DNA of 64,000 nt from a candidate division FCPU426 bacterium (GCA_963847625.1 CAWKAR010000019.1:64001-128000); one strand, 5' to 3'. Shown: positions 1 to 64,000, numbered from the stretch's first letter. A program made the numbers and translations. The notes: generated by a model not told the origin, from the letters alone.

Positions 1-165
1 GTGAAAGCGGGAGGGGATCCGGCTTTTAAAGGTTTCGCCGAAACCCCCCGGCATTTATTACACGCCTCCAAGTTGGGATTCAGGCATCCTTTGAGCGGTG
101 AAAAACTGTCTTTTGAATCCCCCATCCCCCCGGATATGAAGGAATATTTGGAAAGCTTGGTATAA
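1..165 (+). CDS. RluA-family pseudouridine synthase, C-terminal fragment (runs off window start)
   Basis: Manual frame +1 translation ends RHLLHASKLGFRHPLSGEKLSFESPIPPDMKEYLESLV*, matching the RluA/RluD C-terminal LHAxxLxFxHP motif; not in the ORF track. Confidence 0.8.
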   Translation: MKAGGDPAFKGFAETPRHLLHASKLGFRHPLSGEKLSFESPIPPDMKEYLESLV

Positions 166-220
166 ATCGGTTGGGGTCTTTACTGGAACTTTGTTCGAGG
201 GTGAATCTGGATTTATTGGT

Positions 221-1045
221 TCAGGATGCCGTGTGCATCCCGCCCCATAGCTTGATGCCGCCCAATATACCTGCATCGTTGGAAACGGCCTTCATGTTCT
301 TTTCCAATTTGAAGGCGAGGTGTTGCGCATTGCCGCCGCCGATATAAACCTTGTCATAATTGATCAGGGTTTGGAGGATCTCAAAGGCGCGCCTCACCCG
401 CTTGTTCCATTTCTTCCGGCCCTTTTCGTGGAGCACTTTGTCCCCGATATATTCGTTATAGGTTTTGCCCTTATAGACGGGATGGTGGGCCAATTCCAGG
501 TGGGGCATCAACTCGCCGTTTCGGTAAAGAGCCGTTCCAACACCCGTGCCGAGAGTAACAACGAGTTCAAGCCCTTTTCCGCCAATAACCGCAAGGCCCT
601 GCATGTCCGCATCGTTCAGGAGTTTTACCGGCTTTCCCCATAGTTTTTCGAGGGCCTTGGCCAGCGGGAATACCTTCCAAAACTTTGGCCCTCCCAGGTT
701 GGGAGCCGTGATGACAAGGCCATTCCGCACCACGCCCGGAAAGCCGACCGATACCCGTTCGAAGGCCGGCAAGGGTTTCACAAGCTTGGCCAACTCCCGC
801 ACCAACAAACCCGGCGGGCAGGGATCTGGCGTTACCACCCGGACCCGGTCCACCACCATTTTCCCCTTCGCGTCCAGCACCGAGGCCTTCAACCCTGTTC
901 CACCTATATCGATGGATAGCGTATAGGGCCTCTGTGCCGAGCCCACCTGGCTAGGCACGGGACTAGAGTGTGCCGGTTCCTTGGGGGAACCAGCCCTAGG
1001 CGGACTAGCTTTTTGGGATTCTGAATTTTTCTTAATGTTTTCCAA
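221..1045 (-). CDS. ROK-family sugar kinase, polyphosphate glucokinase-like
   Basis: SIDIGGTGLK, GFPGVV, LLNDADMQG, LGTGVGTAL, ELAH and IGGGNA motifs. Confidence 0.85.
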   Translation of the reverse strand: MENIKKNSESQKASPPRAGSPKEPAHSSPVPSQVGSAQRPYTLSIDIGGTGLKASVLDAKGKMVVDRVRVVTPDPCPPGLLVRELAKLVKPLPAFERVSVGFPGVVRNGLVITAPNLGGPKFWKVFPLAKALEKLWGKPVKLLNDADMQGLAVIGGKGLELVVTLGTGVGTALYRNGELMPHLELAHHPVYKGKTYNEYIGDKVLHEKGRKKWNKRVRRAFEILQTLINYDKVYIGGGNAQHLAFKLEKNMKAVSNDAGILGGIKLWGGMHTAS

Positions 1046-1578
1046 ACGGATTCGCCTTTAGTTTTTTCAAAAAGTATAAGTGTTTTATGCGTTCGTTGAA
1101 ACGAAATTCAATGTAAATATTTTTCCCGGGATTGCCCTTTACCTATGCGCTGCTAAAGGAACAAATTGGATTCCTTGCGCGCACTTAAGGCTGTGGCACA
1201 CGAAATTTTTTGAACAGGGTTATTTATTCAGCCACTTTAAATTTAAAAAGGATTCAACCGCCATTTAAGTAGGTCGTTTTTTAAAATGCCTTCGAATTTT
1301 AGGCGATTTAACTCAAGACTTTCACCCGTTTCATTCCCTAATTTAACCAACTTTTCCTCTTTTGGGGGATACCGCATAGCTGTTACCAGATTAAAAGATA
1401 ATTAAAGAAGCTTCCCGGTTGGGATAATGGTTATAATATGGTTAGTTTGGTAGTTCATTCCTTCACTCATCTTTATACCCACCGCCAGGAAGTCATTTTA
1501 CTGGCTTCAAAACCAAGAAATTGTTAATCAGGTACTGTTGCAGATTAAATCTTTCACTACTTCTTTGGTTTGAGTTAG

Positions 1579-1863
1579 GTGCAAATGAAAATTACCCAAA
1601 AAGTAAAAATCACCAACCGATTAGGCCTTCACTTGAGGGCTTTGGCTGAGTTGGTTAAGACAACCGGCAGGTTCAAGTGCCGTATTCTGGTCAAAAACGG
1701 CAACAGCCGCTTGGACGCAAAAAGCCTTATAAATCTTCTGAAATTGGCCGCATCCTACAGGCAGGAACTCACTTTGTCGTTCCAGGGGGAGGATGCGGGC
1801 GAAGCCTGGAGGGCTGTCCGGGATTTGTTCCTTAACAAATTGGGAGAAAAGGAATATTCTTAG
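1579..1863 (+). CDS. HPr-family phosphocarrier protein
   Basis: ITNRLGLHLRA (His15/Arg17 region), DAKSL (Ser46 region), GEDA. Confidence 0.85.
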   Translation: MQMKITQKVKITNRLGLHLRALAELVKTTGRFKCRILVKNGNSRLDAKSLINLLKLAASYRQELTLSFQGEDAGEAWRAVRDLFLNKLGEKEYS

Positions 1864-1890
1864 CTGTGCCTATTCCAGTAAGGGGGCAAC

Positions 1891-2247
1891 ATGCCTGAAG
1901 GGAATATTTTCGTTGAAAAGCGGACCCACCCGCGGGTTGCGGAAAAAATTCCAATAAAATATTACATTTTCGAAGACCCCATTCAGGAATGTATCAAAAG
2001 GGAAAAAAACTCACAAAGCCTGGATTTGAGTCTGGGCGGGCTCTATCTTAAAGCGGACCAAGACTTGAAAGTCGGCACGATCCTGCGTCTTAATATCACC
2101 TTGCCGACCATGACCGAATTAATACCAACATTTGCGGAGGTGGTTTGGGTCAGCCCCAAAGGGGCAGGCCTTCACTTCCTGGTCATGTCCGAGGACGACG
2201 AGACAGCCTTGAAGGCCTATATATCAAAAAAGATGGACAAGAAATAA
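1891..2247 (+). CDS. PilZ-domain protein
   Basis: EKRTHPR (RxxxR) and DLSLGG (DxSxxG) motifs, AEVVW...GAGLHF. Confidence 0.85.
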   Translation: MPEGNIFVEKRTHPRVAEKIPIKYYIFEDPIQECIKREKNSQSLDLSLGGLYLKADQDLKVGTILRLNITLPTMTELIPTFAEVVWVSPKGAGLHFLVMSEDDETALKAYISKKMDKK

Positions 2248-2388
2248 CCAAAATCCCCTCAAAATACCCAAATAATCCCTTCACGGAACCCCTTATTAAA
2301 TTCTAAAAACTTTTTCCATGCCGGAAAATTCCATTTATAATCTCACTCTATCTTTGAGCCGTCATCTTAGCCGTCAAAGGATCATGCT

Positions 2389-3687
2389 ATGAGTACCGCC
2401 ATGCGCTTCGACCTTACACAAAAGGACATCCCCACCCACTGGTATAACATTCTCCCGGACTTTCCCACCCCGCTTCCTCCGCCGCTTCATCCCGGCACCA
2501 AGCAGCCAGTGACGCCCGATATGCTGACGGCCATTTTCCCGGAAAACCTGGTGATGCAGGAGATGAGCCCTGAAAACCGCGTCGCCATACCCGAGGAAGT
2601 GCGCGACATTTATACCCTGTGGCGGCCCACTCCCCTGCTCAGGGCCGTGCGCTTTGAGAAAGCGCTTGATACGCCCGCCCACATTTACTACAAGAACGAG
2701 GGCGTCTCCCCGGCCGGTTCCCACAAGCCTAATACCGCCGTGGCCCAGGCTTATTACAACAAGAAAGCCGGAACCAAGCGCATCGCCACGGAGACCGGCG
2801 CGGGCCAATGGGGCTCGGCGCTGGCCTTGGCCTGCAAACTCTTCGGCATCGAATGCCGCGTTTACATGGTGAGGGTGAGTTTCGACCAGAAGCCTTACCG
2901 GAAACTTATGATGCAGACCTGGGGTGCCACGGTTTTCCCCTCTCCCAGCAAGGAAACCGAGTTCGGCCGCAAAATATTGGCCAAGGACCCCAAGTGCCCG
3001 GGCAGTCTTGGCATGGCCATTTCCGAGGCCATCGAGGACACGGTCAAGACGCCCAATACCAAGTACTCCCTGGGCTCGGTCTTGAACCACGTCTGCATGC
3101 ACCAGACCGTCATCGGTCAGGAAGCCCTCAAGCAGATGGAATTGGCGGGCGAGTATCCGGATGTGGTCGTTGGCTGCGCCGGGGGCGGGTCGAACTTCGC
3201 CGGCATCTCCTTCCCCTTCGTGGAGCAAAACCTGAAAAAAGGCAAGAAAGCCCGGATCGTGGCGGTCGAGCCCTCCTCCTGTCCCTCCATGACCAAGGGC
3301 GAGTACAAGTACGACTTTGGCGACACGGCCATGACCACGCCCTTGCTGAAGATGTACACGCTGGGCGCGGATTTCATTCCGCCGCCCATCCACGCCGGAG
3401 GCCTTCGTTACCACGCCATGGCGCCGACCGTGAGCCACCTGCTGGGCCTGAAGCTCATCGAAGCCGCGGCTTATCCCCAGGACGAGATCTTCAAGGCGGG
3501 CCTATTGTTCGCGCATACCGAGGGCATCATCCCGGCGCCTGAGTCCTCCCACGCCATCGCCCATGTGGTGAATGAAGCCGCGGCCGCCAAGAAGGAGGGA
3601 AAGAAGCGCGTCATCATCTTCAACCTCTCGGGTCACGGGCTTTTGGACCTGACGGCCTTTGACGCCTACATGAGCAACAAGCTTTAA
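2389..3687 (+). CDS. trpB2: TrpB-like PLP-dependent enzyme (tryptophan synthase beta type 2)
   Basis: [16 protein letters not shown] (PLP lysine), [31 protein letters not shown]; stand-alone, outside a trp operon. Confidence 0.92.
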
Positions 3688-3791
3688 CCAACAAACGGAA
3701 GCAGCCGCAAATTGGCATATGTCCACTGGAAAGGCAAAGCCGTTCCCTCCCATGATTTTCGTTTGTGGGGAAATAAAAAAAAGGGATAACA

Positions 3792-3892
3792 GTCAAGGGA
3801 CGACCCTTAGGGTCGCCACTTAGGCGGGGCATTGAACCCTGCCCAAGTACACGGCTAGGCCCCCGGGCTTGCTCGGGGCCTTGGCAGCCGGT
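3792..3892. repeat. Structured intergenic repeat family B, short copy (101 bp)
   Basis: GTCAAGGGACG...CCCAAGTACACGGCTAGGCCCCCGGGC...GGGGCCTTGGCAGCCGGT shared with 31938-32141 and 33339-33542; several hairpins. Confidence 0.8.
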
Positions 3893-3925
3893 AAAAGTTC
3901 GTTTTAATTTATTAAGGGGAAAGCT

Positions 3926-4615
3926 ATGAAAAAAGCAATTTTATGTTTGGCTGTTGGTTTAGCCGTTCTTTGGGTTGCCGGACCCTTGGGCGCCGCGGGA
4001 AGTTTCGAGGGCACTCTGGACGTTAATATCACGACCGCGAACGGGAAGGTCCTCCCGGCGCTCTATTATGTGAAAGAGGCGAAGTTCCGGCAGGATATGA
4101 CGGTAGGAAGGCAATACACGATCACCCTCCTACAGGCGGCCTCCAAAGCGGTGACCATCCTCATGCCCAATCAAAAACTTTACAATGTCATGTCCCTGCC
4201 GGATCAAAAGAAGGCTAAGAAAAGCCTGGATATGAAGATCACCAAGACGGGCAACACCCAGGAAATTCTAGGAAAAACCTGCGAGGAATGGACCTGCGAC
4301 TCGAAATACGGCCAATCTTCCATTTATGGCACGAAGAGAATGGGGAAATTCATGAACATGAACAACGGCGAGGACGCTTGGTCCTTCATCCAAAAAGAGA
4401 ACCTGTTTCCCCTGAAGGTGGTGACCAAACTGAAAAATAACAGGGCTACCACCTGGGAAGTCACGAAGATCACGGAAAAATCCCTGGATGATAGTCTCTT
4501 CGCGGTTCCGGAAGGTTACAAGAAAATGACGGGTATCGAGGATATGGGCAAATCCATCCAAGCCCCCAGCGGGGATGACGCCATGAAAGCCTTGAAAAAC
4601 AAGCTTCCTTTCTAA
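3926..4615 (+). CDS. Secreted DUF4412-like protein
   Basis: Signal peptide; KTGNTQEILGKTCEEW, FPLK and SLDDSLFAVPEGYK motifs. Confidence 0.7.
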   Translation: MKKAILCLAVGLAVLWVAGPLGAAGSFEGTLDVNITTANGKVLPALYYVKEAKFRQDMTVGRQYTITLLQAASKAVTILMPNQKLYNVMSLPDQKKAKKSLDMKITKTGNTQEILGKTCEEWTCDSKYGQSSIYGTKRMGKFMNMNNGEDAWSFIQKENLFPLKVVTKLKNNRATTWEVTKITEKSLDDSLFAVPEGYKKMTGIEDMGKSIQAPSGDDAMKALKNKLPF

Positions 4616-4630
4616 GCCTCCTCACAACAT

Positions 4631-4670
4631 AAAAAAAATAAAGCCCCAATTTTCGAGGCTTTATTTTTTT
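4631..4670. terminator. Bidirectional rho-independent terminator
   Basis: AAAAAAAATAAAGCC-loop-GGCTTTATTTTTTT between convergent genes. Confidence 0.75.
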
Positions 4671-4689
4671 CGGAAAAAGAAATTTCGAC

Positions 4690-4866
4690 TCAGGATTTCG
4701 CTAAAAGCTCCCGCACCCGGGCCGCTTCCTCGGGTTTGAGGTTGATCTTGTTGCCGTCCAGCAAGACCACCTCGTTCACGTTCTTCGCTTCCCTCAAAAG
4801 GATCACTTGGTCAGAATTGATGGTGTAAACTACCCCGACCGCGTCCGTTACATTTAAAAAAGCCAT
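4690..4866 (-). CDS. Small hypothetical protein (58 aa), FlbD-like residue pattern
   Basis: Manual translation MAFLNVTDAVGVVYTINSDQVILLREAKNVNEVVLLDGNKINLKPEEAARVRELLAKS with GAAGGGGG RBS; below ORF-track cutoff. Confidence 0.6.
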   Translation of the reverse strand: MAFLNVTDAVGVVYTINSDQVILLREAKNVNEVVLLDGNKINLKPEEAARVRELLAKS

Positions 4867-4950
4867 GGATACCCCCTTCGGGTGATGGATTCCAACACGT
4901 CTGATAACAGGGGTTAGTATACCTGAAGTGTCTTCCCGCGCGTTGTCAGC

Positions 4951-5412
4951 CTAATCGGCCTTGAATTCCCGGGCCACCTGGTCCAAGTAATTCCCCAATT
5001 GGGCCGTTAATACATCGGATAAACCCCTTCGGGGGCATACTTCCGCCGGCTCGAACCCGAAAATCACCATTTCCTCGGCGGTCTCCCCCAGCATCTTGGC
5101 GGTTTCCAGCATCTCGAAGAGGTCCCCTTCGTGCAGGGACAATCTCGGTAGGACCTTTTCTGTTTTTACTTGGGATGGCAGGAAGCGGCGGAACTCGCCG
5201 GGCTTGAGGCCCATCAGCGCGCAATCCAGGAAAACCACCTTGCGGCGGCCTCGGAGGGTGTGAAGGGCGGAAAGGATGGAACCAGCCGAATCCAGGAGGT
5301 CGACGGAAGGGGGAAGAATACCGGTATCGCGAAGGCGTTCCAGGAGCGTTGGCCCCACACCCTCATCTCCCATCAGTGGGTTTCCGAGGGCCACCACCGC
5401 ATCGCGCTTCAT
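4951..5412 (-). CDS. Hydrogenase maturation protease
   Basis: LGNPLMGDEGVG, FLDC, SLHE motifs; directly after the large subunit. Confidence 0.92.
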   Translation of the reverse strand: MKRDAVVALGNPLMGDEGVGPTLLERLRDTGILPPSVDLLDSAGSILSALHTLRGRRKVVFLDCALMGLKPGEFRRFLPSQVKTEKVLPRLSLHEGDLFEMLETAKMLGETAEEMVIFGFEPAEVCPRRGLSDVLTAQLGNYLDQVAREFKAD

Positions 5413-5419
5413 GGAAGAG

Positions 5420-6718
5420 TCAGACGAAGGACACCTCGAGGAAGTGGGTGGAGCAGGATACGCAGGGATCGTAGGACCTCACCAGCATCTCGAGGCGTTG
5501 GCGGATGTCGTCCTGGCTCAGGTCCAGGATGGACGGAACCAGGGCCTCCACGTCCTTCTGGAGGTTCCCGTGGTTCTGGTTGGTGGGGATACAGACGTTG
5601 GCCGCGGTGCAGATCCCCTTTTCGTCGAACACGTAGCGGTGGAATAGGATGCCCCGGGGAGCCTCCACGGCGGAAGCGCCGTTGCCCGCCTTGGGCTTCA
5701 CGGGAACGCGCTCGGCCTTGATCTTCCGGCCCAGGAGCATGTCCAGGATCTTCAGCGATTCCTCGATGACATGGGCGGTCTCCACCAATTGGACGACGGT
5801 GTTCAGGTAGGGGTTGGTCAATTTTTCGCCCAAGCCGAACATGGCGGCCCACTTCTTGGCCAGGGGGGAAAGCTCGTTCTTGTTCAGGTTGTAGCGGGCC
5901 AGGGCGCCCACCGAGTAGGCGTCGCGGTGCCAGCGGGCCCATTTCGCGGTGGATTGGGGCGTCACGTACTCGTTGGCCACGGACTCGAATTTGGCCGCGG
6001 GAGTCGTTCCCTTCGCGTCGGAAGTAGCGATTTCCCCGTCGTACATGGCGTATTGTCCCGGCTTGCTCAGGGCGATATATTCGGTATCCCGCTCAAAGGA
6101 CGGCAGGTTGCCGGCGACGCTCAGGACCACCTCGGCCACTTCCTGGGCCGGGGCCACGAGGGAGGCGATCGTCTTGCGCAGGCTTTCCAACTGGGCCGTC
6201 GTGGGGATCTTGGTGAATCCGCCCGGCACCAGGGTGACGGGGTGGGTGGTTCTTCCGGCCAAAAGGTCGGACCACTCATTGGCCGCGCGGTGCAGGCCCA
6301 CAATTTTTTTCACGACTTCCAGGTGGCTCGAAACGAGCGGTACCACCGATTTCACACCCAAAAGGTCCGGTGCCACCAGGTAACCCACGTGCAGGACGTG
6401 GCTCTGGACCATCTCGGAGTAGTGTGTCAGGGTCCGAAGCAGTTTCACGTCCTCGGATAATTCCACGCCGAGCGCGTCCTCCACGGCCTTGATGGCGGCC
6501 ATGGAATGGCTGATGGAACAGATGCCGCAGATCCGGGAGACGACCTCCTGGATCTCGTCCCACCTGCGGCCGCGAACCATGGCCTCGAAAAAGCGGGGTG
6601 CCTCGGGGACCTGCCATTCGGCCTTGATGACCCGGCCGTCGGCGGCCTTCACCACGAGGTTTCCGTGTCCCTCGATGCGTGTGACATGGTGGACTTCCAG
6701 GTTCAGGGTCTTAGGCAT
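5420..6718 (-). CDS. hydA: Group 3b [NiFe] hydrogenase (sulfhydrogenase) large/alpha subunit
   Basis: TRIEGHG, L1 SRICGICSISH, EAPRG, L2 RSYDPCVSCSTH with short cleavable tail. Confidence 0.93.
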   Translation of the reverse strand: MPKTLNLEVHHVTRIEGHGNLVVKAADGRVIKAEWQVPEAPRFFEAMVRGRRWDEIQEVVSRICGICSISHSMAAIKAVEDALGVELSEDVKLLRTLTHYSEMVQSHVLHVGYLVAPDLLGVKSVVPLVSSHLEVVKKIVGLHRAANEWSDLLAGRTTHPVTLVPGGFTKIPTTAQLESLRKTIASLVAPAQEVAEVVLSVAGNLPSFERDTEYIALSKPGQYAMYDGEIATSDAKGTTPAAKFESVANEYVTPQSTAKWARWHRDAYSVGALARYNLNKNELSPLAKKWAAMFGLGEKLTNPYLNTVVQLVETAHVIEESLKILDMLLGRKIKAERVPVKPKAGNGASAVEAPRGILFHRYVFDEKGICTAANVCIPTNQNHGNLQKDVEALVPSILDLSQDDIRQRLEMLVRSYDPCVSCSTHFLEVSFV

Positions 6719-7463
6719 GGGTGGGCTCCTTGTAGGGCTTGAGGAAAATTTCCATCTTGCTGTCCAGGTCGGCGCGGGTCAGCCCGTAGAGAGCCGTTGA
6801 GGCGGCCAATCCCTCGGGGTTGGCGTCCTCGGAGTATCCGCGGCAGGCCACGCAAACTCCGCCCTTGGAAGTGCAGGCGGCATCGCAGCCGGCCCGCGCG
6901 AGGGGACCCAGACAGACTTCCCCTAACGTCCAGCGGCAGGCGACTTCCTTCAGGCGGCATTCCACGCAGACCGAGTAGCTGGGAATGAAGGGTTCCCTTC
7001 CCAGCAGGAGGCACTTCACGATATAGACGAGTTCCTTGCCCGAGATCGGGCAGCCCCGGACCGAGTAATCCACCTTCACGATTTCCCCGACCCCCTGGGT
7101 GGGGGCCGTGGCCAGCTGGCCCATGGTTGCGTCCTTGCCGTAAACCACGCGGCGTACCTCGTTCAAGTCGAATTGGTTCTTGAGGCGGTTTACCCCGCCG
7201 TCGATGGCGCAGGCCCCGAGCGCGATGAGGATCTTGGAGCGCTCCCGGATCTTCCTGAGTTTTTCAGCGTCCTGCGGCCTAGTGATGGAACCCTCGATGA
7301 TGGCGATGTCGTAAGTCTCGCTTTGCTCGGACATGGCTTCCCGCCATTCCACGACATCCGTGACTTGAAGCAGGTCCAACAGGGCCTCCTCCAGGTTCAC
7401 CACCTGGAGCTGGCATCCCTCGCAGCAGGCGAAATCAAATATGGCGATCTTGGGTTTGGACAT
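6711..7463 (-). CDS. hydD: Group 3b hydrogenase small/delta subunit
   Basis: CCEGC, EGS, GACAIDGG, GCP, CVEC, CLGP, CVACRG Fe-S motifs. Confidence 0.9.
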   Translation of the reverse strand: MSKPKIAIFDFACCEGCQLQVVNLEEALLDLLQVTDVVEWREAMSEQSETYDIAIIEGSITRPQDAEKLRKIRERSKILIALGACAIDGGVNRLKNQFDLNEVRRVVYGKDATMGQLATAPTQGVGEIVKVDYSVRGCPISGKELVYIVKCLLLGREPFIPSYSVCVECRLKEVACRWTLGEVCLGPLARAGCDAACTSKGGVCVACRGYSEDANPEGLAASTALYGLTRADLDSKMEIFLKPYKEPTHA

Positions 7464-8326
7464 TAGATGGCCTCCGGAAAGTCGAGAAGATCCTTATAGG
7501 CGAACACCGGGCCCGCCTGGCAGACGTAAAGGCCGTTCATCTGGCAATGGCCGCATTTCCCGACGCCGCACTTCATGCGGCGCTCCAGGGAGACGTAGAT
7601 GTTTTGATTGGGCACCTGCAGGCGCCTCAACTCGCGGATGACGAATTTGTACATAATGGGAGGCCCGCAAATGACCGCCGTCCACTCCCCGGCCCCCAGG
7701 GTGAACTTGTTGAAGAGGGTGGTGATAAGGCCGACGTTTCCCTTCCAATCCGGAGTTCCCTGGTCTACGGTCTCCAAAAACTCCACGTCGTCCCTCTTGG
7801 CCCACTCCGCCAGATCGTCGGTGAAGAGCCGGTCCGCTGCCAAGCGGGTGCCGGACAAGATCACGACACGGGCGTAATTCTTGCGGTTCTTGAAGACCCA
7901 TTGGATGCCCGATCGCAGGGGCACCAGGCCGATGCCTCCTCCGATGAACATCACGTTCTTTCCCTTCAATTCCTTATCCACCGGGAAAACCGTGCCGAAG
8001 GGCCCGCGGATCCCCAGCTTGGCGCCGGGCTTCATTTTGTGGAGGGCCTGAGTGACGGTGCCCAGGCGGCGGATGACCATCTGGAAAACGCCCTTAATAG
8101 TGGGGGAGGAGGAAATCGAGATAGGGGCTTCCCCCATTCCCGGGACGGAGACTTCCACGAACTGGCCGGGCATGTGGCCAAGGTCCTTGCCGGAATCCAG
8201 CTTGACCTCGAAAAAGGTGTCCACCTGGGTCATGGGCTGGATGCGCACTAACGTAGCTGGCATGGGCAGGTACATGTCAGTCGACTTGGTTTGTTTTTTG
8301 CTCTTGGTGGCTGTGGGCATGGTCAT
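7463..8326 (-). CDS. hydG: Group 3b hydrogenase gamma subunit (FAD/NAD(P)-binding, 2Fe-2S)
   Basis: PGQF, GEAPISI, RGPFG, GGGIGLVP, CGPPIM, ERRMKCGVGKCGHC; ATG at 8326 overlaps upstream stop. Confidence 0.9.
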   Translation of the reverse strand: MTMPTATKSKKQTKSTDMYLPMPATLVRIQPMTQVDTFFEVKLDSGKDLGHMPGQFVEVSVPGMGEAPISISSSPTIKGVFQMVIRRLGTVTQALHKMKPGAKLGIRGPFGTVFPVDKELKGKNVMFIGGGIGLVPLRSGIQWVFKNRKNYARVVILSGTRLAADRLFTDDLAEWAKRDDVEFLETVDQGTPDWKGNVGLITTLFNKFTLGAGEWTAVICGPPIMYKFVIRELRRLQVPNQNIYVSLERRMKCGVGKCGHCQMNGLYVCQAGPVFAYKDLLDFPEAI

Positions 8327-9339
8327 TCCCCCCAAAGTTTATTGAAGACTTCCACTGGATTCGCGATCTTCGGGACGCAGGCAGTCACGCACCTTCCGCA
8401 TCCCACGCAAGATATGTCCCCGTTCATTTCCGGAAAGTACTTTGCCTTGTGGTAGAAACGGTGCCGGTAGCGTTCCATGGCGTTTTTGCGGAAATTGTGG
8501 TTCCCCGCCACCACCGCGAAATCCTTCAACTGGCATCCATCCCAACTCCGGCAGCGGGTTCCGCATTGGGCGTCCCATTCCGGCTCGTCCTGCACGTCGA
8601 AACAGTAGCAGGTGGGGCAAACGATGTTGCAGGCCCCGCAGGAAAGGCACAAAGCGGCTTTTTCCTTCCAGAGGGGGTGGTCGTAACTGCGTCCCAAAAG
8701 GTCCGGAAGATCCTGGGGAGCGCCTTTGAGTTGGTGTTTTTTCTGGGCTTTCTTATTGGCTTCCCACAGTTTCTTGCGTTCTTCCAGCTGTTCCTTGGTG
8801 GCACTCTTGACCGGCCCCATGGTTTTCATCAGGGCCTCGCCTTTCTTGGTCCTCGCCTCGGCCAGGTAACCTCCCGGAATCCGGGTCAGGAGAAGGTCCC
8901 CATCCTTCGTGACGGCCGTTCCCATGTAACCGGCGAAATTGTTCGCCGAGACCTTTTCCACGTCTAGAACTACGATCGTGCAGGCGTCCCGGCGGGCGGC
9001 GTAATGCGAGTCCTTATGCTGCTTCAGGTAGAAGTTGTCCGTTTGGGTGATGGCGGCCATGTCATAGGGGTGGACGCCGAACAGTACGAAAGGCTTGGTG
9101 TCGATCACGCTTTTATAGTTGGACCCTTTGTAGGTGAGAAGAACCTCATGGGGGGGAAGGAGGAATTTCTTGGGAGGAAGAACCGTGACGTCGTAATCCA
9201 GGCGCAGTTCGGAGGCCCGGGCGAGGGGCTCGAAGGTGAAAAGGCCCTCCTGCTCCACCGGAGCGATAACTGGCTGCTTCTTGCGAAGAGCATCCACCCA
9301 GGCGTTGAGAATATTGGAATCCAGTTTCTTGACGGCCAT
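8323..9339 (-). CDS. hydB: Group 3b hydrogenase beta subunit (4Fe-4S dicluster)
   Basis: PPKKFLLP, CLSCGACNIVCPTCYCF, RSWDGC, CVGCGRCVTAC; likely start MAVKK with GGAGGG RBS (ORF-track N-extension overlaps the upstream gene). Confidence 0.9.
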   Translation of the reverse strand: MAVKKLDSNILNAWVDALRKKQPVIAPVEQEGLFTFEPLARASELRLDYDVTVLPPKKFLLPPHEVLLTYKGSNYKSVIDTKPFVLFGVHPYDMAAITQTDNFYLKQHKDSHYAARRDACTIVVLDVEKVSANNFAGYMGTAVTKDGDLLLTRIPGGYLAEARTKKGEALMKTMGPVKSATKEQLEERKKLWEANKKAQKKHQLKGAPQDLPDLLGRSYDHPLWKEKAALCLSCGACNIVCPTCYCFDVQDEPEWDAQCGTRCRSWDGCQLKDFAVVAGNHNFRKNAMERYRHRFYHKAKYFPEMNGDISCVGCGRCVTACVPKIANPVEVFNKLWGE

Positions 9340-9610
9340 GGAGCCCTCCAAAGTGGAACCGCGACGGGGTTCGTTAAATGGAGGAAAATATAACATCCAA
9401 AACCCGTGATTATTATGACTTGGGTCATAAGTTTTTCTTCCGACGGCGGGTTTTGTCCGAAAGTTTATTGGGTTGGATAATTTTTTGCGCCAGGGAAGTT
9501 GATGGTCGCGCTTTACAACCCCTGAAAAAGAAAACGACCTTACAGCATAAAACCAAAGAGTTTGATCTGTGTCAAGCGCCGGCGCCAAGGATCGGGCGGA
9601 TGAATTCCTT

Positions 9611-12600
9611 CTATTTGAAGAAAATGACCCTTTTCCATTTTTTCCCGGAGGGTTCCACGAGGGAAAAGATATAAATTCCACTGGCGCAATAGTTGCCATA
9701 CTTGTTGGTCCCATCCCATAGGTACGACTCTCTGATCGGAGACTCGATGAACCGGGAATCAAGCGTTCGAATGTGTTCACCCGCCGAATTGTAAATCCGC
9801 AAGTCGAAACTCCCCGGATACACGGTGCTTTCCACAAATATGGAAACCGGATCCGAGGGGCTGAAAATATTTTTAGAAACATAAAAGATATCGGCGTAGA
9901 CGGGTGTCGGGGTGGCCGTGGAAGTGTTGGCGGGCGTATAGGTTAAGTATGGCGTGGACGTCCAAGTAAAAGTCGGCGTAGGGGTGGGTGTTGCCGTCGG
10001 GGTCAGCGTGGGTGTGTTTGTGGGAGTGCGCGTAGGGGCCTTCGTCAGGGTCGGAGTGGGCGTAGGAGTACTCGTCAAAGTAGGGGTCGATGTGGAGGTC
10101 GATGTCATGTTCAATTTGTTTGTGGAGGTAGCAGTTGGTGTCATAGTCGGTGTCGTCTTAGGCGTGCTAGTGGGCGTATTTGTCGGGGTCGGAGTAGAGG
10201 TTTCCGTATTCGTCGGGGTTGGAGTTTGAGTAGGGGTTAGGGTGTTCGTGAAAGTCGGTGTGGGGGATTTAGTTCCTGTGCTGGTATTGGCGAGCGTAGA
10301 CGTCATGGTCTGCGTATTGATAGCCGTTGCGGTGGGGGTGGAGGTCGTCGTGTTTGTCCTGGTATAGGTGGAAGTATTTGTGGGTGTATTTGTGGACATG
10401 GAAATGGGTGTGTTCGTCGAGGTATTGGTCGATGTGGATGTCGGCGTATTAGACGATGTCGCAGTAAGCGTGCTGGTGGACGTGTTCGTCACCGTCGGGG
10501 TGGGCGTGGAGGTCGGGTTATTCGTAGGTGTATCGGTCAATGTGGACGTAAGGGTCGCGGTGGAGGAGGGCGTCCCAGTTGATGTTAAAGAAGCGGTTGG
10601 AGTCTGGGAGACTGTCGCGCTATTCGTGGACGAGGGAGTGGGAGTAATCGTAGGCGTGGGTGTCAGCGTGTTCGTCGAGGCAGGCGTTAATGTCGTGGTT
10701 AGTGTAAGCGTAGGCGTGTAGGTAGGAGTCGGGCTGTTTGTGGGTGATGTCGTCCCCGTCAAAGTGTTCGTCGGTGAGGGAGTAATCGTCGGCATGGAAG
10801 TCGCCGTCGATGTCGGAGTGGATGTATTCGTTCGGGTATTAGTCGGGTTCAGCGTAGGCGTACCCGTGAGCGTAGAAGTCGGAGTATTCGTAAGGGTAGA
10901 AGTCGTTGTAGACGTCGGCGTGTTGGTGGGAGTGGGGGTTGGGGTATTCGTCGGCGTAGACGTGGATGTCGTCGTCAGGGTCGGCGAAGCGGTAGGGGAA
11001 TTGGTCGGGGTAGAAGTATATGTCGAAGTGAAGGTAGAAGTAAGGGTTGGAGTTCCCGTTAGTGTGAGAGTCATGGAAGGGGTTGAAGTATTTGTTGGAG
11101 TGGATGTAGGGGTCTGTGTTGCGGTAAATGTGGGTGTGAGAGTCATCGATTCCGTCGATGTGGATGTTGGCGTATTGGTTGGTGTAGGGGTGGGTGTTGT
11201 TGTCGGAGTCGGCGTGTTTGTGTTCGTTGGCGAGTATGTCGGGGTATTGGTCTGCGTAGGCGTGGGTGTTGTCGTCGGGGTCAAAGTGGAGGTCGGCGTC
11301 CCCGTCTGTGAGTTCGTAGGTGTGGTTGTAACGGTGGGGGTGTTTGTCAGCGTAGGGGTTGGAGTCCAAGTCGAAGTGACCGTGGGTGTGTTCGTCACCG
11401 TCGAAGTCGGGGTGGAAGTCGCCGTATTCGTGGGTGTTGGAGTTTGCGTTCGAGTTGGGGTATTCGTGAAAGTGGGTGTGGGTGATGTGGTTCCTGTGCT
11501 GGTATTGGTTACCGTGGACGTCACCGTCGGCGTATTGCTGGCGGTTGGGGTGGGAGTAGAGGTCGGCGTATTCGTTCTCGTACTGGTTAAAGTGTTCGTC
11601 GGCGTAGCTGTGGCCGTATTCGATGGGGTATTCGTGGATGTGGGAGTCAATGTCTTAGTCGGTGTCGCTGTAGGCGTGTTAGTGGACGTATTCGTCACCG
11701 TCGGGGTGGGGGTAGAAGTTGCCGTATTTGTGGGTGTTAGTGTGGGAGTGGGAGTTCTCGTTGGCGTGTTCGTGGGAGTCGAGGTTGGTGTCATTGTCGG
11801 GGTAGGTGTAGGTGTATTCGTGGGTGTGTTGGTCGGTGTGTTCGTCGAAGTGGAAGTCAATGTCCGGGTCGGGGTGGATGTCGAGGTTAGAGTGTTCGTG
11901 GACGATGGCGTTCGGGTTAGGGTAGAAGTGGAAGTTGGCGTCTGTGTGGGGGTATTGGTCGTTGTAGGAGTAGGGGTCGTTGTGGGTGTCGGTGTGGGTG
12001 TAAGTGTTCTTGTTGGTGTATTCGTCGGGGTCGGAGTCGTCGTCGGAGTAGGCGTGGGTGTATTCGTGGGAGAAAGGGTAAGCGTACGGGTCGGGGTGAG
12101 AGTAGCCGTGTTAGTGGGTGTTAGTGTGGGAGTGGGAGTTCTCGTTGGCGTGTTCGTGGGAGTCGAGGTTGGTGTCATTGTCGGGGTAGGTGTAGGTGTA
12201 TTCGTGGGTGTGTTGGTCGGTGTGTTCGTCGAAGTGGAAGTCAATGTCCGGGTCGGGGTGGATGTCGAGGTTAGAGTGTTCGTAGACGATGGCGTTCGGG
12301 TTAAGGTAGAAGTGGAAGTTGGCGTCTGTGTGGGGGTATTGGTCGTTGTAGGAGTAGGGGTCGTTGTGGGTGTCGGTGTGGGTGTAAGTGTTCTTGTTGG
12401 TGTATTCGTCTGCGTATTAGTCGGGGTAGGCGTGAGTGTATTCGTTGATGTGTTGGTCGGAGTGTTCGTGGGTGTGGAAGTGGATGTGCGGGTGTAAGTT
12501 GGGGTCGAAGTAGGTGTGCTAGTCGGCGTAGGAGTGGGTGTTCGGGTCGGGGTTGGTGTCAACGAATTCGTGGGTGTGTTGGTTGGAGTATTCGTCGAAG

Positions 12601-15130
12601 TGGAAGTTGGCGTACGGGTCGGAGTGGGAGTGTTTGTCCGAGTAGGAGTCGGGGTGGGAGTTGAAGTCGGAGTATTCGTCGAAGTGGGAGTCACTGTCCG
12701 GGTCAGGGTGAGTGTTAGAGTCAGAGTGTTCGTAGGCGTTGGCGTCCGGGTTGGGGTTGGAGTTAGCGTCGGCGTGTTTGTAGGAGTGTTGGTGGGTGTA
12801 GTCGTCTGGGTCGGGGTCCGGGTCGGAGTTGCCGTAGGGGTGCTGGTGGACGTGTTCGTCAGGGTCGGAGTCAGCGTTGGGGTCGAGGTGGGTGTGGGTA
12901 TTGCCGTGGCAATTGAAATCTTCGCCACAAAGGTGTCATAAGCGCCGCCGAAAGCCGTCTGATAGACCCCGCTGGTCGTGGGGAAACTTCCGGAGGTCCA
13001 TCCCGTCACATAAATATTCCCCGACCCATCCACCGCGGTGCCATAGCCATATTCGTCCCCACTCCCGCCCAGATAGGTCGAATAGGCCAGGCCGCTTCCC
13101 GTGGCATTCAGTTCCGTCACAAAAGCGTCATCACTGCCGCCGAACACCGTCTGATAGGCTCCGGTGGTCGTTGGAAAATTCGTTGAAGACGTAAAACCCG
13201 TCACATAAGCGTCCCCCGACCCATCCACCGCGATGCTATAGCCGCGATCACCACCGCTGCCACCCAGGTAGGTCGAATAGACCAGGCCGCTCCCCGTGGT
13301 ATTCAACTCCGTTACGAAAGCGTCAGTACCGCCACCGTAAGCCGACTGGAAGGCCCCGGTGGTCTTGGGGAAATTCGTTGATTGTGTATATCCAGTCACA
13401 TAAGCGTCCCCCGACCCATCCACCGCGATGCCATAGCCATATTCGGTGCTGCTTCCGCCCAGAAAGGTCGAATAGACCAGGGCGCTCCCCGCGGCGTTCA
13501 GCTCCGTAACAAAAGCGTCAATACCACCGCCATAAGCCGTCTGATAGGCGCCGGTGGTCGTGGGAAAACCCGTTGAAGTTGTATATCCCGTCACATAAGC
13601 GTCCCCCGACCCATCCACCGCGATGGCATTGCCTTGATCGTTAACGCTCCCGCCCAGATAGGTCGAATAGACCAGGCCGCTCCCCGTAGCATTCAATTCC
13701 GCCACAAAAGCGTCAGTATTGAGGCCATAAACCGTCTGATAAGCCCCGGTGGTCGTGGGGAAACCTCCTGAGGTCGATCCCGTCACATAAGCGTTCCCCG
13801 CCCCATTCACCGCGATGCCATATCCATAATCCCCCCCGGTTCCTCCCAGGTAGGTCGAATAGACCAGCGCGCTTCCCATGGGATTCAACTCTGTCACAAA
13901 CGCGTCATCACCCCCGCCCAAAACCGTCTGGTAGGCCCCGGGGGTCGTGGGGAAATTCGTTGAAGTCGTATATCCAGTCACATAAGCGTCCCCTGACCCA
14001 TCCAACGCTATGCCCTGGCCTGAATCGGTCCCGTTCCCGCCCAGGTAGGTCGAATAGATCAGCGCGCTACCCGAAGCGTTCAGCTCCATCACAAAAGCGT
14101 TCTGGTTGCCGCCCAAAACCGTCTGGTAGGCCCCGGTGGTTGTGGGGAAATTCGTTGAAGTCGTATAGCCCGTCACATAAGCGTTCCCCGACCCATTTAC
14201 CGCAATGGCATTGCCATAATCGGCCCCGATCCCTCCCAAGTAGGTCGAATAATTCAAAACCGGGTCGATGATCAAGAGACTGGATTTGTCATACGCGCCC
14301 AACTCGAAACCGATTTTGCCGTCTCCCCTTAAAGCGTACCGTCCGGACACATTGACCTCTCCCCGGGCGGTTCGTTGGTAAACCCGGGGGGCCCTGAAGA
14401 CCAATTCCCCCCCTTGCGCCTCCAGGATCAGGTTCCCTTGTTCATCGGACTTCGTTTCATTCGCGCCCTCATACCTTAACTGGATGACGTTTGGATCAGC
14501 ACCCGGATTCACGACAAAGTCATATTCCAAGTTTCTTTGGTTTCCGTAGTACTCCACGTCGATACCGGGATAGACGTTCTCGGCTTTCACTTTAGCAAAC
14601 AAGGGAATTTTCGTACGATTTCGCGAAGAGCCGTTGCCAATGAAATAATTGGCCGTTCCTTCCATATTTCCCTCGCCGTGACAGACAGCCTTCGGATCGG
14701 CCTCCTCCAGCCTCATGCGAATGACCGATTGTTTTAATTCGTTTTTTTTCAGCTCATGTTCAGGAATATCAAACTTCGAGGAAGGTTTGGTTTCGGGAAT
14801 GCACAAAGCTAGCACCGCTTCCCGGGGAGTGACAAAAAGAGTATAGCCGCTCCCCCTGGAAAGAAACCTTACCTGGGGGTCGGTTTGGCCCTGGTTGAGC
14901 TCGAAGGAAAGCGGAATCCGGCCGTAAGTCTGGTTGAGCCTCAGCAGTGTAGCCTGATCCAGCTGGGTAACCCTGGAAGATGCTTGGGATTTATTCGGGG
15001 AGGAGGAAGAGCTATTGCCATGCCGGTCCATTCTGCCGGAGGAAACCAAACCCATTCCAATAATCGTTATGATACAGGTAAAAATACCAGCGTTTAAAAA
15101 CCGTATCTTATTCCGGGTTGCATTCATCAT
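9611..15130 (-). CDS. Giant secreted protein: SBBP beta-propeller repeats, ~1000-aa Thr/Pro linker, C-terminal FlgD-Ig-like domain
   Basis: [10 protein letters not shown], repeated YSTYLGG...[26 protein letters not shown] tracts, terminal [12 protein letters not shown]...WDGTNKYG...ASGIY. Confidence 0.85.
11730..12410. repeat. 297-bp near-identical intragenic duplication (11730-12026 / 12114-12410)
   Basis: Direct comparison, offset 384 bp, only two differences seen. Confidence 0.8.
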
Positions 15131-15276
15131 GATCTTTAGCCCGTCCAGGGCGCGAAAAACAAAGAACCTATAGAGACGTTTTTACTGTTTATTCCTCCAA
15201 CTACCTGTAACAACTTTTCAAGGACATTGGTGAATGGCGTGGGGGTATCCGCGGGCGTGAAACGGACGGCTCGATT

Positions 15277-18200
15277 TCACTTTAAGACTAACAGTTTTAC
15301 GACCGACCTGCCTTGGGTCGTATGGATCACAACGTAATAAAGACCGCTCGCCAGGGGTTTATTCCAAATATCCACAAGTTGAATGGGGATGAGGCCCCAG
15401 GCCATGGGGATATAAATTTTTTCCTGAACCTTCCGGAACGCGATGGTGAAGATTTGCACTTTCACCTCTGAAATCCCCTTGTAAGCCGGTGGCATGACAC
15501 TGACCGGCCGGGTTCCATCCGAAGGATTGGGAAACACGTAAGACAGTGATGAAGTGGCTGATGACGAAGTGGGGGTGGAGGTAAATGTTGGAGTTCGGTT
15601 TAAGAAGGTAGGGGTTGAAGACGGAGTATCCGTCGGTGTGGGAGTCGGTGTATAGGTTGGTGTGTTGGTGGTCGTGTAAGTATTAGTCGGAGTGCTCGTG
15701 GGCGACTGAGTCCCTGTATTGGTATTAGTTACCGTAGGCGTCGCCGTCGGAGTTAACGTGTTAGTCATCGTGTTCGTCTGAGTACTAGTAAACGTATTCG
15801 TCTGCGTGGGTGTGTTGGTGGGCGTATTCGTCGGCGTTTGTGTAGGCGTATCAGACAACGTATTCGTTGATGTGCTGGAAGCCGTGCTCGTGGGCGTATT
15901 GGTCCTTGTACTTGTCGAAGTGCTCGTAAAGGTGGCCGTGGGGGTATTCGTGGGAGTTGGTGTCGATGTGGACGTGTTCGTAGGCGTTGGTGATGGGGTG
16001 TTTGTCGGCGTATGGGTCGATGTGCTGGTTAGTGTACGGGTGGGAGTAATGGTGACCGTGGACGTGTTAGTCGCAGTGGGCGTGGGCGGCTGAGTCCCTG
16101 TGCTGGTATCGGTCGCCGTGGACGTTATCGTCGGCGTGGGCGTCCGGGTGCTGGTTAAAGTATTCGTCGGCGTATTGGTGGGTGTATTCGTCGGCATGTT
16201 TGTGGCTGTGGACGTGGAGGTCAGCGTCGGCGTGTTCGTCGGCGTAATTGTCACTGTCGGGGTCGGCGTCAGCGTTATCGTCGGAGTCGATGTGGATGTG
16301 GAAGTCGGCGTCCTCGTTGCTGTGCTTGTTCCGGTCGACGTTGGCGTATTCGTTGCCGTGTTGGTCGGGGTGTTTGTAGACGTGGATGTCGGCGTCTGTG
16401 TCGATGTGTTCGTCAGTGTGGGTGTCGCGGTATGGGTCGGCGTATGGGTGACCGTGGGCGTATTGGTCGCCGTGGGCGTGGGCGATTGAGTCCCTGTGCT
16501 GGTATCGGTCGCCGTGGACGTTATCGTCGGCGTATTGGTGATCGTCATTGTCGGTGTGTTTGTCGGCGTATTCGTCCTGGTGCTGGTTAAAGTATTCGTC
16601 GGCGTATTGGTGGGCGTATTCGTCGGCGTGTTTGTGGCTGTGGAGGTCCGCGTCGGAGTGTTCGTGGGTGTGTTCGTGGACGTATTCGTCGGCGTGGGCG
16701 TAGAGGTGTCCGTAATCGTGTTAACGGGCGTATTCGTCAGCGTGGGTGTGGCTGTGGGCGTGGAGGTCCGCGTCAGCGTGTTCGTCAACGTGCTCGTCGG
16801 TGTGTTTGTGGATGTATTAATGGATGTATTCGTTGGCGTGGGTGTGGCTGTGGACGTGTTAATAGACGTATTCGTCGGCGTATTTGTGGCTGTGGACGTG
16901 GAGGTCCTCGTCGGGGTGTTCGTAAGAGTATTCGTGAGTGTACTCGTTAGCGTGGGTGTGGCTGTGGATGTAGAGGTCCTCGTCGGGGTGTTCGTCGACG
17001 TTAGTGTATTAGTATTTGTAGGCGTAATGGTGACCGTAGGCGTATTAGTCGCCGTGGGCGTGGGCGACTGAGTCCCTGTGCTGGTATCGGTCGCCGTGGA
17101 CGTTATCGTCGGCGTAGGTGTATTCGTCGGCGTGGGCGTCCTGGTGCTGGTTAAAGTATTCGTCGGCGTATTTGTGGGCGTATTCGTCGGCGTGTTCGTG
17201 AGAGTATTCGTCGGCGTGTTCGTGGATGTCCGGGTCAGGGTGTTCGTCGCGGTCGTCGTATTTATTGGCGTATTCGTTGCCGTATTCGTGGTCGTGCTGG
17301 TGAGCGTGTTCGTCCGTGTGCTGGTGGAAGTGCTCGTCGCCGTGTTCGTGGGCGTATTGGTGTTCGTTGACGTGTAAATGGACGTATTCGTCGACGTGCT
17401 TGTGATCGTAACGGTCGGCGTATTCGTCCTGGTCGGGGTTGACGTGAGGGTCGCCGTGTTCGTGGCCGTATTCGTCGACGTAGGCGTGGTCGTATTAGCA
17501 GGGGAATTCGTTCTGGTCGGCGTTGATGTGGAGGTCGCCGTATTCGTAGGCGTATTGGTGTTCGTTGGCGTGTACACGGACGTGTTCGTCGACGTGCTTG
17601 TGATCGTAACGGTCGGCGTGTTCGTCCTGGTCGGGGTTGACGTGAGGGTCGCCGTGTTCGTGGCCGTATTCGTCAGTGTATTTGTAAGTGTGCTGGTGGG
17701 TGTGTTCGTCCTGGTCGGCGTTGATGTGGAGGTTGCCGTATTCGTGGGCGTATTGGTGTTCGTTGGCGTGTAAATGAACGTATTCGTCGACGTGCTTGTG
17801 ATCGTAACGGTCGGCGTGTTCGTCCTGGTCGGGGTTGACGTGAGGGTTGCCGTGTTCGTGGGCGTATTCGTCAGTGTATTTGTAAGTGTGCTGGTGGGTG
17901 TGTTCGTCCTGGGCGGGGTTGACGTGGACGTAGAGGTGTTCGTTGGCGTATTGGTGTTCGTTGACGTGTACACGGACGTGTTCGTCGACGTACTTGTGAT
18001 CGTAACAGTCGGTGTATTCGTCCTGGTCGGGGTTGACGTTGAGGTCGCCGTGTTCGTGGGCGTATTCGTTGGCGTATTCGTAGGTGTACTGGTCAGTGTG
18101 TTCGTCCTGGTCGGGGTTGACGTTGAGGTCGCCGTATTCGTGGCCGTAGAGGTGTTTGTTGGCGTGTTCACGGACGTATTCGTCGACGTACTTGTAACCG

Positions 18201-20406
18201 TAACGGTCGGCGTGTTCGTCCTGGTTGGGGTTGACGTGAGGGTCGCCGTATTCGTGGGCGTATTCGTCGGCGTATAAGTAGCCGTATTCGTCGGTGTGTT
18301 CGTCCTGGTCGTAGTTAATGTGAGCGTAGAGGTATTCGTTGGCGTGTTCACGAACGTATTCGTGGGGGTAAGCGTAGCCGTATTAGTAGGTGAATTCGTC
18401 CTGGTTGGGGTCGGTGTGGAGGTCGCCGTATTCGTGGGCGTAGGCGTAGCGGTATTCGTCGGCGAATTCGTCCGTGTGGGGGTTGCCGTAGGAGTCGACG
18501 TGGACGTGTTCGTCGGCGCGGTCGTGTACGTATTAGTGGCCGTGTTCGTCCGGGTTGCGGTTGGGGTAGGCGTAGTGGTAGCAGTGTTCGTGAAGGTGCT
18601 GGATACCGTATTGGTTGGTGAATTGGTCCGAGTATTGGTTAAAGTCGGGGTCAGGGTTGGGGTAGGCGTGTTTGTCGGTGAATTTGTCCGGGTTACGGTT
18701 GGGGTGGGTGTGCTTGTACCTGTGTTCGTGGAAGTGTTGGTTGCCGTATTATTCGGCGTATTGGTCCGCGTGCTGGTAGAAGTCGGGGTCAGGGTCTGTG
18801 TAGGGGTGTTTGTCGGCGTATTCGTCCGGGTATTCGTCAAAGAAACTGTTGGCGTCGGGGTCAAAGTCCTCGTAGGGGTGTTCGTCGTGGTGCTACCGGC
18901 AGTGCAAACCACTGAGATGGAAATGCTGTTGCTGGTCACCGGCCCCCCGCCCCCCCAATTGGCCACACCCGCGTCGGTGACGACATTGCAATAATCGCTG
19001 GTGTTGGCGCTATAGGAACCCACGATGAACGTGATTGGCGCGCAGCCACCCCCGGGCAGGTTGCTTACCACCCAGCTCAGGTTCGGATAGGCCGTACTCG
19101 TGGGATTGATCGTCACAGACGCGCCCGACACCGTCACGGTCCAGGTGCTGTAACCGGGCCCCTCGAAGGACCATCCCAAGGGATTCGTGATGCTGTCCGT
19201 GACCGTGACCGAATTCGCTGTGACCGACCCTGACGCATTGCAAACATTCAGGAACATCGTGATGGGCCCGCTATCCGAATAATTGGAAGTGGGCCCGCCC
19301 GTGGTCTTGGTCAGGGTGATTTTGGGCGGTACGGTGGGGGTGAATGTCGCGGTAATCGTGGGAGTATCAGTGGGAGATCCGGGCGTTACGTTGCAACCCG
19401 GCATCTGTGCGCTCGTTGTTCCCGGGGGCGCGGATTCACTTGGGCTGTACGTACTGCAGTTCACCGAGACTGTGACGGTATTATTCGGCTCATAGCTTGA
19501 GATTTGGAAGTATAAAGTCCCACCCTGAAGGACGCTGACGCCGGCATCGTCCCACATATTGGGATTCTGGTGGGAGCTTACCCGGGTCAGGGCGGTAAAC
19601 GGCCCGGTCGAGCTGGCGCTGTAACCCACGGATTTGATAGGAAACAGCTCATCCAGGAACATGAGCGGGTTATAGGAAGCCTGCGCGCTGGTGGCCCATT
19701 CATAGGCGATGTTTCCCGAGGTGTTGTCAAAGGTCACCGCGGCATTTCCGGTTTTGGGGCAGGGGACAAAACCCCACTGGCAGGTTGAACCGTCCCGGCC
19801 GGTGGTGTCGGTGTTGCTGGGAAAACTTCCGGAACAAGTGGGACTCCCGCAATCCAGTATTTGGTACGCCGCCTGGGCCAAATCCAAGTGGTAAGATCCA
19901 TTCCAGCAGTTATTTAGGTTTTGACTTCCTTGAGGGCACTCATCCACGATCATCACGGTGACCGAGTAACCATTCGCGGTGTTCGTTACTGCCGCGCAGG
20001 CCCCGCAGGGGTAAGCGCCCACGCCGCCGCCGTTCCCATTCGCCGCCGCCGTATCCCCGTAGTCATAACCGTCAATGGCCGCGAAATAGTTCGGGTCGTA
20101 AGTGCCGATGGGATATCCGCAAGCAGAGGGAGAACCGGGGACACTGAACCATGTCGGCTGGTTTTCCTGGAAAACCATTTGGGTATCGCTGGGACAAAAT
20201 ATTGGGGTTGCCATCAAGGTTGGGATCGCGATCGCGGTAGTACTGCAGGTATAAGTCACGGGGGTTCCAGCCGCAAAGGAAGGGATGACGTTATTCGACC
20301 AAAATAAAACCGTCATAAGAGCCAATACCCCCTGGCCAAGGGGCGGTTTAATCCGAAAAAGCGTTTTCAAAACTCCAATTTTTTTATCAGATTTAACCGG
20401 TTTCAT
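15277..20406 (-). CDS. Giant secreted protein: expansin-like domain, DUF11-like domain, ~1100-aa Thr/Pro/Asn linker, C-terminal sorting-type domain
   Basis: [28 protein letters not shown] expansin motifs; ITLTKT...VTVTDSI; terminal VFPNP...[10 protein letters not shown]. Confidence 0.75.
17381..18270. repeat. Intragenic tandem repeat, 198-bp (66-aa) period, about 4.5 copies
   Basis: ACGT[A/G]TTCGTCGACGT recurs near 17381, 17579, 17777, 17975 and 18173. Confidence 0.75.
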
Positions 20407-20712
20407 TTATCCACAAACCTTGAAATGATTTCAGTCATTCTTTCTTATTATAAACCAAATAATCTCGAACAAGATTACATGTAAACATTACCGCAATTAG
20501 TTCCCTTTTTGTTAGTGGAACCTTAAGGGCTTTAACGCTCAAGTTGCTTAGTACTATCCTCTTTGTAACTTCCTGCCGCTTCCGGGAAGTTTGCTCAACG
20601 TGGTAGCGGACGATATTCATTCCTCCCATCCGTTCAATGAGATTCTTAGTCAGAAGCCGGCTCTTGTCCGAAAGTTTCTAGGGTTGGAAGGTTAACTGAT
20701 GGATTTCAAAAC

Positions 20713-21081
20713 TTAAGCGTTGGAAATTTTGTCCAAAAAGACCAGCAGGGAATACCGGTCGCTGGTTTTCATCATGAGGAAAGTAAGGCCGGCGCCGTTT
20801 TTGTTGGCCCGAACCACTTCGGCGTAGACCCCGATGACATTCGTCACATCCAGCAGGAATAGATCCAATTGGATGATATTGCCTATCTCCAAAGGCTGGT
20901 CCACGGTGATATACATGCCGCCCAAGCTGATGTCCAGGGTGAAGGCGTTTATGTCCTTTTTTCGCCACACCACAATGTTCCTGATTTCCTCTTTATCCTC
21001 AACCAGCCGGAACTTGACGGGGATCTTGACCGAAACGCGGGGATTGGTCCGCTTCTCAATTGATATTTGGGCATCAGGCAT
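20713..21081 (-). CDS. PilZ-domain protein (paralog of 1891-2247)
   Basis: EKRTNPR, DISLGG, AEVVR...GAGLTF; start MPDAQ with GGAGGG RBS. Confidence 0.85.
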   Translation of the reverse strand: MPDAQISIEKRTNPRVSVKIPVKFRLVEDKEEIRNIVVWRKKDINAFTLDISLGGMYITVDQPLEIGNIIQLDLFLLDVTNVIGVYAEVVRANKNGAGLTFLMMKTSDRYSLLVFLDKISNA

Positions 21082-21200
21082 ATAGCCCTCCGGCAAAATG
21101 TATATCCGGCCGGACTGGAGTTTGTCAAATACGAGTAAGTAGTATTTGGCTGGAATTTTCGCGAAAAAGTGGACAGCTTTTAGGCTAAAAATCGGAAAAG

Positions 21201-21241
21201 CATGGAATAGTAGGAGGTAAGCACCCCCGTCTTCAATCAAT
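21201..21241 (-). promoter_or_regulatory. 41-bp conserved upstream element, putative sigma70 promoter
   Basis: 37/41 identical to 23394-23434; minus strand TTGAAG-N18-TACTAT. Confidence 0.45.
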
Positions 21242-21340
21242 TATCCCAAAAACAAAATGGAAAGCCGAGTCCTGTAGTGATCGCCAGGTCTGACCTGCCC
21301 CGGTTTTAGCACACCTTGGTTTCCCAGTGGGCAGGCGGGA

Positions 21341-21922
21341 TCAAGCCCCATTCAGCCGAGGATTAACCAACTGACAATCCTCCACCCAAGGTAAATGGAA
21401 GAATCCCCGCCGAAGGGTGATGGCCAAGCGGGTTCCCAGGCCGACGTTATAATAAAAAACCGGGGAGATCAGTAGTTCACAATTCTTATCGCTATTGTCC
21501 CAGTCATGAAAATAAATTAAATGAGCCATGGGATTCGGCCCGTCCTTGATGCTTCCTCCGAAAGACGAGATTTTTTTGTCCACGACGTAGACCACGCGGG
21601 TTTCAGGCTCGGATGTGTCCAACAAACCATTGGCCAATTGGAGGCTGAAGCGCAGAAAAAAGCCCAATAAAACACAAAAAAATAAAAAGAACGCCGCCAC
21701 AGCCAGGAACGGTATCTTTTCTTTAAGCGCGCTCTTGATTAATCTCTTGAAAATCAAATAGCACAGGCTTATCGCAGACAATCCGCAAATCAAATCCACC
21801 CATAAAAAATTCGAATGCTTGACAAGCCGGAAGTAAATACCACAAAAGAAATACTCCGCGATTAAAACCGCGATAAAAACGATAAAAATTTTAAAAATGA
21901 GATATACACGGCTAGTTTTCAT
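21341..21922 (-). CDS. Hypothetical membrane protein
   Basis: Three hydrophobic helices followed by a soluble beta-rich tail. Confidence 0.6.
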   Translation of the reverse strand: MKTSRVYLIFKIFIVFIAVLIAEYFFCGIYFRLVKHSNFLWVDLICGLSAISLCYLIFKRLIKSALKEKIPFLAVAAFFLFFCVLLGFFLRFSLQLANGLLDTSEPETRVVYVVDKKISSFGGSIKDGPNPMAHLIYFHDWDNSDKNCELLISPVFYYNVGLGTRLAITLRRGFFHLPWVEDCQLVNPRLNGA

Positions 21923-22044
21923 TTTTAGGAAATTCCTTCCCTTCTGAAACCAATCGGGTGCTAAAACTCCAACCATCCGTCAATATTTTATCCAATTTTA
22001 GGTCAGTTAAGACTCCTTCGGGGCCTGGCCCCCTTTTTCCCTTT

Positions 22045-23121
22045 TTAGTTCCAGGTCACATCCAGGGTGGCGGTTCCCTTCACGGCAAGCCGCATGACGA
22101 TACCCTCGTTGTCGGCGTATCCGCCCAATACCTCGAAAGATTTCACCTGCGTGTTGAGGCGGGTATAACGGCTCAAGGGCCGGTTTAAAGCCTTGTCCAT
22201 GATTTCCTTATATTCATCCAGTTTAAAACCGATAGGAAGTTTAGCGATCCGGCGCAACACATTTTTAAAATCCGATTTGTGTATCCAATCGGCGATTTGA
22301 AGCAATAAGTCGTTGGATTTGATGTCATAGTCCAGGTCCGGAAAATCAAATACCCGGTGTTTTGGATGGTACCGGGGGGTTCCCCGCAGGTAAACCGTCA
22401 GTTTAGCCGGCTTGCCCGCGAAATTGATGATTGGATTGTAGTGCAATTTCGCTTCGGCGATCACCTTGCCGCCCGACCCGTAAAACCGGATCCCATCGAG
22501 GGTCAGCTTTCGCCCTCCCGTGCCGGGCAAGACCATGCCGACCAGCTTCTGCCGGGGGTCCTGGAAAAATTGGTTAACTTCCTTATAACTCACGCGGGTA
22601 TTGCTCATCGCCCGAAAGATCCCGGGCCCCGCCTCAAAGGTCTGAAGCGGGGGCATTTTCACGGGTGTGGCCGGTGGTTTGGGCCCGAAGACAATCTCCG
22701 GTTCGGCGGTCATTTCCAAAACCGTGTGGATGGTCGACGCCCGTTTGCGGTTGTTCCGCATTCTCCCGATGCTTAAGGTCTGGGGCCGGATCAAGAGCCA
22801 AATGCCCTTATCCAGGTAGATCGGATCCTGCATCTTCGCCCAAAGATCCGCGATATGGGATTTCATATGAAGCCCTGGCATCCCGAGCAGGTACGGGACC
22901 AGTTGCTTAAGTTCGCCCTTGAAAAAGTTGGAGATATGCCGGACGACACCCCCCCCGCCAGGAAAGACGATCTCCACCGGCAGGCGCACCAGGGCGGGTT
23001 TTACCGGGGGAAAGCTCCTGGCTGGCGACGGCAGCACTTTTACATAATGCGAAGGAACGGTGCCGCATCCCGCCGCGAGGAATAGAAGGGCCAAAAGGAA
23101 AGCCAGCCGGCCTGATCTCAT
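22045..23121 (-). CDS. DUF4403-like lipoprotein
   Basis: Lipobox AAGC; LWAKMQDPIYL..IWLLIRP, LYLRGTP-like and LDYDIKS patterns. Confidence 0.6.
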   Translation of the reverse strand: MRSGRLAFLLALLFLAAGCGTVPSHYVKVLPSPARSFPPVKPALVRLPVEIVFPGGGGVVRHISNFFKGELKQLVPYLLGMPGLHMKSHIADLWAKMQDPIYLDKGIWLLIRPQTLSIGRMRNNRKRASTIHTVLEMTAEPEIVFGPKPPATPVKMPPLQTFEAGPGIFRAMSNTRVSYKEVNQFFQDPRQKLVGMVLPGTGGRKLTLDGIRFYGSGGKVIAEAKLHYNPIINFAGKPAKLTVYLRGTPRYHPKHRVFDFPDLDYDIKSNDLLLQIADWIHKSDFKNVLRRIAKLPIGFKLDEYKEIMDKALNRPLSRYTRLNTQVKSFEVLGGYADNEGIVMRLAVKGTATLDVTWN

Positions 23122-23393
23122 GTGGGGGAGAAAATTCAAGAAGGACTTCCCGGTCGGAGTTCCTCTTCCAAGGCTTTTTTTAGGTAACCGGTGCCTAACG
23201 CGAGCACCACCCAAAACGATAACCTGATTTTGCGAATAAAAGACTTCATCCGTTCCTTCCCGGAAAGGTTATAAGCTGCGCCCCATTCGTGGCAGGGATA
23301 GTTTAACTGAGTAAGGCATGACTGGCAAAGTGGGATTCAGCCGTGATAAACATCAAAAGATGGAAGAAATGGGGGAGAAAAGGAGTGCATGAA

Positions 23394-23434
23394 CATGAAA
23401 TAGTAGTAGGTAAGCAACCCGGTCTTCAATCAAT
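23394..23434 (-). promoter_or_regulatory. Second copy of the 41-bp upstream element
   Basis: 37/41 identical to 21201-21241. Confidence 0.45.
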
Positions 23435-23665
23435 CAAACCTATATTGAAGTGTTTAAATCAGGCCCTATTTCCCGAAGTAAGACATAATTTATGCCTTAC
23501 CTAAAAGGCGATTTTCATGCAAAATTTCCAGTCGATTTCAACCGTTGATTTTATACTTAATGGAAAACTGGGTTTGTCGAAATAAATAAATTTTTCAAAT
23601 AATACTAACTGATTGTTGAAAAAAATCATTTAATGCTTTTTAGTATCCCGAATGGAAAATACAGA

Positions 23666-24717
23666 CCCCAGTTCAATAACGAAGTGCAACACTTAGACCC
23701 GGCAGAACCCGGGGGTTATCCTAAGTGCTATGAAATCATCCTACAAGCATCTGTCGTTAGCCGAACGTGAAGAAATTTCAGTTTGGAATGCTGAAGGCCT
23801 CTCCCTTCGGGAAATCGCACGCCGTCTGGGCCGTGATGTATCCAGCATTTCCCGAGAACTGAAGCGCAACGCCCCTCCTATACGATCTCGCCGCTACCTG
23901 CCCGCCAGAGCTCACATGCGTGCAGAACACCGAAACCGTCTTTCACGTACTCATTTAAGGCTTAAAAATCCTGAGATTCGCCGTTTAGTACTGCGAGAAA
24001 TACCTCGTGGACTCTCGCCCGAGCAAATTGCCGGTTTTCTTCGCCGGGAGAAACCAAAACTTTCCGTTTCCCATGAAGCCATCTATCAATTCATCTACTG
24101 CGAAGCTCGAAACCTCATTCCTCATCTAGCCCGGGCCCATCGAAAACGTTTGCGACGTTGGCACACTCAAAAACATCGCAAAAGCCATATTCCTCAACGT
24201 ACTCCCATTACCCAACGACCAGCTATCGTTGAAACAAGACAGCAATTCGGGCACTGGGAGGCCGACACCATCATCTCCCGGAAAAGCAAACCCTCACTTC
24301 TGGTTATGGTCGAGCGCAAAAGTCGTCTGGTGAAACTGGCTTGGCTACCTCAAAAATCAGCTTTCCACACTAGAGCCGCAATCAACCGTCGGTTGGTTCG
24401 GATTTCAAAAGGCCTCCGCCGTACCATCACATACGACAATGGCTCCGAAAACGTCGAACATCTCCAGGTGAATCGTGTTTCAGGCACTCGTTCATTCTTT
24501 TGTTTGCCCTTCCACAGTTGGGAGAAAGGTTGTGTTGAAAATACTGCAGGTCTTGTTCGTCGCTTCTATCCCAAGAAAACGGATTTTGCTACTATAACCC
24601 CAGCGAATGTACGACGCGTGGAACGGATCCTAAACCATCGTCCTCGCAAGTGCCTTCGTTTCAAAACGCCGGAGCAGGTCTTTAGTCAAGGTGTTGCACT
24701 TACTGGTTGAATTCAGC
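23666..24717 (+). mobile_element. IS30-family element (type 1), 1052 bp
   Basis: 27-bp imperfect terminal IRs ending AAGTGCAACAC; 3-bp AGA target duplication; transposase inside. Confidence 0.92.
23730..24710 (+). CDS. IS30-family transposase
   Basis: HTH (SLREIARRLGRDVSSISRELKRN), GHWEADT, TYDNGSE, WEKGCVEN, LNHRPRKCL. Confidence 0.95.
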   Translation: MKSSYKHLSLAEREEISVWNAEGLSLREIARRLGRDVSSISRELKRNAPPIRSRRYLPARAHMRAEHRNRLSRTHLRLKNPEIRRLVLREIPRGLSPEQIAGFLRREKPKLSVSHEAIYQFIYCEARNLIPHLARAHRKRLRRWHTQKHRKSHIPQRTPITQRPAIVETRQQFGHWEADTIISRKSKPSLLVMVERKSRLVKLAWLPQKSAFHTRAAINRRLVRISKGLRRTITYDNGSENVEHLQVNRVSGTRSFFCLPFHSWEKGCVENTAGLVRRFYPKKTDFATITPANVRRVERILNHRPRKCLRFKTPEQVFSQGVALTG

Positions 24718-24954
24718 AGATCATCAAATTATTCTTATGTTCGGTAAGAATGTCCGCAAGATCCGCAAAACACATGGGTGGACCCAGCAAACATTGGGCG
24801 ACCGTGTTGGCTTGCAGGCCAGCTACATCGGTTTCGTGGAACGGGGCGAGAGAAGCATCACGGTTAAAAATGTCGTTAAGATCCGCCATGCTTTGGGTTG
24901 CTCTATCAACAAACTCTTCGAGGGAATTTAAAAAGATGAGGCCCCGGGCCATAT

Positions 24955-25197
24955 TTATGGGGTTCCATTAGATCCCCCCGCGGGCGGAAGATTTTTCAAG
25001 TTCATTCCATCAAAATTATAATCCACCGAAACCCACTTGCACTTTAACCCTTGTTTATCGCAACTATTGGCTTCGCTGCACCTTCTCCTTCCGCCACTGA
25101 TTACAACCCGGTCCCCGCGGTTTACCCGGTTTATCTCATGGATCAGATAGACGTCCTTTTGAAGGATATAGCACCGTTTTAATTCTTTTCTTTCCAT
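24955..25197 (-). CDS. Small Cys-containing hypothetical protein
   Basis: 80-aa ORF with GGTGG/GAG RBS-like sequence; no recognised motif. Confidence 0.45.
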   Translation of the reverse strand: MERKELKRCYILQKDVYLIHEINRVNRGDRVVISGGRRRCSEANSCDKQGLKCKWVSVDYNFDGMNLKNLPPAGGSNGTP

Positions 25198-25547
25198 GGC
25201 TCACCACCCTGCGACAAAGCACCCACATAAATCATATCGCTTTAAAAAACTTTTGGTCAAAACAGGCGGATGGGGGTTTCACGAGTCACCTATGCTTTTG
25301 CGCCCGCGGCCCATTCAATTTTAAGATTCACTGATCAAAAAATCTTTCAGGGAACGGATGGAGGTATCCCGTTAGAAAAATCCGTGGAATCATTACTCCG
25401 AATTTTTCACTCGTAACTTTTTTCTTTTAGATTGCACCGGCGGGAGAATCGCTGCTTGAATATGAAAAGGTGGAAGACAGCTAACCTGGTCTTCGGTCAA
25501 ATAATTTTAAAATGAAATATGTAGGCCAGCATCATTTTTTGAAAATC

Positions 25548-26333
25548 CTATTTAAATCTTTTACGGGGATTTTGGGACATCACATCCTGGAGGAATCCCG
25601 TGACGGCCATGGTGGTGCCATAGGTCAACACATGGCCGATCTGGAATTCCCTTAAAACCGGATGGTACCCCGCCCGCTTTAACGCCCTCAACGTTCCCTC
25701 GGTGTCTTCATTCTGGACGATGGGGTCCCAGGTTCCATGCACGAGCAAAATGGGCGTATTAAGGGGTGCCGAGGGATGCGCCAGCGTCTTTTCCGGATTC
25801 GCGATATAGCCGCTCAACGAAACAACCGCCTTGATGTTCCCCTTGTAATTCAGCCCGGCCTCCAATGCCATGACGGCGCCTTGGGAAACACCCATGATGA
25901 TTACCGGCCTCGGCTTGGGCGGTTCCGCGCGGCCGGAGGAGTTCGAAGGATCGTGGGAAAAATGGTTCATGACATCAAAAAGATAATCCCGGCTGTATTC
26001 CACATCCTTGCGGCTGTGGGTAAACCGGCCGTACCAGAAATGGGCGCCCCCAAAACGGCCCAAAGGGAGGGGGCCATCCGGCAGGACGATCCGGCAGGGG
26101 GGGATGTAGAGTTGGTCAGCGAGGGCGATCATCGCGTCAGCACTGCTTTTGGATCCGTGCAGGATCACCACCACCGGCGCGCCGGGGGGGAGGTCCGCGG
26201 GTTCTGAAACCAGACAGCGGTGGCTTTGGACGTAAACTTCGGAAAAGGAGGTTTCCCCCAGGGCGGGCGCGGCGATGAATAGAATCCCCGCCCAAACCAG
26301 CGCACCGTCAACCCGGAACAATCGTTTCAACAT
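25548..26333 (-). CDS. Alpha/beta hydrolase, phospholipase/carboxylesterase family, secreted
   Basis: ILHG, GVSQGA nucleophile elbow, LSGY, HGTWDPIV, GH. Confidence 0.85.
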   Translation of the reverse strand: MLKRLFRVDGALVWAGILFIAAPALGETSFSEVYVQSHRCLVSEPADLPPGAPVVVILHGSKSSADAMIALADQLYIPPCRIVLPDGPLPLGRFGGAHFWYGRFTHSRKDVEYSRDYLFDVMNHFSHDPSNSSGRAEPPKPRPVIIMGVSQGAVMALEAGLNYKGNIKAVVSLSGYIANPEKTLAHPSAPLNTPILLVHGTWDPIVQNEDTEGTLRALKRAGYHPVLREFQIGHVLTYGTTMAVTGFLQDVMSQNPRKRFK

Positions 26334-26426
26334 TTTTTCCCCAACCTCCCGTTTAACAAATAAATCCAACCCATCTTCAGCCATTGCCGGTCAAAGCCGG
26401 GAAACCCCCGCGAATCAGGCAGCGTC

Positions 26427-28130
26427 TCATATTTTAAGGTCGAAGTATTTCGAAAATTGGAAATAAGCCTGCCCGAACGGAAAATCGCGGTCATTGAACA
26501 AATGGTCCAAGGTCGGTTGGGCGGCCAAGGATCCAGCGGTCCTGATTTTATCGTAATGGTCCAGGCCGATCGCCAGGGCCCACCCGGAATCAAAGGCGTA
26601 CTCCACCCCCCCGCCCCAGTGGTATCCCAAAACCGTGGCATTGGAACTGGAACTCCCCGCGCTGTAAAAGTCCAGGCCCGTATTGAGGAAGGGCCGGAAA
26701 TTGTCAACCCAGGGGTTCCACCGGACATCCAGTTGGGTGGGAAAAATATTGTCGAAGAATCCCGTGGAAATTTGGAAACATTGGTAGTACGGCCAGGACA
26801 CCAGCCAGCTGGCCCTGAACCCGTTCGAGAAGGAATCGGAGGCGTACCCGAACTGGCTGGAGATGCCGAAGGCCGCCACTCCGCTGAAATCAGTGATTTT
26901 CTCGATCGTATGGACCCCGTCGAACAGGTCATAAAAATGATTTTCCCCCCGTGGACCGCCCCGGTCCGTCAGCAGCCGCCGCGAAGGCCCCAACCCCTGG
27001 TTCAGGAACAGGTACAGGTCGTCGATGACGCCGTCATGCTCGTATAACGCGTGCCCCAATCCCCAATCGACGGCGATGCCGGTGGCGTCCAGGGTGACCG
27101 CCCCCTTCAAACCGCGAAGGGCTTCCCCGCCCTGGCCGACCCGGCGGGCGCGGCAGTCCGAACGGTTCACGAAATCGGAGGCGCGCAGGACGCTGTCGTT
27201 CGACGATACGTATAAAACCAGCTTTTTTTGGAAAGGCCCGAACTTGCTGAAAAAACCGTCCGGTCCCGTGAACTCGTCGGTGCAAATATCCGCCGAGATG
27301 AAAACGACATGCTTGATTTTCCGCGCGAAAAGCTTCACTCGTTTCTTATCAGATGCCATCCTCGCGAGGGCCTCGGACAAAAGATAAGTCCCCATGCTAT
27401 GGGCCACCAGGGTGATTTGCCCGTCCCGGGTTTGCCGCCGGGCGGCGACCTTCGTGAGAAAATCAACCAGGTCGTTGATGGTTGCGGCCTTTTCAACTTT
27501 CTTCTGGTCGTTTTCGTAATCAGAAATCCAAACTTCCCCGTCGGAGGGCCAGCTGTAACAAAGCGGCTCCCCGGGAAGCTGGAGGTCGTAGGCCATTTGG
27601 GCGGTAGCGACCGCCGCGGATTTGAACGTGCAGTTGTAACCGTGGATAAAAACAATCGTGCCGGTGGACTCATTTTTCCGGTTGTAATGTTTCCCGCTGT
27701 TGGAAAGGTCACCGCCGAGCCGGCTGTTGAACGCGTCTTCCGTCATCTCATTGGCGGTCAATGTTGGTTGGTGCAGGTTCAAGGCCGGGGTGTATTGAAG
27801 CCATTCCGAGAAGGGGTTCTTGGCCCGGCGGTAGTTCACTTTGAGTGTCACGAGAGCTTCCCCGTAATGCGGGCATTTCAGGTCCCGCTTGGATCCGTAG
27901 CCAACCCCGGTTTTTACCCGGTCCGTGCCGTAAAACACTTTCACCACAGGGTCATAAGCGGCGTTCAATTGGATGGCCGTGGGATCGGGAACCGCCGGCT
28001 CTGGCTTCGCGCCAGCCAGGCCCGGGGCACACAATACCAGGCCCAGGATGAAATGGAACCAGCTCGGGGCGGGGAAATCTTTCACCGGAAAAGACCTTGG
28101 ATACGGTTTTTGGGTAACCCTATTTTTCAT
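26427..28130 (-). CDS. DUF900-type alpha/beta hydrolase with C-terminal outer-membrane beta-barrel-like domain
   Basis: VFYGTDR, FIHGYN, YSWPS, AHSMG, D..L..S, GH; C-terminal RPFLNTGLDF, GYHWGGGVEYAF amphipathic strands. Confidence 0.75.
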   Translation of the reverse strand: MKNRVTQKPYPRSFPVKDFPAPSWFHFILGLVLCAPGLAGAKPEPAVPDPTAIQLNAAYDPVVKVFYGTDRVKTGVGYGSKRDLKCPHYGEALVTLKVNYRRAKNPFSEWLQYTPALNLHQPTLTANEMTEDAFNSRLGGDLSNSGKHYNRKNESTGTIVFIHGYNCTFKSAAVATAQMAYDLQLPGEPLCYSWPSDGEVWISDYENDQKKVEKAATINDLVDFLTKVAARRQTRDGQITLVAHSMGTYLLSEALARMASDKKRVKLFARKIKHVVFISADICTDEFTGPDGFFSKFGPFQKKLVLYVSSNDSVLRASDFVNRSDCRARRVGQGGEALRGLKGAVTLDATGIAVDWGLGHALYEHDGVIDDLYLFLNQGLGPSRRLLTDRGGPRGENHFYDLFDGVHTIEKITDFSGVAAFGISSQFGYASDSFSNGFRASWLVSWPYYQCFQISTGFFDNIFPTQLDVRWNPWVDNFRPFLNTGLDFYSAGSSSSNATVLGYHWGGGVEYAFDSGWALAIGLDHYDKIRTAGSLAAQPTLDHLFNDRDFPFGQAYFQFSKYFDLKI

Positions 28131-28250
28131 AGTTAAGTCCCATCATATCCCCTAAATCACATTCCAGTGCCTCTTCAGCGCATTTTTTTATCCGCGATAC
28201 GCGCACTCTAACCGATCGGGATCGGGAGGATGACAAACCCTTACGAGTTT

Positions 28251-29705
28251 TCAATATAGCCCGTTGAGGATGTACTGCTCGAAAAAATCCTTGTTGATGA
28301 ACGCCGCGGTACTGTCCAGGAAATTGTCCCCCGTGACCGCCGCCACCAGGTCGAGTTCCGGGACGACGAGGATGCACTGCCCCCCCGCCCCCAGTGCGGC
28401 GATGAGTTTCAAGTTCTTGCCATGGAGGGAAACCCGGCCCAGCCACCAAAGGTACCCATATTGCCAGTTCCCCATAATGTTCGCGCCTTCAACGTTCGCG
28501 CGGGCCGTCGTGGCCCGTTTCACCCATTCTTCCGAGAGAATCCGCTTCCCTTTCCACATCCCCTTCCCCGAAACCAGGCACCCCAGCCTGGCCATGTCCC
28601 GGGGCCGCATCCACAACCCCCCGGCGATGTCTGCCACGAACCCCGGCCCGGAATCCCACCGTTGGGGCGGAATCCCTAGAGGATCAAAAAGTTTTTCCCG
28701 GGCGAAAACCGGCACGCTGGCCCCGGTTTTCCTAGCCAGGACGGCCCCAAGGGGCACGAGGGCGGCGTTGCTGTAAGCGAAACTGCTTCCGGGTTCCCGG
28801 GCGAGGGAAAGCGAGAGGCTGAAATTCAGCCAGTCGCCGGAGTTGTAAAAATCCTCCGCGCAGGCCTTGGCGGGGTCGTTGTCGTCGCAATCAAGCCCCG
28901 AGGTCATGGACAGGATGGACCCCAATGTGATCTTGTCCTTGTCCTTCTGCCAGCCCTCCCGGACCCGGTATTCCGGGAAATAATCGTAGAGCTTTTCTTC
29001 CGGACGCAGGAGGCCCCCGTCCGAGGCGATTCCGAAGAGCAGGCTGAACACCGACTTGGTGGCCGAGATCAAACGGTGGGAATCCGCGGGGCCGTCCCCG
29101 GCAAAAGTCTCGTCGAGCACCAGTTTTCCATGGCGGGCTACCACCATCCCGCGAACCAGGGGGAAGGTTCCGTCGAGAATCCGGTTAATCCCGGTTTCCA
29201 GGATCTTCAAGTCTTTCCCGCCGAGGCGCAGGTCGTCTGTTTCCCAGCCGTCGCCAGCCGTTTGGGGAACTCGGTAGGAGTAAGCGAGGGGCTCCTTCTT
29301 TTTTTTCGAAAACCAGGTTATCCAGGGGTCCGTTTCCCGGCTCAAAACCCAGTCGCGGGCCTTTCCAGCCGTCTTGGTGGTGCCATCCAGGACGCGTCCG
29401 CCCCAATCCATCCGCAGATCCGCCGTCTCCCGGACCTTTTTATCACCGGTGAATTCGAAATGAAAAACGCCATCCTTGAACGAAACCCGCTCGAGCGGCT
29501 GGTCATAGACCCCGTCGTCGAGGCGGCTGAGGCCGCCCGCAATTCCCCCCTTGGCATCCCGGGAGACCTCCAGGGCGACACGGAGCTTTTGTTTTCCGTC
29601 GAAGATGCACCCGCGCCAATGGCCTTCCGGCCCCTTCCGGGCGCAGGTGATGGATAGAAAAGCGAAGAAGCAAAGGACGGCGGTCGACATGAGACGCCTG
29701 GGCAT
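28251..29705 (-). CDS. Serine hydrolase, beta-lactamase class C-like family
   Basis: SATK (SxxK), LSMTSG, PG..FAYSN (YxN), RPRDMARLG, YGYLWW, GAGGQ. Confidence 0.88.
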   Translation of the reverse strand: MPRRLMSTAVLCFFAFLSITCARKGPEGHWRGCIFDGKQKLRVALEVSRDAKGGIAGGLSRLDDGVYDQPLERVSFKDGVFHFEFTGDKKVRETADLRMDWGGRVLDGTTKTAGKARDWVLSRETDPWITWFSKKKKEPLAYSYRVPQTAGDGWETDDLRLGGKDLKILETGINRILDGTFPLVRGMVVARHGKLVLDETFAGDGPADSHRLISATKSVFSLLFGIASDGGLLRPEEKLYDYFPEYRVREGWQKDKDKITLGSILSMTSGLDCDDNDPAKACAEDFYNSGDWLNFSLSLSLAREPGSSFAYSNAALVPLGAVLARKTGASVPVFAREKLFDPLGIPPQRWDSGPGFVADIAGGLWMRPRDMARLGCLVSGKGMWKGKRILSEEWVKRATTARANVEGANIMGNWQYGYLWWLGRVSLHGKNLKLIAALGAGGQCILVVPELDLVAAVTGDNFLDSTAAFINKDFFEQYILNGLY

Positions 29706-29819
29706 GGATGGCTTCCTCTCGGATAATTTCCTTCTCAATGATCGCCATTCTTCACGGGTTCACAACCAATCTTTTTGAACAAAACCGGTAAAAACGGAGG
29801 CCGAAAAGCCGCGCAGGCT

Positions 29820-30347
29820 TTAATGAATAATATAAATATTAGGGGTTTGGGAATAGGTGGCTGGTGCTCCGGGTATCACCGTCCCAACAGTCGTTGTCAG
29901 TAAAATCCCAGGAACCATCGGGTTGCCGTCAGACGCGCATTTCCAAACCTTGACGGCAACTTGGCGGGCCTGGGGGTTTCCGGCCGCCGGGCTGACTTGG
30001 ATCTGGCGCAAATACCGCCAATGGCCGTTCTCCTGCCGGTTGTCGCTCAAAGGGTCCCCTGGCAGGCTGACCTGCTTATCGGCCGTCAGGATCAGGTTGT
30101 ATTGTGAATTATCATTATAGCCGTTCAGGATCATCCCTCCGGTGTATGGGTTGCCATTGGCGTAGGCCTCTAGTTCGTTGAACATTTGCTGGGCCTTCAT
30201 CGCGGCGTAACTACGGTCTTGAAGGGCCACAATCTTTCTGGTCAAAACCATCAGGGATAGGACCATCGACTGTGAGATTAAACCCAGAATCAATATGGTC
30301 AGGCACATGTCCAACAAAGTGAGGCCCTTTTCATCAAGCCTTTTCAT
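29820..30347 (-). CDS. Prepilin/pseudopilin-like protein
   Basis: MKRLDEKG|LTLLDM class III-like signal followed by hydrophobic helix; RQVAVKVW. Confidence 0.6.
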   Translation of the reverse strand: MKRLDEKGLTLLDMCLTILILGLISQSMVLSLMVLTRKIVALQDRSYAAMKAQQMFNELEAYANGNPYTGGMILNGYNDNSQYNLILTADKQVSLPGDPLSDNRQENGHWRYLRQIQVSPAAGNPQARQVAVKVWKCASDGNPMVPGILLTTTVGTVIPGAPATYSQTPNIYIIH

Positions 30348-30707
30348 ATCCCACCTGGTTTCGATCGTTACGAAGAGTCAACCTACCCCACAACTGTCCA
30401 AAATAATACCTAGCCACGGATATGCCGATCATCCATAAAAACATAATGAGATCGGTATGATACCAGCCCCATTAAAAGATTTATTGAAGGCTGGCATACA
30501 TGGGATTCATGGGATTTGATAAACAAAAATATTTAAAGCCTTTTTTGGCCAATCCGAGTGCATGCCGAACCACATTAAAGCTTTCAATGAAAGTTCGGTA
30601 TAGTACCGATTTCCTTAACTGCTTTAGTAGTGAATCGGCACATCCCCTGAATCCGTGGCAAAAGACTTGGTTTTGCTTAACGCCTTTTAGAATTTAAAAT
30701 ACCTGAT

Positions 30708-31762
30708 CCCGAGTTCCATAAGTAAGTGCAACACTTAGTGTCTGAAGAAGGCCGCATGAATAGGATATGCGGCTATGAAAAAGAAATACAAGCATTTAAG
30801 CGTTGAAGAAAGAGATCATTTATCCGTCTTGAAAGGAAAGGGTCTTAGCCTTCGAGCAATTTCACGCGCCTTGAAGAGGTCTCCTTCCACCCTCTCCAGG
30901 GAACTCAAGCGCAATGCTCCCCCTATCCGTTCTGGTTATTATCTTTCTCATCGAGCCCATCAACGGTATGTTGACCGCAACCAACAACGAGCACGCCGTT
31001 TACGCCTGAAAACAAAACGAATTCGTGCCTACGTCCGTCGTCAATTGAAACGAGGCTGGTCTCCAGAACTCATTTCAGGTCGATTAGGTCACCTACGGCC
31101 TAAGCAAACCATTGGTCCTGAAGCTATCTATCAGTGGGTTTATGCTGAAGCCACTGAGCTGATTCCTTGCCTAGTTCGACACCACCGGCGACGATTCTCA
31201 TTTGGCCATAGCCGTAAGCACGCCAAAAACCATATCCCAGGCCGTGTTTCCATCGATAAGCGCTCCGAGATCGCCAATCAACGCAAGCAATTCGGCCATT
31301 GGGAAACCGACACCATGGTCTCTCGTCAGAGTAAAGTGGCTATGCGGGCTCTCGTCGAGCGTCAAAGCCGTTTTTCCAAGTTGGGAAAGCTCAAACGAAA
31401 GACCGCTCGCCAAATGAGTCATAGCCTCAACCGCGCTTTATGCCGCTTCCCTCAAGACGCCCGCCTGAGTCTGACCTATGACAACGGAACCGAAAACACC
31501 AACCACTTGGAAACCAACCACGTGCTTGGTACAAAATCCTTTTTCTGCGCCCCTTTCCACAGTTGGGAAAAAGGTACGGTGGAAAATACTATCGGTCTTG
31601 TCCGCCGCCATTTGCCTAAAAAGACTGATCTTGCTAAAGTGTCCTTCAAAGAATTCAGGACCATAGAAAGATGGCTCAATAACAGGCCCAGGAAATGTTT
31701 GGGCTTTAAAACTCCGGCGGAAGTCTTCCGGCGAAGTGTTGCACTTACTCCGTGAATTCGGC
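30708..31762 (+). mobile_element. IS30-family element (type 2), 1055 bp
   Basis: 27-bp IRs ending TAAGTGCAACAC; GAT target duplication confirmed by the empty site ACCTGATTTTATTTATC in the other family A copies. Confidence 0.92.
30775..31755 (+). CDS. IS30-family transposase (distinct from type 1)
   Basis: SRELKRN, WSPELI, GHWETDT, TYDNGTE, WEKGTVEN, LNNRPRKCLG. Confidence 0.95.
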   Translation: MKKKYKHLSVEERDHLSVLKGKGLSLRAISRALKRSPSTLSRELKRNAPPIRSGYYLSHRAHQRYVDRNQQRARRLRLKTKRIRAYVRRQLKRGWSPELISGRLGHLRPKQTIGPEAIYQWVYAEATELIPCLVRHHRRRFSFGHSRKHAKNHIPGRVSIDKRSEIANQRKQFGHWETDTMVSRQSKVAMRALVERQSRFSKLGKLKRKTARQMSHSLNRALCRFPQDARLSLTYDNGTENTNHLETNHVLGTKSFFCAPFHSWEKGTVENTIGLVRRHLPKKTDLAKVSFKEFRTIERWLNNRPRKCLGFKTPAEVFRRSVALTP

Positions 31763-31937
31763 GATTTTATTTATCCTAGTTTCTTAGATTTTGTTTTATT
31801 TGGACAGCTATGAAACCGCCCATAAGATATTAACGATTTTACCCGATATCACGCCCGCGTAAGAATAGGTTTACGCCTGGAATTCCCCATTTGGGATAAA
31901 GTCCCAATTCGTTGTACGGTTATTAAGGATGGATTCC

Positions 31938-32141
31938 GTCAAGGGACGCTCTTCGCACCGCAGCGAAGGGCAGTGCCTTCGGGTCGCCACTTGGCCGGGG
32001 CATGGTACCCCGCCCAAGTACACGGCTAGGCCCCCGGGCATGCCGACCTTCAATAAGATGTCAAAAGTGGTCGGTATAGTACCGATTTCCATATTGGTTT
32101 TTATGGTGAATCGGCACAAGCCCGGGGCCTTGGCAGCCGGT
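31938..32141. repeat. Structured repeat family B, long copy (204 bp)
   Basis: Nearly identical to 33339-33542; carries a 76-bp double-hairpin insert at 32041-32116. Confidence 0.85.
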
Positions 32142-32256
32142 GAACGTTGCCGTCGGCTGCCCGCCAAGCCTTCCGGATAATGGCTAATTCAGGGTTGTTT
32201 CTATTTTACTGGGAGCTTTGGAACCTGGGGGTATTGGGGGGTCAATCGGAGGCTGG

Positions 32257-32784
32257 TCACGGCTTGGCCGGATGATAAACCATGGGCGGCGCGTACTTTT
32301 TGAAGTTTTTCCGGTTCGCTGGGCCCAGACGGCGGAACGCCTGGGGGGAAAGGGTGAATCCCCCGGAACCCAGCATGGCGCAGATGTTCACGTTCTCGCC
32401 AATGACGTCGGGCCGGGTCGAATGGGGCCCTCCCAGGCCGCCGAAAGTGACTTCCCCGAAATGGCACTTTACGTTCATGGCGCAGGCGCTCCAACTCCCC
32501 TTCAGCCATTCGTCGACTTTTCGCTTCAGGGACATGAGGGCCATGATCCCTTCTTCGGCATGTTCCTCCTCGAAAACGGCCAAACCCCCGTCCCCGATGA
32601 ACTTGATCAACAGTCCGTGTCCCTGGTGGACCGCTTCATCCACCAGGCGGCAGTATTGATTGAGAAAGTCGAAGATCTCGCGGCTGGGCTTGTTCCTGCA
32701 GGAAACCGAGTATTTCGAAAGGTCAAAGAAGGCGATGAGCAGGTTCTTCTGGCTGGGCGGAATGGACGACGGGTTTCGAGTCAT
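32257..32784 (-). CDS. Stand-alone class III adenylate/guanylate cyclase-domain protein
   Basis: IAFFDL, IKFIGDG, GEVTFG, DVIGENVN. Confidence 0.8.
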   Translation of the reverse strand: MTRNPSSIPPSQKNLLIAFFDLSKYSVSCRNKPSREIFDFLNQYCRLVDEAVHQGHGLLIKFIGDGGLAVFEEEHAEEGIMALMSLKRKVDEWLKGSWSACAMNVKCHFGEVTFGGLGGPHSTRPDVIGENVNICAMLGSGGFTLSPQAFRRLGPANRKNFKKYAPPMVYHPAKP

Positions 32785-33338
32785 GGTTCCCCATGGATGT
32801 TCTTGATGTGCAGTTGGCCTGTATGTCCAACGGTTAAGAGAGGAATATCATCAGCCCGTAAGCCGGGCAGTGATTCGATTATATGCCGATTAACAATGGG
32901 CAACAAATAAGCGCATTACCGTCCACGACTCGCTGGCATTAACCGATATCCACAGGGCCAAAGAACCCCTTTAAAATCGGATTTCGGTCATTTTCGCGGC
33001 CGGAAAGGTTTTATTTTTTGCGGCGATTATCGGATCGACGGTTTCCTTTACGCGCAACACCCTCGCGCAATCCTATCAGTCTCCCCGGAAAACGCAGGTC
33101 GCCCGGTTTTCGGCGTTCGATTTTTCTTCGGTTAACAGTCAAAGCGGCTTTTTTCTTTTTAAGCATTTTTAGAATCCCCCTTTAATGTTCTTTTTTGAAA
33201 TATAAACCCAACAAAATAATTGGACATAGTAACCAGCGTATTTTAACCAATCCCCGGAAAAATTCTGGTATATAACAAAGGGCCCCTAGGAGCGGTTCAT
33301 CGCGGGATACTAAGAAATTCGCGGAAACTCACTGGGTA

Positions 33339-33542
33339 GTCAAGGGACGCCTTTCGCACCGCAGCGAAGGGCAGTGCCTTCGGGTCGCCACTTGGACGGG
33401 GCATGGTACCCCGCCCAAGTACACGGCTAGGCCCCCGGGCATGCCGACCTTCAATAAGATGTCAAAAGTGGTCGGTATAGTACCGATTTCCATATTGGTT
33501 TTTATGGTGAATCGGCACAAGCCCGGGGCCTTGACAGCCGGT
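33339..33542. repeat. Structured repeat family B, long copy (204 bp)
   Basis: Direct repeat of 31938-32141 with few substitutions. Confidence 0.85.
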
Positions 33543-33697
33543 AACCCGTTATTCTACAAGCTCCCAGCCTGGATTCGCCTTACCAGTTGAAAAAAGGGAA
33601 AAACGCGGAGTATGTTAGTCAAGATAAGGATCGTTAGTTTTTGATTTTCTGAACAGGCCAGACCGTCCGTGCGCTAAATAATGAGGAAGTTATCCCA

Positions 33698-34264
33698 TTG
33701 AAAACGTTTAAAACTCTTGCCGCAACGATTGACGCTAAGGACCCATTTACTAAACACCATTCCGCATCTGTCGGGAAACTTTGCGAAGGTATCGCAAGGG
33801 AACTCGGTTGGAGCGAAAAGAATATTCAGTTATTGGTAAATGCGGCCTTGATGCATGACATAGGCAAAATCAACGTGCCCGAAGCCATTATTTCGAAGCC
33901 GGGAAAATTGAATGTGGTTGAGAAGCGCGTCATTGAGGAACACCCATCTATTGGAAATAATATATTGAAAGGCATCAAATTGCCGGGAATGGAAATCATC
34001 CGCAGGGCGGTACACGAGCATCATGAGCGGTGGAATGGATCAGGGTATCCCCGCCGTTTAAAAAAGAAAAAAATCTCAATGGAAGCGCGTATTATCGCTG
34101 TAGCCGATTCTTTTGACGCCATGACAACTGCTCGGCATTATAAAGTAAAGAAGGATAAAAAAACCGCGTTGGATGAAATACTTAGGCTTTCAGGCAAGTT
34201 GTATGATCCCGAGGTGGTGCGCGCATTTAAAAGATATTTCAAAACCGTTTGGGGAAGCTCCTAA
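33698..34264 (+). CDS. Stand-alone HD-GYP phosphodiesterase
   Basis: DAKDPFTKHHS, MHDIGK, HHERWNGSGYP, IIAVADSFDAMT. Confidence 0.92.
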   Translation: MKTFKTLAATIDAKDPFTKHHSASVGKLCEGIARELGWSEKNIQLLVNAALMHDIGKINVPEAIISKPGKLNVVEKRVIEEHPSIGNNILKGIKLPGMEIIRRAVHEHHERWNGSGYPRRLKKKKISMEARIIAVADSFDAMTTARHYKVKKDKKTALDEILRLSGKLYDPEVVRAFKRYFKTVWGSS

Positions 34265-34496
34265 TAGCAAGAAGATCATGGGGGGCCAGGCGTCCGGGCC
34301 TATGCGCAGGGGTTTCGGGGAAGAAATTGAAACTGGTTTAATCATTCCTAATAACCCTAGCCTAACTGGCCTTCCCTCAATATTCGATCCAATTTTGATT
34401 TACGGTAACCTATAAAACCCAACCACGCGGGATGGGAGCTCAGCTGAACTGGTCCCTGGATTTCCCGCCAGGGATTGCCTGTTCCGCGTGAGTCAT

Positions 34497-36302
34497 TCAT
34501 TTTTTCAAGGCGTAGATCAGGGCACTGCAACTGGCGGTATCCGTGACATAAAGGTTATTCTCGGGATCGATGGTGATCCCGTTGTATTTCGGGGGGATTT
34601 TATAATTGCCCTGGGGCGTGCCGAATTCCGTCAAATAGTAGCCCTCAGGATCGAATACCTGGATCCTCAGGTTCCGATCGGTCACGAAAATATTTCTTTT
34701 CGAGTCGGCCGCGACACCCACCGGCGCCGAGAACTCCCCGCGGCCGTTTCCCCTTTTGCCGAACTTGCTTTTGAAAACGCCGCGATTCGTGAAGATTTGC
34801 ACCCGGTAGTTTTTTTCATCCACCACCAATAGGTTCGAGGCGTTATCCATGGTAATCCCCGCGGGGCTGTTGAACTCGCCCAACCTTGTCCCCTGCATCC
34901 CGAATTTGTTCAAGACCTTTCCGGCCGGGTTGAAAACGCGGATCCGGTGGTTGCCCGTGTCGGAAACGTAAATATTGTCCTTGTCGTCCAACGCCAGGGC
35001 TTGGGGGCCGTAAAATCCGCCGGAGCCGCTTTCTATTCTTCCCGTCGTGGGGGAGGCGGGCTCGCCGAATTTCGTGATGAGTTCCCCCGATTTCCCGATG
35101 ACCTTGACCGAGCAGGTCTTAGCGTCCAGGACGACGAGGTTCCCGCCCTGGTCGATGGCGATGGAAACCGGCATGAGGAAGCAAACTTCCTTTGGATCGC
35201 CCGTGTCTTTCCCCAATTGGCCGATCGAATGGAGGAATCTACCCTCGGTGCTGAAAACCTGGATGTTGCCTTTCATGGAATCGCAAACATAAATCCGTTT
35301 TTGGGCGTCCACCGCGACGGAAAGGGGCGAGAGAAAATACCCTTCCTCTTTTCCCTGGCTCCCGATGGTCCCCACCAGCTTGTAATGGTAGCCCTGGTAC
35401 CGGAGCGTGTTGATATCCGCCGCGTCCTTGACCTGTTTTTTCCGGGAATCTTGCACCAGGGTATGGGTCAACACTTCCGGGCTTTTACTTTCAACCGAAA
35501 TCAGGCCTGAAAGCAGGGAAGGCGGGATTTTCTCCAAGTCGCGCTTCATTTCATCCGCGGACTGGTACCGTTTCGATTGCTCCTTTTGCATGGCTTTTAA
35601 AATGACCGCTTCCAGTTCCCTGGAAATCCCGGGATTCAACTGATGGGGCGCGGGCGGTTCATTGTTTAAAATCTTGTTCAGGATTTCCATGGGGGCGCCC
35701 TCGGAAAACGGGAGTTTGCCCGTGACCATCTCGTAAAGGATGACCCCCACCGAATAGAGGTCGGAGGCGGGCGTGGAATGGCCTAACACTTGTTCCTTGG
35801 CCATGTAGTAAAGGGTCCCCCCCATTCCGGCGTTGTCTTGGCCCTCCTGGATAAAAGCCGTGCCGAAATCCGTGATCTTGGCTTTCCTGTCCGACGTCAG
35901 GAGGATGTTCCCGGGTTTCAGGTCGCGGTGAATGACGTTCTTTTCATGGGCGTACTGCAACCCGGAAAGAATCTGGATGATAATATCGACCCCCTCCTTG
36001 TAAGTAAGTGTTTTTTCCTTGAGAAGCTGGGCTAGGTTTTTCCCGTCCACGTATTCCATGACCATGAAAAAAATGTTCTCAGCCCGGTCGACGGTCAGGA
36101 TTTGGACGATATTGGGATGGTCCAGCGAGGCCAGCAGTTTGGGTTCGGCGATGAGGGTGGTGAATTCCTCTTTTTGGTTGTGGGGGATTTTGATGGCGAC
36201 TTGCTTTTTGATCCAGGTGTCTTCCGCCAGCCAAACAGTGCCGAAGGTGCCGCTCCCCTTAATCTCCAGAAGCTTGTATTTATCGATACTGCCTTGAAGC
36301 AT
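34497..36302 (-). CDS. Ser/Thr protein kinase with C-terminal NHL beta-propeller
   Basis: GSGTFG, VAIK, HRDLKPGN, DFG; repeated P.GIAVD...IYVSDTGNHRIRVF. Confidence 0.9.
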   Translation of the reverse strand: MLQGSIDKYKLLEIKGSGTFGTVWLAEDTWIKKQVAIKIPHNQKEEFTTLIAEPKLLASLDHPNIVQILTVDRAENIFFMVMEYVDGKNLAQLLKEKTLTYKEGVDIIIQILSGLQYAHEKNVIHRDLKPGNILLTSDRKAKITDFGTAFIQEGQDNAGMGGTLYYMAKEQVLGHSTPASDLYSVGVILYEMVTGKLPFSEGAPMEILNKILNNEPPAPHQLNPGISRELEAVILKAMQKEQSKRYQSADEMKRDLEKIPPSLLSGLISVESKSPEVLTHTLVQDSRKKQVKDAADINTLRYQGYHYKLVGTIGSQGKEEGYFLSPLSVAVDAQKRIYVCDSMKGNIQVFSTEGRFLHSIGQLGKDTGDPKEVCFLMPVSIAIDQGGNLVVLDAKTCSVKVIGKSGELITKFGEPASPTTGRIESGSGGFYGPQALALDDKDNIYVSDTGNHRIRVFNPAGKVLNKFGMQGTRLGEFNSPAGITMDNASNLLVVDEKNYRVQIFTNRGVFKSKFGKRGNGRGEFSAPVGVAADSKRNIFVTDRNLRIQVFDPEGYYLTEFGTPQGNYKIPPKYNGITIDPENNLYVTDTASCSALIYALKK

Positions 36303-36580
36303 GCATTTCCCCTCACGCTGGATGGGTCTCATTAGGCCAAGCCGTTCATGAGGCCCGGCCTCCTTATTCTGGATAAAAAATAGTTATTCATAAAGCGTAT
36401 TCCAATGAATGATTTCTTAGTATTTGGCGGGAAAAAGCTGAATTTTTGGGATTTTCAAAGTCAAGACAATCGGTAGAAACCTGTCGCAGGAAGAGAAAGT
36501 TCGACCGAATAGGCTCCCTACTAGAAAGGCCCCCACCCTGGTTTCGGCCAGGTTGGCTATTTTTGAAAGAAGTAAAAAGG

Positions 36581-36760
36581 GTGCTGGTTAAAGTTACAAA
36601 CACAAATGACGGCTTATTAATTTCCCTTCACCCAGATCAAATTCCATTCATTATTAACAACCAAGATGGGACCGGGACGAATTGGTTAAATTCCGCTTAC
36701 AAAATTTCAGTTTCCCAAAGCGATAAACAAACGATTTTGGATTCAATTGCTCAAAATTGA
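36581..36760 (+). CDS. Small hypothetical protein (59 aa)
   Basis: GTG start; MLVKVTNTNDGLLISLHPDQI pattern loosely like 4690-4866. Confidence 0.4.
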   Translation: MLVKVTNTNDGLLISLHPDQIPFIINNQDGTGTNWLNSAYKISVSQSDKQTILDSIAQN

Positions 36761-36838
36761 TTCGGAAAGAAATGCTGTGAGTAATAAAACCTTAAAAGAT
36801 TTTCCCCATTTTGTGCCTGTATTTGAGAGAATTTTGGT

Positions 36839-37495
36839 ATGGAAATCACTTTTACTTATTACTTCAACCACATTTTATTTCCGAAAACAATTTTCCACGC
36901 ATTTTCGTTTCTTGGAATTTGCGGTAGTGATGTTGTTGTGCCCCTTCTTATTGGTGGATTGGATTATTTATACATGAGATATTGGAAAAATAATCCTGCA
37001 CAAGCGAAAGATATTATTCGTCATGCGTTTAAATTTTCTGTTGGCGCATTTGCAGTTATAACTTCCGTGATTATCGGTAGTTTAATAAATGCTGGTTATG
37101 AATCTTATAACGAGTTGAATAAAAAAGTAGTCGGTCTAGAAAAAACACAAAAAAAAGAAGTGAGGGATTTTTTAAAAGAAATGGAAAATTCTAAAAATGC
37201 TCTTAAGGATATAGGGTATGAATATTTAAAAACAGAAGCTAATCCTAACTATAATCCAACTCAAAAATATCAGGATATTGTAAATGCTATAAGCCAATAC
37301 TTGACTAAAAAGTTGGGTTTTCAATACGGCTATGATTTTGGGCATATTACAGGTGATGAGCTACCACCAAATAGTTATTTGCCGGGTCTAGACCGAAGAT
37401 TTAATCCTCAATTTACTTCAATCCAAAAACGATTGAAGGCACTTTCTATTCTTCAAGAAGATGTTTCGGAAGGAAAAATTCATGTCCATAGGTAA
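36839..37495 (+). CDS. Hypothetical membrane protein
   Basis: 218-aa AT-rich ORF, two hydrophobic segments and a coiled-coil-like region. Confidence 0.6.
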   Translation: MEITFTYYFNHILFPKTIFHAFSFLGICGSDVVVPLLIGGLDYLYMRYWKNNPAQAKDIIRHAFKFSVGAFAVITSVIIGSLINAGYESYNELNKKVVGLEKTQKKEVRDFLKEMENSKNALKDIGYEYLKTEANPNYNPTQKYQDIVNAISQYLTKKLGFQYGYDFGHITGDELPPNSYLPGLDRRFNPQFTSIQKRLKALSILQEDVSEGKIHVHR

Positions 37496-37594
37496 ATCAT
37501 TTTCACTTCAATAAACCCGAAACCATAAAAAGCCAACCAACCAGCCCAATAAAAAAAGACCAAAGTGGATTGCCCAGGTGGTCTTGTTTAAGGG

Positions 37595-38134
37595 TCACCG
37601 TATATCCCAACCTGGTCTTGAATTTTCCGCAGGAGCTACAAGTGGGGTTGGAACACCTGATGCTGGAACACCTGAGGCGGATTTGTGATTGTTTGAATTA
37701 TTCTCTTCTTCATTAGGATTAACTGTGTCTCCACTTGGATGTGCATAAACCGGACTTTCCAAAACAATAAATTTAATTCTGCTGTTTGTTGCTGAAAGCA
37801 CTTTTATTTTCGTACTCCGGAAAGTGATAATTTTATCCTCTGTAATATCATAAGTTAAATCTTGGGTGAAGGCTTGGCGGGCCAAATTGTCGGAGAATTC
37901 CCTATAGAAAATTTTAATTATTTTTCCTTGTTTACCTGAATAGGTTAATGTCGTTTCAAACTTGCTTTCAATATTTCCATTAGTATCATTCTTTCTTTCA
38001 TCAGTCACATCAATCATTACATCTCCAACATTTGAAGTTAATACCTCACCTCTAGAAAAATTGTACATACGATAAACGCTGAACGTACATCCGCTAATAC
38101 CCAAAACCATCAACCCCAAGAATATTTTTTTCAA
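37595..38134 (-). CDS. Hypothetical lipoprotein
   Basis: AAAGGAG RBS, TTG start, lipobox ISGC; LTYSG..G..IKIFYREFSDNLARQAF. Confidence 0.7.
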   Translation of the reverse strand: MKKIFLGLMVLGISGCTFSVYRMYNFSRGEVLTSNVGDVMIDVTDERKNDTNGNIESKFETTLTYSGKQGKIIKIFYREFSDNLARQAFTQDLTYDITEDKIITFRSTKIKVLSATNSRIKFIVLESPVYAHPSGDTVNPNEEENNSNNHKSASGVPASGVPTPLVAPAENSRPGWDIR

Positions 38135-38147
38135 AATATTTCTCCTT

Positions 38148-38294
38148 TCAATGATTGCCAAATGCATGGTTTATAAAGCTTTGGTTTCTATTATTCGCTT
38201 CATTGTTTTCCCATTTTTGAACTGTCCATACCCAGAGACCAGCTATAGTAATAATGGCGATTATCCATAAAATGAATTTTTGTCTTGGGGTCAT
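38148..38294 (-). CDS. Small single-TM hypothetical protein
   Basis: MTPRQKFILWIIAIITIAGLWVW with GGAGG RBS. Confidence 0.4.
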   Translation of the reverse strand: MTPRQKFILWIIAIITIAGLWVWTVQKWENNEANNRNQSFINHAFGNH

Positions 38295-38367
38295 TCTTGG
38301 CCCTCCAAAATGTGCTCTTTGAATTACTCGCAATTGACGGTTCGGGTATAGCACACCTAAATCAAAG

Positions 38368-39012
38368 TCATTGTTCATCAAATTTTTTTATGCCATTATC
38401 TTTAAAGTATTTTTCTATTTCGTCAAATATCGGTTTCTTTTCCTTAACATATTTCCGCAATTTCCCAGGAGATGCGGAAGCCGAAAAAACAAAATTAATA
38501 AAATTTGAATACAGGAGTTTATTGAGCGTTTCCATACTACAATCCATTTCAATTAACTCTTTCATCAATACACACTTCGCTCTTAAATCGTTCGTAAATG
38601 ATTCTAAATTAAAATCAAAATCATTGGGAGGAAAATGAATTTTAGAATTCATAACAACCGTCCTATACAATTTTTGATAGATGTAATCATATACATCAAC
38701 AGTAACAAGTAAAATATATCCAGATGCGCTTTCGTACGTTTTTTTTACAGCAAGAATTTGTTTCATGAATTTTTCTCTAAGTTGTCCATTGGCCTGCCAT
38801 ATAGTTGCAAAACCTTTCAAATCTAGCATCCTTATTATTTCTTCAATTTCTCCCAAAAGTTCAAATTGTTTTTCTCTCCGCTTTGCATTTTGGTCAAACC
38901 TTAACTCATAAAATCTGAATAGACTATTTACGAAACCAGCTACCAACGCACCTACCAATGCGCCAACAAGAGCAGCAATTAATGGAATGTAAGATTGTGT
39001 GGCTGAACACAT
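38368..39012 (-). CDS. Hypothetical protein with N-terminal TM helix
   Basis: 214-aa AT-rich ORF, GAGGA RBS. Confidence 0.6.
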   Translation of the reverse strand: MCSATQSYIPLIAALVGALVGALVAGFVNSLFRFYELRFDQNAKRREKQFELLGEIEEIIRMLDLKGFATIWQANGQLREKFMKQILAVKKTYESASGYILLVTVDVYDYIYQKLYRTVVMNSKIHFPPNDFDFNLESFTNDLRAKCVLMKELIEMDCSMETLNKLLYSNFINFVFSASASPGKLRKYVKEKKPIFDEIEKYFKDNGIKKFDEQ

Positions 39013-39296
39013 AACAATCCTCTGTTTGGTTAAATAGATGAATTAACTTAATTAATTAAGAGAAAGAATCAAAAGCACTACCACAAACGCTACCCCGCAA
39101 GGCTTTTTAAGCCCCTACCGGGAAAAGGTTCACACAATTTATATTAACTCAACATTAACTCAACTTGTAAAAACTATGTTTTTTAAGGGGAATAGTGGGT
39201 GAATAGGGTTAAAGAATAGTTATACACAAAGGTTATTCCATTGGGCGTTTTAATGGTTTTTGTTTTTTGAAAGGCCGAATTTCTGGATTTCCAACT

Positions 39297-40568
39297 TTAA
39301 GATAATCGGTAGAAACCTGTTCCGTGGGGCGGAAGTTCGACCGAATAGGCTCCCTTTTTTTCCTGCAGGAATTCCCCAGTCCAGATGTCCTTCATCACCG
39401 GGGGCTTCGGCAACCCGAATTCCTTCCAGAGCAATGGAAAGGTCATGGCGTTGTCCCCCAGGTTGAACAGGGCCAGGTAACGGACGCCGGGTTCTTGGGC
39501 CTTCGCGGCCCACACTATGAGGTCCCCCTGTTGGAAAAGTTCTCGGTTGTCCCGGCTGTTTTGGTTGACTTCCAAAAGGTCGCGGTTGGCCAGGAGCGAG
39601 TGGGTGAATTGGCCCAGGCAGGGCAGGTCCCCGCCCATCATGAGGGGGGAACGGAAAATCGCCCAAAGGGTCATGAGGGTTTTCTGCTCGTCCCGGCTCA
39701 GGCGGTTTTCCCATCCATCCGGCCCCTCCTTCCAGATGGCAAGCCGGCCCAGTGGAAGCATGTCCAGGTCCGGCCAATGGCCGGGTCCCGAACGGCCCTG
39801 CCAAAGGCGGGCGACCTGGAATTGCTTCTTGACTTGGTCCCACTCGTCCCAGACGTCGTCGGAGAGCCGCCACATTTGGGCGTGCTCCCCCAGGTGCTTT
39901 TCCAAGGCGGGCGTGACGATGGGCCCTCCCGGGGAAAGGCTCAAGACCATTTCCCGCTTGCATCTCTTGATGGCCAAGGTCATGGCCTCGAGTTCGGGCG
40001 TGTGGTATATCGGCGACAGCATGTCGTCCGCCTTCACGAAGTCCACGCCCCATTGGGCGTACAACTTGAAGATGGAATCGTAATAAGCCTGAGCGCCGGA
40101 TTTCTGCATGTCCACCCCGAACATGTCGGGGTTCCAGGGGCATGTGCTTTGAGGGTCGGCGATATCACCCGCGCGGACATTAGAGTCCAGAACGGGCGTT
40201 TTCATCAAGACCGCCTGCTTGGGGATGCCCCTCATGATGTGGATGCCGAACTTGAGCCCCAGGGAGTGGACATAGTCCGCCAGGGGCTTGAAGCCGGCCC
40301 CGTCCTTGGCGGAGGGAAAGCGGTTGGGGGCCGGGAACAGCCTCCCCCACATGTCCATTTCCAGGTTGGCGCCGGGCTGGTAGCTGTGCCCTTTCGCGTC
40401 GGGGGCGGACCATTGGATATCCACCACAATGTATTCCCATCCATAGTCCAGGAGGCGCTGTTTCATCACCTCGGCGTTGGCCCGAACCTGCTCTTCCGTG
40501 ACCGCGGTGCCGTAGCAATCCCAGCTGTTCCATCCCAAGGGGGGTTTTTGAGCTAAGGACAGGGTCAT
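39297..40568 (-). CDS. Glycoside hydrolase family 27 (alpha-galactosidase-like)
   Basis: PPLGWNSWD, YIVVDIQW, GLKFGIH, WGVDFVKADD, WRLSDD, WPDLDML, SPLM. Confidence 0.92.
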   Translation of the reverse strand: MTLSLAQKPPLGWNSWDCYGTAVTEEQVRANAEVMKQRLLDYGWEYIVVDIQWSAPDAKGHSYQPGANLEMDMWGRLFPAPNRFPSAKDGAGFKPLADYVHSLGLKFGIHIMRGIPKQAVLMKTPVLDSNVRAGDIADPQSTCPWNPDMFGVDMQKSGAQAYYDSIFKLYAQWGVDFVKADDMLSPIYHTPELEAMTLAIKRCKREMVLSLSPGGPIVTPALEKHLGEHAQMWRLSDDVWDEWDQVKKQFQVARLWQGRSGPGHWPDLDMLPLGRLAIWKEGPDGWENRLSRDEQKTLMTLWAIFRSPLMMGGDLPCLGQFTHSLLANRDLLEVNQNSRDNRELFQQGDLIVWAAKAQEPGVRYLALFNLGDNAMTFPLLWKEFGLPKPPVMKDIWTGEFLQEKKGAYSVELPPHGTGFYRLS

Positions 40569-40612
40569 GATGGGTTCTATCCTTTACAACAAGTAAAAGC
40601 AAAAAGACATGG

Positions 40613-40860
40613 AACCGCCGATCAAATCCGATGTCCCGCATCTCAATAAAGGAGTTAATGGATTGCGGGACAATACCACTTTCATTTGAAATCCTTTCAA
40701 TAGTGAAGTGGCATGTGCCAATCTAACATGAAAATATTTCGAGATTGGTACTATACCAGCCTCATTGAATATTTATGGAAGGCTGGCATGGACGCCGATA
40801 AGTTTTAGAAAGCCTTAAACTATAAGCCGTTATCGGCGTTTATCGGCCGTTATCTGCGGT
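40613..40860. repeat. Cluster of four tandem ~37-40-bp hairpins inside an inverted-repeat frame
   Basis: TGTCCCGCA/TGCGGGACA, ATACCACTT/AAGTGGCAT, GTGCCAATCT/AGATTGGTAC, ATACCAGCCT/AGGCTGGCAT; flanks ACCGCCGAT...ATCTGCGGT. Confidence 0.6.
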
Positions 40861-40905
40861 AAATAAATTTCTTTACGTGCCGTAAAGGTATTGTCACCAA
40901 AACTT

Positions 40906-41603
40906 TTATTGGCTTGCGCGGGCCTTGAGAATGGCATGCAGTTTTTGGTCCACGTATTGCATGCACCAAAAATGCTTGGGGTTGAACCCGAACTCGTCGG
41001 CGCAGGCCTTGCACTCCACGGTTTTCGCCCGGCAAATCTTGTCGAATTGGGACAGCGACAGGATCACGAAATGGAATTCCATGACCTTATCCTTCAACAT
41101 TTTCCCGTCGTATTGCTCGTCCGACCAGGGCATGGCCTCGTCATCCACCAGCCAGGCGAAAGTCTTGCATGACTTCCAGCGCCAGTCGTCCGAGGTGGAG
41201 ATGAAAAGCAGCCGGATCTCCGGCTGGTCGCCGCCCTCCGCGCCCTTATCCGGGACCGCGCAAAGCAGGTTAAAGTGGATGCCGGTAGAATTATCCTTAG
41301 GATCCATCATTTGGAGTTGGTCGATGCTGAAACTGTTCTCCAAGGTGATCTTCGTGAACTTTTTGAATTTGTCGTGTTTGACGATGAAATGCGAGGAATT
41401 GGCCCGGATGAAATCATCGAATTCGGCGCTGGTAAACTGCGGTGCCTCTTCCGCTGGTTGTGCGGCCGGTTGGACGCCGACCGGGGGGGAGGTATTTCGG
41501 TGGAAGTGGGCGAAGGCGCGGCGGAAGTCTGGTCGTAGGCATACTGCCCCAAGGCCATGGCCGGCAATAGGGCGCACAAAAAGAGGAAAAGATTCATTTT
41601 CAC
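40906..41603 (-). pseudogene. Secreted hypothetical protein frameshifted at a C7 homopolymer
   Basis: Signal peptide MKMNLFLFLCALLPAMALG is in one frame and the globular body in another; adding one base to the G7 run at 41483-41489 joins them. Confidence 0.65.
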
Positions 41604-41703
41604 GGCGGCACCTCGCAAATGAATTTTTATTAGTATAACGGGAGGCCCCACCCCGATTCAAAGGTTCTTATAAATGGCTATGCATATATACATATTATGT
41701 GTT

Positions 41704-42094
41704 TTCACACCTCTCCAAAATAATACCTAGCCACGGATATGCCGATCATCCATAAAAACATAATGAGATCGGTATGATACCAGCCCCATTAAAAGCTTTA
41801 TTGAAGGCTGGCATGCTTTTTATGAGTGTTTTTGCTATCCCCATCCATCCCCTGAATCCGTGGCTAAGCCATGACTTTGTTTTACGACTTAAAAAATCTT
41901 TTGCCACAGATGCATGGGATTCATGGGTTTTAACAAACACAAATATTTAAAGCCTTTTTTCTTAGCCCAATCTAAATGCATCCCCTGAATCCGTGGCTAA
42001 GTACTTGGTTTTGCTTAACGCCTTTAAGACCTAAGAACACCTGATTTTATTTATCATTGTTTCTTGGAATTTGTTTTATGTGGACAGCTATGAA
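41704..42094. repeat. MITE-like repeat family A, copy 2
   Basis: Ends TTCACACCTCTCCA...TGGACAGCTATGAA; two internal GCCAC[G/A]GAT/ATCCGTGGC pairs; 74-bp insert at 41740-41813. Confidence 0.75.
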
Positions 42095-42114
42095 GTGATT
42101 TAATTCTTAAAAGC

Positions 42115-44076
42115 TTACGGACTGGCCGGAAGCATTTGGAGCATCTTTTTCGCCGATTCGTTTCCGCGGTCATTTTCCAAAACCTTTTGAATGCAAAGGC
42201 GCGCCTCCCCGGAACGGCCGGTAAAGTAATACAAAACCCCCAGGTTGTTGTACAACTCGTTATAAAGGCCCTCGGAACGGCGGATAGCCTCCAGGAAAAA
42301 CACTTCCGCCGCCTGGGGGCGCTTTTCAAGCAGGAAGAAAGTCCCCATCCGGTAAAGGCCGGGGGAATAATTGACATTTTTGTAAAACCCCTCCCAAAAG
42401 GCGTCCCAGGCCGTGTGGCGGGGCAGGCGCATAAGGGCGGGGGCCTGGGCCAAGATCCCTTCGGGGATTCCGTACTCAACCATGAGCCGATTTTCATCCA
42501 GGGCCGGTACCTGGGGCGCGTAGCCTTTCCTCAAATAAATGACGGTGAATCCGTCCAGGTAAACCGGCCGCCAATCCTCGGTCTTTCGAAGGTCGGATAC
42601 CCACTGCCGGGAAACCTCGGGACTGAAGAAAAGGATGTCGGCCCCGTATTTTTCGGCCATTGAAAGCGCGCCCCCGGGGGCTTGTGAATGAATGTACTCA
42701 CTGAAAAAATCCTCGCCCATCACTTCCAGGCGGCCGTCCATGAAGACTTTTTGGGGGCCCTGCCATTCCAGCCACCCGCCGGAATTCAACGAGTTCAAGA
42801 TCCTTCCATCCAAATGGTTTTTGACCAGGAAATCCACGGCACCCAGCGGTTGGTTTTCCCCGTTCACCCCCAGCCCGAAAGTTTCCTGCCTCGCGCCATC
42901 CGTGTAGTAGGCGTTGGTGACGATCCTGAGGCACAAGCCCAGGAGCAGGGCCGCAGCCAACCAGGCCGGCAGGGGCTTGGAAAAGAGGTTATCCATGATT
43001 CCCTTCAACCTGGCCCAGCCCAAGTCCGTCCAGCAGGAAGCCGCCAAGGGCAGGCAGGCGAGCAGGAAGATCGGAACGTTGCGCGCGGCTGCCGACGAAA
43101 ACCAGAAGAAAGCCGCGGCCATGAGAAGTTCATGGGCTTTCCTGCGCCGAAGGGTTGCCAGCACTAGGATGAGCAGGAACAGACTGAAGAGTTTGTAAGC
43201 CAGGGTCGGCCCATCCGGCATGGGCTGGATCGCGGAATTTCCCCAGGGGGACATAAGCTCGACTATGTTTTTGGAAAAAGCCTCCGAGCGCATCGTATTC
43301 CAGTTCGTAAAGGGGTACGCCATTCCCCGGAAAAAATTGGGGTTCAAAAGGCTCGCCGCGAAAGACAAGCCGCTGTAAACCATTAATTTCTTGTCTAATT
43401 TGCGGCGATGGATCAATCCGGAAACGAGGAATATGACCATAACAGCCCAACCCAGGACAAAAAGCCCCTCGACGTTGGCCCACAGAACCTGGATGAGTGG
43501 GAGAAGAAAAAGCAGGCCCTTCTTCCCTTTCTCATTGCGTTCCAAAACGTACAGCATTCCCCCCAGGAAGACCCAGCTGAGGATTTCGGGCCTGACTTGG
43601 AACCGATGTTCACAGATATAAACCGCCAAAGCCAGCAAGGGAACTGTGATATAAGCGGGAGCGCCAGAGGAACGCGTTCGGATGAAGGTTATGACGAAAA
43701 CCGTGACGATCAGGGTGATGTTAAAAACCGATAGGAGGGTATAACCGCCTGCCAAATACAGAAGATAAAGCAGGACCTGGTAAAGCCAGTGGATGTCCAG
43801 GTAATCCCGGCCGGTAACGGTGTAGGTATAGGTATCCTGCGAAGGGACACAATGGTTTTGGATAATCCACTGTCCCCCTTTCAAATGGAAACCCAGATCC
43901 AGGTCCAGGATGTAGCGGGCACCCAGGAGAATGATAAAGAGGAAACAGGATAGGAGCGCCCAAAACCAGGGCTGGCGGAAAAAAGATTCTTGCTTTGAAA
44001 CTTTTAATGGATTTGAAGGAGGGCTTGGTATCACGCAAGAATTATAGCAAAAGGAACAACCGCCGAATTTCCCCAT
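42115..44076 (-). CDS. Polytopic membrane protein with C-terminal TPR (possible GT-C-fold glycosyltransferase)
   Basis: About 11 TM segments, DLGFHLKGG, RPE, WANVEG, DGRLE, terminal YNNLGVLY TPR. Confidence 0.6.
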   Translation of the reverse strand: MGKFGGCSFCYNSCVIPSPPSNPLKVSKQESFFRQPWFWALLSCFLFIILLGARYILDLDLGFHLKGGQWIIQNHCVPSQDTYTYTVTGRDYLDIHWLYQVLLYLLYLAGGYTLLSVFNITLIVTVFVITFIRTRSSGAPAYITVPLLALAVYICEHRFQVRPEILSWVFLGGMLYVLERNEKGKKGLLFLLPLIQVLWANVEGLFVLGWAVMVIFLVSGLIHRRKLDKKLMVYSGLSFAASLLNPNFFRGMAYPFTNWNTMRSEAFSKNIVELMSPWGNSAIQPMPDGPTLAYKLFSLFLLILVLATLRRRKAHELLMAAAFFWFSSAAARNVPIFLLACLPLAASCWTDLGWARLKGIMDNLFSKPLPAWLAAALLLGLCLRIVTNAYYTDGARQETFGLGVNGENQPLGAVDFLVKNHLDGRILNSLNSGGWLEWQGPQKVFMDGRLEVMGEDFFSEYIHSQAPGGALSMAEKYGADILFFSPEVSRQWVSDLRKTEDWRPVYLDGFTVIYLRKGYAPQVPALDENRLMVEYGIPEGILAQAPALMRLPRHTAWDAFWEGFYKNVNYSPGLYRMGTFFLLEKRPQAAEVFFLEAIRRSEGLYNELYNNLGVLYYFTGRSGEARLCIQKVLENDRGNESAKKMLQMLPASP

Positions 44077-44094
44077 TGGACGAAGAATAAGAAA

Positions 44095-44382
44095 TCAGGT
44101 CTTTTCCACCTCGGCCATGAGTTGGATTTGCTTAAGGACACCTGCGACTTTAACGCAATCATCCTTTGAGCCGATATAAGCCACGGATTTTCCGTTCTTG
44201 TGGGCGCTCAGGGTGATCTGGGTGGCCCTTTCCAGGGAATAGCCCGTGGCCTTTTGCACCTGGAGGATGACCTCGTCGAAGGTATGGACCGAGTCGTTGA
44301 AAAGGACCACCTGCCAGGGATTGTCCAGTTCCACCTGGGTCCCGTTCTCCTTCTCAGTTAAGGTGACATGGCCTTTTTTCAT
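44095..44382 (-). CDS. clpS: ATP-dependent Clp protease adaptor ClpS family
   Basis: WQVVLFNDSVHTFDEVI, A..ITLSAHKNGKS. Confidence 0.85.
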   Translation of the reverse strand: MKKGHVTLTEKENGTQVELDNPWQVVLFNDSVHTFDEVILQVQKATGYSLERATQITLSAHKNGKSVAYIGSKDDCVKVAGVLKQIQLMAEVEKT

Positions 44383-44462
44383 TTGTCTAAACCCCAAAGC
44401 GTTTCTCCCTGTGGAGCCGCAATTATTTCAGGCTCCCCAAAAAAATATATCTTATAAGGGAA

Positions 44463-44650
44463 TTCACACCTGTCCAAAACTATACCTAGCCACGGATATA
44501 TGGGATTCCTGGGATTTAATAAACATAAATATTTAAAGTCTTTTGACTTTGGCCATCTGAATGCATCCCCTGAATCTGTGGCTAAGAACTTGGTTTTTAC
44601 TTAACGCCTTTTACAAAAAAAATTCCTGATTTTATTTATCTTTGTTTCAG
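44463..44650. repeat. MITE-like repeat family A, copy 3 (no inserts, right end eroded)
   Basis: Same backbone as copies 1 and 2 without the mini-insertions. Confidence 0.7.
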
Positions 44651-44686
44651 GGAGTTAAGTAAGTAAATCTCTTTTATAATATTCCC

Positions 44687-45508
44687 ATGCAATGTCCTAA
44701 TTGCCATTTGGAACAGCCGGAGGGGGCCGAAACCTGCGGGGGTTGCGGTTTGATATTCGCCAAATGGAAGGAACGCCACACTCCCCAGGAGCCCGCGGCT
44801 CCCCCGGAGAGCGTGTCCTCCGAGGCCGCCGCCCCCGAACAAGCCCCCAAACCCGCGCCGGCCCCTTGGCCGCCGCCCTCGGCCGAACCGAAATATTTCG
44901 AGTTCCCTCTCAAGAAACTCGTTTTAATATTTGGGCCCTTGCTTCTGGGTTTGGCTGTCCTCATTTTCTGGCCCTCGAAGGAGGAAAAACATATCCCCGC
45001 TGCCCTTCCCCGCCCAATTATGTTATACGGAAGCGCCACGGTCTATCCGACGGACACCCCCGAACCCAACACGCCCACTCCTATTTACACCCCCATGACC
45101 ATCACAGGCCCGTCCTGGGTGTTCCACGGGAAGATCCTGGATGGCCTCCGCCTCATGCCCCTCGGTGGTGTCATAATCGTCTTTTCGAATAACGGGGTCG
45201 CGGTGACCGCCACCACCACCGCCAATGGTCTCTATCAAATATCCGTCCCCCCGCTATCCGGCATTGAGGCCTATGAGGTCCAGCTCAGCCATCCTTCTTG
45301 TAGGGAAAGCTATTGGGAAGGCGACCCATCGAACTTGTCGCAGGAAGCGCGCCTGGCCCGCGCCTACGAATACCCGGAGAACGACCATTTGCGTGGAATG
45401 GTTGGAGGCGGCGGGGACAAGGAAGTGAATTTCGCCATGTTTCCAGCGCAATTGACCGAGCAGGAAGTAATGTGGCTGCGAAACGCCCGTCCCCGCGACC
45501 AGCAATAG
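44687..45508 (+). CDS. Zinc-ribbon, TM, carboxypeptidase-regulatory-like (Ig) domain protein
   Basis: MQCPNC...CGGCG, Pro linker, TM helix, GKILD...TTTANGLY. Confidence 0.65.
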   Translation: MQCPNCHLEQPEGAETCGGCGLIFAKWKERHTPQEPAAPPESVSSEAAAPEQAPKPAPAPWPPPSAEPKYFEFPLKKLVLIFGPLLLGLAVLIFWPSKEEKHIPAALPRPIMLYGSATVYPTDTPEPNTPTPIYTPMTITGPSWVFHGKILDGLRLMPLGGVIIVFSNNGVAVTATTTANGLYQISVPPLSGIEAYEVQLSHPSCRESYWEGDPSNLSQEARLARAYEYPENDHLRGMVGGGGDKEVNFAMFPAQLTEQEVMWLRNARPRDQQ

Positions 45509-45612
45509 GTCAATGGAATAGGAATGAAGAACAAAGGGGTCCCCGGATTCAACGATTTGCGAATCGATATGAATGGCTCCCTGCCGTTTGGACGAAATAG
45601 TCCATCCTCGCT

Positions 45613-46134
45613 TTATCTTCGCCCGGAGTCATCCTTTGATTTGGATACCCTGAATTTATAAGGCCCGATGATTTCTTGAAGCATTTCCAATTTGGGTCCT
45701 TCCATCCAGATACCACCGCACTTCTCACATTGATCCAATTCCGTCTTCCCCAACTTCACGGTTTCCATCCGCTTGCCGCAAAAGGGGCAAATGAGAAATG
45801 GCGGCTTTTTGCGGGGCTCAAAAAACGGAGGCGTTTTGTGGTTACGCTCTTCCGTCCCGGTCTGTAATTCCTTCTTCCCCTGTGGCTGTAGCTTCATCAT
45901 CACTTCACGGCGGATGCCCAATCCCTCGCACTCGGCGCAATGAAGCACCTCCTGTGTGTCCAGGGCGGCGGTATAAACCGAGATTTTGCAAATGGGACAG
46001 GAAACCGTCTTCGCCGAAACACTGGCCAATCCCCCGGTTTTAGCCAATGGCAGCCTGCAAGCGGGGCAGACACGTTCCGTACCGTTCAGGGGTTGGTCGC
46101 AGCGGGGGCATTTGGCTGAAGTGGGTTCAGGCAT
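45613..46134 (-). CDS. Multi zinc-finger (zf-TFIIB-like) protein
   Basis: Six CxxC pairs incl. CPFCGKRM...LDQCEKCGGIWM. Confidence 0.75.
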   Translation of the reverse strand: MPEPTSAKCPRCDQPLNGTERVCPACRLPLAKTGGLASVSAKTVSCPICKISVYTAALDTQEVLHCAECEGLGIRREVMMKLQPQGKKELQTGTEERNHKTPPFFEPRKKPPFLICPFCGKRMETVKLGKTELDQCEKCGGIWMEGPKLEMLQEIIGPYKFRVSKSKDDSGRR

Positions 46135-46166
46135 GGAAGTAGGTTCCCCCTTGTGATTGTTCCATT

Positions 46167-46319
46167 TCACTCATGGCGTTCCAGGTGACGGTGGTCGCTG
46201 GCTTTTTCCTTGCCTGCCATCATTCGGACCCCGCCACAACGGTGGCACACGAACTTCCGTTTTTTATGGGCCGAATGGGGCATCTCCCTCATCTTGACCT
46301 TGTATTGCCTGCAGAACAC
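46167..46319 (-). CDS. Small zinc-ribbon-like protein (50 aa), paralog of 55336-55485
   Basis: Manual translation MFCRQYKVKMREMPHSAHKKRKFVCHRCGGVRMMAGKEKASDHRHLERHE; GGGGAGG RBS; GTG start. Confidence 0.65.
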   Translation of the reverse strand: MFCRQYKVKMREMPHSAHKKRKFVCHRCGGVRMMAGKEKASDHRHLERHE

Positions 46320-46544
46320 GCGGCCTCCCCGCATTGGACGAGTTTAGAGCTTGTCTCCCCAAGTGGGAATTTCTAGATTCCCACTAAGTTCCCACTTTTT
46401 CCCACTTTTGAAACCCTCTGATCCTCGTTACGGTACGAGGATCTCCCCTCCGTGGACGGCCTTTCAATGAAGAAATTATGAGAACCCGGCTCATTGACTA
46501 TCGGACGCACACGGAATAATATCCCTCAAACAAGGAGGACCCAT

Positions 46545-46865
46545 ATGCGTTGGTATCACTACGTTTCTTACTTTTTTGGCGGCGCTTTCCTCGCCAATGC
46601 GGTACCCCACTTCGTCAGCGGTATCACCGGCCACCCCTTCCAAAGCCCTTTCGCCTCCCCGCCTGGGGTGGGATTGTCCTCCTCCACCGTAAACGTGCTG
46701 TGGGGCTCCTTCAACCTCGCCGTGGCCTATTGGTTCTTGTGCCGAGTCGGGACGTTCGACCTGCGCCGGACGGTGCCTGTCCTGGTGGCGGGGCTGGGGG
46801 CGTTACTAATGGCCGTGATGCTGGCCCATGCGTTTGGCCGTTTCTACGGAGGGCTTCTCCCTTAA
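46545..46865 (+). CDS. Small conserved-looking membrane protein
   Basis: AGGAGG RBS; FFGGAFLANAVPHFVSG...FQSPFASPPG.GLSS; three TM segments. Confidence 0.75.
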   Translation: MRWYHYVSYFFGGAFLANAVPHFVSGITGHPFQSPFASPPGVGLSSSTVNVLWGSFNLAVAYWFLCRVGTFDLRRTVPVLVAGLGALLMAVMLAHAFGRFYGGLLP

Positions 46866-46968
46866 TTCGTTAAAAGTTCCCCCTTCCCACTTCTCAAGTT
46901 CCTTTTTTCCAATCCCCCTGTCACTTGCTTAAAAAATAAGGAATCAGGCACCAATATCCATTATTCCT

Positions 46969-46998
46969 TTGTCCACCTTGGGTCCCCATCGTGGACAA
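46969..46998. repeat. 30-bp site S3
   Basis: TTGTCCACCTT-GGGTCCCC-ATCGTGGACAA. Confidence 0.85.
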
Positions 46999-47007
46999 CT
47001 AAAATCT

Positions 47008-47784
47008 TTATTCTTTTGAACGCCATATACGTGCTATCAGCAATTCCATTCCCCTGATTAGCCAAAATACACAAAAAATAATTAATAAATAAACGAGAAA
47101 GATATTTGCTGAAAGAAACGGCAATCCAAGAAAACTTCCATACGCCTCAACAATATTATCGAAAGGTTTAAATTTCGGAGATTCATAAGAAGTTGCATCT
47201 TTTAATGTTTCATATTTTTCAGAACTAAAATCCTTTTTCTCACTGGCTCGAATTTCTAAATCAAGATCCTTATAAAGCCATTCACCTTTAAACCCTTTAT
47301 CTTTTCTCCAACTCCATCTGGTCCTTGATATATCGAGATAAACACCATTTTTTTCTAGTCTAAACGGACCCTTGGAATTGGGATAATGTTTGCTAAATTC
47401 TTCTTCCGTGTTATTGCTGTAATATCCCAAAGGCCCATAAAAGTATCTGGTAAAAACTTTAGGATACTTCTTTGCGCGTTCATCCGAATAATTGAGAAGA
47501 TCAAAACCTACACTTGTTTCCCCACCCTCAATACGGAAAATTAAAATCTCTTTTGATTTTTTCTTTAAGAAAACTGTTTGTATCCAATCACGTAATAAAT
47601 TATTACCATTTTTTTCAACAAGAAACGTACATGGTAGGTCGTATGACCGGCTGGGAACGGTAGCTTTTTCCAATTCACTGCGTTTATCAAAATAGTTAGT
47701 GGTATTTGTCGCAATCCATAAAACCACAAATAGAAAACTTATTAAAACAAAAGCCCTCATTGCCGTTCTGAGAAATTTCTTCAC
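47008..47784 (-). CDS. AT-rich hypothetical membrane-anchored protein
   Basis: 258-aa ORF with N- and C-terminal TM helices, GGAG RBS. Confidence 0.7.
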   Translation of the reverse strand: MKKFLRTAMRAFVLISFLFVVLWIATNTTNYFDKRSELEKATVPSRSYDLPCTFLVEKNGNNLLRDWIQTVFLKKKSKEILIFRIEGGETSVGFDLLNYSDERAKKYPKVFTRYFYGPLGYYSNNTEEEFSKHYPNSKGPFRLEKNGVYLDISRTRWSWRKDKGFKGEWLYKDLDLEIRASEKKDFSSEKYETLKDATSYESPKFKPFDNIVEAYGSFLGLPFLSANIFLVYLLIIFCVFWLIRGMELLIARIWRSKE

Positions 47785-47887
47785 AATTACATCTCCAATT
47801 CAATAAAGCCGGTTTAAACATAAATAATTATGAATACAAAAAAATGCCTTGCGGGTTTAACTCAAAATTTCGATACACAACCAACTA

Positions 47888-47917
47888 TCGTCCAATCAGG
47901 GTCCCCGTCGTGGACAA
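47888..47917. repeat. 30-bp site S4
   Basis: TCGTCCAATCA-GGGTCCCC-GTCGTGGACAA. Confidence 0.8.
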
Positions 47918-48007
47918 AGGAATAATGGTTAATGGTCTCTGCTCCACGGTGCGGAGAGTGGATCCTGACCCTGTATTTTCCGCATAGGGGCCTGCGGAAC
48001 CTAGGGG

Positions 48008-48427
48008 CTAGGTTTTCCAGGGATTGATCAGGTGGATCCCAAGCCCTTGAAAATGCCGGGTATTGCGTGTGGCTAATGTAGCTTTGCAGGCTAAAGCGAT
48101 CCCGGCGATCTGGAGATCTCGAATCTCAACCGGACGCCCTATTTTTCTTTGTTGGGCCGCGATCGAGGCGGACGCCCGGGCCGCGGCAAGGTCAAATGGA
48201 AGGACCCGGCCTTCCAAATCCTCCTCCAAAGCTTGGTTAAAAAACTCCTCCAGCTGATGCCGCCTACGCCCCCCCGCCAGGTTCTCGATGCCAAACCGTA
48301 TTTCAAATACCGTGATGGTCGTAGTCCAAACCGATTCAACGGACTGGCGATCCAACCATGAAACGATCGCAGGAACCGGTTCCCGAAGCATCAATGTGGA
48401 AAGGATATTCGTATCGAGCAGGATCAT
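48008..48427 (-). CDS. vapC: PIN-domain toxin (VapC/FitB type)
   Basis: MILLDTNILS, E, DLQIAGIA, LATRNTRHF, INPW. Confidence 0.93.
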   Translation of the reverse strand: MILLDTNILSTLMLREPVPAIVSWLDRQSVESVWTTTITVFEIRFGIENLAGGRRRHQLEEFFNQALEEDLEGRVLPFDLAAARASASIAAQQRKIGRPVEIRDLQIAGIALACKATLATRNTRHFQGLGIHLINPWKT

Positions 48428-48675
48428 GGGACCAGATCGGCGGGCTGGGCTTGTTGGCCCCCCAATTCGGGGATTTCCTGGGTCAGCCCTATCTTGGCAA
48501 ACCGCGCCTTAAACCTGGCGCCCAATGGTGTGGGGACGCGGCCCCCATCCTTCCCTACCGCGTTTCTCAAGATATCCCGCACTTCTTCCTCCGTGCTGTG
48601 CCCATTCTTCCGGGCCCTTTGGCTCAGTTTCATCTTCACGCCGTCATCTAGATTCCGAACGATAATTTGGGCCAT
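48424..48675 (-). CDS. FitA-like ribbon-helix-helix antitoxin
   Basis: MAQIIVRNLDD...RARKNGHSTEEEVRDIL; ATGA overlap with toxin. Confidence 0.9.
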   Translation of the reverse strand: MAQIIVRNLDDGVKMKLSQRARKNGHSTEEEVRDILRNAVGKDGGRVPTPLGARFKARFAKIGLTQEIPELGGQQAQPADLVP

Positions 48676-48702
48676 GGGTTCCCTCTGCGAAGTAGGGTTA
48701 AG

Positions 48703-48734
48703 TGATATGACGATATCATGATATCATGATATCA
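48703..48734. promoter_or_regulatory. Putative TA operator: four tandem TGATATCA-type palindromes
   Basis: TGATATGA CGATATCA TGATATCA TGATATCA about 30 bp upstream of the antitoxin start. Confidence 0.6.
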
Positions 48735-48815
48735 ATTATTTGTTATTCCCGCAAGGGGTCCAAAAACCCCTTCATTCTATGCCCCGAAAAGGGGCTGCCC
48801 CCTTTCCGTTTTTAC

Positions 48816-48845
48816 CTGTCCACGATGGGTCCCCGCAGTGAACAA
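48816..48845. repeat. 30-bp site S5
   Basis: CTGTCCACGAT-GGGTCCCC-GCAGTGAACAA. Confidence 0.8.
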
Positions 48846-48855
48846 CTTTCATATT

Positions 48856-50625
48856 CTACTTCGTGTGTTTTTCAATCCAATCGGTTGTATTTTCCAGCAC
48901 TTCCGGCGCAAATGTTCCAGGGTCATCAATCCATTCCTCTGGATCGCCTGTAATGGTGTTTTGGAGAACGTGACTCAACCCCGGGAAGACTTTGGAAGTA
49001 AATTCGGGATTCTTCCCTTCCTTTAAAGCTTTTTCGATGGCTGGAAAATTAACGTCGGGGGGAACCATTAAATCTTTCTCACCGCTTAAAGCTAAAACAG
49101 GACAAATAACCTGTTCCAAGGCAGGCCTTGGATCGTATTTCTCCCAATGTTTGTAATAAGAAAATGGATAAGGATATTCAGCCCATTTCGGCAGTGTGGC
49201 TTGAAGTTTTATTAATTCTTTAGATTTGTATTTCTTCGCCATTTCTTCCTGGATGAACTTTCTTATTTTGGATTTGGCTTCATCTTCGTTCTTGGAGCTG
49301 ACAACTTCATCCATAATTCGTTTATATATCCTTGTATTAAAAGCAATGAATTCGTCGCTACGCCTCTCCGTGTTCCAAAACCTTAGCCACTGAATAAGGT
49401 CTTGGCTTTTGCCATCCACACCGATTCCTCCCATCAAGACGATAAAGGCAACATCCTTTGATCGCGACGCTACCAGGGGCGCACTATAACTCCCTTCGCT
49501 TTGGCCGATCACACCGGCTTTAAGGGGATTCACTTCTTTTCGATTCTTCAAATATTCAAAACCGGCAAGGGCGTCGTCGGCAAAATCCCCAACTGTGGCC
49601 TTATCGAAATCTCCCGAGGAGCTTCCCACCCCGCGTTTGTCGTAACGCAATACCGCGATGCCATGCCGTGTCAGGTAGTCCGAAAGAACAAGGTGGCTAT
49701 GTGGCCAAATATAACCATCCCGGTTAGGTCTACCCGAACCAGTGATAAGTAATACCGCCGGGAAGGGTTCGCCATGCTTGGGAAGGGTCAGGGTTCCGGC
49801 CAAGGTGACACCGGCCTTTTCATTGGTAAAAGTAACCTCTTCTTCCCGGTAAGGGAAAGGCCTTTTGGGCTCATAATTCGCCGGCTGTTGGACCACCTTC
49901 CGGTTAAACTCCACAGTGAAATCAAAAACCTTCTTTTCCCCGGCCTTCCATTCCCAGGTTTTATCGGTCGTTTCCTTGTGGGAGAGGGTGACATAGAATC
50001 GCTCTTTCCATTTCGAACTATAAACCGTCGCGTGAAGCCCTTGGGTCTTGAGCTGTACGGTTAAGTTCCCAAACGCGCGCGAAGGCCCCAGCCATAAAGG
50101 CCCGTCGGAATGCGCCAAATCAATTTCCTCGTCCAGGGGCTGAATCTCAGGCAGGGTCCCCGGGGTTGAGTCCAACTGGTATTTACTCCCCGCCCAGTCG
50201 TCGTATAAAAAATCTAATTGCGCCGCGACACGGAGGATTTCGACCGGCCCAGTGGGGATGAGTGTGTACCGGATATGAATTCCGGATTTCAGGACCTTAA
50301 TCGAAGTTTTTAAGTTTGCCGATACATTATTCGGCAGGCTGGCCTTCACTTGGATATCGGGAGCTTTGCCGGTGATATCGAATGCTTGCCGGCCATTGAA
50401 GCACTGCCAGTCTTGAGATAAGTAAATCAATGGTTTTATATACATGACTTGCTTCATGTTTTCCAAAATGTTGATCGAGCCGTTGTCCAAAATTTGAACA
50501 TGAAGGGGCTTATCATCAACGGTCATGGCGCTGTTGACGGAATCCGCCCACATAAGGCTGGGGAAAAATAGGATTGTCCCGAAAAACAATATTAAAACGT
50601 ATGTGAATTTTTTATAACTTTTCAT
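48856..50625 (-). CDS. Secreted alpha/beta hydrolase with N-terminal beta-rich domain
   Basis: LAGTLTLP, LITGSG, RYDKRGVG, GQSEG, GEKDLMVPP, GLSHVLQ. Confidence 0.85.
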   Translation of the reverse strand: MKSYKKFTYVLILFFGTILFFPSLMWADSVNSAMTVDDKPLHVQILDNGSINILENMKQVMYIKPLIYLSQDWQCFNGRQAFDITGKAPDIQVKASLPNNVSANLKTSIKVLKSGIHIRYTLIPTGPVEILRVAAQLDFLYDDWAGSKYQLDSTPGTLPEIQPLDEEIDLAHSDGPLWLGPSRAFGNLTVQLKTQGLHATVYSSKWKERFYVTLSHKETTDKTWEWKAGEKKVFDFTVEFNRKVVQQPANYEPKRPFPYREEEVTFTNEKAGVTLAGTLTLPKHGEPFPAVLLITGSGRPNRDGYIWPHSHLVLSDYLTRHGIAVLRYDKRGVGSSSGDFDKATVGDFADDALAGFEYLKNRKEVNPLKAGVIGQSEGSYSAPLVASRSKDVAFIVLMGGIGVDGKSQDLIQWLRFWNTERRSDEFIAFNTRIYKRIMDEVVSSKNEDEAKSKIRKFIQEEMAKKYKSKELIKLQATLPKWAEYPYPFSYYKHWEKYDPRPALEQVICPVLALSGEKDLMVPPDVNFPAIEKALKEGKNPEFTSKVFPGLSHVLQNTITGDPEEWIDDPGTFAPEVLENTTDWIEKHTK

Positions 50626-50660
50626 AAAGCCACCCCTTTACTGTCAGAAATTGATTGCTT

Positions 50661-50690
50661 TTGTCCACTCCGGCTCCCCGCCGTGGACAA
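50661..50690. repeat. 30-bp site S6
   Basis: TTGTCCACTCC-GGCTCCCC-GCCGTGGACAA. Confidence 0.85.
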
Positions 50691-50709
50691 ATATTAGTAC
50701 CGGCCATTT

Positions 50710-51696
50710 TTATGGGCTGAATTTTTCCACCCGATTGTTGCCCGTATCCGAAACATAAATGTAACCAGCGCCATCCACCGCGATGAAGGTGGGAGCGTTG
50801 AAAAAACCGGGCGCGAGCCCATAGGTCCCGAATTGGGAAAGGTAGCGCCCCGAACTATCGAATACTTCCACCCGGTCATTGCCCGAATCCACCACATAGA
50901 CCTTGGCGTTGTCCGGGCTGAGGGCGACGCCGATGGGCCCGTTGAGTTGGCCGTTCCCCGCGCCTGTCCCGGTATTCCCGCCCAAATAGCCCAAGGAGAC
51001 GCCGGTGGCGCTGAAAATTTCCACACAGTTGTATCCACCGGTCGAGACGTAAAGGGTCGTGCCGGCGGAGTTCACCGCGATGTCCGGGGAGTTATAGAGG
51101 TCGCTATAGCACGACCATTGGGCCAGGTAGGTGCCCCCGCCGTTAAAGGCTTTCACCAGGTAATTGCCGGGATCCACCACATAAATGGTCGTGCCCGCCG
51201 AGTTCACCGCGATTCCCTCGGGCCCCCAATAGAACTGTCCGTTCCCGGTCCCATAAGACCCCCACTGGCCTTCAAAGGCGCCTAAGCCGCTGAAGGCCTC
51301 CACGCGATAGTTGCCGTTGTCCGCCACATAAACCGTCGTGCCGGAGGAATTCAGGGCGATGCACTGGAAACCGTTACATCCAGAAAAATTCCCGGGCCCC
51401 GACCCATAGCCGCCCCACTGGGTAAGGTAGGCACCGGAACCGTTGAGGACTTCCACCCGGCCGTTACCCTCATCCACCACGTAAAGGGTCGTGCCAGCCG
51501 AATTCACAGCGATACCCTGGGGATTGATGAACTGCCCATTGCCTGAACCCCGCGTGCCCCATTCGGCCAGATAATTGGAAGGTATGGCGGGTGTGTTGAA
51601 GGGACCTCCCGGTGACGTGTTCTTGGCGCAGGAGGAGAGTTCCAATGCCGTCCATCCCCCGCATAATAAGAGGAGCCCGGTGAATACCCGCATCAT
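50710..51696 (-). CDS. NHL-repeat beta-propeller lipoprotein
   Basis: Lipobox LSSC; six WG..G.GNGQF..P.GIAVNSAGTT.YVVD.GN.RV repeats. Confidence 0.85.
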   Translation of the reverse strand: MMRVFTGLLLLCGGWTALELSSCAKNTSPGGPFNTPAIPSNYLAEWGTRGSGNGQFINPQGIAVNSAGTTLYVVDEGNGRVEVLNGSGAYLTQWGGYGSGPGNFSGCNGFQCIALNSSGTTVYVADNGNYRVEAFSGLGAFEGQWGSYGTGNGQFYWGPEGIAVNSAGTTIYVVDPGNYLVKAFNGGGTYLAQWSCYSDLYNSPDIAVNSAGTTLYVSTGGYNCVEIFSATGVSLGYLGGNTGTGAGNGQLNGPIGVALSPDNAKVYVVDSGNDRVEVFDSSGRYLSQFGTYGLAPGFFNAPTFIAVDGAGYIYVSDTGNNRVEKFSP

Positions 51697-51725
51697 TTCA
51701 TTTCCTTTCTTGAAGTGTTCCATAT

Positions 51726-53714
51726 TCAATTAAACCCAAAACGGATGCCCGCCAAAAGGGGGATATCCTGCCCGATGACGCCGTCGGCGAAGATAAAATT
51801 ATATTTCCCCTCCACGAACAGGGAATCCAAGGGGTCAAAGGGCACTTCCAAACCCGCCCCCAGAGCCATGTCGAAGTTGCCCACTTGGACGGGGCCGAAA
51901 ACGCCGCCCCAGGAGACTTCCACATCCAGCCCCGCGCCCGCCGACAGGTATGGCCTGATCCCCTTTTGAAGGAGCAGGTACCGGACCGTCGGAAGGAACA
52001 AGAGCTCGTGGTCCCCGATGGACCCCACGTAATTGGTGCCGGAATAATCGAAATCCTCCACGTCCAACTGGAGGGCCCAGCCGTCGTTGAATCCATAGCC
52101 GACGCTGAATTTCCCGCCGCTTCCCAGGCCATAGGCCGTTTGCCAATTTTGGGTTGGAAGGTCGATTCCCCCCGCCAGTTCCACGAATATATGCCCCGGG
52201 GCCGAAACCTCAAGTTGAGGCCCAAGATTTGGGGTGGTTTGGTCCCGGGATCCGGAGAAGTTGAATTTCAAACCCGTCTCTAAAACCGCATAACCGTTCT
52301 GATAGGGGTTGGTGAAATTACGGAGGTTGGACGCGTTATAGTCCTTCAGTTCAATGAATAGGTCCAAGGTTGGGTTCAAATATAAAGCCATGCCGGCCCC
52401 AAATTGCGCGGCATTATTCTCTCCATAAAAATCGGGGCCATCGGGGAATTCCAGCCCAAGCCCGCCGAACAGGTAAGGCTGGAATGGGTCGGAGATGACA
52501 AGGGTGTATTGAAGGTTCGCCAGGACCGCCCAATCCCCCGGGAATCTTTCCAAATTGGTGTAAAAGGAAAAATGATTCAGAAAGTCGTATCCGGCCGCGA
52601 TGGAAGTGGTATTGACCTGCATATCGTTGACCGTCGAATAATAGTCGCCCGAAGCTAAAGTGAATCCCAAACCCATTTTAATGAAAAAATTACCGTTGGA
52701 CGGGGGCGTTCCGCTCTTGTTATCCCCGCCGTGATCGCCCCCAAGGTCGAGGATCACCCCGGCGTTGATGGGATAATCGATGGCGATCACCTGTTTGTTC
52801 GGGTAAAAGTAGTTGGGATTACCCATGTAAAATTGGTTCTGGGCGAAGGATTCAAGAATAAAGTTGCCTTTCGCCTCGACGAATGTGCTCCAGCCCCCGC
52901 CCAGCTTTAACTGCGCACCCAGGCTTCCCTGTAACAGGTGATCGGTATTGTAGAAACTATTATCAGCAAAGACACCGACACCGGCTCCCAAATAAGGCCT
53001 GAAGGGTCCGTCTCCGAACGCATAGCGGGCCGAGAAGGTCGTTTCTAAACACTTGACCTCGTAGTTGCGTCTATAGAAAGAATCATATTGTGATAAGAAA
53101 TACATGGCTTCCGTCAACCAAAGGGACCAGTGGTCATCCCAGGCGTAACCGAAACCTAGTTCCCCTCCCAAACCCACCGTGCCGGGGTTTTTAAAGTTTT
53201 GACCGAAGAATTCCAAGCCTGGGCCCAGTTGGAACTGAAAATTTTTAAAAGGATCGTTCGGGGCCTTCGGCGTGGGAGTCGGGACCGCCAAGTCCTCAAG
53301 GGTTCCATTCGGTTTCCGATCCGGGTCCAGGTCCGGCGGTGGCGGCATTTGGGCTTCAGCCTTTCCCTCAAAATAAGCGCCATCATCGTTTCTCGGCTTC
53401 CTCGGCTCCGGTGTTTTCAGCCAATCCACGAAGCTTTTCAACCGGGGATTGTCCCCGTTTAGTTTCAGGCTCTCTTGGCATTGCGCCAGGGCATCCTGGT
53501 TATCATTCATCTGGTATGCGCAATAACCCAGCAATTGGTGGGCTTTCCAATTGCCGGGGCTCAACTGGATGGCCCGTTTCAGGTTTGTGACGGCGGCCGA
53601 ATAGTCATTGCCGTAGTATTGGCTCAAAGCCAAATTGAAATAGTCCCCGGCATCGGCCGCGAAAACATTTAAGGCCGATAGGTAGAAAAGCACCGCCCAA
53701 ACGAACCTTCTCAT
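51726..53714 (-). CDS. TPR protein with three tandem outer-membrane beta-barrel-like domains
   Basis: Signal peptide, TPR, Pro linker; three units each with [R/Q]PYL.[A/G]G.G and ending AGVILDL / TGLKFNF / AGIRFGFN. Confidence 0.7.
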   Translation of the reverse strand: MRRFVWAVLFYLSALNVFAADAGDYFNLALSQYYGNDYSAAVTNLKRAIQLSPGNWKAHQLLGYCAYQMNDNQDALAQCQESLKLNGDNPRLKSFVDWLKTPEPRKPRNDDGAYFEGKAEAQMPPPPDLDPDRKPNGTLEDLAVPTPTPKAPNDPFKNFQFQLGPGLEFFGQNFKNPGTVGLGGELGFGYAWDDHWSLWLTEAMYFLSQYDSFYRRNYEVKCLETTFSARYAFGDGPFRPYLGAGVGVFADNSFYNTDHLLQGSLGAQLKLGGGWSTFVEAKGNFILESFAQNQFYMGNPNYFYPNKQVIAIDYPINAGVILDLGGDHGGDNKSGTPPSNGNFFIKMGLGFTLASGDYYSTVNDMQVNTTSIAAGYDFLNHFSFYTNLERFPGDWAVLANLQYTLVISDPFQPYLFGGLGLEFPDGPDFYGENNAAQFGAGMALYLNPTLDLFIELKDYNASNLRNFTNPYQNGYAVLETGLKFNFSGSRDQTTPNLGPQLEVSAPGHIFVELAGGIDLPTQNWQTAYGLGSGGKFSVGYGFNDGWALQLDVEDFDYSGTNYVGSIGDHELLFLPTVRYLLLQKGIRPYLSAGAGLDVEVSWGGVFGPVQVGNFDMALGAGLEVPFDPLDSLFVEGKYNFIFADGVIGQDIPLLAGIRFGFN

Positions 53715-53762
53715 AATATTCTTCCCCTCAATAACGAACTACGTTTTATGAGCTATTAATCT

Positions 53763-53792
53763 TTGTCCACTTTGGCTCCCCGTCGCGGACAG
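53763..53792. repeat. 30-bp site S7
   Basis: TTGTCCACTTT-GGCTCCCC-GTCGCGGACAG, abutting the stop codon at 53793. Confidence 0.85.
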
Positions 53793-54806
53793 CTATTTTT
53801 TATGTTTCATCCAACGTTTCACCGAATTCACATTTTCATTATGGGCTAGGTCGCCGTTCAATTCTTTTATTCGATCTCTGCACAATTGCGTCACGACCGA
53901 ATTTTCGATAACGACGTTATCTTTGACGCCCTTGGTTTTTACCATCTCCAGAAGTCGTACCCAGGCATCGCGGTAAAGCTCCCAACCCTTCTGGTCTTCT
54001 TCTAAACCGGGATCATACTTTGGATAATTTGAAAACCCCTTATTTTGGGTTTCGAACAATTCTTTTTCTTCTATAATCTTTTTAAACGCGGTCTGGAGAG
54101 ATTTATTCAAATTTCTTCTCGCTTCTTGGCATTCCTTTAAGGTCGACACATTCAATTGACCCTTCAGCAACCAATCTTTGATCTTGTCTTGATGAAGGGC
54201 TTTCCCATAAGTATGTCTCGGGTGTTCATCGCTTATACCCAAGATATCTTCTTCCATAAGGTCCAATACAGCCCTTTTTCCATCGTTTATCTCCAGAGTT
54301 TCGGCTTCATCTTCTATGATTTTCAATTCTTTCTTCTCCATGTCATTCAAGCGGCCCTTGAAAGTTTCGACCTTTCGGTTTAATTCCTGGTCATTGAGAT
54401 CCGTTTGGATGTCGTTGCAATCATATGATTCATCACTATCCATGGGGATGTCGTTACAGGTCAATCGAGGATAGATTTTTTGGGGGGTTTTCAACCTCTC
54501 CTGAATGATCTTCTCTAGATTTTGGTATCCAACTCCCCAATAGTTGAGCTTATTGTCTGCCTCTTCGAATAGTTCCTGGGCTTTTTGGGGATTTCTTTCC
54601 ACGCCATCCCCGTTGAGATACATCAAGATGAGGAAGGGGTAACCTTTCCCAATATCATCTTTTTGGAAACAATCCATGGCTTTGGAATAATCAACAGGCA
54701 CACCGATCCCGTAATAATATTTCAAACATTCCTTATCCAGGGCTTGGAGTTTGGTCGTGACAAGAAAAAAGACCATTATCAAAAAAAGTGTTATTTTGGA
54801 TTTCGT
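53793..54806 (-). CDS. Sel1-like repeat / LprI-like secreted protein (apparent ACG start)
   Basis: YYGIGVPVDYSKA, MYLNGDGVERNPQKA, QKGWELYRDAW...RIKEL. Confidence 0.65.
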   Translation of the reverse strand, partial: TKSKITLFLIMVFFLVTTKLQALDKECLKYYYGIGVPVDYSKAMDCFQKDDIGKGYPFLILMYLNGDGVERNPQKAQELFEEADNKLNYWGVGYQNLEKIIQERLKTPQKIYPRLTCNDIPMDSDESYDCNDIQTDLNDQELNRKVETFKGRLNDMEKKELKIIEDEAETLEINDGKRAVLDLMEEDILGISDEHPRHTYGKALHQDKIKDWLLKGQLNVSTLKECQEARRNLNKSLQTAFKKIIEEKELFETQNKGFSNYPKYDPGLEEDQKGWELYRDAWVRLLEMVKTKGVKDNVVIENSVVTQLCRDRIKELNGDLAHNENVNSVKRWMKHKK

Positions 54807-54816
54807 AAATAGCTCC

Positions 54817-54846
54817 TTGACTACGAAGGCTCCCCGTCGTGGACAA
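54817..54846. repeat. 30-bp site S8
   Basis: TTGACTACGAA-GGCTCCCC-GTCGTGGACAA. Confidence 0.8.
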
Positions 54847-54857
54847 ATATCCTAAGT

Positions 54858-55235
54858 TTAAAAAGTAAAGCGTTCCTTCAACCAGGGTGGGCTCTTTTCC
54901 GTCAGGCACTGGATCACAATGACATGTCCTTCAGGGTCTTCAAAAGATACAGCCTGTAAACCCAAATGGGAGTCCGTGGGGCCGGTGAACCGGATTCCTT
55001 TTTGCTTTAGACTTGCTACCAGAGCCGGGAGGTCATCCGTGATGAAGGAAACCTGGGACTTGCCGGGTTGATGAACCGATGTATCGAAATCCACTCCAGG
55101 CCAACCCGAGTCAAAGACATTTAACCCGGCTGGTTCAGTTAGATTGAGTTTGAAGCCCAATACTTCCTCATAGAATTTCCTGCTCCCGCTTGGATCTTTT
55201 GTATAAAGCTCAACCTCATGAAGTTTGAAACGCAT
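54858..55235 (-). CDS. VOC/glyoxalase-family protein
   Basis: LHEVELYTKD..SRKFYEEVLGF, FEDPEGHVI; GAGGAGG RBS. Confidence 0.88.
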   Translation of the reverse strand: MRFKLHEVELYTKDPSGSRKFYEEVLGFKLNLTEPAGLNVFDSGWPGVDFDTSVHQPGKSQVSFITDDLPALVASLKQKGIRFTGPTDSHLGLQAVSFEDPEGHVIVIQCLTEKSPPWLKERFTF

Positions 55236-55290
55236 ATTCCCTCCTCACAAATACTTTCCCATTCATGAAAGCTTCTTCCCGACTTTTTCC

Positions 55291-55320
55291 TTGTCCACGA
55301 TGACTCTCCGCCGCGGACAA
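55291..55320. repeat. 30-bp site S9
   Basis: TTGTCCACGAT-GACTCTCC-GCCGCGGACAA. Confidence 0.8.
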
Positions 55321-55335
55321 CTTTAAAACCTTATA

Positions 55336-55485
55336 TCAAACCCGCTCCCGGCGACGCCGGTCGCCGGCTTTTTCTTTGCCAGCCATCATGCGGGCTCCCC
55401 CGCACCGGGGGCACACGAACTTTCTTTGTTTATGGGCCGAATGGGCCATTTCCCTCATCTTGATCTTGCATCGCCTGCAGAACAT
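55336..55485 (-). CDS. Small zinc-ribbon protein (49 aa)
   Basis: Manual translation MFCRRCKIKMREMAHSAHKQRKFVCPRCGGARMMAGKEKAGDRRRRERV; two CxxC motifs; GGTGAGG RBS. Confidence 0.7.
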   Translation of the reverse strand: MFCRRCKIKMREMAHSAHKQRKFVCPRCGGARMMAGKEKAGDRRRRERV

Positions 55486-55508
55486 ACCCTCACCCCGTCG
55501 CGGATAAC

Positions 55509-55937
55509 CTATATTTTCTTTTTCAAATAATATCTCACATGCCGTTTTTGAAAAGGTGCCAGTTGCCCGAAAAGACGATATCCCTGTTTTTTATAAAATC
55601 CCGGGGCTTGGAAACTAAAAGTGCTTAAATAAACCTGCTTACAGCCCTTTTTTTTTGCTATAGCTTCCGCTTTGCGAAGAAGCCGTTTTCCTAATCCTTG
55701 GCCACGATATTTTCGATCGACACATAGGATATCCACACAAAGCCATCCCAAATAGGTATATCCGGTCACCCCCCCTACGAGCATTCCCTTTCCGTTTTTG
55801 GCCTCAAGGCCAACTGCCTTCCAATTTGAAATCCCGCTTTTTTTACTATTGAAAGGGCTGATTTTGCTGATGAGCTTATTTCGTAATTCCGTATATTTCC
55901 GGGGGCCAACTTGAATGATGGCGGAGGATGGCTTCAA
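55509..55937 (-). CDS. GNAT-family N-acetyltransferase
   Basis: V..KYRGQGLGKRLL acetyl-CoA motif, TFSFQAPGFYKKQGY. Confidence 0.9.
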   Translation of the reverse strand: MKPSSAIIQVGPRKYTELRNKLISKISPFNSKKSGISNWKAVGLEAKNGKGMLVGGVTGYTYLGWLCVDILCVDRKYRGQGLGKRLLRKAEAIAKKKGCKQVYLSTFSFQAPGFYKKQGYRLFGQLAPFQKRHVRYYLKKKI

Positions 55938-56025
55938 AAGATTTCTCTTTAATTTGGAATTTATCGTTTTGAATGGGTATCAAGAACCTGGATTTTGCCG
56001 CGGGCACCCCAAAGGGCTATTGCCC

Positions 56026-58098
56026 TTATTTAACGCCTGAACTTTTCTTGGCTTTTTCAAAATCGTCCTTGGACCAGACTTCCGCCACCCAATGGTTTCC
56101 GATTTTCCTGAAGGCTTTTTTGGCGTCCTTGCCCTTTTTGTTCTGGTAATCCAGCCAGGCCAGGCGGTTCCAAATATCCCAATTGTGGGGGTCCAGTTTT
56201 AAAAGCGTCTGGTAGGCTTTCACCCGTTCCTTGAACACCTTCGGTTTTTTCACGAATTCCTTCTTTTCGGAATCCTTGGAAAGCCCGTTTTGGGCCGTGT
56301 CGGAGGAGGCCAAAACCACGTAAGGATAAAGGGCCCTTAATTCCTTGTCTTTCCCGGAAATCTTCTTGGCCAAATCCAGGACAGGTTTTGTTTTTCCCGC
56401 CAGCGCCGCCCAGGCCAGATAGTTTTTCCACTCGCCGAGATCTCCCGGCGATGCGGTCAGGTAATTCCCGTAGCTCTTGGCGAAATCTTTCCAATAGGGC
56501 GAATTTTTCACTTTCTCCCGCGTCTCTTTCCGCCATTGAGCCAGTCCCGCCTCCGACTGTTCCAAGCAAAGCACGTGGAAATCAGCGGCGCATGGAATGA
56601 AAAACAAGGCGGGAAACCTTTTGTTGAACTTTCGGGCGAACTCGAACATTTCCTTCAAGGAGCCGTTCCATTTCGGATTGAGGTAATCCATGTAAACGGT
56701 GTAAGCCTCATAATCGTTGGGATCCAGCCGCAGGACTTTTCCGAAGTCATCTTTCATGGTTTCCTTGGCCAGTTCCGCCGCGTTGCCGTAGGCCACCAGT
56801 TGGCCCCAGGCCCTTCCGTAATGCGGGGTCAGGTCGACAGCCTTCTGGGCGTATTTCAAACTCTCCTCGACACGCTTTTTAAAAAGTTTCAACGCCTTCG
56901 GCGGGACGTCCCTGGTCCAATCAGTGCCCCGAGCCTCCCAGGCCAAGGAAAGCGTCAGTTGGGCCAGTTGAATCCAGGCGTTGGGGTTTTCCGGATGCGA
57001 TTGGGTCCAGTTTTTCAACAGCGTGACGGCTTCATCGTTATAGCCTTTGCCCTCCAAGGAGTAGGCGGCATAACGGTACCAATCGGGATTGTCGTTGTCC
57101 CTTTGCAACTCCTCCAGGGACAGTTTCAGGGCTTCGTCGTACTTTTTCAGCGCGTAAAGCTCGTAAACGTAGTCGAACTTGTAAAAGGAGTTATCCGGGT
57201 ATTTCCGGACGAGCGGTTCGATCATGTCCAGATGGTTGGTCCGCTCCCGGAAGTCCGAAATTCCAAGCCAACGGTCGACCAAATAGTGGCACTTGGAGTT
57301 CTTGGCGAGGATATTGTCCCACTGGTTCACTAATGAATATCCGCCCTGCCGGATCAGGCTTTCCAGGAAGGCTGTGCGTTCCAAATCCTTGTCGTTTAAG
57401 AACACGGGGCGCTTCAAGAAAGCCGCCTGTCGCGCGTTGGGTTTGAACCCAACCCAGTCATGGAGGCGGGAAGCCATCCAGCCCGGCGCCGAATGAAGCT
57501 GATTGGCCGTGAATTTTTTCTTGTATTTTTTCAGTGGATGGGAGCCGGTAAAACTCAAAGTGATGGTGTAACCCGTTTTCGCCCGGACCAAGGTTCCACT
57601 CGCGTTATCCGGGGTCGCGAACATGTAAGCCAGTTGTTTGGAAAATTGCTCGTGATATTGCCCGAGCGCCGAGTCGAACAGCCTGAAGTTCTGGAAAAGG
57701 GTGCCGGCGTTGGGCAGGTCAAAAATAGATTCAGGAAGGTAGGTCGCCTGCTCCATGGCCAAGTAACTCAGAAAACTTCCCAGGGCGTTAATCCGGCCCA
57801 TTTTGTCCTTGAGGGGGAAAATCAAGGGGCAATGCGGGAGGGTTTGCCCTTTAACCCGGATGTCTTCGATCATATTGATTATTTCTTGGCTGGGGCGCTG
57901 ACCCTCGGGCGCGGCTTCTTCTTGCTTCTTTTTTACCAGTTCCCTCTCACGAATGGCCTGATCCTTTTCCCTGGCGGATTTCAAAATTCTGGCCGCTTTT
58001 TTCTCGATTAGAACTTGCTTTTGATGGATGTAACCAAGCTCGGCGGCTATAACGATGGCGCCAATTCCCACGGCGATAAAAATGAGTTTCCAATCCAT
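56026..58098 (-). CDS. Membrane-anchored TPR protein with DUF4034-like region
   Basis: N-terminal TM, multiple TPRs, LAWEARG.DW and LNPKWNGS motifs. Confidence 0.7.
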   Translation of the reverse strand: MDWKLIFIAVGIGAIVIAAELGYIHQKQVLIEKKAARILKSAREKDQAIRERELVKKKQEEAAPEGQRPSQEIINMIEDIRVKGQTLPHCPLIFPLKDKMGRINALGSFLSYLAMEQATYLPESIFDLPNAGTLFQNFRLFDSALGQYHEQFSKQLAYMFATPDNASGTLVRAKTGYTITLSFTGSHPLKKYKKKFTANQLHSAPGWMASRLHDWVGFKPNARQAAFLKRPVFLNDKDLERTAFLESLIRQGGYSLVNQWDNILAKNSKCHYLVDRWLGISDFRERTNHLDMIEPLVRKYPDNSFYKFDYVYELYALKKYDEALKLSLEELQRDNDNPDWYRYAAYSLEGKGYNDEAVTLLKNWTQSHPENPNAWIQLAQLTLSLAWEARGTDWTRDVPPKALKLFKKRVEESLKYAQKAVDLTPHYGRAWGQLVAYGNAAELAKETMKDDFGKVLRLDPNDYEAYTVYMDYLNPKWNGSLKEMFEFARKFNKRFPALFFIPCAADFHVLCLEQSEAGLAQWRKETREKVKNSPYWKDFAKSYGNYLTASPGDLGEWKNYLAWAALAGKTKPVLDLAKKISGKDKELRALYPYVVLASSDTAQNGLSKDSEKKEFVKKPKVFKERVKAYQTLLKLDPHNWDIWNRLAWLDYQNKKGKDAKKAFRKIGNHWVAEVWSKDDFEKAKKSSGVK

Positions 58099-58448
58099 TG
58101 TTAAAGAGTCCTTTTTTTTGGACGCATAGGCACCCCCGGTTCAAAAGCCTTGTTAATGAAATTCTCTCAAATGCGGGTTGAAAGGTGGGAAAAAAGTATT
58201 GGGGTTTTTATCTGAAAAACAGGCTCTTTTAGCGCATCAGGATTTAGGTTTACTCTATCCATCAGGAATTGGGAAATTCTAAAACGGTTTGGAAAAACAG
58301 GATGGCGGTATAATAAAAATTGAAGTCAGTATTATACCCACTAGAACGGCAAAGCCGTTCCCTCTTTGAATGCTTAATGGAAGGACGGCTCTTCTTTTTC
58401 AGATGGATAAGGCTAATCGTGAATCCCCATATAAGTAAAAGGTATTTC

Positions 58449-60002
58449 ATGACTCGAAACACTCTTTTCCGAACCGCGCTTCTCCCCTTTTTCCTGATGC
58501 CTGTTTTCGCTTACCCCCAAGCTTCCACTCCAACGCCCAATTGCTGCGAGGGTTTGTCATCTATTACAGGCGGATTTATCGAACCCACCGGATTGGCCAT
58601 TGACTATGGCAGAAACCTTATTTACATTTCCGATCCGAACACTCATAGTTTTTTCGTTTTCACAACGGGTGGGAGTCCCGTCACCAATTTGGTGTCATGG
58701 CCCGGAGGTGGTTTTAATACTCCGATGGACGTTGCGTTGGACAACCAAGGCAATGTCTTCGTGCCGGATTACAACGGTCAAACTGTTTATGAATTTAACG
58801 CCACTACTTTTTCCAATATGGCTGCAATCGGCGTCAGTGCGGTTGGCTTGCCGAGGGGCGTTTGGTTGGACACCCAGGGAGTCACGACGTCCCTCTATAT
58901 CACCTCCCAAAATGACAATGTTTACCGGTATGACAGCATCTCCGGCGGGCCTTTTAACGCGGCGGCCACTTTCGGGGGCAGTTCGGTATTGAACGTGCCC
59001 ACTGAAATCATGTTGCAGGGAAACACAATCTACGTAGTGGATGATGGAAAGCACCTGGTGGAGTTTTCCGTTCCCGGTTATATCCCCACCACTCTGTATA
59101 CCGGATCCAGCGACCTAAAGGGCATCCGGACGGATCTGGCGGGGAATTTCTACGCGACAGAGGGCAACGGCTGTAAATTGGATATGTTCCTGTCAGGGTT
59201 GGCAAACGCGCCGATCCAATGCTCGATACCTACCAACCCCTGGGGGGTGGTATTGGACTCCGCTGGAAAAATATACGTTTGCGAGCAAAACGGGGATTCG
59301 GTGACGGTACTGCAAGGATGCGTAGTGGAAACCACATTGACCCCCGTCTTAACACCGACTTCCACCAATACTTTGGCACCGACTTTGACTCCAACTGTCA
59401 CCCAAACCACGACACCCACCCCAATGCCGGCCGAAACCTATACTCCCACGATGTCTTTCACACCAACGGACACCAAGACTCCCACGCCCACCCGCACGCC
59501 GACCTATTCCCCCACGATCACCGATACATTTACCGGCACCAACACCCCCACCCCGACCCCGACTGAAACCTATACACCCACAATCACAAATACCTTCACG
59601 GTCACTAACACTCCCACGATAATCCCCACGCCCACTTCCACTGCCACCCCTACCGCCACGGGCACCCCTTGCGGTTATCCGGGCAACACCTGCACCCCCA
59701 CCCCAACCCCTCTCTGCACCGACATCTTTTACTTGTCCAAAAACGTCTTCAACCCCTCGGGTCCTGTTTCCATTTTCGCGGGCAATTCCATCTACCCCGG
59801 CCCCTTTTCCCTGAATATTTACAACTCGGCGGGCGAACACATCAAAACGCTTGATTCCCAATATCTTGAAGCTCCGTTCAGCCAGTCGTACCAATGGGAT
59901 GGGACCAATAAGTATGGGAACCCCTGTGCCAGTGGGGTTTACCTCATTTACTTGTCGGACCCACATAGCTCCAAGTTGAAGAGGATCATCCTCGTCAAGT
60001 AA
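58449..60002 (+). CDS. Secreted NHL-propeller protein with Thr/Pro linker and C-terminal FlgD-Ig-like domain
   Basis: Signal peptide, P.GLAID/P.DVALD repeats, TPT tract, C-terminus highly similar to that of 9611-15130. Confidence 0.8.
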
Positions 60003-60127
60003 ATAAATTCAAACCTGAAAAAATCTGAAACTTCCAAGATTTATGAATTTTTAATGAACCCGGCCGGTTTTGGCGGATAACCCTTTGGGGCATATCCCGC
60101 CAAACTATCCCCCTGAGTCGGGACGTT

Positions 60128-60610
60128 CTATTTCACGATGGTGAATTCTCGCGAATACGCTTTCTGCGGTTTTTCGGCTCCTGAAAAAAAGGAATAATTT
60201 TTATAATAGGTAGCGATAAATTTAAATCGCCCTATGGGCATGGGTCCCATCTTTATTTTTTTCTTGGGAATATTTTTAGTCTTATTCGGATCCGGCGGCC
60301 AGGTGATAGTTCTAACTTCAGCGGGTTTTAATTTGTGAACCATGACTGTTTTAATGAGATCTGGCCCTTCAATATCAAAAGGCCCAATGGAATCCCATTT
60401 GCCATCCGAATACTTCATGGCTTCCACCCAATAGCCCATTACCGCGGGTGAAGTATTTGTAATTTGAAAAGTTATTCTTTTTTCTGCCGATTGATAGGTA
60501 TTTTTTATTCCCGAGAATTGAATGGGCGGCGGTTCCTTTTTGGCGAACCCGCAGAAAACCATAAAGAGAATAATGAGCGGAATATATTTTCTGACGGTGA
60601 ATTGGCGCAT
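60128..60610 (-). CDS. Secreted hypothetical protein (Ig-like)
   Basis: Signal peptide, ITFQITN..., YSREFTIVK; AAGG RBS. Confidence 0.55.
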   Translation of the reverse strand: MRQFTVRKYIPLIILFMVFCGFAKKEPPPIQFSGIKNTYQSAEKRITFQITNTSPAVMGYWVEAMKYSDGKWDSIGPFDIEGPDLIKTVMVHKLKPAEVRTITWPPDPNKTKNIPKKKIKMGPMPIGRFKFIATYYKNYSFFSGAEKPQKAYSREFTIVK

Positions 60611-60801
60611 GACAGCCTTCCATGAAGCATTTAAGGAGACTGGTATTGTACCGATTACCGAATTTTTTTCTTTTATGAAAATCGGCATATACTCCAAGGA
60701 GATTATCATTTATCCGGAGTCAAGAAGACAGATCCGGCATGGAAACGCGGGGCTGGCTGTATAATAATCAGCAATTTATCCGGCTGATTTAAGGAGAATT
60801 C

Positions 60802-61530
60802 ATGAAAAATTCTATTCTTCGTGGAATCCTGGTTTTGACGATGGCCATGATTTTGCAGTCGCCCAGGCCATCCCTGGCTAAAACGGATGAGAATCCATCC
60901 CGGGAAAGAACGATCAAAGTGGAAGGCGAGGGCAAAGTTTGGGCTGTCCCGGACCAGGCCGAAATGGAAGTGGAGGTCCAAGAGGAAGGGCAGGACATCG
61001 ATGAATTGTCTTCCTTGGCCCAAACTAAAATGGAAAAGATTTTTAACGCGGTCAAATCCATAGGCATACCGGAAAAAGACATACAATCCACGACATATAA
61101 CGTCCAGCCGAAGGTCAGGTATTACAAAGGGGAAACTCAAAAGGAAGGATACATCGTTTCCCATAAAATCAGGGTCGTCATAAAAAACGTCGATTCGGCC
61201 GGGAAAGTCCTCAACGAGGTCCTCAAAGACGGGGCTACGAACGTGAATGGGCCTAATTCCAGTTTTTCCGACCCGGCCAAGCTGAAAATCGAAGCGTTAA
61301 AATCTGCGGTGGATGACGCGCATGCCAAGGCCGAGGCCATGGCGCAGTCGGCGGGCGTGGGAGTGGGGCCGGTTTATTCCATCACCCAAATCAACGTCAG
61401 CATGCCCTATAGGCCGGCCGGAAGGGTCATGAGCGGCTTAGCCGCCTCCGCGGAGGGAGCCGAAGTTTCCCTCGCGACTGGCCAGAATGAGGTGACCGCC
61501 CAGGTGGAAGTGATCTACTCGTTGAAGTGA
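60802..61530 (+). CDS. SIMPL-domain (DUF541) periplasmic protein
   Basis: TIKVEGEGKV.AVPDQA, GI.EKDIQS, AL..AVDDA.AKAEAMA, VTAQVEVIY. Confidence 0.9.
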   Translation: MKNSILRGILVLTMAMILQSPRPSLAKTDENPSRERTIKVEGEGKVWAVPDQAEMEVEVQEEGQDIDELSSLAQTKMEKIFNAVKSIGIPEKDIQSTTYNVQPKVRYYKGETQKEGYIVSHKIRVVIKNVDSAGKVLNEVLKDGATNVNGPNSSFSDPAKLKIEALKSAVDDAHAKAEAMAQSAGVGVGPVYSITQINVSMPYRPAGRVMSGLAASAEGAEVSLATGQNEVTAQVEVIYSLK

Positions 61531-61651
61531 CCGGCGTGGTAACCCGGCAGAAATAACAAGACCATCCTTGAAATTCCGGTTGAGGTATAATTTGTTTTTA
61601 ACAACCCTCTAATTGCGGTAAGAGTAAAAGCTTAACAATACGGGGAATGCA

Positions 61652-62662
61652 ATGGATTCTTTACACGGACGGTTTACCGGATTTATCTTTGCCTTGGTTG
61701 TTTGTTCTTTTGCGTTTTTAGGTTGTACTCGGCAAATTGCGACTCCCGTCCCGCCCTCAACATTTTACGGCCAGGTCTGGTACCAAGCCCCCACGACCTT
61801 AGGTTTCCCAGCCAGGTATTTTCAGTCCAGTGTTGTATATAACGGGGCCATGTGGGTTATCGGGGGAAACGCCGGAAATGGGAATTACTTGAACGATGCC
61901 TGGTCCTCCACAAACGGTAACACCTGGTACAGGGCCACGGGACCGGCAGGAGCGGCCTTTTCCGCGAGGTACGCTCAATCCTCTCTGGTTTACAATGGGA
62001 AAATGTGGGTCATCGGCGGTTATGACGGCTCTTTTAAGAACGATGTTTGGTCTTCCAGTGACGGCGCCACCTGGTCCCCTGTGACGGCCACGGCGGCTTT
62101 CAGCCCCAGGGCCGCGACGGCTTGCGTGGTTTTTAACAACGCCATGTACCTCATCGGGGGTTATTCCTCGTCGGCGGGCGGCGAGCAAAACGACGTCTGG
62201 ACCTCGACGGACGGCGCTGTTTGGTCGCCGGTCACCCTGACAGCGAATTTCACGGCCCGGGACATCTTCTCCAGCGTCGTGGATAACGGCATGATCTGGT
62301 TGTTCGCCGGCCTGAACACCAAGAATTATACCGCCACTGTTTTTGACGACGTTTGGGATTCCTCCGACGGGGCCAACTGGTCCCCGGTTACGGTGACGAA
62401 TATTTTCCCGGCGCGTTACGGGCAGTCATCGGTAGTTTGCAACGGGCGCCTTTGGGTCATCGCGGGTGATAACGGAAATCCCCCCTTTCTCAATGACGTG
62501 TGGTCTTCCACGAACGGGGCTGATTGGTCCCAAGTTTCTACAGGCGCCGCTTTCTCCGGCAGATATGCCCATACCAGCCTGGTTTTTAAAAGCAAAATAT
62601 GGGTGATCGCCGGCCTCGATTCAAATCTTAACCCTTTAAGCGATGTCTGGTATTCGCCATAA
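61652..62662 (+). CDS. Kelch-like repeat lipoprotein
   Basis: Lipobox FLGC; six F.AR..SSVV.NG.MWVIGG...NDVWSS.DG..W repeats. Confidence 0.85.
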   Translation: MDSLHGRFTGFIFALVVCSFAFLGCTRQIATPVPPSTFYGQVWYQAPTTLGFPARYFQSSVVYNGAMWVIGGNAGNGNYLNDAWSSTNGNTWYRATGPAGAAFSARYAQSSLVYNGKMWVIGGYDGSFKNDVWSSSDGATWSPVTATAAFSPRAATACVVFNNAMYLIGGYSSSAGGEQNDVWTSTDGAVWSPVTLTANFTARDIFSSVVDNGMIWLFAGLNTKNYTATVFDDVWDSSDGANWSPVTVTNIFPARYGQSSVVCNGRLWVIAGDNGNPPFLNDVWSSTNGADWSQVSTGAAFSGRYAHTSLVFKSKIWVIAGLDSNLNPLSDVWYSP

Positions 62663-62831
62663 AACCCGGATTGCCGTGAGAAGTCTTTCCTGATAATCCC
62701 AATAAAAACATTCCCTTCAACCGTGTTTTCCGAGCCCAAATAGAAAAATAGGATTGGCGGTATAATTGGCTTGGTGGATAGATTCATCCGAAAAACCCAT
62801 TAAATGAAGACACATTAATCGTTTCAAGCAG

Positions 62832-63513
62832 GTGTCATTTGAGGAATTTTTATTGGTTTTTTGTTTTTACGGCCTGCCTATGGCGGGCCTTTGGGGATGC
62901 CAAAAAACCTATACCGTGCCCCCAAAATCCGCACCAACCAAGACCCCAACGTCCACCCTGACCACGACCCCAACAATTACTAACACCTCGACTGATACTC
63001 CCACCTTTACCCCGACTATTACGGCAACCCCTACAAACCCGCCCACTTCCACGCCCACCATTGTTTGTTCAGGCAGTATGTGCTGTCCTGTTTTCGCCCA
63101 GATTTGCGTTTCCAGCGACGACTGGTCCCAGGTCTACGTCGGCGGTGTTTCCCTGGGCCAAGTCAATTATTGCGATTCAAACGGTACCGGATCTTGTCCT
63201 CCAGGCTGCCTCGACGTTCCCATGTCCCTTTTATCAGTCACGCAACTTTATGTCGCCGTTTATACCCAAAACACCTCCTGCAATAACCTTTACGCCTCCT
63301 GGGACCTGGACATCACCTGTTCCAACGGCTTTCATTCTGAAATCACCAGCGCGAACGGCAACGTGTTGATGGATTATGTCAGCTCCGGGAATCCTTCCAC
63401 TCCCCCCGCCAGCAACTGGTACGCAACCAATTACAACAGCTCGGGCGGCACTTGGACTGCTCCTGTAAGCGTCAACACCACTTCCGCCTATTGTTGTGCA
63501 GCGCAACCCATTC
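62832..63513 (+). pseudogene. Cys-rich Thr/Pro-linker lipoprotein truncated by IS30
   Basis: Lipobox LWGC, TPT linker; frame runs into the IS end at 63514, which supplies the stop. Confidence 0.7.
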
Positions 63514-64000
63514 GCTGAATTCAACCAGTAAGTGCAACACCTTGACTAAAGACCTGCTCCGGCGTTTTGAAACGAAGGCACTTGCGAGGACGATGGTTTA
63601 GGATCCGTTCCACGCGTCGTACATTCGCTGGGGTTATAGTAGCAAAATCCGTTTTCTTGGGATAGAAGCGACGAACAAGACCTGCAGTATTTTCAACACA
63701 ACCTTTCTCCCAACTGTGGAAGGGCAAACAAAAGAATGAACGAGTGCCTGAAACACGATTCACCTGGAGATGTTCGACGTTTTCGGAGCCATTGTCGTAT
63801 GTGATGGTACGGCGGAGGCCTTTTGAAATCCGAACCAACCGACGGTTGATTGCGGCTCTAGTGTGGAAAGCTGATTTTTGAGGTAGCCAAGCCAGTTTCA
63901 CCAGACGACTTTTGCGCTCGACCATAACCAGAAGTGAGGGTTTGCTTTTCCGGGAGATGATGGTGTCGGCCTCCCAGTGCCCGAATTGCTGTCTTGTTTC
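63514..64000 (-). mobile_element. IS30-family element type 1, second copy (partial, runs off window end)
   Basis: Reverse complement of the 3' part of 23666-24717, same right IR and identical transposase C-terminus. Confidence 0.93.

Follow-up and report, generated by a model that had tools for sequence, protein, structure and literature searches.

The DNA analysed here is a stretch of 64 kb (the window), in which a chromosomal gene for a 690-aa TPR protein (56026–58098, minus strand) heads an array of gene cassettes that begins behind it and is oriented the same way. A genome of the same genus (G001) has this gene at 72% identity, and the array behind it there is shorter. The cassettes are delimited by a 30-bp sequence. 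When the window was scanned with the pattern TTGTCCACNNNGGSTCCCCGYCGYGGACAA at ≤3 mismatches, using 100 shuffles as control, we obtained seven matches, all on the plus strand and spanning 46969–55320, and no match in the shuffles. These are S1 (46969–46998; TTGTCCACCTTGGGTCCCCATCGTGGACAA, 1 mismatch), S2 (47888–47917; 2 mismatches, with a CCAAT-type left arm), S3 (48816–48845), S4 (50661–50690; an exact match), S5 (53763–53792), S6 (54817–54846; 2 mismatches) and S7 (55291–55320). From the ends of the first six sites to the stop of the next minus-strand ORF there are 9, 90, 10, 19, 0 and 11 bp. Along the array the core is GGGTCCCC three times, then GGCTCCCC three times, then GACTCTCC. An earlier note on this DNA had reported seven full copies in a single orientation, most of them shortly behind minus-strand stops and with cores common to neighbours, and our scan recovered the same positions and the same arrangement. 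Its further statement that no full copy lies outside a 9.6-kb stretch holds within the 64-kb window, where no other full site was found at ≤3 mismatches, but not for the genome, which carries ∼43 sites on 17 contigs in roughly ten co-oriented clusters (≤5 mismatches).

Three degenerate or half copies had also been described, at 46312–46341, 46430–46459 and 55478–55507 (all plus strand). They are much weaker than the full sites, and none passes a scan at ≤7 mismatches; inspected by eye, they retain mainly the core and right arm. The first, a core with part of the right arm, terminates a 140-bp segment of which a second copy lies at 55366–55507. The third, which is found in G001 too, has a good right arm, GTCGCGGATAA, 1 bp from the stop of a GNAT gene. 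A possible lone right-arm half-site, GCCGCGGGCAC (55997–56007, plus strand), weak and recognised by eye, follows the stop of the array-heading TPR gene at a distance of 19 bp.

The cassette genes nearest to the TPR gene encode a GNAT acetyltransferase (55509–55937), in whose place G001 has only a remnant, and a protein of the VOC/glyoxalase family (54858–55235); between them, after S7, lies a 157-bp cassette remnant without an ORF (55321–55477), homologous to 46200–46311 and to a segment of G001 (C3). Next come a Sel1/LprI protein gene of 41% GC (53793–54782), a two-gene cassette (50710–53714) for an NHL-repeat protein (50710–51729) and a TPR protein (51726–53714), a gene for a 589-aa alpha/beta hydrolase (48856–50625), a cassette (48008–48675) with a PIN toxin (48008–48427) and a FitA-like RHH antitoxin (48424–48675), and a gene of 34% GC for a 258-aa protein with no Pfam family (47008–47784). 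All of these genes are on the minus strand. A small membrane protein gene (46545–46865) is the exception: it lies on the plus strand, and its G001 copy has the reverse orientation. Pfam thus confirms the integron-like cargo, a toxin-antitoxin pair, GNAT and VOC, that had been read from the DNA. The PIN/FitA cassette has an 87%-identical copy at a different G001 locus and the hydrolase cassette an 83%-identical copy on another G001 contig, so that both sit at loci other than in the window. The G001 copies of two window cassettes lack intact flanking sites and have decayed sites 560–700 bp away. At S7, G001 has kept the right arm and part of the core, with a different left arm and a different left neighbour.

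Architecture of the site

The site had been described as 11+8+11. Across 411 sites, it reads better as 14+2+14 around a nearly invariant, asymmetric TC, with the most symmetric form TTGTCCACGACGGG-TC-CCCGTCGTGGACAA. The central T (position 15) is found in 397 of the 411 and the C (position 16) in 403, positions 12–14 pair with 17–19 in 86–96%, leaving a core that is palindromic apart from the TC, and arm positions 9–11 pair with 20–22 in about half. Inverted half-sites around a conserved non-palindromic central dinucleotide are the layout of a serine-recombinase crossover site. Conservation beyond the 30 bp is weak. Compensatory covariation of the arms is absent; an A at position 8 is accompanied by the matching T at 23 in 3 of 91 sites. 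It is the sequence of the site that is conserved, not a structure.

These properties bear on whether the array is a true integron, or a CALIN (a cluster of attC sites without an integrase), with an unusually short attC. An attC site is 57–141 nt long, with R''-L''...L'-R' boxes, RYYYAAC/GTTRRRY ends and a folded-strand structure kept by covariation. The type of cargo and the layout of the array match an integron, and co-oriented arrays whose content varies between relatives, as expected of integrons and CALINs, are what we found. However, conservation is confined to 30 bp, in which the RYYYAAC/GTTRRRY ends were not seen by eye, hairpin covariation is absent, a search for an Rfam match found none, and the exchange point described below is central rather than at one end. 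The integron integrase model TIGR02249 was exceeded at its 265-bit cut-off in none of 41 genomes (best score 92.5 bits), with the recombinases of the source genome at ≤79.8 bits. We therefore rejected attC identity, and consider a true integron extremely improbable.

Distribution and reassortment of sites

The site is present in 29 of 32 genomes of the order and in none of 15 genomes of other families of the phylum, and is restricted to this one lineage, an order of uncultured peat and soil bacteria. At 51 loci in 8 genomes, adjacent sites <6 kb apart are co-oriented in 165 pairs and opposed in 7, and 191 of 224 sites have, ≤150 bp away, the stop codon of an ORF that is read in the direction of the right arm (median gap 17 bp). 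The scan of the genome and its relatives that the earlier note had proposed thus revealed co-oriented clusters across the order, and the array that it had taken for a single locus is one of many orphan arrays.

Flanking sequences switch at the site. In a first test of 24,753 site pairs, 14 had only the left flank in common, 11 only the right and none both; in a stricter test of 421 site contexts, the left flank alone was shared by 21 pairs, the right alone by 17 and both by 1. In these 421 contexts, differences between the arms lie at positions 1–11 in pairs that share the right flank and at 20–30 in pairs that share the left, and therefore the switch falls in core positions 12–19. Differences on the wrong side, at positions 8–11 in 2–4 of the 21 left-sharing pairs and at 20–21 in 2–3 of the 17 right-sharing pairs, mean that the exchange point is not placed to the base and leave room for homologous recombination within the 30 bp.

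Individual cassettes behave in the same way. Two arrays of one genome (G002) contain the same 1215-bp cassette at 100% identity, G002 and a genome of a different genus (G022) share a 798-bp cassette at 99.7% identity, a MazF-type pair is a site-bounded cassette in four genera, and the attachment point behind hflX holds different cassettes in three genera. One low-depth peat-metagenome contig follows the window on the PIN/FitA side up to 48834, the last core base of S3, and continues with a different right arm and flank, so that the break falls exactly after the core; at S5, a metagenome contig bridges the site as in the window. Neither excision circles nor empty sites were seen in the low-depth metagenome contigs, which also lacked the joints. 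The outcomes that were to count against a cassette array, a module order fixed in relatives and breakpoints outside the core, did not occur, because relatives have different modules and the breakpoints lie within the core.

We weighed these observations against the view that the element is a REP-like or regulatory palindrome (a protein operator, or a stabiliser of mRNA 3' ends) and that modules are shuffled passively by homologous recombination between repeats. The element is extragenic and palindromic, lies behind stop codons, and some of its differences fall on the wrong side of the core. As RNA, four of the seven window sites fold better than shuffles (z −2.9 to −4.3), but the other three fold no better. 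The genome has three Y1 (RAYT-type) transposase genes, none of them flanked by sites. The arms lack compensatory covariation, and the 165 co-oriented pairs out of 172 do not alternate as in BIMEs. Near-identical cassettes of 0.8–1.2 kb occur in unrelated contexts with only the 30 bp in common at each boundary, a relative lacking a site has wholly different flanks rather than a clean 30-bp insertion, and a recombinase gene is tied to the arrays, as set out below. With no hairpin kept by compensatory change and no RAYT gene flanked by sites, membership in the REP/RAYT families was rejected, and the passive reading as a whole is improbable. We also rejected an intrinsic terminator (a GC-rich stem followed by a T run), since none of 19 terminator-like predictions in 46000–56200 coincides with a site. 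Reassortment at the core and co-oriented arrays instead support the original proposal of a cassette array delimited by a short, non-attC recombination-type site, and we hold with high confidence that the cassette system is driven by site-specific recombination.

Candidate recombinases

The earlier note had placed the recombinase outside the window, and the only array-linked candidate in the source genome (G000:C61:35482–36312) is indeed located there. It is a serine recombinase of 275–283 aa, with matches to PF00239 (E 2e-22) and PF07508 (E 3e-11). We found 19 clusters of this enzyme at 70–100% identity, all 275–283 aa long, whereas the next homologues are ≤60% identical. The sequence comprises a catalytic N-terminal domain with the nucleophile serine, and all 19 sequences keep the motifs YVRVSS..Q and DRLYRN unchanged. 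No cluster among the 19 has an annotated zinc ribbon (PF13408), and the short ORF ends ∼20 residues ahead of the CxxC at which the zinc ribbon starts in a 507-aa paralogue. Judged by sequence, then, the short enzyme is without the zinc-ribbon and coiled-coil parts of large serine recombinases. In a structure model, the recombinase domain aligns to 4kis (134 columns, 2.4 Å rmsd) and the whole model to 4bqq, a crystal of the N-terminal plus recombinase domains (328 columns); the model also matches large serine integrases bound to att sites. The ratio dN/dS is 0.08–0.17 in the 7 of 10 pairs for which it was computable, and the short enzyme looks functional.

We examined ten copies of the gene, five intact and five 3' remnants, with sites taken at ≤6 mismatches. 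Behind the coding end of nine copies, at a distance of 11–55 bp, a co-oriented site starts an array of 2–5 sites; at the tenth (G018), a decayed left half-site is all that is seen. A motif scan added three further junctions of remnant and site (in G002, in G022 and in one metagenome contig). The gene takes the distal, convergent end of the arrays, unlike intI. It is the only recombinase gene physically tied to arrays. The five genomes with an intact gene are among the nine richest in sites of 32 genomes, a link confounded by kinship and assembly quality. The intact gene is absent from the site-rich genomes G019, G006, G023, G022 and G011 (the last 99% complete), and none of the recombinases in our search panel was found in 452 kb of metagenome DNA around sites. 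Therefore, if this is the enzyme, it acts in trans and is often lost or often unassembled. There is likewise no copy at the window array, which would thus be an orphan array served in trans. We consider it probable, with some reserve, that the short serine recombinase runs the cassette system.

The earlier note had favoured a tyrosine recombinase, likening an 11+8+11 site to dif and loxP with exchange dependent on core homology. The same cassette system might then be run by the single Xer-like enzyme of the order, a counterpart of pdif modules with host XerC/XerD, or by expanded ∼370-aa integrases, the short serine recombinase being a frequent neighbour or target. An 11+8+11 layout with a conserved 8-bp core suits tyrosine recombinases, and exchange maps to that core; apart from its central TC, however, the core is itself a palindrome. 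A single copy of the 345-aa Xer-like gene is present in 23 of 24 other genomes of the family and likewise in the sister family, relatives elsewhere are ≤36% identical, and the gene has the same distribution as the site; canonical XerD-type proteins (≥274 bits) are found in none of 26 genomes of the order but in 14 of 15 outside it. However, the Xer-like gene has a dif-like palindrome of its own, TTCGGTATAA-TTACAG-TTATACCGAA, with co-varying arms and directly upstream in 13 of 13 genomes, and this palindrome is unique in the source genome and unrelated to the 30-bp site. The ∼370-aa integrases, rare outside the family, number 1–8 per genome in 20 of its 24 genomes; the largest array of G002 has one at a distance of 5 kb, and the only array of G004 another at 11 kb. 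In the site-rich genomes G011 and G022, no recombinase types other than these integrases and the Xer-like enzyme are present. Against the integrases, at least two of the seven in the source genome have tRNA genes as direct neighbours, as island integrases ordinarily do, and another is ∼1 kb from two tRNA genes. No tyrosine recombinase abuts an array at 51 loci, among 148 ORFs or in 452 kb of metagenome flanks. A tyrosine recombinase as the driving enzyme is accordingly unlikely, though it is a stronger contender than a REP-like element.

Proposed mechanism and relation to known systems

We propose that the 30-bp sequence acts as a double-stranded site-specific recombination site, with two inverted half-sites around a nearly invariant asymmetric centre. 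Each cassette would have a right half-site just behind the stop of its gene and a left half-site before its 5' end. Recombination between two direct sites would free a circle with one complete site, which could re-enter any other site, and by re-entry co-oriented arrays would grow behind genes of the chromosome, among them hflX, a giant GH8 gene and the 690-aa TPR gene. Cleavage by the short serine recombinase would fall at the central TC, polarity would follow from the asymmetry of these two bases, and the window array would be the counterpart of a CALIN, served in trans by this 275–283-aa enzyme. We speculate, at a probability of roughly 0.55, that the system is an integron analogue from another enzyme class, in which a minimal serine recombinase (catalytic plus recombinase domain) and an adjoining primary site form a platform that captures, stores and shuffles single-gene cassettes with a single type of site, 30 bp in a 14+2+14 layout; throughout an order of uncultured soil and peat bacteria, this platform would give rise to many arrays in each genome. 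If so, it would represent an unrecognised class of gene-cassette systems, and would provide a naturally occurring serine recombinase whose site is symmetric and very short. A literature search found no published account of such a system.

The likeness to integrons and CALINs is extensive: mostly promoter-poor single-gene cassettes, each followed by a recombination site and co-oriented; cargo rich in toxin-antitoxin pairs, GNAT and VOC proteins that differs between relatives; a recombinase gene that abuts a somewhat aberrant first site; and many orphan arrays. In contrast to integrons, there is no IntI, the site is a 30-bp double-stranded palindrome with central exchange rather than a folded attC, the likely enzyme belongs to the serine and not to the tyrosine recombinases, its gene lies at the distal end of the array and converges with the cassettes, and many arrays per genome start behind ordinary chromosomal genes.

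Large serine recombinases (the phiC31, Bxb1 and A118/LI integrases) share with the candidate the PF00239 and PF07508 domains and a fold that matches integrase-att complexes and 4bqq, and their sites likewise have inverted half-sites around a central asymmetric dinucleotide. In these enzymes, zinc-ribbon and coiled-coil domains tell attP from attB and set direction; the enzyme here appears to lack both domains, and its putative 30-bp sites are all alike, as opposed to attP/attB pairs of 40–50 bp. The cargo, single genes of 0.5–3 kb that do not carry the recombinase, differs from phages and from islands of 20–60 kb. A further parallel is offered by SCC elements, which are moved by CcrAB and form tandem stacks downstream of a chromosomal gene's 3' end.

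Sites of pdif modules resemble the host dif and alternate in orientation, whereas the sites here share one orientation within arrays and do not resemble the dif-like palindrome of the order's Xer-like gene. The pdif (dif) modules of Acinetobacter plasmids are served by host XerC/XerD (PMC7399989, PMC12907356). Common to both systems are short palindromic sites that bound small accessory modules, an enzyme that acts, or here would act, in trans, and modules that recur in various contexts. As in REP elements and BIMEs with RAYT, short palindromes lie outside and behind genes in many copies per genome, but arm covariation is missing here, arrays are co-oriented, reassortment occurs at the site and the Y1 genes stand apart from it. 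Finally, the hix and gix sites of small serine invertases and resolvases are 12+2+12, and like the site here consist of two inverted half-sites and a 2-bp crossover dinucleotide whose asymmetry sets polarity. Those small enzymes act on a fixed segment, which they invert or resolve, and contact DNA by a C-terminal helix-turn-helix; here, in contrast, direct repeats bound many unrelated cassettes, and DNA would be bound by the recombinase domain known from the large enzymes.

A cassette array bounded by a 30-bp site

The segment at 46969-55320 of the window is an orphan array, without a recombinase gene of its own, belonging to a cassette system whose site is 30 bp of double-stranded DNA. Scanning the window with the pattern TTGTCCACNNNGGSTCCCCGYCGYGGACAA at up to 3 mismatches recovered the seven co-oriented copies that the earlier note had reported, all on the + strand, and 100 shuffles of the window gave no match at that threshold. 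Three further copies that the note called degenerate are discernible by eye, but they fail a scan allowing 7 mismatches. When the seven copies were aligned with 80-bp flanks, conservation was limited to the 30 bp. The ORFs between the sites lie on the minus strand, with 46545-46865 as the sole exception, and the distance from ORF end to the next site is 0-19 bp in five of six cases. Pfam identified a PIN/FitA pair, an alpha/beta hydrolase, NHL plus TPR, Sel1/LprI, VOC and GNAT proteins as cargo, and GC content spans 34% to 59%.

A 140-bp segment is present at window positions 46200-46341 and 55366-55507 and in the same-genus genome G001 (C3:894493-894719), and a decayed site ends each copy; the left window copy overlaps a 55-aa ORF beside the gene for a 185-aa zinc-ribbon protein (45613-46170). 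Decayed sites also occur in closely spaced pairs, 55 bp apart in two relatives (L317:945-1029 in G010; L314:2139-2223 in G005) and 118 bp apart in the window (46312/46430), as if a cassette had been emptied or never filled.

The window is positions 64001-128000 of contig C19 in the 4.43-Mb genome, G000. Genome-wide, allowing up to 3 mismatches gives 32 matches to the pattern, and allowing up to 5 gives 43 distinct sites, with clusters on contigs C3, C13, C16, C19, C20, C55, C61 and C63, several of them at contig ends. All sites inside a cluster point in the same direction, and in every cluster + sites lie just 3′ of minus-strand genes and minus sites just 3′ of + genes. Such a stop lies within 150 bp of 191 of 224 sites (51 loci, 8 genomes; median gap 17 bp). 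Of 172 pairs of neighbouring sites, 165 share an orientation, and the 165 segments between sites are 806 bp long at the median. Outside the window, toxin-antitoxin pairs dominate the cargo (PIN, MazF, RelE/MqsA, HigBA, Phd, TacAT, Gp49/HI1420), alongside DinB, nitroreductase, katG, alpha-galactosidase and NHL proteins. Ordinary genes directly head arrays, among them hflX on C55, a gene for a 2283-aa GH8 protein on C63 and a 690-aa TPR gene in the window.

The site is present in 21 of the 24 other genomes of the family and in the one sister-family genome, and in none of 15 genomes from eight other families of the phylum. Order-wide, it was found in 29 of 32 genomes, with 0-122 matches per genome and no matches to reversed-pattern controls. 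Among the matches listed, those of the exact pattern in the genome collection were all to metagenome-assembled genomes (one carries the title Candidatus Firestonebacteria), and metagenome contigs were matched too; viral contigs gave no exact match. In the literature, the site letters returned chance 11-mers in unrelated papers and no 19-mers, and no such system is described in the titles and abstract openings of work on integron-like or serine-recombinase cassette systems or on Firestonebacteria.

Reassortment of modules at the site

Comparison of 40 bp on either side of all 224 sites (24,753 pairs) revealed no pair with both flanks in common, 14 sharing the left flank only and 11 the right only; in alignments of the flank-sharing pairs, homology reaches or enters the site and then stops. 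A stricter test of 421 distinct contexts, including metagenome loci, required identity of 90% or more across 60 bp of one flank and no more than 45% on the opposite side, and yielded 21 pairs sharing the left flank only, 17 the right only and 1 both. In these contexts, site differences fell at positions 1-11 in right-sharing pairs and at 20-30 in left-sharing pairs, and the core positions 12-19 hardly varied. Thus, the exchange lies in the core, and the left arm moves with the 5′ side of the next cassette and the right arm with the 3′ end of the preceding gene. The proposal that breakpoints fall in the core therefore holds for positions 12-19 as a whole, but because a few differences lie on the wrong side of it (positions 8-11 and 20-21), the exchange point is not mapped to the base.

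A low-depth contig from a peat metagenome tracks window positions 48594-48834, up to the last core base of the third site (S3), and continues into a different right arm and flank; other peat-metagenome contigs span sites as in the window. Four peat-metagenome runs from one study contained 8-10% of the stretch's words, in low-depth contigs with much of the stretch uncovered; no joints or circles appeared in these contigs, which has no bearing on their absence.

Individual cassettes recur between arrays. A 1215-bp cassette is 100% identical in two arrays of the relative G002, a 798-bp cassette is shared at 99.7% identity by G002 and G022, members of different genera, and many more are 77-92% identical over their full length across genera. 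A near-identical cassette in two genera shows recent gene flow at the level of the single gene. Modules differ between relatives: the cassettes behind the hflX site are different ones in each of three genera. In G001 the flanks of the window are conserved but separated by 81 kb; the cassettes with the hydrolase and the PIN/FitA pair are on other contigs at 83-87% identity; and the same TPR gene is followed only by a GNAT remnant, the 140-bp segment and a membrane-protein gene. Homology between the window and G001 breaks inside the site at 55291. The relocated G001 copies are without intact sites, with decayed ones 560-700 bp away, and the simple model does not explain this.

To our knowledge, no established platform other than the integron collects single genes as cassettes. 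An integron was rejected here, as no integron integrase was found in the 41 genomes searched, and the 30-bp site matches a folded attC neither in length nor in covariation. A structure-selected hairpin was dismissed too: position 8 is A in 91 of 411 contexts, the compensating T at position 23 accompanies it in only 3 of those 91, and pairing of positions 9-11 with 20-22 is kept in about half of the contexts. RNA folding was better than shuffles for four of the seven window sites and not for the other three. A terminator check of the window stretch gave nothing coinciding with the sites, which excludes intrinsic terminators, and Rfam had no match to the stretch at E up to 1. The site is also not the chromosome's dif, because genomes with 1-3 copies still show it 3′ of a gene, in cassette geometry. 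Passive shuffling of a REP-like repeat is an unlikely source of the arrays; Y1/RAYT transposases, considered as candidates, were not found beside any site.

Tyrosine recombinases

The earlier note placed the recombinase outside the window and suggested testing the sites for proximity to a tyrosine recombinase gene. The first point is borne out, in that the window contains no tyrosine or serine recombinase gene and the C19 matches of the genome-wide search fall outside it. As to the second, none of the 18 PF00589 matches in G000 adjoins a cluster. It is possible that a tyrosine enzyme runs the cassette system.

Seven of the G000 matches are ∼370-aa integrases of one family (57-67% mutual identity), at least two of which adjoin tRNA genes, and 20 of 24 genomes of the bacterial family carry 1-8 of these integrases. 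One lies 5 kb from the largest array of G002 and another 11 kb from the only array of G004, with tRNA genes beside both; these integrases never abut a site, and we regard them as a minor candidate. In G004, an ∼11-kb low-GC (33-44%) island (C1:1321395-1332700; L078:3395-14700), whose two ends hold a ∼370-aa integrase and tRNA-Asp, respectively, splits a region carrying cassette sites into two parts.

A single-copy gene for an Xer-like recombinase (345-380 aa) is conserved throughout the order, and canonical XerC/D-type proteins were found only outside it; the order thus seems to have replaced XerC/XerD with this one enzyme. Directly upstream of the gene is a 10+6+10 palindrome, TTCGGTATAA-TTACAG-TTATACCGAA (G000:C60:100840-100865; loci L087 and L092-L103), which is present in 13 of 13 genomes by eye and in 10 of 13 by an 8-mismatch scan. 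Its inner arms are ATAA/TTAT, its outer arms co-vary between genera, and it occurs once in G000. It looks like the enzyme's own dif, unrelated to the cassette site, and gene and palindrome together look like a module of the xerS/difSL type; because it contains TATAAT, the palindrome could instead be an operator. The distribution of the Xer-like recombinase fits, but it was rejected as the enzyme of the cassettes on account of its own, different palindrome; no 30-bp-like site lies within 6 kb of its gene.

A 417-aa tyrosine recombinase on the window's contig (G000:C19:154823-156073, 27 kb past the window) is 100% identical to its G001 counterpart (C3:914368-915618); a search of the 39 remaining genomes did not find it. 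It has the look of a mobile element shared recently and, being confined to this genus, was set aside. Adjacent trios of tyrosine recombinases (G000:C20:38768-42101; G001:C4:40745-43148; G013:C19:76396-78795) are 2-6 kb from sites in G001 and G013, yet they are missing from many site-rich genomes and were likewise rejected. By Pfam, none of 148 ORFs of at least 170 aa in and around the arrays of relatives (part of 334 cluster representatives) is a tyrosine or serine recombinase; they include one group II intron reverse transcriptase and one rve_3 transposase. A group II intron reverse transcriptase/maturase sits within an array cassette of G002 (contig C2; L046:5062-6372), with 489 related bp in G001 (L076), and we take this intron to resemble the group IIC introns that home to integron attC sites.

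A short serine recombinase as the candidate enzyme

The best candidate is a short serine recombinase that would act on the arrays in trans. In its symmetric form the site reads as 14+2+14 around TC, with T in 397 and C in 403 of 411 contexts, which we take to be the layout of serine-recombinase crossover sites around a central dinucleotide. On C61 of G000, a 277-aa ORF with Resolvase and Recombinase domains (35482-36312) stops 8 bp short of the site that opens an array. An order-wide search found orthologues at 71-81% identity, in open frames of 281-329 aa, in G002, G018, G042 and G045, and 3′ fragments of the gene in G019, G042 (three) and G046; three fragments at G000 contig ends (C24, C57, C63) and full-length paralogues of at most 57% identity were set aside. 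For nine of ten gene copies, a co-oriented site (up to 6 mismatches) lies 11-55 bp past the end of the coding sequence, and 1-4 further sites come after it; the tenth, in G018, has only a decayed left half-site. The junction consists of the C-terminal codons, a small palindrome, TCAGTAGTACTGA, and then the site, whose left arm is often GTGTTCCTTTT. Remnants of the same junction also occur in G002, in G022 and on one metagenome contig. Remnants begin at varied residues, yet every one of them retains the 3′ end and the site, as would be expected if platform genes were decaying. A gene split by its own att site was rejected, as the reading frame stops 8-34 bp short of the site and the arrays are not followed by a C-terminal half.

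The five genomes with an intact gene are all among the nine most site-rich of 32, for which the hypergeometric chance is ∼6 in 10,000, although relatives do not count as independent cases and a better assembly contains more of everything. The short serine recombinase gene is absent from genomes with 0-3 sites. Against the assignment, the site-rich G019, G006, G023, G022 and G011 hold only remnants of the gene or nothing of it, the window array contains no remnant, and none of a panel of G000's own tyrosine and serine recombinases was found beside sites on metagenome contigs (60 overlapping loci, 452 kb).

The candidate is indicated to be a real, selected protein. Its 19 clusters (70-100% identity) are all 275-283 aa long, with the next homologues at 60% or less, and all carry PF00239 and PF07508 and none the zinc-ribbon family; the domain content of other short recombinases was taken from precomputed Pfam annotation. 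The catalytic motifs are invariant across clusters, and dN/dS could be computed for 7 of 10 pairs, giving 0.08-0.17; the remaining three were saturated. The ORF stops ∼20 residues before the start of the zinc ribbon in a 507-aa paralogue. By sequence, only the catalytic domain had a match in the PDB. A predicted model (pLDDT 70.7, moderate confidence) resembles large serine integrases in complex with att sites. The whole model aligns with 4bqq, a crystal of the N-terminal plus recombinase domains, and it fits the recombinase domain of 4kis, which is bound to DNA, at 2.4 Å.

A conserved element of ∼260-300 nt lies 0.5-0.8 kb upstream of the gene (G000:C61:34689-34989; L028:8690-8990). Four further copies are on C55 of G000 (8242-8521, 10528-10761, 14101-14332 and 21238-21447), among small genes that include an ArdC-like anti-restriction gene, and two each are in G042 (L324) and G045 (L325). 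It had no Rfam match. In four sequences, 26 of 90 predicted pairs stay paired through two-sided changes, and the element looks like a structured RNA or single-stranded DNA element, resembling the single-strand promoters of plasmid leading regions.

These arrays have an integron-like genome architecture built from an unrelated 30-bp site and probably an unrelated class of enzyme. Integron-finding tools rely on IntI and attC, and surveys of the IntegronFinder type would miss such a system. If our reading is true, cassette-based gene capture would be convergent and more widespread than thought, and the accessory genomes of little-known soil phyla would become easier to read. The role of the zinc ribbon and coiled coil in large serine recombinases could then be tested with a natural enzyme that lacks them, and a recombinase acting on a symmetric 30-bp site could serve genome engineering.

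Other elements in the window and near the sites

A 326-aa IS30-like transposase (HTH_38 plus rve) is encoded twice in the window (23730-24710 and 30775-31755), with six more copies on C13, C3 and C21 of G000; several copies are 0.2-1.1 kb from 30-bp sites. An IS110-family transposase with a 79-aa partner ORF is found on C55 (4578-5932) and C21 (14837-16191), both times 1.5-2.4 kb from sites; palindromic repeats are known targets for members of this family. Finally, the window carries two giant minus-strand ORFs (1839 and 1709 aa) at 9611-20406, a region with extreme GC skew (+0.33 to +0.56) and an AT skew down to −0.5.
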